Source: Candidatus Saccharimonadota bacterium
GTDB lineage: Bacteria; Bacteroidota; Bacteroidia; Cytophagales; Amoebophilaceae
Direction of reading: 5' to 3'
Assembly: GCF_965196625.1 (NCBI RefSeq)
Contig: NZ_OZ239769.1
Coordinates: forward strand, 420,001 to 452,000
Length of the DNA: 32,000 bases
Under the pieces are notes generated by a model. The model saw only the letters and a program-made list of their open reading frames with translations, had not been told where the DNA came from and searched no databases. Shown here one piece after another: positions 1-32,000 of this stretch. The translations under genes and the position numbers were made by a program. The stretch's first letter is position 1. Each line of letters begins with the position of its first letter.

Positions 1-2
1 AC

Positions 3-117
3 AGCTACTAAAGTTACAATCCCACACTAGCTTAAGCCACTTATTTAATACTACAACTAAATTTAAAACAAACAAAATTTTATAAAATATTTGGACACTT
101 TGAGATCTAAGTTCCAC
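3..117. repeat. Intergenic ~115-bp direct repeat, copy 1 (partner at 1797..1910); may extend beyond the left window edge
   Basis: By-eye alignment: agctactaaagttacaatcc...aacaaaattttataaaatatttgg...gttccac matches agctactaaggttacaatcc...aacaaaattttacaaaatatttgg...ggtcccac in the same orientation. The two copies bracket the ankyrin locus. Confidence 0.7.
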
Positions 118-270
118 TCCTGTGGGACCCAGCTAAGCGGCCTTCGATAAATGAATTTGGCACACAGTAAAGGAAGAGGGAGCTCAACCCTCACTCTTTC
201 GTGGCTTCGGATCGCACTAAGTTGACGCTATTGGATGAACAGCTTGATAACACTTTTAATTTTAATACCC

Positions 271-636
271 TTAAGAAACCGCCTTGCCTGACTTGGCCCC
301 TGAGTCTTCCAGCAACTTAATTATTTTCACGTGATAATAGTCATTACTATCTTTTCGTGCTTCATCGAGAGCCGTCTTTTTATCTTTATTTTTCAAATTT
401 ACGTTAATCCCTTTAGCATTTAGGAGCTGGTTTACAATGTCTACCGCACCTCTGCGAGATGCTAAATGCAAAGCGGTATCTTCTTCGTCATCTTGTGCAT
501 TCACATCGGCCCCTCGATTTATTAAGCATTTAACGCCGCTTGCGTTTTTATTTGCTGTTAGATGCATCAATAGATTCCAGTTGTATTTATTATTTGGATC
601 TCTTGCGTTTACATCTAGGCCTTTATCAAAACAATT
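271..636 (-). pseudogene. Ankyrin-repeat protein, C-terminal part. It is the in-frame continuation of 637..1599 beyond a single TAA stop.
   Basis: Translation ...NCFDKGLDVNARDPNNKYNWNLLMHLTANKNASGVKCLINRGADVNAQDDEEDTALHLASRRGAVDIVNQLL... contains ANK consensus motifs (TALHLA, GADVNA). It shares a reading frame with 637..1599 (1599-271+1 = 1329 = 3 x 443), and there is no other stop between 271 and 1599. Confidence 0.75.
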
Positions 637-1599
637 TTACATACTTTTATCGGAAAATTTATTCCTCTTAAGGTAGCTCATGATCCCATTATCTAAGACC
701 TCAGGATTCGATATTGATGGCATGCCATCGCCTTTGTTGCCTGTTTTTTTCTGATCAATAAAGTCTCGTATAAGTTCAAAGCAATATTGATCTCGAGCGT
801 TTTTTGGCCTAGCCAAATCAAGCGGGGTTTGATCTTTGTTATTTTTCAGATTTGCTTTAATATCAGGGTGTTGCAATAAGAGCTGAATCGCGGATTTACT
901 CCTGTTTCTGGCTGCTAAATGCAAGGGAGTCTCATTATTTTTATCTAGCGCATTGACATCAGTATCAGATCGTTGCAATAACAAATTAACTATAACTACT
1001 TGAGAAGGATCATTCCGTGATGCTATATGCAAAGGCGTCTGCCATGACTTCGGATCTTTATCTGTAACATTTAACTTTTTATCTCCACACTCAGTCAGTA
1101 AAACCTTTGCTATTTCCGGTTGGTTACACTTAAGCGCTAACAAAAGTGAAGGCAACTCCTTCCCTGTTTCGTTGATATCAACCTGTGGTTGCTGAATTAA
1201 AAGCCGAACTATTGGCTCAAAACCATTCTTTATAGCTTTGCCAAGTGCGGTTGTATCAACTAAAACCGAGTTTAAAAAATTTTCCTTATCTTCTTCTGTA
1301 GAAGTATTAATTTTTTCTAAAATTCTTCTTACTTCCTCAACGTCACCCTCACCTGCAGCCTTATGCAAATGAGCTAGTTTAATGCCTTTAACACCCTTTC
1401 CCTCTTTATCAGGCATATCCTTTTCATTATTTCCGTTATCTTTAACTTTTCTGCCGCATTTTTGAAAAGGAAAATAAAAAGCTTGTAAAACAAGCAATAA
1501 AAACAAGAGTGCAATAGACCTAAAAATAGGCAACTTCAAATTTAACTTGAACTGTTTCATAACTTTTTTATTTATTGTTTTATACAAGCGTACCATCAA
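637..1599 (-). CDS. Ankyrin-repeat protein with N-terminal signal/anchor segment (320 aa up to a TAA at 637..639)
   Basis: Hydrophobic N-terminus (KLPIFRSIALLFLLLVLQAF) followed by ANK repeats (TPLHIASRNDPSQVVIVNLLLQRSDTDVNALDKNNETPLHLAARN..., HPDIKANLKNNKDQTPLDLA). Confidence 0.85.
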   Translation of the reverse strand: MMVRLYKTINKKVMKQFKLNLKLPIFRSIALLFLLLVLQAFYFPFQKCGRKVKDNGNNEKDMPDKEGKGVKGIKLAHLHKAAGEGDVEEVRRILEKINTSTEEDKENFLNSVLVDTTALGKAIKNGFEPIVRLLIQQPQVDINETGKELPSLLLALKCNQPEIAKVLLTECGDKKLNVTDKDPKSWQTPLHIASRNDPSQVVIVNLLLQRSDTDVNALDKNNETPLHLAARNRSKSAIQLLLQHPDIKANLKNNKDQTPLDLARPKNARDQYCFELIRDFIDQKKTGNKGDGMPSISNPEVLDNGIMSYLKRNKFSDKSM

Positions 1600-1796
1600 T
1601 TTCTATACTAGCCTTACCGTAGGCTTACATGCCTTAAAAAGGGACCCTGTTTAAATTAAAAAGGTTAATACAAAGCAATATTGCTTTAGATGCAAAAAAT
1701 CTGAGTGATATCTTTTACCTTTTAGCGACTACTACTATTAAATCAAACCTTTGATTTTACGCTATATTTTAGCTACAGCTATAAATATTTTTTAGA

Positions 1797-1910
1797 AGCT
1801 ACTAAGGTTACAATCCTGCTCTAGCTTAACCACCTATTTAAGGGTACAACTAAATCTACAAAAAACAAAATTTTACAAAATATTTGGGCCCTTTTAGGGA
1901 TAGGTCCCAC
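1797..1910. repeat. Intergenic ~115-bp direct repeat, copy 2 (partner at 3..117)
   Basis: See copy 1. Similarity is high over about 115 bp, with scattered substitutions and small indels. Confidence 0.7.
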
Positions 1911-2082
1911 GCTTTATATAACATATAGAGATACAACTTTTAGCAAATCTACAGTGTACCGTAATAAAACAGCAACTCTAATATAGAATAGTTAGGGTCT
2001 ACCTATGTGAAAAACAAATACATACCTTTATATTTGAGATTGTCTATCTTTATGCCAAAAGGTAAAAGTAAAATTTATTTGT

Positions 2083-4848
2083 GTGACTAAATCTTATTTC
2101 CCACGTATCGTTGCTTTAGTGCCGTTTATATGTAGTGGCTTTTCTATTGTATCAAAAGCAACTGGACATTCTAATGGTGGCCTCTATTTTAGCAATCCCT
2201 ATAGCGCTGAGCATAGCAGCTGGATGTTGCCCGATAAGCTTTTTAATAAAAAAGGGGCGTATAGTACTTATAGAAAGCCTAGTAATCCGCTTTTTTTAAA
2301 TAAAACCTACGAATGGATTTTAATGACACCTCGTGGTAAAAAAAAAGGAGAAAAGGCTATAGATATGGTACACTACCAAGCAGAAGATTCAATTGTTTTT
2401 GATGCTAAAAAGAAAATACTTTCTTTATATGGTGGGAGTACGCTTAGCTACGATAACATGCAACTGGAGGCGTATATAGTTGCTTTACATCTAAATACTA
2501 ATACAATTGGTGCAAAAGGCATTAAGGACGCACATAACAAGCCAATAGGGAATCCTATTTTTACCTATAAAGATGTAACCAAAAACAAATATGGAAAAGA
2601 TGGTTCTACCCAAAAACGGGTCTTTTTTATGGAAAACATCTGGTACAATATTGATACCAAGCGCGCTTTAGCAGATAGACTCCTCACCAAACAAGAAGAA
2701 TCCATTGTAAAAAGCAAACAGGTAAAAAAAGAAGATGAAGAAACATTTTACGCTGAAGATATAATTTATACTACCTGCGCATTAGCGCATCCCCATTTTT
2801 ACATACGCACCAAACGGGCTAAAATGGTTCAGGATAAGCAAATTACTACTGGACCTTTTCGTTTTTATTTTGATAATGTACCTACTCCATTAGGGTGTGT
2901 CTTTGGAACGTTATTCTTAGAAGGAAAGCGTGTATATGGTATTATTCCACCAGAAATAGGGGAATCTGACAATGGGTTTTACCTCCGTAATGGCGGATAC
3001 TACATAAATTTCAATGATTATGTGGACGTTTCTATTTTAGGAAGTATTTATTGTAGTGGTATTGCAGAACTGGAAAATAAACTGCGTTACAAAAAAAGAT
3101 ACCTATGTAGTGGAGATATCTTTTATGGGAAAAATATAACGGAAAAAGAAAAAGGATGGTCTTTAAAATGGGAGCATAGAACCCTAGCACATGGCCCTAG
3201 AAATTTCACTGCAAAATTTAACCTCCATAACAAATCATATAAAGCATTAAACAATGAGGATAAACAAATCCCAAAAGATATGGAGCAAGAATCTTCTGCC
3301 AGCTTATCTTACAACGACGAACTGATTGGCTTTCCCTATAGGTTAAATCTACGGGCGGAATTTAACAATAATCTTCTTTCAAACTTTAAACATTGGACCC
3401 TGCCAAAAGGGAGCTTAAGTAGCGCTTCTTGGTATCCGTTTAGAATAGCGCGATCTAAAGGCACGAACCGTTGGTTTCATAATATTCAATTCAAATATAC
3501 TATAGATTTTGAAAATCACTTGCAAAATGCAAAAAAAGCCCCTAACCTATCACACAGTGGAACACCTTCATCGGTTCCTTCAACTTACCGATGGAATCAT
3601 TGCACAAAAAATGGTATAAAGCATACCATACCGCTTAGCATGCATACCAAACTATTTGGGTGTATTAACTTAAAGCCTCATCTCAACTACGATGAAGTAT
3701 GGTATTGGCTGAAGAAAAAGACAAAAGGGCCTATACGGATGCCAGGATTTAATAGGGTTTATGTTTGGAATTTCGGTGCAGAGTTAGGGACTACGTTATA
3801 CCACACCCACTACTTTGAAGATGCAACATCGGTCCAAGGCTTTCGTATTAAAACAGAACCTAGTGTTGACTTTACTTATACGCCTGATTTCTCCAAAGAA
3901 TATTTCCGGCCAGTAGAAAATGAAAAAGGAGAAAAAGGAGAAGAAGGAGAAGAAGACAAAAAATATGTATTCGAAGGGTTACAACCAGGCATAAATGTAG
4001 CCAAGCGTGCCACATCTGTTTTAAGCTGTAAGTTACACAATACCGTTGAGTTAAAAGTAAAAAAAGCAATAAATCCAGAAAAAAAAGAAAAAGAAAAAAA
4101 ACGAACTGCGCAAAAAATATTTTTGTTAAAAAACTTAGATTTTGAAACAAAATATGATTTTAAAGAAAAGGACCGCCACCTCACAGAGGGCATTAATATG
4201 CATATTGCCAGCGAAGCAAAAATGGGCAAAATGGGCAAGATTGGCTTTGATTTAAACACAAATTTTGACCCCTATTACTGGGAACCTGGACCATCAACCG
4301 GTAAAATCAAAGAAAAAGTTACGAATGATTTTACATGGAATCGTGGTAAAGGTTTAGCAAGAATTGAACACGCAAAATGTAAAATACATATAGATGTTGC
4401 ACACCACTCTAGCAAAGAAAAAAAGAAAAAAAAAGACTTATTCAATGGTGGTGATCAGTTGTCAAATAAATTGGAAGACAACAAAATAGACTTTGAAGTA
4501 CCTTGGAGTTTTAATACTGAGTTTAATGTTGTCTATAACAGACTACATGAATATGAAAAAGACAAAAAGGATTACAGCATAGAACAATATATAACCTTTG
4601 ATGGGAGTATTACTTTGGTTAAAAAATGGAAAGTAAATTTAAGTAGTACCTATAATTTTACCAAAAGTGAATTTGACCCATCTGCTACAAAAATTTCTAT
4701 TCAACGAGATTTACACTGCTGGCAGCTTAGCTATCAATGGCATCCGCTAGGAGATTCGGCCAAATATGATTTTTCTTTGGGTGTCAAAGCAAATGTTTTA
4801 AAAGTATTGAAGATACCGAGAAAAAGAATCTATAAGAAACTTAACTAA
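2083..4848 (+). CDS. Large outer-membrane beta-barrel protein, Bacteroidota LptD-like (putative LPS-assembly protein). GTG start.
   Basis: 921-aa ORF with a signal-like N-terminus (IVALVPFICSGFSIVSKA). It is aromatic/Gly/Asn-rich throughout, as expected for beta strands. The C-terminal block ISIQRDLHCWQLSYQWHPLG...YDFSLGVKANVLKVLKIPRK resembles the Bacteroidota LptD-like family as I recall it, but the family call is unverified. Confidence 0.55.
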   Translation: MTKSYFPRIVALVPFICSGFSIVSKATGHSNGGLYFSNPYSAEHSSWMLPDKLFNKKGAYSTYRKPSNPLFLNKTYEWILMTPRGKKKGEKAIDMVHYQAEDSIVFDAKKKILSLYGGSTLSYDNMQLEAYIVALHLNTNTIGAKGIKDAHNKPIGNPIFTYKDVTKNKYGKDGSTQKRVFFMENIWYNIDTKRALADRLLTKQEESIVKSKQVKKEDEETFYAEDIIYTTCALAHPHFYIRTKRAKMVQDKQITTGPFRFYFDNVPTPLGCVFGTLFLEGKRVYGIIPPEIGESDNGFYLRNGGYYINFNDYVDVSILGSIYCSGIAELENKLRYKKRYLCSGDIFYGKNITEKEKGWSLKWEHRTLAHGPRNFTAKFNLHNKSYKALNNEDKQIPKDMEQESSASLSYNDELIGFPYRLNLRAEFNNNLLSNFKHWTLPKGSLSSASWYPFRIARSKGTNRWFHNIQFKYTIDFENHLQNAKKAPNLSHSGTPSSVPSTYRWNHCTKNGIKHTIPLSMHTKLFGCINLKPHLNYDEVWYWLKKKTKGPIRMPGFNRVYVWNFGAELGTTLYHTHYFEDATSVQGFRIKTEPSVDFTYTPDFSKEYFRPVENEKGEKGEEGEEDKKYVFEGLQPGINVAKRATSVLSCKLHNTVELKVKKAINPEKKEKEKKRTAQKIFLLKNLDFETKYDFKEKDRHLTEGINMHIASEAKMGKMGKIGFDLNTNFDPYYWEPGPSTGKIKEKVTNDFTWNRGKGLARIEHAKCKIHIDVAHHSSKEKKKKKDLFNGGDQLSNKLEDNKIDFEVPWSFNTEFNVVYNRLHEYEKDKKDYSIEQYITFDGSITLVKKWKVNLSSTYNFTKSEFDPSATKISIQRDLHCWQLSYQWHPLGDSAKYDFSLGVKANVLKVLKIPRKRIYKKLN

Positions 4849-4857
4849 TGGCTTAAA

Positions 4858-5859
4858 TTATGATTTTATTTCAGAAAGTTTTTCCCAGATTAGCTCCTTA
4901 AGGGTGGTAATGCCTTCTCCTGTGGCAGCAGAGATAAGACAGCAGGTTATTTCTTTAGGTAAACTTGCTAGCAAAGTTTTACGTGCTGCTTGGTCTAGTA
5001 AATCTATTTTTGAAAGAACCAATAGCCTTGGTTTGGTTAACAGGAACGGATTATGCATTTCTAGTTCGTTGAGCAACATTTTATACGCCTTATCGATATC
5101 ACTAGAGGGTACACTCACCATAAACAGTAAAACAGCATTGCGTTCAATATGGCGTAGAAACCGCGTGCCCAAACCCTTTCCACCAGCTGCACCTTCTATA
5201 ATGCCTGGAATATCTGCCATTACAAAAGATTGGTTATCCCGGTAGGCTACTACACCGAGGTTGGGCACTAAAGTGGTAAAGGGATAGTTATCAATCCGTG
5301 GCTTAGCTGCTGATACCACTGAAAGCAGGGTAGATTTACCTGCGTTGGGCAGCCCTACAAGGCCTACATCAGCCAATAGTTTCAATTCCAGTACCATCCA
5401 GCCTTCCCTGCCAGCTTCTCCTGGATAAGCAATACGAGGGGTTTGATGGGTAGGGGTTTTAAAGTGGGTGTTGCCCCAGCCTCCTTTTCCTCCCTGCATC
5501 AAGATATATTTTTTTTTGTCCTCCAATACCTCGACCAATACTTGGTCGTCATCTGCCCTTTTGGCTACCGTCCCTAATGGGACATCTATGATCACATCTT
5601 TTCCACTTGTGCCTGTTTTGCAGCTATTCCCTCCGGGTGTTCCATTGGTTGCAATGATATGTTTGCGGTATTTAAGGTGGAGCAGCGTACCATATTGTTT
5701 GGCACCACGTAAAATAATGTGCCCTCCTCTGCCCCCATCTCCTCCATCTGGCCCGCCTTTTGGAACAAACTTGGCACGCATGAAATGGATTAATCCAGTG
5801 CCTCCTTTGCCAGCACGTAGGTAAAGTTTAACGTGATCAATAAAATTGGGTGATGACAT
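4858..5859 (-). CDS. obg: GTPase Obg/CgtA
   Basis: Obg fold N-terminus FIDHVKLYLRAGKGGTGLIHFMRAKFVPKGGPDGGDGGRGGHIILRG. G1 motif GLPNAGKSTLL and G3 motif DIPGIIEGA. 333 aa. Confidence 0.97.
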   Translation of the reverse strand: MSSPNFIDHVKLYLRAGKGGTGLIHFMRAKFVPKGGPDGGDGGRGGHIILRGAKQYGTLLHLKYRKHIIATNGTPGGNSCKTGTSGKDVIIDVPLGTVAKRADDDQVLVEVLEDKKKYILMQGGKGGWGNTHFKTPTHQTPRIAYPGEAGREGWMVLELKLLADVGLVGLPNAGKSTLLSVVSAAKPRIDNYPFTTLVPNLGVVAYRDNQSFVMADIPGIIEGAAGGKGLGTRFLRHIERNAVLLFMVSVPSSDIDKAYKMLLNELEMHNPFLLTKPRLLVLSKIDLLDQAARKTLLASLPKEITCCLISAATGEGITTLKELIWEKLSEIKS

Positions 5860-5863
5860 ATCG

Positions 5864-6445
5864 TTATGGTCTTATGAGTCTATCCATAATGGCTGCAATC
5901 GCCTTTGTTACCTCATCTACACTTTGTGTGCCATCTATACGATGTAATTTGCCTTGGGCTTTATAATGGTTTAGAATAGGCCGCGTCTCTTGTTCGTATA
6001 TCTGCATACGTGTTTTAATTTTACACACATCTTGGTCATCAGGCCTTTTTTCAATGGTAGCACGATTTTTAAGCCGTTTTAGTAAAATCTCATTGGATAC
6101 ATCTAGAAAAATTACACCATTTATCTGTGCACCGCATTGTTTTAAAAAGTGATCTAAAAAGGTCACTTGTGGAATGGTTCTAGGAAAACCGTCAAACAAG
6201 AAAGATGCATCAGCAGGTTGTGCCTGCACCAGCTGGGTTACCAACTCAAAGGATAGGTGATCTGGCACCAATTGACCACTGTTAATGTATTTTTCAATCA
6301 ATACTTTATTGGTGCCATTTTCTGCCATTTGCTGACGCAGCAAAGCACCCAGCGCAATCGGTATAAAGCGGTATTTGTGAATCATTCGCTCGGCTTGTGT
6401 GCCTTTACCTGACCCAGGAGGGCCCACTAGAATCATATTAAACAT
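5864..6445 (-). CDS. adk: Adenylate kinase (short form)
   Basis: P-loop ILVGPPGSGKGTQ, FLFDGFPRT motif, length 193 aa. Lies 4 bp upstream of obg on the same strand. Confidence 0.95.
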   Translation of the reverse strand: MFNMILVGPPGSGKGTQAERMIHKYRFIPIALGALLRQQMAENGTNKVLIEKYINSGQLVPDHLSFELVTQLVQAQPADASFLFDGFPRTIPQVTFLDHFLKQCGAQINGVIFLDVSNEILLKRLKNRATIEKRPDDQDVCKIKTRMQIYEQETRPILNHYKAQGKLHRIDGTQSVDEVTKAIAAIMDRLIRP

Positions 6446-6550
6446 AAATGCGAAAGGATTTTTTTGAAAGCTAAAATGAATATAAAGTTAAGCATTTATA
6501 GGTTGCCTTTTGTGGGATCAGCATAACATACCAATCTGTTTGCAGGCCAG

Positions 6551-8881
6551 CTAGCCACTACACATTAAACACTCTTTTTCTGCTTCACCTGAAAAAGGCG
6601 TATCGACTTTTTCCTTCTTTTGTATGGTAAATTTAATGGCATCTGCTGCAGCCTTGGTACGTAGGTAATACATACCGGTTTTCAGCCCCTTTTTCCAAGC
6701 ATAAAAATGCATAGAGGTTAGCTTAGCCATAGTGGCGTCCTTAACGTAAAGATTCAGACTTTGGCTTTGACAAATATAAGGTGCGCGGTCTGCCGCCATA
6801 TCGATAATAGACTTCTGAGGAATTTCCCAGACCGTTCTATAAATATTTTTAATGTATTGCGGAATGGATGCAATCGCTTGAATGGAGCCATTGCCCATCA
6901 TCAGTTCTTCTTTTACCTGTTCATTCCAAAGACCAAGCTGGATGAGATCCTCTAATAGGTATTTGTTTACAACAATAAACTCTCCAGAAAGCACCCTTCG
7001 GGTGTAGATATTGGCGGTATAGGGTTCAAAGCACTCATTATTCCCTAGTATTTGAGAGGTAGAGGCGGTTGGCATTGGCGCAACCAATAGTGCATTTCTG
7101 ATACCATATTGAGCGATTTCGCTACGTAAATGATCCCAATCCCACCTTCCGGAAGAAGGGGTTACCCCCCACATGTCAAATTGAAGAATTCCCTTAGAGA
7201 TGGGTGACCCCGCGTAGCTTTCATATACGCCCTCTTTTTTCGCTAAATCTTTAGAAGCGGTTAATGCTGCAAAGTAAATGGTTTCAAAAATTTCTTGATT
7301 GAGTAGCCGTGCTTCTGGGCTATCAAAAACCAGTTTCATTTTAAGAAAAGCATCTGCTAATCCTTGAACCCCAATGCCAATAGGCCTGTGTCGTAAGTTA
7401 GAAGTACGTGCTTCCACTAAAGGATAGTAGTTCCGATCAATCACCTTATTAAGATTTTTGGCAATCAGGTAGGTTACAGCATATAACTTGGCATGATCAA
7501 AAGGTTGATTTGCATCTGCAAACATAGGCAGCGCAATAGAAGCAAGGTTGCAAACGGCCACTTCATCGGGTGCACTATATTCTATAATTTCTGTACATAA
7601 GTTACTAGATTTGATCGTACCCAAGTTTTTTTGATTGGACTTTTCGTTGGCTGCATCCTTATAGAGCATATAAGGCGTTCCCGTTTCTATTTGAGACTCC
7701 AAAATCGCAAACCAAAGCGTTTGTGCTTTAATAGAGGCACGTGCTTTACCTGCTTTTTCATAGGCTTTGTACTTTTGCTCAAATGTGGCTCCATAGCAGT
7801 CTGAAAGCCCTGGTGCTTCATTGGGGCAAAATAGCGACCACATCTCATCTGCCTCTACACGTTGCATAAATAAATCTGGAATCCACAGTCCATAGAAAAG
7901 ATCTCTAGCCCTTCTTTCTTCTTTGCCATGATTTTTCTTTAACTCTAAAAAGTCAAAGATGTCTGCATGCCAAGGTTCTAGATAGATGGCAAAACTACCC
8001 TTGCGTCTACCCCCTCCTTGATCTACGTAGCGGGCCGTCATATCAAAGTTCCGCAACATGGGCACAATGCCATTAGAGATGCCATTGGTACCTCGAATAT
8101 AGGAACCTGTAGTACGTACATTATGAATGCTTAATCCAATGCCTCCAGCAGATTGGGATATCTTTGCACATTGTGTAAGGGTATTGTAAATGCCTTCAAT
8201 GCTGTCTTCCTGCATCGTTAGTAAAAAGCAAGAAGAAAGTTGTGGTTTAGGTGTGCCTGCATTAAAAAGCGTAGGCGTGGCATGGGTAAACCATTTTTGA
8301 GACATTAATTCGTAGGTTTCAAGGGCGGCCTCTAGATTGTCACCATGAATACCTAGTGCTACACGCATCAACATATATTGAGGACGTTCCACAACCTTGC
8401 CGTGTATTTTAAGCAGATAAGAACGTTCTAATGTTTTAAAGCCAAAAAAATCATAGGCAAAGTCACGTTCATGCACAATCGCATGGTCTAACCTTGCTGC
8501 ATGCTTGGCAATAATATTGTAAACGTTTTGGTCGATAAGAGAAGCATTCTGCCCAGTTGCAGGATTTACGTAGGTATAGAGCCTTTTTATAGTACTAGAA
8601 AAAGATTTACTCGTTTCTTTATGTAGATTAGAGATTGCTATTCGCGCAGCTAAAATGGCATAATCTGGATGGTATACCGTCATCGTTGCCACTGTTTCTG
8701 CCGCCAAATTATCTATAGCCGAAGTAGTGACTCGATCATAAATGCCTTCAATAAGCTTTTTAACAATAGCAATCACATCGATATAATCCCTATTTAACCC
8801 ATAACAGAGTTTTTCTATCCTAGCGGTTATTTTATCGAATTTAACTGATTCTAAGCGTCCATCTCGTTTTACAACTAACAT
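6551..8881 (-). CDS. nrdA: Ribonucleoside-diphosphate reductase alpha subunit (class Ia, eukaryote-like R1)
   Basis: ATP-cone N-terminus [25 protein letters not shown], catalytic [11 protein letters not shown] block, C-terminal redox pair CLMCSG. 776 aa. Confidence 0.97.
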
Positions 8882-8928
8882 CTACTTTCTATAATTTTTT
8901 GATTATGAATCGATACACACTTTTTAGC

Positions 8929-9504
8929 TTACCTATTATGCCATTGATCACGCTGAATGGTATAGAGGAGCAGATCTATATATATTCCATGAACGTTTTC
9001 TTTTTCTAGTATGGTATCAGATTTTTTAAACCCTAAACGCATAGGTACATTTTGGCTTTTGGTATTTTCTATTCCACACCTAATGGCAATAAGCTTTAAG
9101 CCTAATTGTGTGAAGCCGATGTCAACAAGCTTAGCACAAGCGCATGTAATGAGCCCTAACCTTTGCAATGCTTCTCCTATCCAATAACCAATTTCAGCTT
9201 GACCGCTTGATACATCAATCGTATTAAAACTGATCATTCCAGAAATTTTTTCTTTGAAAAAGATACCAAAAACAAGCCTGCTGTTTTTATCTGCCTCATC
9301 ATTTGCGTTAGCGATAAAGTTTAAAGTATCATTCAGATTCATGCATGTATTGAACCAAGGCAACCATCTTTTCAAGTAGGATCTATTTTGCTCTGTTAGT
9401 AAGAATAGTGCTTCTGCATCGGATTGATCTAACTGTTTAATCCTTAAATCCTTACTTAAAGCAACTAATTTAGGAACCCTTGATAGATTTTTGATTGGAT
9501 GCAT
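8929..9504 (-). CDS. GNAT-family N-acetyltransferase (RimJ/RimL-like)
   Basis: Acetyltransferase-like core: QAEIGYWIGEALQRLGLITCACAKLVDIGFTQLGLKLIAIRCGIENTKSQNVPMRLGFKK. The start codon lies 2 bp after the nrdB stop. Confidence 0.75.
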   Translation of the reverse strand: MHPIKNLSRVPKLVALSKDLRIKQLDQSDAEALFLLTEQNRSYLKRWLPWFNTCMNLNDTLNFIANANDEADKNSRLVFGIFFKEKISGMISFNTIDVSSGQAEIGYWIGEALQRLGLITCACAKLVDIGFTQLGLKLIAIRCGIENTKSQNVPMRLGFKKSDTILEKENVHGIYIDLLLYTIQRDQWHNR

Positions 9505-9506
9505 CC

Positions 9507-10502
9507 TTAAAATTCTTCATCCAGCTTAAATCGCGCTTTGTCTTTATCTTGAGAGATGCTGTTCATAACTCCTGATTTTTGGTATTCGCCTACTCTTTTT
9601 TCAAAGAAGTTGGTTTTACCCTGTAGGGCAATCATTTCCATAAAATCAAATGGGTTGGTTACATGATAGATTTTTTTGCATCCTAGCTCCAATAGCAATC
9701 TATCCGCAACAAACTGAATATATTGGGTCATCAATGCTGCATTCATGCCAATCAATTTAACCGGTAATGCATCGGATACAAATTCACTTTCAATCGTTAC
9801 CGCATCTGCTATAATTTTAGCAACCTGTTCCTCTGGAAGTTTGTGTTTGATATGTTGATTATACAGCAAACAAGCAAAATCACAGTGTAGGCCTTCATCT
9901 CTGGAAATGAGCTCATTAGAAAAGGTTAGCCCTGGCATGAGTCCTCTTTTTTTAAGCCAAAAAATAGCACAAAAACTGCCAGAAAAGAAAATCCCTTCTA
10001 CCGCTGCAAAGGCAATTAACCGCTCTGCAAAGGAACCTTTACTAATCCAACGTAGTGCCCAGTCTGCTTTTTTGCCTACCCACTCAATCGTTTCTATAGC
10101 GTTGAATAACCTATGGCGCTCTTTGGGGTCTTTCACATAGGTATCGATCAGTAAGGAATACGCTTCAGAGTGGATGTTTTCAATAGCGATCTGGAATCCA
10201 TAAAAAAACTTAGCCTCTGTATACTGTACTTCATTGGCAAAGTTTTGAACCAAATTTTCATTCACAATACCATCACTAGCCGCAAAAAAAGCAAGTACAT
10301 GGGTAATAAAATGCTTTTCACCAGATGTTAAATTTTCCCAGTCTTTTATATCCTGACTAAGGTCAATCTCTTCTGCGGTCCAAAAACTGGCCTCTGCTTG
10401 CTTATAAAAGCTCCAAATATCGTGATGCTCAATAGGAAATAAAACAAACCTATTTTTATTCTCTTGCAAAAGAGGTTCATCTGCATAAGTATAGTTGTTC
10501 AT
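9507..10502 (-). CDS. nrdB: Ribonucleoside-diphosphate reductase beta subunit (R2)
   Basis: Di-iron/tyrosyl radical protein motifs: [43 protein letters not shown]. Acidic C-terminal tail ...FKLDEEF. Confidence 0.97.
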
Positions 10503-10872
10503 CTGATTGTTTCGTTTTTACGGGTTGGTAAGTGATATACAATTTAAGGCCATAAACTGATAGGTACAACAAACTTAGCTAAATGAAACCAAAGGTTCAA
10601 CACCAGCCATAATTTCTTATGCGATTTACTGCATTTGCATAAATGCATTTAATTGAAAATTAAACAAATAACCTAAACTGATATCTAGGCTCAATAATGA
10701 TTATGAATGGTTAAACATTTTGATGGTTCATAACAAATAATTAGATTTAAACCCTCTGTTTCCTTTTTCTTGGTTTAGGCCTAATGTACAATTTAGGTAT
10801 AAGATTAGGTATAAGAAACGGACCTTTAGGGGGTTGGTTTTTAATTTACTGGCATTTTAATATTGCATCATT

Positions 10873-11850
10873 ATGGTCGTTTCACAACTCTATTGCTACC
10901 TTTTTATCATCACTGGGTCGCTTATGTTTTTTTATTTTTTTCCAGTTGGTCTTTGGATTACGGCCCGTTTTTCTGGCGTAAAAGTTGGCCTATTTGAGTT
11001 GGTTTTTATGCGCATTCGTAAAGTTCCCCCTAGTGTTATTGTAGATGGGCTTATTGTAGCCACTAAAGCTGGTCTTAAGTTAACCCTCATGGAGGTTGAA
11101 ACCCACTATTTAGCCGGTGGTCATGTACCATCTGTTATTAAAGCCCTTATTTCTGCAGATAAAGCCAATATTAGCCTTTCTTTTAAACAGGCTACAGCTA
11201 TTGACTTAGCCGGTAGGGATGTATTTGAGGCAGTGCAAATTTCCGTTAATCCAAAAGTGATTAACACGCCCTCTGTAGCCGCTGTGGCTATGGATGGCAT
11301 TCAGCTCATTGCCCAAGCAAGGGTTACGGTTAGGGCCAATATTCAGCAGTTGGTAGGTGGTGCGGGAGAAGAAACCATTTTGGCCCGTGTAGGGGAGGGC
11401 ATTGTTACCTCGATTGGTTCTTCTGCAAGCCACAAAGAAGTATTGGCCAATCCTGATAAGATTTCACAATTGGTATTGAATAGAGGCTTGGATGCAGGCA
11501 CTGCTTTTCAGATACTTTCTATTGACATTGCGGATGTCAATGTAGGCGACAACATTGGTGCCAAGCTCCAGATTGACCAAGCCAATGCTGACTTACGCGT
11601 AGCAGATGCTAAGGCAGAGGAAAAGCGTGCTATGGCAGTCGCCTTAGAGCAAGAAATGAAGGCTAAATGTGAGGAGGCAAGGGCTAAGGTTATTCTAGCT
11701 GAAGCAGAAGTACCACAAGCTTTGGCATTGGCCTTAAAAAATGGCCAACTGGGTGTTATGGATTATTACCGGATGCAAAATATAAAAGCAGATACGGAAA
11801 TGCGTACAAGTGTAGCAGCAGATGACCTACTCCCCGGTAAAGGCAATTAG
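10873..11850 (+). CDS. floA: Flotillin-like protein FloA (SPFH domain, YqfA/UPF0365 family)
   Basis: Near-colinear match to the B. subtilis YqfA/FloA sequence as I remember it: [83 protein letters not shown]...NI.ADT.MR. Confidence 0.9.
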
Positions 11851-11865
11851 CTGGTAAAGCATTTT

Positions 11866-12558
11866 TTAGCTATAGATGTCGTTATTTTTGAGCAGATGTG
11901 GTCTTCTTTTTTTCGTTCTAGCCATTGCTTCTTGCTGCATCCACTGCTGAATGGCCTTGTGGTTGCCAGAGCACAATACATCTGGGACCTTTTTACCCTC
12001 AAAGTTGTAAGGCCGTGTATAAGCCGGTGGCGCTACGCACCCATCTTGAAAAGAGTCTGTCAGTGCAGAAAAAGCATCCGATATCACACCTGGTATAACC
12101 CGAGCCATAGCATCTGCTAAGATAAGTGCAGGCAGTTCGCCTCCGGAGAGGACATAATCTCCAATACTGATTTCCAGTGTAATAAAGTGTTCACGAATCC
12201 GTTCATCTATCCCTTTGTAATGGCCACATAATAGTATCAAATGTTGCTTGAGCGAACATTTGTTTACAAGATCTTGGTGCAATAGCTCACCATCTGGCGC
12301 CATATATATGACCTCATCATAGTTTCTTTCTTTTTGAAGTGCTCTAATGCAATTGGCAATTGGCTCCACCATTAACAGCATTCCAGCAGCTCCACCATAG
12401 GGTTGGTCATCAATTTTACCATGCCTATATGGCGTATAGTCGCGCAAATTATGTATATAAATTGAAAGCAGCTGCTGCTGCATGGCGCGCTGAAAGATAA
12501 AGTGTTTCAGTGGACCCTCAAACAACTGAGGACAACAAGTTATAATATCAAGCCGCAT
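11866..12558 (-). CDS. trmD: tRNA (guanine37-N1)-methyltransferase
   Basis: MRLDIITCCPQLFEGPL..., IYMAPDGELL, LLCGHYKGIDERI, EISIGDYVLSGGELPALILADAMARVIPGV. 230 aa. Confidence 0.95.
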   Translation of the reverse strand: MRLDIITCCPQLFEGPLKHFIFQRAMQQQLLSIYIHNLRDYTPYRHGKIDDQPYGGAAGMLLMVEPIANCIRALQKERNYDEVIYMAPDGELLHQDLVNKCSLKQHLILLCGHYKGIDERIREHFITLEISIGDYVLSGGELPALILADAMARVIPGVISDAFSALTDSFQDGCVAPPAYTRPYNFEGKKVPDVLCSGNHKAIQQWMQQEAMARTKKRRPHLLKNNDIYS

Positions 12559-12604
12559 CCAAGTAGGAAAAACACTTCGTTAAGGATCCACCTATAAAGA
12601 TATG

Positions 12605-12679
12605 TAGCGAGGAGGGGAATTGAACCCCCGACCTTCGGGTTATGAATCCGACGCTCTAAACCGCCTGAGCTACCTCGCC
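12605..12679 (-). tRNA. tRNA with CAU anticodon (Met, initiator or Ile2-lysidine type not resolved). No encoded CCA.
   Basis: Reverse complement folds as a cloverleaf: GGCGAGG TA GCTC AGGCGGTTTA GAGC G TCGGA TTCATAA CCCGA AGGTC GGGGG TTCAATT CCCCT CCTCGCT A. The anticodon loop is TT-CAT-AA. Confidence 0.9.
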
Positions 12680-12763
12680 ATATATTTCCTTTGTTAGGTT
12701 ATATAGCTATAGTACTTAAATTGTTGCTATATTTATGGTAAAGTTAGCCACAAATTTATAAAA

Positions 12764-14323
12764 ATGAACCATATTGCCATCAAAAAAATTGATAAACTGC
12801 TATTGCGTACCTTTATAACAACCTTTATCCTACTGCTTGCACTGGTATTATTTGTAATGGTTATACAAACTTTTTTTCTGTTATTTGCCAATATTGCAGG
12901 TAAAGGATTAGGGATCGATATTTACGCAAAGTTAATGTTTTACTTATCTTTAGATGCATTTCCTAGTGTTTTTCCTATTGCCATTCTAATAACTTCTTTG
13001 CTTGTTTTTGGTAATCTTTCTGAAAGCTTTGAATTAACCGCTATGCGTTCTGTAGGTTTTTCTCTACAGCGTACCTTACGTTTTCCTTTTATTTTTATTC
13101 TTTTTTTAAGTGGTGCCCTCTTCTATTTTCAGGATTATATTCATCCAAATAGCAAACAGAAAGTGTTTGCACTGATGCGTGATATCGGCAAAAAAAAAGC
13201 TGCTGTATTTATTCAAGAAGGTGTTATTTGTAATAACATACCAGGGTATAGCATTCGGGTAGATAAAAAGCTAAGCGATAATGAACATATGGAAGGGATT
13301 ATTGTTTATGATTATACTAAAAGGTATGGAACCGTTTCTATAACCACTGCGCAAAAAGGTAAGCTCTATACTACGCCAAATGAGGGAGCTTTGGTTATGG
13401 AGCTCACCAATGGATATAATTATGTAGAACCTTTACCTGATAAAAATAATGATGCCAAGTCTGATCAGAAGCCCTCTTTTTATAGAAATAGTTTTGCCAT
13501 GCAAAAGATAAGGATTAGCTTAGATGCACTTAAGATGGGCAAAACAAATGATAAATTTGCATATGAACCAAGGGCAAGCACGCGTCCACATCTAAAGAAA
13601 ATGATTCAAAAAAGATGGCAAGAAATTGTAGATCACGATAAACGCAGTAAAAATGTGCTGGCCAAGCAGACGATGCATTATCATGCCCCAGAAGCCTCTA
13701 CTGCGCAATTAGATGACCACCAGATGGAGGCATTGGCACCATCTATTCAAGAAACCACCCAAGATGCTGATTTTATATTATTTAGGAATCAGCTTATAGA
13801 AAAAAAAGTTGATGCTAGTATAGAACGTCATCTCCAACACGATCGCCATACCTTAGCAAAATGGGTTGTTCGGGATGCCTTGAGGCGTGTAAAAAAAATA
13901 AAAAATGGCTTAATAACCCACAAGGATCATAAAGCCTTATTTCATGAGGATTTAAATTCTGCCTTGTATGAAAAACAACATCGCTTTGCAGTAGCCATGC
14001 GGTGTGTCATTATGTTTTTGCTAGCAGCTCCCCTAGGTTGCCTTATTAGACGAGGTGGATTTGGGGTATCTGTATGCATTAGTTTCTTTTTTATACTCCT
14101 GGAGTATATTCTTTCTTTACTCGGGAAAGACTGGGCTATCTCCAATACCATTCCCACTTTTATAGGTGCTTGGCTTGCTAATTTTATATTGTTGCCTTTT
14201 TGTTGCTTCTTTTTGCTAAAAGCCCAGCAAGGCAGGGGATTATGTTCAACTAACTGGCACGTTTTTTATGGAAAAATTAAAAAAATCATTCAGCGAAACG
14301 TGCATACAACCACAAAAGTATAG
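12764..14323 (+). CDS. LptF/LptG-family (YjgP/YjgQ) permease with an enlarged central loop
   Basis: N-terminus IKKIDKLLLRTFITTFILLLALVLFVMVIQTFF is typical of YjgP/YjgQ permeases. There are multiple TM segments at both ends, around a roughly 250-aa hydrophilic middle. Confidence 0.75.
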   Translation: MNHIAIKKIDKLLLRTFITTFILLLALVLFVMVIQTFFLLFANIAGKGLGIDIYAKLMFYLSLDAFPSVFPIAILITSLLVFGNLSESFELTAMRSVGFSLQRTLRFPFIFILFLSGALFYFQDYIHPNSKQKVFALMRDIGKKKAAVFIQEGVICNNIPGYSIRVDKKLSDNEHMEGIIVYDYTKRYGTVSITTAQKGKLYTTPNEGALVMELTNGYNYVEPLPDKNNDAKSDQKPSFYRNSFAMQKIRISLDALKMGKTNDKFAYEPRASTRPHLKKMIQKRWQEIVDHDKRSKNVLAKQTMHYHAPEASTAQLDDHQMEALAPSIQETTQDADFILFRNQLIEKKVDASIERHLQHDRHTLAKWVVRDALRRVKKIKNGLITHKDHKALFHEDLNSALYEKQHRFAVAMRCVIMFLLAAPLGCLIRRGGFGVSVCISFFFILLEYILSLLGKDWAISNTIPTFIGAWLANFILLPFCCFFLLKAQQGRGLCSTNWHVFYGKIKKIIQRNVHTTTKV

Positions 14324-14774
14324 ATGTATTAATCTATATGGCCACCAATAAAAAGTTGGCACACCGTCAAGGTAAAACGTTCCCTTGGAAAAAGTTGCGC
14401 CCAGAAAGTGCAGTTTACAAAGTACCAGTTCAGTAGCTACTTGCAACTGGCTACTAGCCCATGTGTGCGTCAGAGAAGTAGAAGGTGGTAATGGATTGGA
14501 CATGGCAAAATTAAATGGAAATAAGAAAATATAGGCCAGCAACTTTTCTATTAATACTTCCACGAGCTTAAAAAAATAACTTAAAAAATAAAAATGGGAA
14601 CGTTGTTATAAACAAACGAAATAAAATAGTCCTTTATCCAAACATGAAAGTATTGCTATCCATCTATCATCTCTTCAAATATCCTTGTAAAGTTACCTGA
14701 ACGTTAGCTGGCATTAGTATCTCTAATCTCATTATATATATTTTTGTATGGACTAAAAAGCTAAACAATGTAAA

Positions 14775-15047
14775 CTAACAATAAACATACAAAGCGCCCA
14801 AAAAATTAAGCATAGCTCCCCCTATTATTTTGCAAGTAGTGATTCGAAGTAAACTTACATTAGACTCGGTTATCCCATTCAAAAGGCTAAATGTCTTTAA
14901 GTTTGGCTCTGAAGAAAGGGAGGAAGATAACAAAACACCTGCTGCTTGCAGATATGCGGCACCAGCCATCACTATCAAAATAAAATAGCGCCACCCACCG
15001 CTCTCTCCAAACCGAATAGATATAGTGGATTGATTACAAATAGGCAA
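14775..15047 (-). CDS. Hypothetical small membrane protein. The first 23 codons lie inside a duplicated module.
   Basis: 90-aa ORF. The N-terminus MPICNQSTISIRFGESGGWRYFI is repeated at 16212..16144. No family recognised, so it may not be a real gene. Confidence 0.3.
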   Translation of the reverse strand: MPICNQSTISIRFGESGGWRYFILIVMAGAAYLQAAGVLLSSSLSSEPNLKTFSLLNGITESNVSLLRITTCKIIGGAMLNFLGALYVYC

Positions 15048-15201
15048 TAAAATGCACTATATTAAAAATAAGTTACCATTGTAGGAGGGTATATTTTTTT
15101 TCCTTAGGCTTTTGTATGATCAGAAAAAGAATAGTATATTCTCTTACTGATTTTTTATTTTTACTTTTAAAGCTAAGTCAATGATAAATTTTAAAAAAAA
15201 G
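14978..15201. repeat. ~224-bp direct repeat, copy 1 (divergent-promoter / 5'-end module; partner at 16144..16364)
   Basis: aataaaatagcgccacccaccgctctctc.aaaccgaatagatatagtggattgattacaaataggcaataaaatgcactatattaaaaataagttaccattgtaggagggtat... through atga.aaattttaaaaaaaag. Nearly identical in both copies. Confidence 0.9.
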
Positions 15202-15735
15202 CTATTCTCGACCTTATTAGTCTTTCAGGTATTATCTTCTTGTTCAGGTACAAAAAAGGAGCTAGGTATGAATGTATATAACGGAAGCTTGATATGTACT
15301 CCGGCTACAATAGTACCAGGAATATCCCCTAATATAACTCAGATGCAAACGGACCAAATGGACCAAGCACTAAAGAATCTTGATATAGGCAAACAAAAAT
15401 GGGAAAACTCCACATCTGATGATTCATCTAAAACGAGCACCAGATCCATAATCGTATATAACCACCATCTGTGTAAGCGACGGTCACATTCCCCAATTCG
15501 ACTTGGCAATAAAGTTGAATATGAATGTGCCTTTAATACGAACTCACTATTCCATCCGTACAACTATACGTGTACTGAGCATGAATTTCTTAATAAAACA
15601 AGATATATTCAATGGGAAAAGGTCTATCCAGCAGCATTACCAATGACGTATAGAAAGGAGCGTCAATGTCCAAATGCCTTTGGTAGACTTACCCCTCCTA
15701 TTGATAATTCAATAATTTGCGCAGGACTCTTCTAA
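15181..15735 (+). CDS. Hypothetical Cys-rich lipoprotein
   Basis: Signal peptide with lipobox (LLVFQVLSSC|SG). 184 aa with several Cys residues. No recognisable family. Confidence 0.55.
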   Translation: MINFKKKLFSTLLVFQVLSSCSGTKKELGMNVYNGSLICTPATIVPGISPNITQMQTDQMDQALKNLDIGKQKWENSTSDDSSKTSTRSIIVYNHHLCKRRSHSPIRLGNKVEYECAFNTNSLFHPYNYTCTEHEFLNKTRYIQWEKVYPAALPMTYRKERQCPNAFGRLTPPIDNSIICAGLF

Positions 15736-16143
15736 AAATTAAGGCAATTTAACTGTATCGGTTCAGAAGCCTTCTTTATACAAAGGAAAAGCCATTAGGA
15801 ATAGGAGTGTACCATCATCAACCTTTCTAATCATTAGTTCTGTTATTTTTTTATTAGCATTCTACCCTGATTCTATATGGTTTTCCCTTTGTATAATTGC
15901 AGCATTCCACCTTGATTCTATAAGGATCATCATCTGCGTGATATGTTCTAAAACCAAGGCTTTTTATTAAAGAAACCCAATTGGTAATACAATGATCTTG
16001 CTTTGAATCCCCCTTTCCAATAAAGCTTTAATGCCTCCCCATTGACCATGACCCAGTATGATTAAATGCCCTATAGCTTCTAATTTTGTAACCAATACCC
16101 AAAAGGGGCACAGATCCCCACCAATGAGGGAATTTCGATTTCC

Positions 16144-16364
16144 AATAAAATAGCGCCACCCACCGCTCTCTCTAAACCGAATAGATATAGTGGATTGATT
16201 ACAAATAGGCAATAAAATGCACTATATTAAAAATAAGTTACCATTGTAGGAGGGTATGTTTTTTTCCTTAGGCCCTTGTATGATTAGAAAAAGAATAGTA
16301 TATCCTCTTACTGATTTTTTATTTTAACTTTAAAACTAAACCAATGAAAAATTTTAAAAAAAAG
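16144..16364. repeat. ~221-bp direct repeat, copy 2 (partner at 14978..15201)
   Basis: Same module as copy 1. Here the plus-strand lipoprotein start is followed by only 16 codons (MKNFKKKKLKISYSEN*) before the dCTP-deaminase-like cassette begins. Confidence 0.9.
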
Positions 16365-16374
16365 AAACTTAAAA

Positions 16375-16905
16375 TCAGTTATTCAGAAAATTGAAATCTT
16401 TGAAAAATTTTGAACCTATCGGCCCTTTTGACTCTTGATATTGGCCATCATATAATTTTATATCTCCTTTAGGTTTCCAAAAAGAAACTTGCCCAATCCT
16501 CATCCAAGGATATATTCTCACTTGCAGAGTACTATATAATTGAAAGGTTACATTACCATGTGAGCCAATGTCAATTAAGTCTGCAGTAACATGTACAAAT
16601 AAACCTAACCTGGCAATACTAGATCTAGCATGAATAATGGGAACGTAATAATCACTACCAATTTCCTCAACACTGTGCCCTAACAAGAACTCACCTTGGT
16701 TAAGAACCATACCATCTTCTTCAATCTCAAAAATTTCATATGGGTTTTCTTTTTTAGGATCTATAACTGCATTAGTATACCTTAAAAACTTTTTTCCCAA
16801 AGTAAGGTCATAAGAATTTGTTGTGATATTCCTATAGTCAAAAGGATTAATATTTATTCGTTTGTTATTGAATTCTTCTCTAATAAATACTCCAGTTAAG
16901 ATCAT
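16375..16905 (-). CDS. dcd: dCTP deaminase-fold protein (176 aa) with Gln at the catalytic Glu position
   Basis: MILTG...INPFD...NSYDLTLGKKF...ARSSIARLGLFVHVTADLIDIGSHGNVTFQLYS...RIGQVSFWKP aligns by eye to the E. coli Dcd block [31 protein letters not shown]. The E of VLEF corresponds to Q here. Confidence 0.8.
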   Translation of the reverse strand: MILTGVFIREEFNNKRININPFDYRNITTNSYDLTLGKKFLRYTNAVIDPKKENPYEIFEIEEDGMVLNQGEFLLGHSVEEIGSDYYVPIIHARSSIARLGLFVHVTADLIDIGSHGNVTFQLYSTLQVRIYPWMRIGQVSFWKPKGDIKLYDGQYQESKGPIGSKFFKDFNFLNN

Positions 16906-16917
16906 TTTTTCTAAGTT

Positions 16918-17415
16918 TTACATTGTAAATGTTGAAGTTGTTGGATCATTATATGCTGAATACCCCCCCTTATAGTGATTAATTTTACCAAAATTTTCCC
17001 AAAATGATATTTGTCCAATAATCATATATGGATATAAAATAATAGGCTTTGTAGCTACTATTTCTAAAGTCCATTTATGTGATGCGCCTGTATGTCCCAG
17101 GTCTGCTGAAACTTGAATGAATAATCCATATCTTCCAACAGAACCACGTCCTACTAAACGCATTGCAAAATCACTACTACCTAAAACTTCATAAGTATGC
17201 CCCAGGTACATCGTGTGAGGCATAAGTTCATATCCTTCTTTTGGAATATCAATAAAATTAAATTTAGGAAATTCTGCTTCAGTTTCAGGAATACCAAGTT
17301 TCAGTCCTAATCTATAGCTATAGCTATTTGGATTTATTTGATTGAATACATACGGATCAATTGTGATTTTTCCTGTTTGTTGCATTTTATTTATTTCTAA
17401 ACCAGTCAGTATCAT
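16918..17415 (-). CDS. dcd: dCTP deaminase-fold protein (165 aa) that keeps the catalytic Glu but has a divergent IDPG motif
   Basis: MILTG...IDPY...NSYSYRLG...GRGSVGRYGLFIQVSADLGHTGASHKWTLEIVA...IIGQISFWEN. It matches the same fold block, including a WTLEI motif like that of short Bacteroidota Dcd proteins. Confidence 0.8.
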   Translation of the reverse strand: MILTGLEINKMQQTGKITIDPYVFNQINPNSYSYRLGLKLGIPETEAEFPKFNFIDIPKEGYELMPHTMYLGHTYEVLGSSDFAMRLVGRGSVGRYGLFIQVSADLGHTGASHKWTLEIVATKPIILYPYMIIGQISFWENFGKINHYKGGYSAYNDPTTSTFTM

Positions 17416-17744
17416 TTTTACTTTATTAACTTGAATTTGAAGCTAGAAGGTAAATATTGCGATAAAAAAGCTTTTTTGTATTTCAAACTTTTCAATTTAA
17501 AAATAAAATCTCCAACTATATGCATAGGCACTATTTTATACTTTATAAGTGGGTAGGGGTAATGCGTACCCAAAATGTCTGTATAGAGTCCTAGAATATA
17601 TTTTTTACTATCTATTTTGGGTATACGTCACATGCAGCTGTAGTAGCTAAGCACGTCTAATATGAAGCCCAATGCAGGCCATAAGCCTAGAACTACTTCC
17701 CAAAATGAAATAAGCCGACATCTTATCTTCTGGGCTAGATGATG

Positions 17745-18195
17745 ACTAATTTCATGATATTAAAGATTTAGTAAATAAAAATAAACCAGATAATTACGGA
17801 AAGACCGCATTGCATATTGCAGCCGAAACGGAAATAGAAATCTTATTAACAGACTCTTATATAATGTTGCTAACACAGGCGATCTAAATATTTTTAAAAT
17901 GATCTTGGCTAATTTTAGCGTGGGTAAAGATATAAATATAATTTCAATTACACAAAAAATAAATAAAGCAAGAAATACCGTACTGCATCTTTCAGCTCTT
18001 TAGGGAAGGGTAGATTTTTTAAAAGCGATCCTAGAAGTATTGATAAAGGTAAATGTTCATTCAAAAGAATGTATAAATATAATTTTAATGATGCCAAATA
18101 AAGGTAATCTTACGCTCGCTTGATACTGCAGCCATAAATGGTCATTTAGTTATTGTTAAATCTATCTTTGATAATGCAGATATATATGCTAATTT
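17745..18195 (+). pseudogene. Ankyrin-repeat gene remnant with in-frame stops and frameshifts
   Basis: Fragments in shifting frames: NYGKTALHIAAETEIEILL; NTGDLNIFKMILANFSVGKDINI...ARNTVLHLSAL*GRVDFLKAILEVL; LDTAAINGHLVIVKSIFDNADIYAN. Confidence 0.75.
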
Positions 18196-18400
18196 CGTCC
18201 TTATATACACTAACAACCTTGGATGGATCAAAGGCTGTGGAGGCATTCTCTAAAAACTGACGTTTCCAATTTTGAAGAGTTTTGCTAGTGACGCCATGTT
18301 TGGACGACAGCTCAACTAGCGTTAAATCTTCTTTTAGTAAGGCTAATACTATTTTAGTCTTTTCTTCCGAACTAAAATGCCTAATCTTTTTCCTTCCCAT
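18196..18400 (-). mobile_element. IS3-family transposase OrfA (HTH) fragment, truncated against the ankyrin remnant
   Basis: MGRKKIRHFSSEEKTKIVLALLKEDLTLVELSSKHGVTSKTLQNWKRQFLENASTAF matches the IS3/IS911-type OrfA helix-turn-helix pattern. The remainder of track ORF 18146..18400 is antisense to ankyrin sequence. Confidence 0.7.
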
Positions 18401-18756
18401 CTGATTAATTTATTTTATGACTTTAAAACTAAACCATACGGAAAATAAAGTAAAAGATTTTTGTCCTATTTTTTCAGTCCATTATAGTTAACAAAACAAA
18501 TGGTTTATTTGTTTTTTGTTAAAAAATCATTCAACTTTGTAAAAGTTTATTGTTGATTAAGAGACGATTTTATCTCTATAGTTTTTATTCAAAAAATTTT
18601 TTATGAAAAAGTATTTCGGTTTTTTACCGATTTTCGCATCCTGTTATGGGTTAGATCAGTCTAATAATATGTTGCCAAATTAATATGCTCATAGAAAAAT
18701 AAAAATCCAAAGCATCGCTTAAAAGAACTCAATATAAAAATATTAAAACGTTAAAA

Positions 18757-18867
18757 AAGGGCATTAGCAGTTACATTACTAAATATAATTACCAAAGGTT
18801 TCATTCTAGTATTAACTATTAAAAACATATGAACCTCTATCTTGACCATTTAAAAATGGTAGGCTAG
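18757..18867 (+). pseudogene. IS3-family OrfB (integrase core) C-terminal remnant
   Basis: KGISSYITKYNYQRFHSSINY*KHMNLYLDHLKMVG matches the conserved OrfB tail pattern YN..R.HSSL.Y.TP..., with an internal stop. Confidence 0.5.
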
Positions 18868-19018
18868 AAAATGGGAAAAAATGGAAAATAAACTTAAGAA
18901 AAAGATGTCTGAATAAACCAGTTCACTATACTTATTACTTCAAAGTACTCGGAATGAAATTAGTCTAAATGAAAATTAAAACAAAAAACCAGATAAAAAA
19001 ATAGTTATTTTTAATGTA

Positions 19019-19468
19019 TTGGGCTTATATAGTCTAATGCTCATTGGATGTAGCAAACGTGGTGCTACTATCATGGGGCAGTTTGCTCCAAAAGAGTCTG
19101 TAGATAAGCAATCTAGTTACAGAAGATGTTGGAACTGGGTTAAGAAGAGTATTGTCAATGTCATAGCTAGTAGTAGTCCTGTAATTGTACGCTACAAAAT
19201 TCTCAACGATGATCTTAAACTTAATGCTTCATACAAGTATAAACAGGACTGTAAGCTTGGTCCTATTGAATGGAAGAAAGAAAAAAATAATGAGAAGCTG
19301 CACAAAAAAATCTGGAGCCTTGTTAAGGCTATCATCAACAAAGAATATAGGAAAAAAATAGATAGTTTCGTTATATTCAGTGTAAGAGAGGGTTGCAATA
19401 CAGTGGCATATGTGAGGGGGAAAGAGCCCTTCTGCTTGGCCGTAGAGCCTGTAAATTATTTTGTGTAA
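19019..19468 (+). CDS. Hypothetical protein (possible gene remnant) whose 3' end runs into the IS256 terminal repeat
   Basis: 149-aa ORF with a TTG start and a weak lipobox (MLIGCS). The last 8 codons and the stop (EPVNYFV*) are encoded by the IS end starting at 19445. Confidence 0.35.
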   Translation: MGLYSLMLIGCSKRGATIMGQFAPKESVDKQSSYRRCWNWVKKSIVNVIASSSPVIVRYKILNDDLKLNASYKYKQDCKLGPIEWKKEKNNEKLHKKIWSLVKAIINKEYRKKIDSFVIFSVREGCNTVAYVRGKEPFCLAVEPVNYFV

Positions 19469-20547
19469 GTGCCGTTTTTTAGGAGAATCTTCCCTCAAAT
19501 TCGATAGCGAATCGATTCAGAGCCGCTCTCCAATCATGTAAAGACATAGTCCACTTTTGTGATGCCTTCTGTATGGCTAAATATACTACTTTTAATGCAG
19601 ATTGGTCATTAGGAAAAATTTTACGGTTATTGATAGATTTTCTAATAACGCTATTGAGTGATTCAATGGCATTGGTCGTATAAATAATTTTTCGTATTTC
19701 ATCAGGATAGTCAAAAATAGTTATAATGTTGCTCCAATTTTTATGCCATGAACGACTAATAGCTGGATATTTTTTATCCCATTTTTCACTAAAAATAAGA
19801 AGTGCTTCTTCCGCTTGCTCAAGAGAAATAGCGCGATAAATAACTTTAAGATCCGATGCGACGGACTTCATGTCCTTATAGGGTACATAACGTAACGAAT
19901 TACGAATAAGATGAACAATGCATAACTGAATTTTGGTTTTTGGAAATACTGTATTAATAGCATCTGGAAATCCGGTTAATCCATCAACACAAGCAATAAA
20001 AATATCCTTAATGCCACGATTATTTAACTCAGTTAATACTGAGAGCCAAAATTTTGCACCTTCGGTTTCTGCTATCCACAAACCAAGTAATTCTTTTTGC
20101 CCTTGACAATTAATGGCTAATGCCAAATAAATTGATTTGTTGATTACGCGTTTATCTTGATGACACTTGATAACGATACAATCTAAATACAATATGGGAT
20201 ATACTGTTTCTAATGGACGATTCTGCCAAACAGTAATCTCCTCAATAACAGATTCAGTTACTTTCGAAATTAAACTGTGTGATACCTCTGTACCATACAG
20301 CTCTTTGAATGTATCTGAAATATCTCTGGTAGTCATCCCTCTAGCATAAAGAGCCAAAATTTGTTCATCAAATTCAGTGAAGCGAGTTTGCCCTTTGCGA
20401 ATGATTTGAGGATCGAACGTGCTGTTTCGGTCACGTGGCGTATTAATTTCCATTTCGCCAAAATCACCCTTTAATCGCTTAGGAGAGTAACCATTACGGC
20501 TATTTCCCGTGTTCCTGCCTTCTATAGCATGCTTTTCATAGCCAAGA
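19445..20547 (-). mobile_element. IS256-family insertion sequence, 5'-truncated copy (IS positions ~230..1332), inverted relative to the next copy
   Basis: It starts with the right-end repeat gagcctgtaaattattttgtgtaagtgc. The sequence mirrors 20777..21879. It stops abruptly at ...catagccaaga, next to the left end of the full copy. Confidence 0.9.
19479..20547 (-). pseudogene. IS256-family transposase lacking its N-terminal ~50 codons
   Basis: The 324-aa track ORF is identical to residues 81-404 of the intact transposase. The reading frame continues upstream to the truncation point without a start codon. Confidence 0.9.
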
Positions 20548-21879
20548 GAGTTTGTAAATAAAATTGTGTAAATGCTTATTATTAACTAATCTAACGGATT
20601 AAATCGTTAGTTATAAATGAGTCATAAGCAATGGAACAACAACAAATAAATATAGATCCAAATCTACTAAATGAATTGTCGAAGTCTATTAAGAGTGAAA
20701 AAGATTTAGCTATTCTCAGCAAGCAACTATTAAAAATCACGGTAGAACGTGCTATGGATGCAGAATTAGAGGATCATCTTGGCTATGAAAAGCATGCTAT
20801 AGAAGGCAGGAACACGGGAAATAGCCGTAATGGTTACTCTCCTAAGCGATTAAAGGGTGATTTTGGCGAAATGGAAATTAATACGCCACGTGACCGAAAC
20901 AGCACGTTCGATCCTCAAATCATTCGCAAAGGGCAAACTCGCTTCACTGAATTTGATGAACAAATTTTGGCTCTTTATGCTAGAGGGATGACTACCAGAG
21001 ATATTTCAGATACATTCAAAGAGCTGTATGGTACAGAGGTATCACACAGTTTAATTTCGAAAGTAACTGAATCTGTTATTGAGGAGATTACTGTTTGGCA
21101 GAATCGTCCATTAGAAACAGTATATCCCATATTGTATTTAGATTGTATCGTTATCAAGTGTCATCAAGATAAACGCGTAATCAACAAATCAATTTATTTG
21201 GCATTAGCCATTAATTGTCAAGGGCAAAAAGAATTACTTGGTTTGTGGATAGCAGAAACCGAAGGTGCAAAATTTTGGCTCTCAGTATTAACTGAGTTAA
21301 ATAATCGTGGCATTAAGGATATTTTTATTGCTTGTGTTGATGGATTAACCGGATTTCCAGATGCTATTAATACAGTATTTCCAAAAACCAAAATTCAGTT
21401 ATGCATTGTTCATCTTATTCGTAATTCGTTACGTTATGTACCCTATAAGGACATGAAGTCCGTCGCATCGGATCTTAAAGTTATTTATCGCGCTATTTCT
21501 CTTGAGCAAGCGGAAGAAGCACTTCTTATTTTTAGTGAAAAATGGGATAAAAAATATCCAGCTATTAGTCGTTCATGGCATAAAAATTGGAGCAACATTA
21601 TAACTATTTTTGACTATCCTGATGAAATACGAAAAATTATTTATACGACCAATGCCATTGAATCACTCAATAGCGTTATTAGAAAATCTATCAATAACCG
21701 TAAAATTTTTCCTAATGACCAATCTGCATTAAAAGTAGTATATTTAGCCATACAGAAGGCATCACAAAAGTGGACTATGTCTTTACATGATTGGAGAGCG
21801 GCTCTGAATCGATTCGCTATCGAATTTGAGGGAAGATTCTCCTAAAAAACGGCACTTACACAAAATAATTTACAGGCTC
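20548..21879 (+). mobile_element. IS256-family insertion sequence, full length (1332 bp), no target-site duplication
   Basis: IRL gagtttgtaaataaaattgtgtaaatgc (20548..20575) pairs with IRR gcacttacacaaaataatttacaggctc (21852..21879) at 22/28 positions. Flanks agccaaga / ttgctctt are not duplicated. Confidence 0.9.
20631..21845 (+). CDS. IS256-family (Mutator-type) transposase
   Basis: 404 aa. Characteristic block: YPILYLDCIVIKC...LALAINCQGQKELLGLWIAETEGAKFWLSVLTELNNRGIKDIFIACVDGLTGFPDAINTVFPKTKIQLCIVHLIRNS. Confidence 0.93.
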   Translation: MEQQQINIDPNLLNELSKSIKSEKDLAILSKQLLKITVERAMDAELEDHLGYEKHAIEGRNTGNSRNGYSPKRLKGDFGEMEINTPRDRNSTFDPQIIRKGQTRFTEFDEQILALYARGMTTRDISDTFKELYGTEVSHSLISKVTESVIEEITVWQNRPLETVYPILYLDCIVIKCHQDKRVINKSIYLALAINCQGQKELLGLWIAETEGAKFWLSVLTELNNRGIKDIFIACVDGLTGFPDAINTVFPKTKIQLCIVHLIRNSLRYVPYKDMKSVASDLKVIYRAISLEQAEEALLIFSEKWDKKYPAISRSWHKNWSNIITIFDYPDEIRKIIYTTNAIESLNSVIRKSINNRKIFPNDQSALKVVYLAIQKASQKWTMSLHDWRAALNRFAIEFEGRFS

Positions 21880-21968
21880 TTGCTCTTACTGGTTTATCTA
21901 GATCTAGTATCCAGGACCTTGTCTAAACATTTTTATATAGTTATCCTATAATATAACTAGATATTCTA

Positions 21969-22032
21969 TGTAGTAGTTATTATTTATATCATTACAATTT
22001 AACAATTTTCAGATTAAATCTTGACTACTACA
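21969..22032. repeat. MITE-like 64-bp element with TGTAGTAGT...ACTACTACA terminal inverted repeats, copy A
   Basis: tgtagtagttattatttatatcattacaatttaacaattttcagattaaatcttgactactaca. A homolog at 31030..31093 differs at about 9 of 64 positions. The right end is shared with the palindrome at 30752..30790. Confidence 0.75.
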
Positions 22033-22272
22033 CATAGGATAGCCGATCGCAGTAAGCAGCTCTGATTCCTTTTCGAATACTGTAAAAGTTTCTGTTATAA
22101 TCTTTTCTACAGGCTCAACTGAGCCATAACCCCTAGAAGCTATTTTTTCTAATTTTTCCTGAGAGGATCTATTAGGTTCTACTAAAAAATCTGATCTAAC
22201 TTGTCCACAAGCTATTAATGCAAATAATGGAAGATAGAGACTTAACTTTTTTAATTTGATTTTTAAATTCAT
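22009..22272 (-). CDS. Small hypothetical lipoprotein whose last 8 codons and stop come from the MITE-like element
   Basis: Signal plus lipobox MNLKIKLKKLSLYLPLFALIAC|GQ. The C-terminus ...CSSQDLI* is encoded within 22009..22032. Confidence 0.5.
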   Translation of the reverse strand: MNLKIKLKKLSLYLPLFALIACGQVRSDFLVEPNRSSQEKLEKIASRGYGSVEPVEKIITETFTVFEKESELLTAIGYPMCSSQDLI

Positions 22273-22735
22273 TTTTCAATTTTATTAATTGATTTATGTT
22301 AGATATAAACGGGTAGAGGCTTATTGTAAATAAGACATATCCTAAATCATAAAAAACTTGATTTTAGCATATTTTTTTTCTACCCATCGAGTGAATCTGC
22401 TTAAATGAAAAATTATTCACAATATTTTTTTGATTAAAAGAAGTTGTTATCCATATTCCTAATGGATAAATGAGTAAGTCTCTTGTAAAGAAATGGAGAA
22501 AATATCCCCTTAAACCTGAACTCTCTGTTCACGGCATTAGTAAAATGCTAAAAATTTTTATATTAGATTATTCTTTTTTTTGCCTACCGTTTCCAGAGTG
22601 GTGAATGGATACAACTTGATTAACCAGACTCTGCCCTGAAAATCCGACCAATCTAATTTATTTATTTAAGAGGTAATTTTCTAGTCGCAACATAATCCGT
22701 TACATTACTAACTCCATCATTTTCAGTAAGATAGA

Positions 22736-23449
22736 TTATGAACCACTGAGTGTCTTAGTGATGTTAGAAATATTAAGTCCTAAAGGACACTTATTATTTG
22801 TCTTATCGTTATTTTTCATCTCAATAAAAGGGATAATCTCCAAGAAATCTAATTCGCATTCCTTAATAACGTAACCTAAGTCGTCATAGACATCCTCCTC
22901 TCTTTTATTAGAGTTAATTTTAGTATTATATTGTTCCAAGTCAGACGTTTCATCATTCGCATTGGAATTAAGGCCAGACAAATAATCATGAATATAAAAA
23001 GCACTATTTCGCAGAGTATTATAACTATTAGAAGCAACCCATTTGGCACTGCTACAAAAATATGGCATAGCCCACATTAAGCTATAAAAAGTTCCTTGTG
23101 CAGCATAAGCAACTCCTTTACTAGTGTATTCAAAAATAGGCCCACCAACCTTACTACCGTAATGAGCACCTAAAGCTGCACCACCCTGCACACCTTCCTG
23201 AATAGAACCACCATTGCAAACAGCACTAACTCCTCCTCCAATCGCACCAACTCCTCCTCCAATTGCACCTAAAGTACTCGCACCAATAAGGTGACCAGCA
23301 TTACCAGCAATATCAATAGCAGTTTGTGCTCGCATACCCAACCCGGCCTTATGAACACTGCATCCAGTAAATCCCAAGTAAGAGAGACAAAAAATAGCTC
23401 CTAAAAATAGGTTATAACCTAACCTGCTTAATTTGTTATTGATTAACAT
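22736..23449 (-). CDS. Hypothetical lipoprotein with a glycine-zipper region
   Basis: Lipobox LGFTGC|S, then a glycine-zipper-like run GASTLGAIGGGVGAIGGGVSAV...GGAALGAHYGSKVGG. The C-terminus is acidic and Asn-rich. Confidence 0.55.
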   Translation of the reverse strand: MLINNKLSRLGYNLFLGAIFCLSYLGFTGCSVHKAGLGMRAQTAIDIAGNAGHLIGASTLGAIGGGVGAIGGGVSAVCNGGSIQEGVQGGAALGAHYGSKVGGPIFEYTSKGVAYAAQGTFYSLMWAMPYFCSSAKWVASNSYNTLRNSAFYIHDYLSGLNSNANDETSDLEQYNTKINSNKREEDVYDDLGYVIKECELDFLEIIPFIEMKNNDKTNNKCPLGLNISNITKTLSGS

Positions 23450-23789
23450 GATAATTTATTTAATTAACTTCTATTATACTCATTCTATATATGTTATATA
23501 TGGCATTCAAAAAATATCAAGAAATACTAGAATGACATTTGTAAATATAGATATATAGTATTTGTAATCCAAATTATTCTTTTATAAAACTTCAGAATAA
23601 ACTAGAAGCGGTTCATTAGACGCTCGTTATATGGGACAAAGCTATTGCTAAAATTTTGAATTAATTATTTTGTAGATTAATTCTTGTTCAAGTGATTATC
23701 GCATAAGGGTGTAACCTCAATGAAATAGCAAAAATGTTATCCTATTCCATCAATGAAGTAACTTATATGCGATAGATTCGATGACATAA

Positions 23790-24458
23790 CCTAAATACGA
23801 TAAATTCATCAGAGCTTATTTGAGAGCTTCAACAGAAGATCAGTTTGCAGATAGAGCAAAAGAAATGCTCGAGCAGTTTGTTCAGGAGAGAGGATACAAA
23901 ATTGCTAGCTACTACCGAGAAAATATCAGCGGAACAAAACTGAACAGACCAGAATTGGGACGATTATTGATGGATAGCTACCAGAATGATATTTTACTGG
24001 TAGAGCAGGTGGACAGGCTGACACGGTTGAGCAATAGTGACTGGGAAACACTCAAAAAGAAAATTGAACACCACGAACTGAAAATTGTTAGTCTGAATAT
24101 ACCAATTTCATGGCAAGCTTTGTCTGAAAAAGAACCATCACAAAACGATCCAGTAACAGGTGCTGTGATTTCCTCCATCAATAATATGTTCATAGATCTA
24201 ATGGCCGCGATGTCGCATAAGGATTGGCTGAGCCGTCGACAAAGACAAAAACAAGGAATTGAAAGGGCACATGCACAAGGTAAATATCTGGGAAAGCAGC
24301 CCGATCATGAGCGACACCAGAAAGTTACCTGCTATCGAAATGTTAAAAAACTAAGTATATGAAGCCGCACAAACTACTGGGTACAGCGCTTCTCAGGTAT
24401 GCCGTATTCAACGATTGTACTCTTTAAACAATGAAAAAAGCAATGCTAAGAACTTTTA
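23790..24458 (+). pseudogene. Serine recombinase (resolvase/invertase) lacking an ATG start and with a frameshifted C-terminal HTH
   Basis: Catalytic domain KFIRAYLRASTEDQ...ISGTKLNRPELGRLL...DILLVEQVDRLTR. The open frame begins right after a TAA at 23787 and has only a TTG at 23820. The HTH (YEAAQTTGYSASQVCRIQRLY) lies in a different frame after 24355. Confidence 0.8.
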
Positions 24459-24577
24459 GTAGATTGATGTAAAGTGGGAAAAGTAATATCGTAATAATGT
24501 TGTAAATCAGGTTAATTAATATAATAACCGGGAAGGAAAGTCAGTCCAACTCTCCTACAGAAAACAGGGATTAACGT

Positions 24578-24938
24578 ACAATAATTTCCCATATCCAAGG
24601 AGACCCCTCATAGAAACACAAATTTCTTCTCAAAAGGATCGGCTAAAAAGAAGAATCGATGAATTGCTAGGTAAGTTATCAGATGGAGATACCATCATTA
24701 TTACGGAAATCAGTCGGTTAGGTAGGAGCACATAGGAAGTGATTCATCTAATCAATGAAATGGTTAAAAGAAAGATCCGAATCATAGCCATTAAGCAAGG
24801 GTTGGATTTAAACAAACACAGCTCAAAGAACTGGTTGGTTTGGGACTCTCGATTAGGAAAATAGCAGCTATATTGGGGTATAGCAATCATATGGGATTGA
24901 ATAATTATCTCAAAAAAATCGCTATAGTCAAGCAATAG
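24578..24938 (+). pseudogene. Second, different serine recombinase remnant (N-terminus missing, internal stop, frameshift)
   Basis: ...DRLKRRIDELLGKLSDGDTIIITEISRLGRST*EVIHLINEMVKRKIRIIAIKQGLDL, followed in another frame by the HTH ELVGLGLSIRKIAAILGYSNHMGLNNYLKK. Confidence 0.75.
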
Positions 24939-25013
24939 CATAATCAATTTATATTAGCGCTAGTTATCATAACCTATATCTAAATAGATTGCATAGTTTT
25001 AAATATTCTCATC

Positions 25014-26780
25014 ATGAAAAAATTACCGATTGGGGTTAGTAACTTTCATAAGTTGGTATCTAACGATTACCTATTTTGTGATAAGACAGCCATGATTGCT
25101 GAATTATTGGGTAAAGGCGAAGAAGTTACCTTAATTGCTCGCCCTCGTCGCTGGGGGAAGACACTTAATATGTCTATGTTGCACCATTTTTTTTCAGCAG
25201 AAGTAAATGGAGTAAGTACAGAAGGCTTATTTGATGATTTAGCTATTGGTAAGGTAGATGTTGGTCAATACATTGCACAGCATCAAGGTAAGTACCCTGT
25301 CATTATGCTAAGCTTTAAGGATGTGAATGCAGATAGTTTTCAAGGGGCCTACAATGCGGTGTATGAGTTGATATTAGAGGTGTATAGCACATATGCCTAC
25401 TTATTGAATAGCGATGCAATTAATCAAATACAGTTAGGACAATTACATACTATCCTCAATAAGCAAGCCAATCAACAAGCATTAGAAAAATCTTTAAAGC
25501 TCCTTAGTCAATGCCTCTACCAACACCATGGTCAAAAGGTCTATATTCTCATAGATGAATACGATACGCCTCTCAACAAAGCTTACGGCAATAAGGAATA
25601 TTTGGATGCTATGGTCTCGTTTATGCGTAACCTATTTAGCGCTGCTTTAAAAGATAATAGCTATTTGGAAAGAGGTGTTTTAACGGGCATATTGCGTGTT
25701 TCTAAGGACAGCATGCTTTCTGGATTGAATAATCTAGAGACCTATACTTTTCTAGATGAAGAATATAGCGCACACTTTGGATTTAGTGAAACGGAAGTTT
25801 CCTATTTATTTGAAGAAAATAGTCTTAGTGTTGCTATAGAGGAAGTAAAAAGTTGGTACAATGGTTATAGGGTAGGAAATTTAGTCATGTATAACCCTTG
25901 GTCTATTATTTCTTGTATCAATAAATCAGGTCGTTTTGATGTCTATTGGGTCAATACGGGTAATAATAACTTAATCGAACAAAAGGTACTTACTGCTCAT
26001 TCGGAGATTAAAGAACAATTCGAACAGTTGATGCGAGGGGAGCCCTTAGCTATATCTATCAACAAACATCTTGCTTTTGATATCCTAGATAAAGATGATA
26101 CATCTTTCTGGAGTCTTTTATTATTTGCTGGCTATTTAAAATTTGACACTGTTGCCTTTAATGAATATAATGGATTACATGATTGTGAGTTGTTGATTCC
26201 TAATAAAGAAGTATATACGCTTTATAATCGTTTTTTTCAAGAATGGTTCATTCATCAGTTTGAGAGAAAGCGGCAATATGATTTTTTCTTGAAACATTTA
26301 GTAGCTGGCCAGGTTCCTGCTTTTGTAGAACAGCTTAGCTACTTTTTACGTAGAAGCGTGAGCTATTTTGACACACAAAAAAGTAATAAATCAGAAGGGT
26401 TTTACCATGGTCTTGTCTTAGGGATGTTAGCTAGTTTAGGTATCACCCATTATATACGCTCCAATAGAGAAAGTGGTTTGGGGCGTTATGATCTGTTATT
26501 AATACCTAAAAAAGAAGGTTCCAAGGCGCTGCTATTAGAATTTAAACAGGTTCGGAAAGAAGAAGAATTAGAAAGCGCTTCTAAACTGGCCTTATCACAA
26601 ATACAAGCACAAGCCTATCATACTGAAATACTACAATATCCTCATGTCCAGGAGGTAATAGAAGTTGGTATTGCCTTTTCTGGAAAATCGGTGTTAGCTG
26701 CTTATGCCACGTATAATCTAGTTGGTAAAAAATGTGGTTCATTGAGTTTAACCAGTAGATATGGCCAGGAAGAGTGGTAG
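25014..26780 (+). CDS. Predicted AAA-ATPase-like N-terminal domain plus C-terminal PD-(D/E)XK nuclease-family domain (Bacteroidota-expanded family of unknown function)
   Basis: MKKLPIGVSNFHKLVSNDYLFCDKT...ARPRRWGKTLNMSML (P-loop-like), VYILIDEYDTPL (Walker-B-like). The C-terminus ESGLGRYDLLLIPKK...ALLLEFKQV carries a D...E-x-K nuclease motif. 588 aa. Confidence 0.8.
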   Translation: MKKLPIGVSNFHKLVSNDYLFCDKTAMIAELLGKGEEVTLIARPRRWGKTLNMSMLHHFFSAEVNGVSTEGLFDDLAIGKVDVGQYIAQHQGKYPVIMLSFKDVNADSFQGAYNAVYELILEVYSTYAYLLNSDAINQIQLGQLHTILNKQANQQALEKSLKLLSQCLYQHHGQKVYILIDEYDTPLNKAYGNKEYLDAMVSFMRNLFSAALKDNSYLERGVLTGILRVSKDSMLSGLNNLETYTFLDEEYSAHFGFSETEVSYLFEENSLSVAIEEVKSWYNGYRVGNLVMYNPWSIISCINKSGRFDVYWVNTGNNNLIEQKVLTAHSEIKEQFEQLMRGEPLAISINKHLAFDILDKDDTSFWSLLLFAGYLKFDTVAFNEYNGLHDCELLIPNKEVYTLYNRFFQEWFIHQFERKRQYDFFLKHLVAGQVPAFVEQLSYFLRRSVSYFDTQKSNKSEGFYHGLVLGMLASLGITHYIRSNRESGLGRYDLLLIPKKEGSKALLLEFKQVRKEEELESASKLALSQIQAQAYHTEILQYPHVQEVIEVGIAFSGKSVLAAYATYNLVGKKCGSLSLTSRYGQEEW

Positions 26781-26964
26781 ATTTCCTATATCCAAGGCGA
26801 ACCCTCTTAGAAAACGACCGTTTAGAGAGATAAATCTATTTATGTTAGGGTTGGAGTATAGAAAGATGATATTAAACGGTGATAGATCTGTAGGAAAAAG
26901 CCGTTGCAATAAAAAATTGCAACAGCCTCAACTTGTAACTAAAATCAAGAGCCTTTGGTTTTAA
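26781..26964 (+). pseudogene. Third serine-recombinase remnant, homologous to the 5' part of 24578..24938
   Basis: atttcctatatccaaggcgaaccctcttagaaaa (26781..) matches atttcccatatccaaggagacccctcatagaaa (24583..) at about 29/33 positions, with weaker similarity after that. The track ORF 26761..26964 is probably read-through of this debris. Confidence 0.5.
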
Positions 26965-26999
26965 GTGTCGTGTAAATATTTATCAGGTTGTATATTTAT

Positions 27000-27007
27000 G
27001 TATACCA
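27000..27007. repeat. 8-bp target-site duplication GTATACCA, left copy
   Basis: Immediately precedes the IS left end at 27008. An identical octamer follows the IS right end. Confidence 0.85.

Positions 27008-32000: not shown

Follow-up and report, generated by a model that had tools for sequence, protein, structure and literature searches.

Introduction

The enzymes of the Dcd/dUTPase superfamily are treated in textbooks as homotrimers with identical active sites, and we know of no native heteromeric enzyme of this fold. The known dCTP deaminases (Dcd) and bifunctional dCTP deaminase-dUTPases (DCD-DUT) are homo-oligomers in which every chain carries both an Asp and a Glu, whereas in the locus described here these two residues are split between obligatorily paired paralogues. 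The role of the motif-3 Asp and the placement of the sites at inter-subunit clefts have been described (PMC4827122, PMC5519681). Covalently linked dUTPase pseudo-heterotrimers have further indicated that the trimer fold tolerates unlike subunits and that the clefts can differ within one trimer (PMC4827122). However, those molecules were artificial and built for a study of allostery, while the asymmetry between the two proteins considered here (A and B) would be natural and genetically fixed. Another close parallel is the E145Q variant of the M. jannaschii DCD-DUT (PDB 3gf0), which has the same fold as protein B and the same Glu-to-Gln change. It is an engineered homotrimer mutant, whereas in B the Gln or His occurs naturally, as a trait fixed across phyla and with an A-type partner in every case.

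The stretch of DNA analysed in this study (the window, 32 kb in length) belongs to the genome of a Cardinium endosymbiont, an insect symbiont. It carries an A-type gene (with a GHT...E hairpin) adjoining a B-type gene (with D...Q/H), the arrangement that characterizes this two-gene module in other organisms. In the literature, we found no description linking paired DCD-like genes to clusters with aminoacyl-tRNA synthetase (aaRS)-like or microcin C (mcc)-like genes, to natural products or to Cardinium.

The gene pair and its active-site residues

A sequence-only reading of the window had described two same-strand ORFs of 165 and 176 aa with a 12-bp gap. Both were confirmed, and both are on the minus strand:

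16375-16905, minus strand: DCD-B gene ("Asp/Gln type"), 176 aa
16906-16917, minus strand: spacer of 12 bp between the A stop and the B start
16918-17415, minus strand: DCD-A gene ("His/Glu type"), 165 aa, upstream of B
17416-18145, no strand assigned: non-coding AT-rich stretch upstream of A, 730 bp, GC 0.31

The two ORFs share one frame, with a stop codon and four codons between them; in many relatives, the A and B genes overlap by 4 bp. The earlier impression that the cassette is more AT-rich than the core genes holds at third codon positions, where A and B have a GC content (GC3) of 0.18 and 0.25, respectively, as compared to 0.30-0.40 for core genes. The stretch upstream of A (17416-18145) shows no similarity to the corresponding sequence of the closest relative, the L004 operon, and has no assigned promoter. 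A sigma-70 scan upstream of A yielded fewer sites than did shuffled sequences, this promoter type being ill-suited to Bacteroidota.

Both proteins had been assigned to the Dcd/dUTPase fold by their signature residues, and this assignment is borne out by profile and structure matches. Pfam family PF22769 (DCD, cut-off 27) matched B with 126 bits (E 1.8e-36) and A with 80.5 bits (E 1.8e-22), while the trimeric dUTPase family PF00692 (cut-off 22) gave 12.9 bits for B, which is below its cut-off, and no match for A. The AlphaFold single-chain models of A and B had pLDDT values of 83.5 and 86.4, and their best Foldseek matches were Dcd and DCD-DUT structures (TM 0.74-0.87), as compared to TM <0.5 for dUTPases. 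With the known Dcd and DCD-DUT enzymes, A and B share the fold at these TM values, motif 2 (R/K-S-S..R) and the architecture of the hairpin. B also keeps the C-terminal Y.GKYQ..GP..S motif of known Dcd. Where known Dcd have an aromatic residue three positions past the Asp (IDPGW/F), A and B mostly have Ser or Cys. The NCBIfam equivalog model TIGR02274 (cut-off 92.8 bits) scores B above its cut-off (111.8 bits) and A below it (51.6 bits); it names B a "dCTP deaminase" although B has no Glu at the catalytic position.

Residues were placed by aligning both proteins, via HMMs, with Dcd and DCD-DUT chains of known structure, the catalytic Glu of the motif-3 hairpin being E138 in E. coli and E129 in M. 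tuberculosis. The positions that matter for the following are:

17143-17145, minus strand: Gly91 of A, in motif 2 (GRGSVGR); Ser in the family
17092-17094, minus strand: His108 of A, at the motif-3 Asp position (ADLGHTG)
17062-17064, minus strand: Glu118 of A, the catalytic-position Glu
within the B gene (176 aa), minus strand: motif 2 of B (ARSSIAR)
16570-16572, minus strand: Asp112 of B, in motif 3 (ADLIDIG)
16540-16542, minus strand: Gln122 of B, at the catalytic Glu position
16441-16443, minus strand: Gln155 of B, replacing the Lys of the C-terminal GKYQ motif

The alignment by eye had put a Gln at the catalytic Glu of the 176-aa protein, and the HMM alignments agree: VTFQL of B falls on ITLEL, which yields Gln122, and no Glu of this protein occupies the catalytic position. 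Likewise, the 165-aa protein was correctly read as keeping the Glu and losing the Asp of ID.G, as WTLEI supplies Glu118 and DLGHTG falls on FIDPG, placing His108 at the Asp position. Neither A nor B has both the Asp and the Glu in one chain, as a bifunctional enzyme would, in which both reactions take place at a single site. The C-terminal tail of A has no GKYQ motif, a region that B retains.

Two further changes are peculiar to the window. The first Ser of motif 2 is also altered in A (GRGS, Gly91), which the earlier reading had not singled out; Ser91 is present in 78 of the 80 A-family members that were compared, and Gly91 is found in the window copy only (1/80). Similarly, Gln155 of B was seen only in the window, with Lys155 in 78 of 80 B-family members.

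Conservation and pairing across the family

The family survey comprised 80 A/B loci from bacteria and archaea, 79 of which hold both genes. His108, Thr109 and Glu118 are each present in all 80 A-family sequences. At position 122, the B family has Gln in 67 sequences, His in 13 and Glu in none (n=80), and Asp112 is kept in 78 of 80. Both families retain the phosphate-binding motif 2 and the small residue of the pyrimidine pocket. The changes at His108 and Gln122 are, as judged from these alignments, family-defining traits and not local decay.

The two genes are neighbours in 79 of the 80 loci, being directly adjacent in 73 and separated by one gene in 6, and A precedes B in 65 loci and follows it in 14. 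Pairs occur in Proteobacteria, Actinobacteria, CPR bacteria, DPANN archaea and intracellular bacteria, so that over 80 pairs both the substitutions and the pairing are kept across phyla. The identity matrices of A and B co-vary (r = 0.80, as compared to a maximum of 0.09 over 500 permutations). A and B are 34% identical to each other, and A is closer to B than to canonical Dcd, while identities within each family range from 42 to 100%; the duplication therefore predates the spread of the pair.

In several sequences the two types are joined in other ways. P0336, from a single 2-kb metagenomic contig, is one chain with three domains that are B-like, B-like and A-like, in this order. In P0333, a domain with motif 2 and a dead hairpin is joined to one with a dead motif 2 and a GHT..E hairpin. 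In P0341, a SAM methyltransferase is joined to a B-type domain in one chain, and an A-type gene lies upstream. Apparent in-frame A-B fusions in some Actinobacteria were rejected, as tblastn places the two genes in different frames; these fusions resulted from crude ORF calling in GC-rich DNA.

Organization of the active sites

The sequence-only reading had taken the complementary losses to suggest an obligate heteromer or a catalytic subunit paired with a nucleotide-sensing pseudo-enzyme. A heteromer is still the best reading, given the adjacency in 79/80 loci, the co-variation of r = 0.80 and the natural B-like, B-like, A-like chain, but the idea that it rebuilds one complete Dcd site does not hold. 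The Asp and the Glu are located 10 residues apart on the motif-3 hairpin of one and the same chain, and no A/B interface can therefore hold both. A heteromer would instead have two different types of site.

On balance we lean towards the view that A and B are two subunits of an old, co-evolving and horizontally mobile module of the Dcd/dUTPase superfamily, of which the copy in the window is a strain-specific fragment. From the sequences we infer an A-B hetero-oligomer, in which A and B would form mixed trimers or hexamers; since a site in this fold draws motif 2 and motif 3 from two neighbouring chains, such a mixed assembly would contain two site types. The site with the A hairpin (His plus Glu) may be capable of deaminating a cytosine nucleotide. 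At the site with the B hairpin (Asp plus Gln), deamination would be impossible, while the residue for attack on the alpha-phosphate would be kept. Together, the two proteins may represent a split bifunctional dCTP deaminase-dUTPase or a related nucleotide-tailoring enzyme. It would yield a pyrimidine nucleoside monophosphate (or carry out a nucleotidyl transfer), feeding specialised nucleotide or aminoacyl-nucleotide metabolites.

Alternatively, A and B could be separate homotrimers that act sequentially in one pathway and are adjacent only through co-regulation. All solved relatives are homotrimers or homohexamers, each of the two proteins has its own motif 2 and hairpin, making homomeric sites geometrically possible, and both adjacency and co-variation are expected of any two enzymes of one transferred operon. 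However, multi-domain chains such as P0336 and P0333 mix the two types in one polypeptide, and several of these chains keep motif 2 and the hairpin in different domains, an arrangement that is only sensible if unlike subunits share sites. In addition, the frequent 4-bp overlaps suggest coupled translation, and the tail of A is without the GKYQ motif that B keeps. We consider separate homotrimers unlikely.

Probable acquisition of the pair by Cardinium

No other Cardinium genome in the collection had the pair, either at 90% identity or above or among the top matches, and the pair therefore does not belong to the metabolic core of the genus. The features around it are as follows:

12764-14323, plus strand: LptF/LptG permease gene, the last one in synteny with another Cardinium genome
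14979-15201, plus strand: repeat copy 1, followed by an intact 184-aa lipoprotein-like ORF (15181-15735)
16144-16364, plus strand: repeat copy 2, about 221 bp, with the upstream region and the first 7 codons of the lipoprotein gene
16344-16394, plus strand: 16-codon remnant ORF (MKNFKKKKLKISYSEN, then a stop codon), running opposite to B and overlapping its 3' end
18146-18400, minus strand: IS3-type transposase OrfA fragment (84 aa, HTH_Tnp_1), marking the upstream flank
20547-21879, no strand assigned: IS256-family element, plus a truncated inverted copy at 19444-20547

Synteny with Cardinium CP022339 ends at 14298, and the pair lies beyond this point. The duplicated module that had been noticed earlier was recovered (14979-15201 versus 16144-16364) with 94% identity between its copies, as was the 16-codon remnant of the lipoprotein gene, which begins like the 184-aa gene (MINFKKK...). 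Only 10 bp separate repeat copy 2 from the stop codon of B, and this repeat marks where the acquired DNA ends downstream. Both IS256 copies (20547-21879 and 19444-20547) match a third one (27007-28339) with 100% identity. The surroundings in general are rich in IS elements and pseudogenes.

Similarity at the DNA level to L004, the closest foreign relative, is confined to positions 16421-17420. Searches of the 32-kb window with tblastn and blastx found no remnants of partner genes, namely those for the methyltransferase, the AlaRS-like protein, the metallophosphoesterase (Metallophos), the ATP-grasp ligase, the decarboxylase, the S66 peptidase or a kinase. The pair thus looks like a horizontally acquired operon fragment, with only the first two genes of an L004-type operon in the 32-kb window; the partner genes, or a canonical dcd or dut, may be encoded elsewhere in the genome. 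This accords with the earlier proposal that it had been inserted as a cassette, since it is strain-specific, situated past the break in synteny, flanked by IS elements and low in GC3.

Both ORFs are intact, and their departures from conserved positions (3 and 2, respectively) are within the range of other members. Intact ORFs without an excess of changes fit either function or recent arrival. It is conceivable that the pair no longer functions and is what remains of a transferred biosynthetic operon, still undisrupted although selection on it has ceased in Cardinium. Only the first two genes of the L004 operon are present, the DNA ends at a repeat junction amid IS elements and pseudogenes, and A S91G and B K155Q, each unique in 80 sequences, affect phosphate-contacting positions. 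On the other hand, the frames are complete, the number of departures is ordinary, and orphan pairs exist in other reduced genomes too. We regard such a leftover as rather unlikely. As far as the sequences can indicate, the pair may at present act alone on the pyrimidine pool of Cardinium, or it may be a remnant on its way out.

Genomic context of the pair in relatives

Within 8 kb of the 79 pairs, aaRS-like genes were found at 63 loci, methyltransferase genes at 52, S66 peptidase genes at 37 and decarboxylase genes at 19. Usual companions of the pair are SAM methyltransferases (many of them MccD-like), truncated AlaRS- or LysRS-like genes, MccF-like peptidases and MccE-like decarboxylases, and often ATP-grasp ligases, phosphoesterases and exporters are also nearby. 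The clusters in which the pair usually lies are similar to pathways for nucleotide antibiotics, and other contexts resemble nucleoside-product clusters. Partner sets vary by lineage, with MccD-like or other methyltransferases, AlaRS- or LysRS-like genes and, in some, glycosyltransferases and radical SAM enzymes; the end product is clearly not a single compound. The closest relative, the L004 operon, consists of A, B, an AlaRS-like gene, a methyltransferase gene and a metallophosphoesterase gene; that the pair stands at the head of this operon had been missed in the earlier note. Judged by gene content, the company of the pair is a specialised nucleotide-metabolite context, not a defence context.

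Proteins that deaminate dCTP are known in defence, and the earlier reading had suggested that the pair might be an anti-phage system, here one that depletes dCTP. The pair resembles the anti-phage dCTP deaminase genes in its proposed substrate class (dCTP) and in being horizontally mobile and patchily distributed, but it differs from them in architecture and genomic company. The known defence deaminases have a different, zinc-dependent fold and are fused to a kinase-like domain, and neither protein of the pair matches any family of PADLOC-DB 2.0.0. Instead of defence genes, the conserved neighbours at the 80 loci comprise those for methyltransferases, aaRS-like ligases, peptidases, decarboxylases and exporters. 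No relatives of the pair were found in viral contigs, and phage genomes yielded only distant canonical Dcd. Furthermore, an obligate intracellular symbiont has little exposure to phages. With no PADLOC match, no phage or viral relative and biosynthetic partners elsewhere, a role in anti-phage defence has become highly improbable.

The pair might instead serve housekeeping, by supplying dUMP (or removing dUTP or dCTP) for Cardinium DNA synthesis and thereby complementing ribonucleotide reductase. The genes for NrdA and NrdB are in the same window, 6 kb away, the ORFs are intact, the nearest structural relatives are bifunctional dCTP deaminase-dUTPases, and in one Rickettsiales MAG an orphan pair is located 2 kb from thyA-folA. 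About five loci have the pair with no recognised partner genes nearby; together with the proximity to thyA-folA in the Rickettsiales MAG, this makes a stand-alone metabolic role of the pair possible. Yet the other Cardinium genomes in the collection are without the pair (at 90% identity or above, or among top matches), most pairs reside in specialised clusters, and the window-specific changes strike two phosphate-binding residues. Moreover, one Saccharibacteria genome has the pair plus a canonical Dcd adjoining folA-thyA. In at least one genome, then, the pair is not the housekeeping Dcd, and this same genome weakens the case for a housekeeping role, which the earlier note had left open. We consider housekeeping in Cardinium quite improbable. 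Linkage to thyA-folA was also considered as support for housekeeping and was rejected, as it concerns only 2 of 80 loci, one of which belongs to the separate canonical Dcd.

Comparison with the microcin C pathway

Many related loci have homologues of MccD, of one half of MccE and of MccF, often with an MFS exporter, and in this they are like the mcc operon (MccB, C, D, E, F) found on plasmids of E. coli. When compared to the E. coli mcc proteins, the methyltransferase is 31% identical to MccD (E 5e-35), the S66 peptidase 36% identical to MccF (E 5e-51) and the decarboxylase 26% identical to the N-terminal half of MccE (E 2e-14). Unlike the mcc operon, the related loci are without MccB and have instead the DCD pair and a truncated aaRS-like gene; no homologue of MccB, the ThiF-like adenylyltransferase that modifies a ribosomally made precursor peptide, was found in any of the 80 related loci or in the window. 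The subgroup nearest to the Cardinium pair differs further from mcc in having another type of methyltransferase and a metallophosphoesterase, and no homologues of MccD, MccE or MccF are present beside the Cardinium pair within the 32-kb window.

An extension of the heteromeric module, which we put forward as speculative and doubtful, would be that the A/B heteromer is the nucleotide core of a ribosome-independent microcin-C-like pathway, replacing MccB and giving rise to a new class of aminoacyl-nucleotide toxins. In this scheme, one type of site would handle a cytosine nucleotide, either deaminating or selecting it, and the other, by an alpha-phosphate attack of the dUTPase type, would release or transfer a nucleoside monophosphate. 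Coupling of this product to an amino acid would fall to the truncated aaRS-like ligase, decoration of the conjugate to MccD- and MccE-like enzymes, and self-immunity to MccF-like peptidases. If this were true, such a toxin class would exist across CPR bacteria, DPANN archaea, gut Alphaproteobacteria, plant-associated Enterobacterales and actinomycetes, and Cardinium would have captured a fragment of it.

Implications

If A and B do form a heteromer, a natural pair of paralogues that splits the two catalytic residues would be, to our knowledge, the first native heteromeric enzyme of this fold. It would also explain thousands of "dCTP deaminase" annotations for proteins without the catalytic Glu. 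The company of MccD-, MccE-, MccF- and truncated aaRS-like genes without MccB points to unexplored nucleotide-derived metabolites in CPR bacteria, DPANN archaea and host-associated bacteria, and culturable strains of Serratia, Erwinia, Pseudomonas viridiflava, Vibrio campbellii and Streptomyces make the metabolite idea directly testable. For Cardinium, a symbiont with a reduced genome, the pair offers a clear-cut case of recent gene gain.

Active-site residues of the two genes

The two genes lie on the minus strand, separated by 12 bp and in a common reading frame:

16918-17415, minus strand: DCD-A (A), the upstream dCTP-deaminase-fold ORF, 165 aa
16375-16905, minus strand: DCD-B (B), the downstream partner ORF, 176 aa

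The proteins are 34% identical, and both match Pfam PF22769, 'dCTP deaminase-like' (B with 126 bits, A with 80.5 bits). Against the NCBIfam dCTP_deam equivalog (cut-off 92.8), B scores 111.8 and lies above the cut-off, and A scores 51.6 and lies below it. When A and B were aligned by profile to Dcd and DCD-DUT chains of solved structure, with high posterior support in the active-site block, Gln122 of B aligns with the catalytic Glu, His108 of A aligns with the motif-3 Asp, and Glu118 of A is kept in position. AlphaFold models of A and B (pLDDT 83.5 and 86.4, respectively) superpose on bifunctional DCD-DUT enzymes and E. coli Dcd with TM scores of 0.74-0.87. The profile alignments and these superpositions therefore establish that the by-eye alignment of the sequence-only reading was correct. 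It can be added that motif 2, the phosphate-binding R-S-S motif, reads GRGS in A, so that its first Ser has also been lost.

Conservation of the pair across genomes

A and B each have hundreds of relatives (55-77% identity), spread over widely differing organisms. Scanning a single genome for each species gave a sample of 80 related loci, found in Gamma- and Alphaproteobacteria, Streptomyces, Kitasatospora, Micromonospora, many Patescibacteria, Woese- and Nanoarchaeota, Parachlamydia, Rickettsiales, Bdellovibrionales and Bacteroidota. A-type and B-type genes occurred together in 79 of these 80 loci, directly adjacent in 73 and with one gene between them in six; the order was A-B in 65 and B-A in 14. 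Among the 80 pairs, His108, Thr109 and Glu118 of the A-type proteins were each found in 80/80. Position 122 of the B-type proteins was Gln in 67 and His in 13, and a Glu at this catalytic position, which was looked for in all 80, was present in none; Asp112 was kept in 78/80, and Ser95 and Arg99 in 80/80 each.

Conservation of both families over the 80 loci rules out a recent local duplicate. Pairwise identities among the A-type proteins correlate, as matrices, with those among the B-type proteins (r = 0.80, against a maximum of 0.09 in 500 label permutations). As A is closer to B than to canonical Dcd, and identities within each family are as low as 42-45%, the duplication is old, and both genes have since travelled together.

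Sites available to a putative mixed oligomer

In the Dcd/dUTPase fold, two neighbouring chains share each site: one contributes motif 2, the other the motif-3 hairpin. The Asp and deaminase Glu positions are ten residues apart on one hairpin, and therefore no A/B interface can hold both. The losses thus do not complement each other to rebuild a canonical site, and that idea has to be replaced by one of two site types. A mixed oligomer would have one type with His and Glu on the A hairpin, and a second with Asp and Gln on the B hairpin.

Active sites in the dUTPase superfamily are located at inter-subunit clefts, and the motif-3 Asp serves as the catalytic residue in attack at the alpha-phosphate, its replacement by Asn abolishing hydrolysis while binding is kept (PMC4827122; PMC5519681). 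In the M. tuberculosis enzyme, A115 is a small pyrimidine-pocket residue, and its replacement by Phe blocks binding (PMC5519681). A small residue is kept at this position (Ala104 in 80/80 A-type proteins; Ala or Ser at position 108 of the B-type proteins), and binding of a pyrimidine nucleotide has probably been retained by both hairpins. The canonical C-terminal tail, Y.GKYQ..GP..S, is kept in B and absent from A. Three positions past the Asp, where canonical enzymes have an aromatic residue, B mostly has Ser or Cys, and A mostly Ser or Ala. If this residue acts like the Tyr that gates the sugar in dUTPases, its loss might relax discrimination against ribonucleotides, which we offer as a lead only.

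Natural multi-domain chains

An exhaustive profile search recovered multi-domain proteins carrying DCD domains (P numbers). The three DCD domains of P0336, a protein found on just a single 2-kb contig, score as B-like, B-like and A-like, and in P0333 a domain with motif 2 and a dead hairpin is joined to one with a dead motif 2 and a GHT..E hairpin. P0300 and P0306, with three DCD-fold domains per chain, are natural covalent pseudo-trimers. The Asp/Glu hairpin has survived in their domain 1 alone, and R-S-S in domain 3 alone, from which one active site per trimer is predicted. All four chains are as expected if sites are common to unlike subunits, and the putative A/B heteromer is supported indirectly. 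In P0341, a B-type domain is fused to a SAM methyltransferase, with an A-type gene and a kinase-like gene just upstream; this fusion ties B to the methyltransferase present at most loci.

In other fusions the region joined to the DCD domain was judged by eye from the sequence only. In P0320, P0326 and P0321 (about 820 aa, actinobacterial-looking), the DCD domain is B-type (Asp...Gln) and its fusion partner resembles a PPDK/PEP-utilising phosphotransferase, and P0350 and P0352 carry a canonical-type DCD domain and a region resembling a HAD-like hydrolase.

Origin and boundaries of the Cardinium locus

At 90% identity, the core proteins of the window cluster with proteins from many named Cardinium endosymbionts, and its ankyrin, RING and C2H2 proteins are consistent with Cardinium endosymbiont biology. 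The 90% clusters of A and of B contain this genome only; their next relatives are 69-77% identical and metagenomic. The match to Cardinium CP022339 extends over 1983-14298, is broken into several rearranged blocks, and goes no further than the end of the LptF/G gene. Beyond this point are:

14979-15201: repeat copy 1, 223 bp, past the synteny end
after repeat copy 1 and before copy 2: lipoprotein-like gene
16144-16364: repeat copy 2, starting 10 bp past the B stop codon
16344-16394: 16-codon stub, probable remnant of a lipoprotein-gene paralogue
past repeat copy 2, in this order: B and A, 730 bp of non-coding DNA, an IS3 fragment, IS256 copies

GC3 is 0.18 in A and 0.25 in B, compared with 0.30-0.40 in the core genes. 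At L004, the locus of the closest foreign relative (GC 0.44), genes for A, B, an AlaRS-like protein, a methyltransferase and a metallophosphoesterase lie in this order on one strand. DNA similarity to L004 is confined to 16421-17420 (72%), and no trace of the downstream genes of its operon was found within the window. These data are most simply read as recombination of a foreign operon, or of its first two genes, into a paralogue of the lipoprotein gene, of which the 16-codon stub would be what is left. The cassette insertion proposed from the sequence is supported, in the sharper form of a truncated piece of an operon that one Cardinium lineage acquired.

In CP022339 (locus L091, the Cardinium of Sogatella furcifera), LptD is on the opposite side of the Obg-to-LptF/G block relative to the window. 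Two HTH_8 genes come after LptF/G in that genome and are missing from the window, and the DNA downstream of LptF/G is thus a hotspot of rearrangement.

Mobile elements and other features

Other features of the window are:

16316-16343, 15153-15180, 18409-18436: 28-nt AT-rich motif, TTTTTATTTTAACTTTAAAACTAAACCA
19444-20547, 20547-21879, 27007-28339: three IS256-family (Mutator-type transposase) copies, 100% identical
8929-9504, minus strand: RimL/RimJ-type GNAT acetyltransferase (Acetyltransf_3), between nrdA and nrdB
25014-26780: AAA-ATPase_like and PD-(D/E)XK (PDDEXK_9) protein, 588 aa
30078-30728, minus strand: ankyrin-repeat protein with a C-terminal RING finger, eukaryote-like
28501-29598, minus strand: C2H2 zinc-finger protein, eukaryote-like
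637-1599, minus strand: second ankyrin-repeat protein, eukaryote-like

The TTTTTATTTTAACTTTAAAACTAAACCA motif lies directly 5' of the lipoprotein start codon and of the stub start, recurs with 86% identity beside the IS3 OrfA fragment, and may be a shared promoter or leader element. One IS256 copy is truncated and inverted, abutting a full copy; these copies imply that this Cardinium genome underwent transposition or recombination very recently. The last 371 bp of the AAA-ATPase_like/PDDEXK_9 gene (26410-26780) are duplicated at 31152-31519 (82% identity), inside a 128-aa ORF. GC3 of the ankyrin-RING and C2H2 genes is very low (0.21), like that of the DCD pair. RimL-type enzymes (E. coli RimL and the C-terminal half of MccE) detoxify aminoacyl-nucleotides. 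The nrdA-acetyltransferase-nrdB arrangement is kept in CP022339, and any link of this gene to the DCD pair is probably coincidental.

Genomic company of the pair

Neighbourhoods were compiled from annotated contigs and by clustering ORFs from the 80 loci. The counts below refer to the 8 kb around 79 pairs:

truncated AlaRS-like gene (about 354 aa, PF01411; matches the first ~140 AlaRS residues): 45 loci
divergent LysRS/EpmA-like gene: 20 loci
either aaRS-like gene: 63 loci
SAM methyltransferase: at least 52 loci
S66 peptidase: 37 loci
Orn/DAP-type decarboxylase: 19 loci
ATP-grasp ligase: 12 loci

Metallophosphoesterases, NUDIX hydrolases, radical SAM enzymes, P450s and exporters were further neighbours. 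Several of these genes resemble those for microcin C (mcc). The commonest methyltransferase is an MccD homologue (31% identity, E 5e-35), its best matches among 72,556 plasmids being E. coli mcc operons; the S66 peptidase matches MccF (36%, E 5e-51), and the decarboxylase matches the N-terminal half of MccE (26%, E 2e-14). No MccB homologue was found at any of the 80 loci.

The company varies. The pair stands beside a MurA-like enolpyruvyl transferase, a metallophosphoesterase and a GT4 glycosyltransferase on a Streptomyces plasmid, with a methyltransferase, a NUDIX hydrolase and a metallophosphoesterase on a Rhizobium etli plasmid, and with a radical SAM enzyme, a PIG-L deacetylase, a 5'-nucleotidase and glycosyltransferases in a Staskawiczbacteria MAG. 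As gene order is shuffled yet the association is kept across phyla, these data argue for the pair being the constant part, functionally coupled to specialised nucleotide metabolism.

Beside the clusters, aaRS genes that are full-length and differ in specificity (class I LysRS, monomeric PheRS-like, LeuRS) are unusually frequent (L073, L080, L008, L032, L075 and other related loci). Self-resistance to an aaRS inhibitor would fit these extra genes, and they could equally reflect ordinary synteny in small genomes.

State and role of the Cardinium copy

Both frames are intact. Of the positions that at least 90% of relatives conserve, three are changed in A and two in B, numbers within the range of other members. 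Two of these changes, S91G in motif 2 of A and K155Q in the GKYQ tail of B, are each unique among 80 sequences and affect phosphate-contacting positions; they could represent early decay, or adaptation to working without partner enzymes.

A defence role, suggested earlier for the pair, is not supported. Its alternative, housekeeping, is possible for the orphan Cardinium copy and unlikely as the ancestral role. In a Saccharibacteria genome with the pair in such a cluster, a canonical Dcd (GDVGF...WTLEL) is encoded beside folA-thyA, 8 kb away, and in this genome, at any rate, the pair is not the housekeeping enzyme. A literature search found no paper on the A/B pair or its clusters, which is not proof of absence. 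The substitutions in A and B are confirmed, and are a general and apparently undescribed trait of a widespread gene pair.
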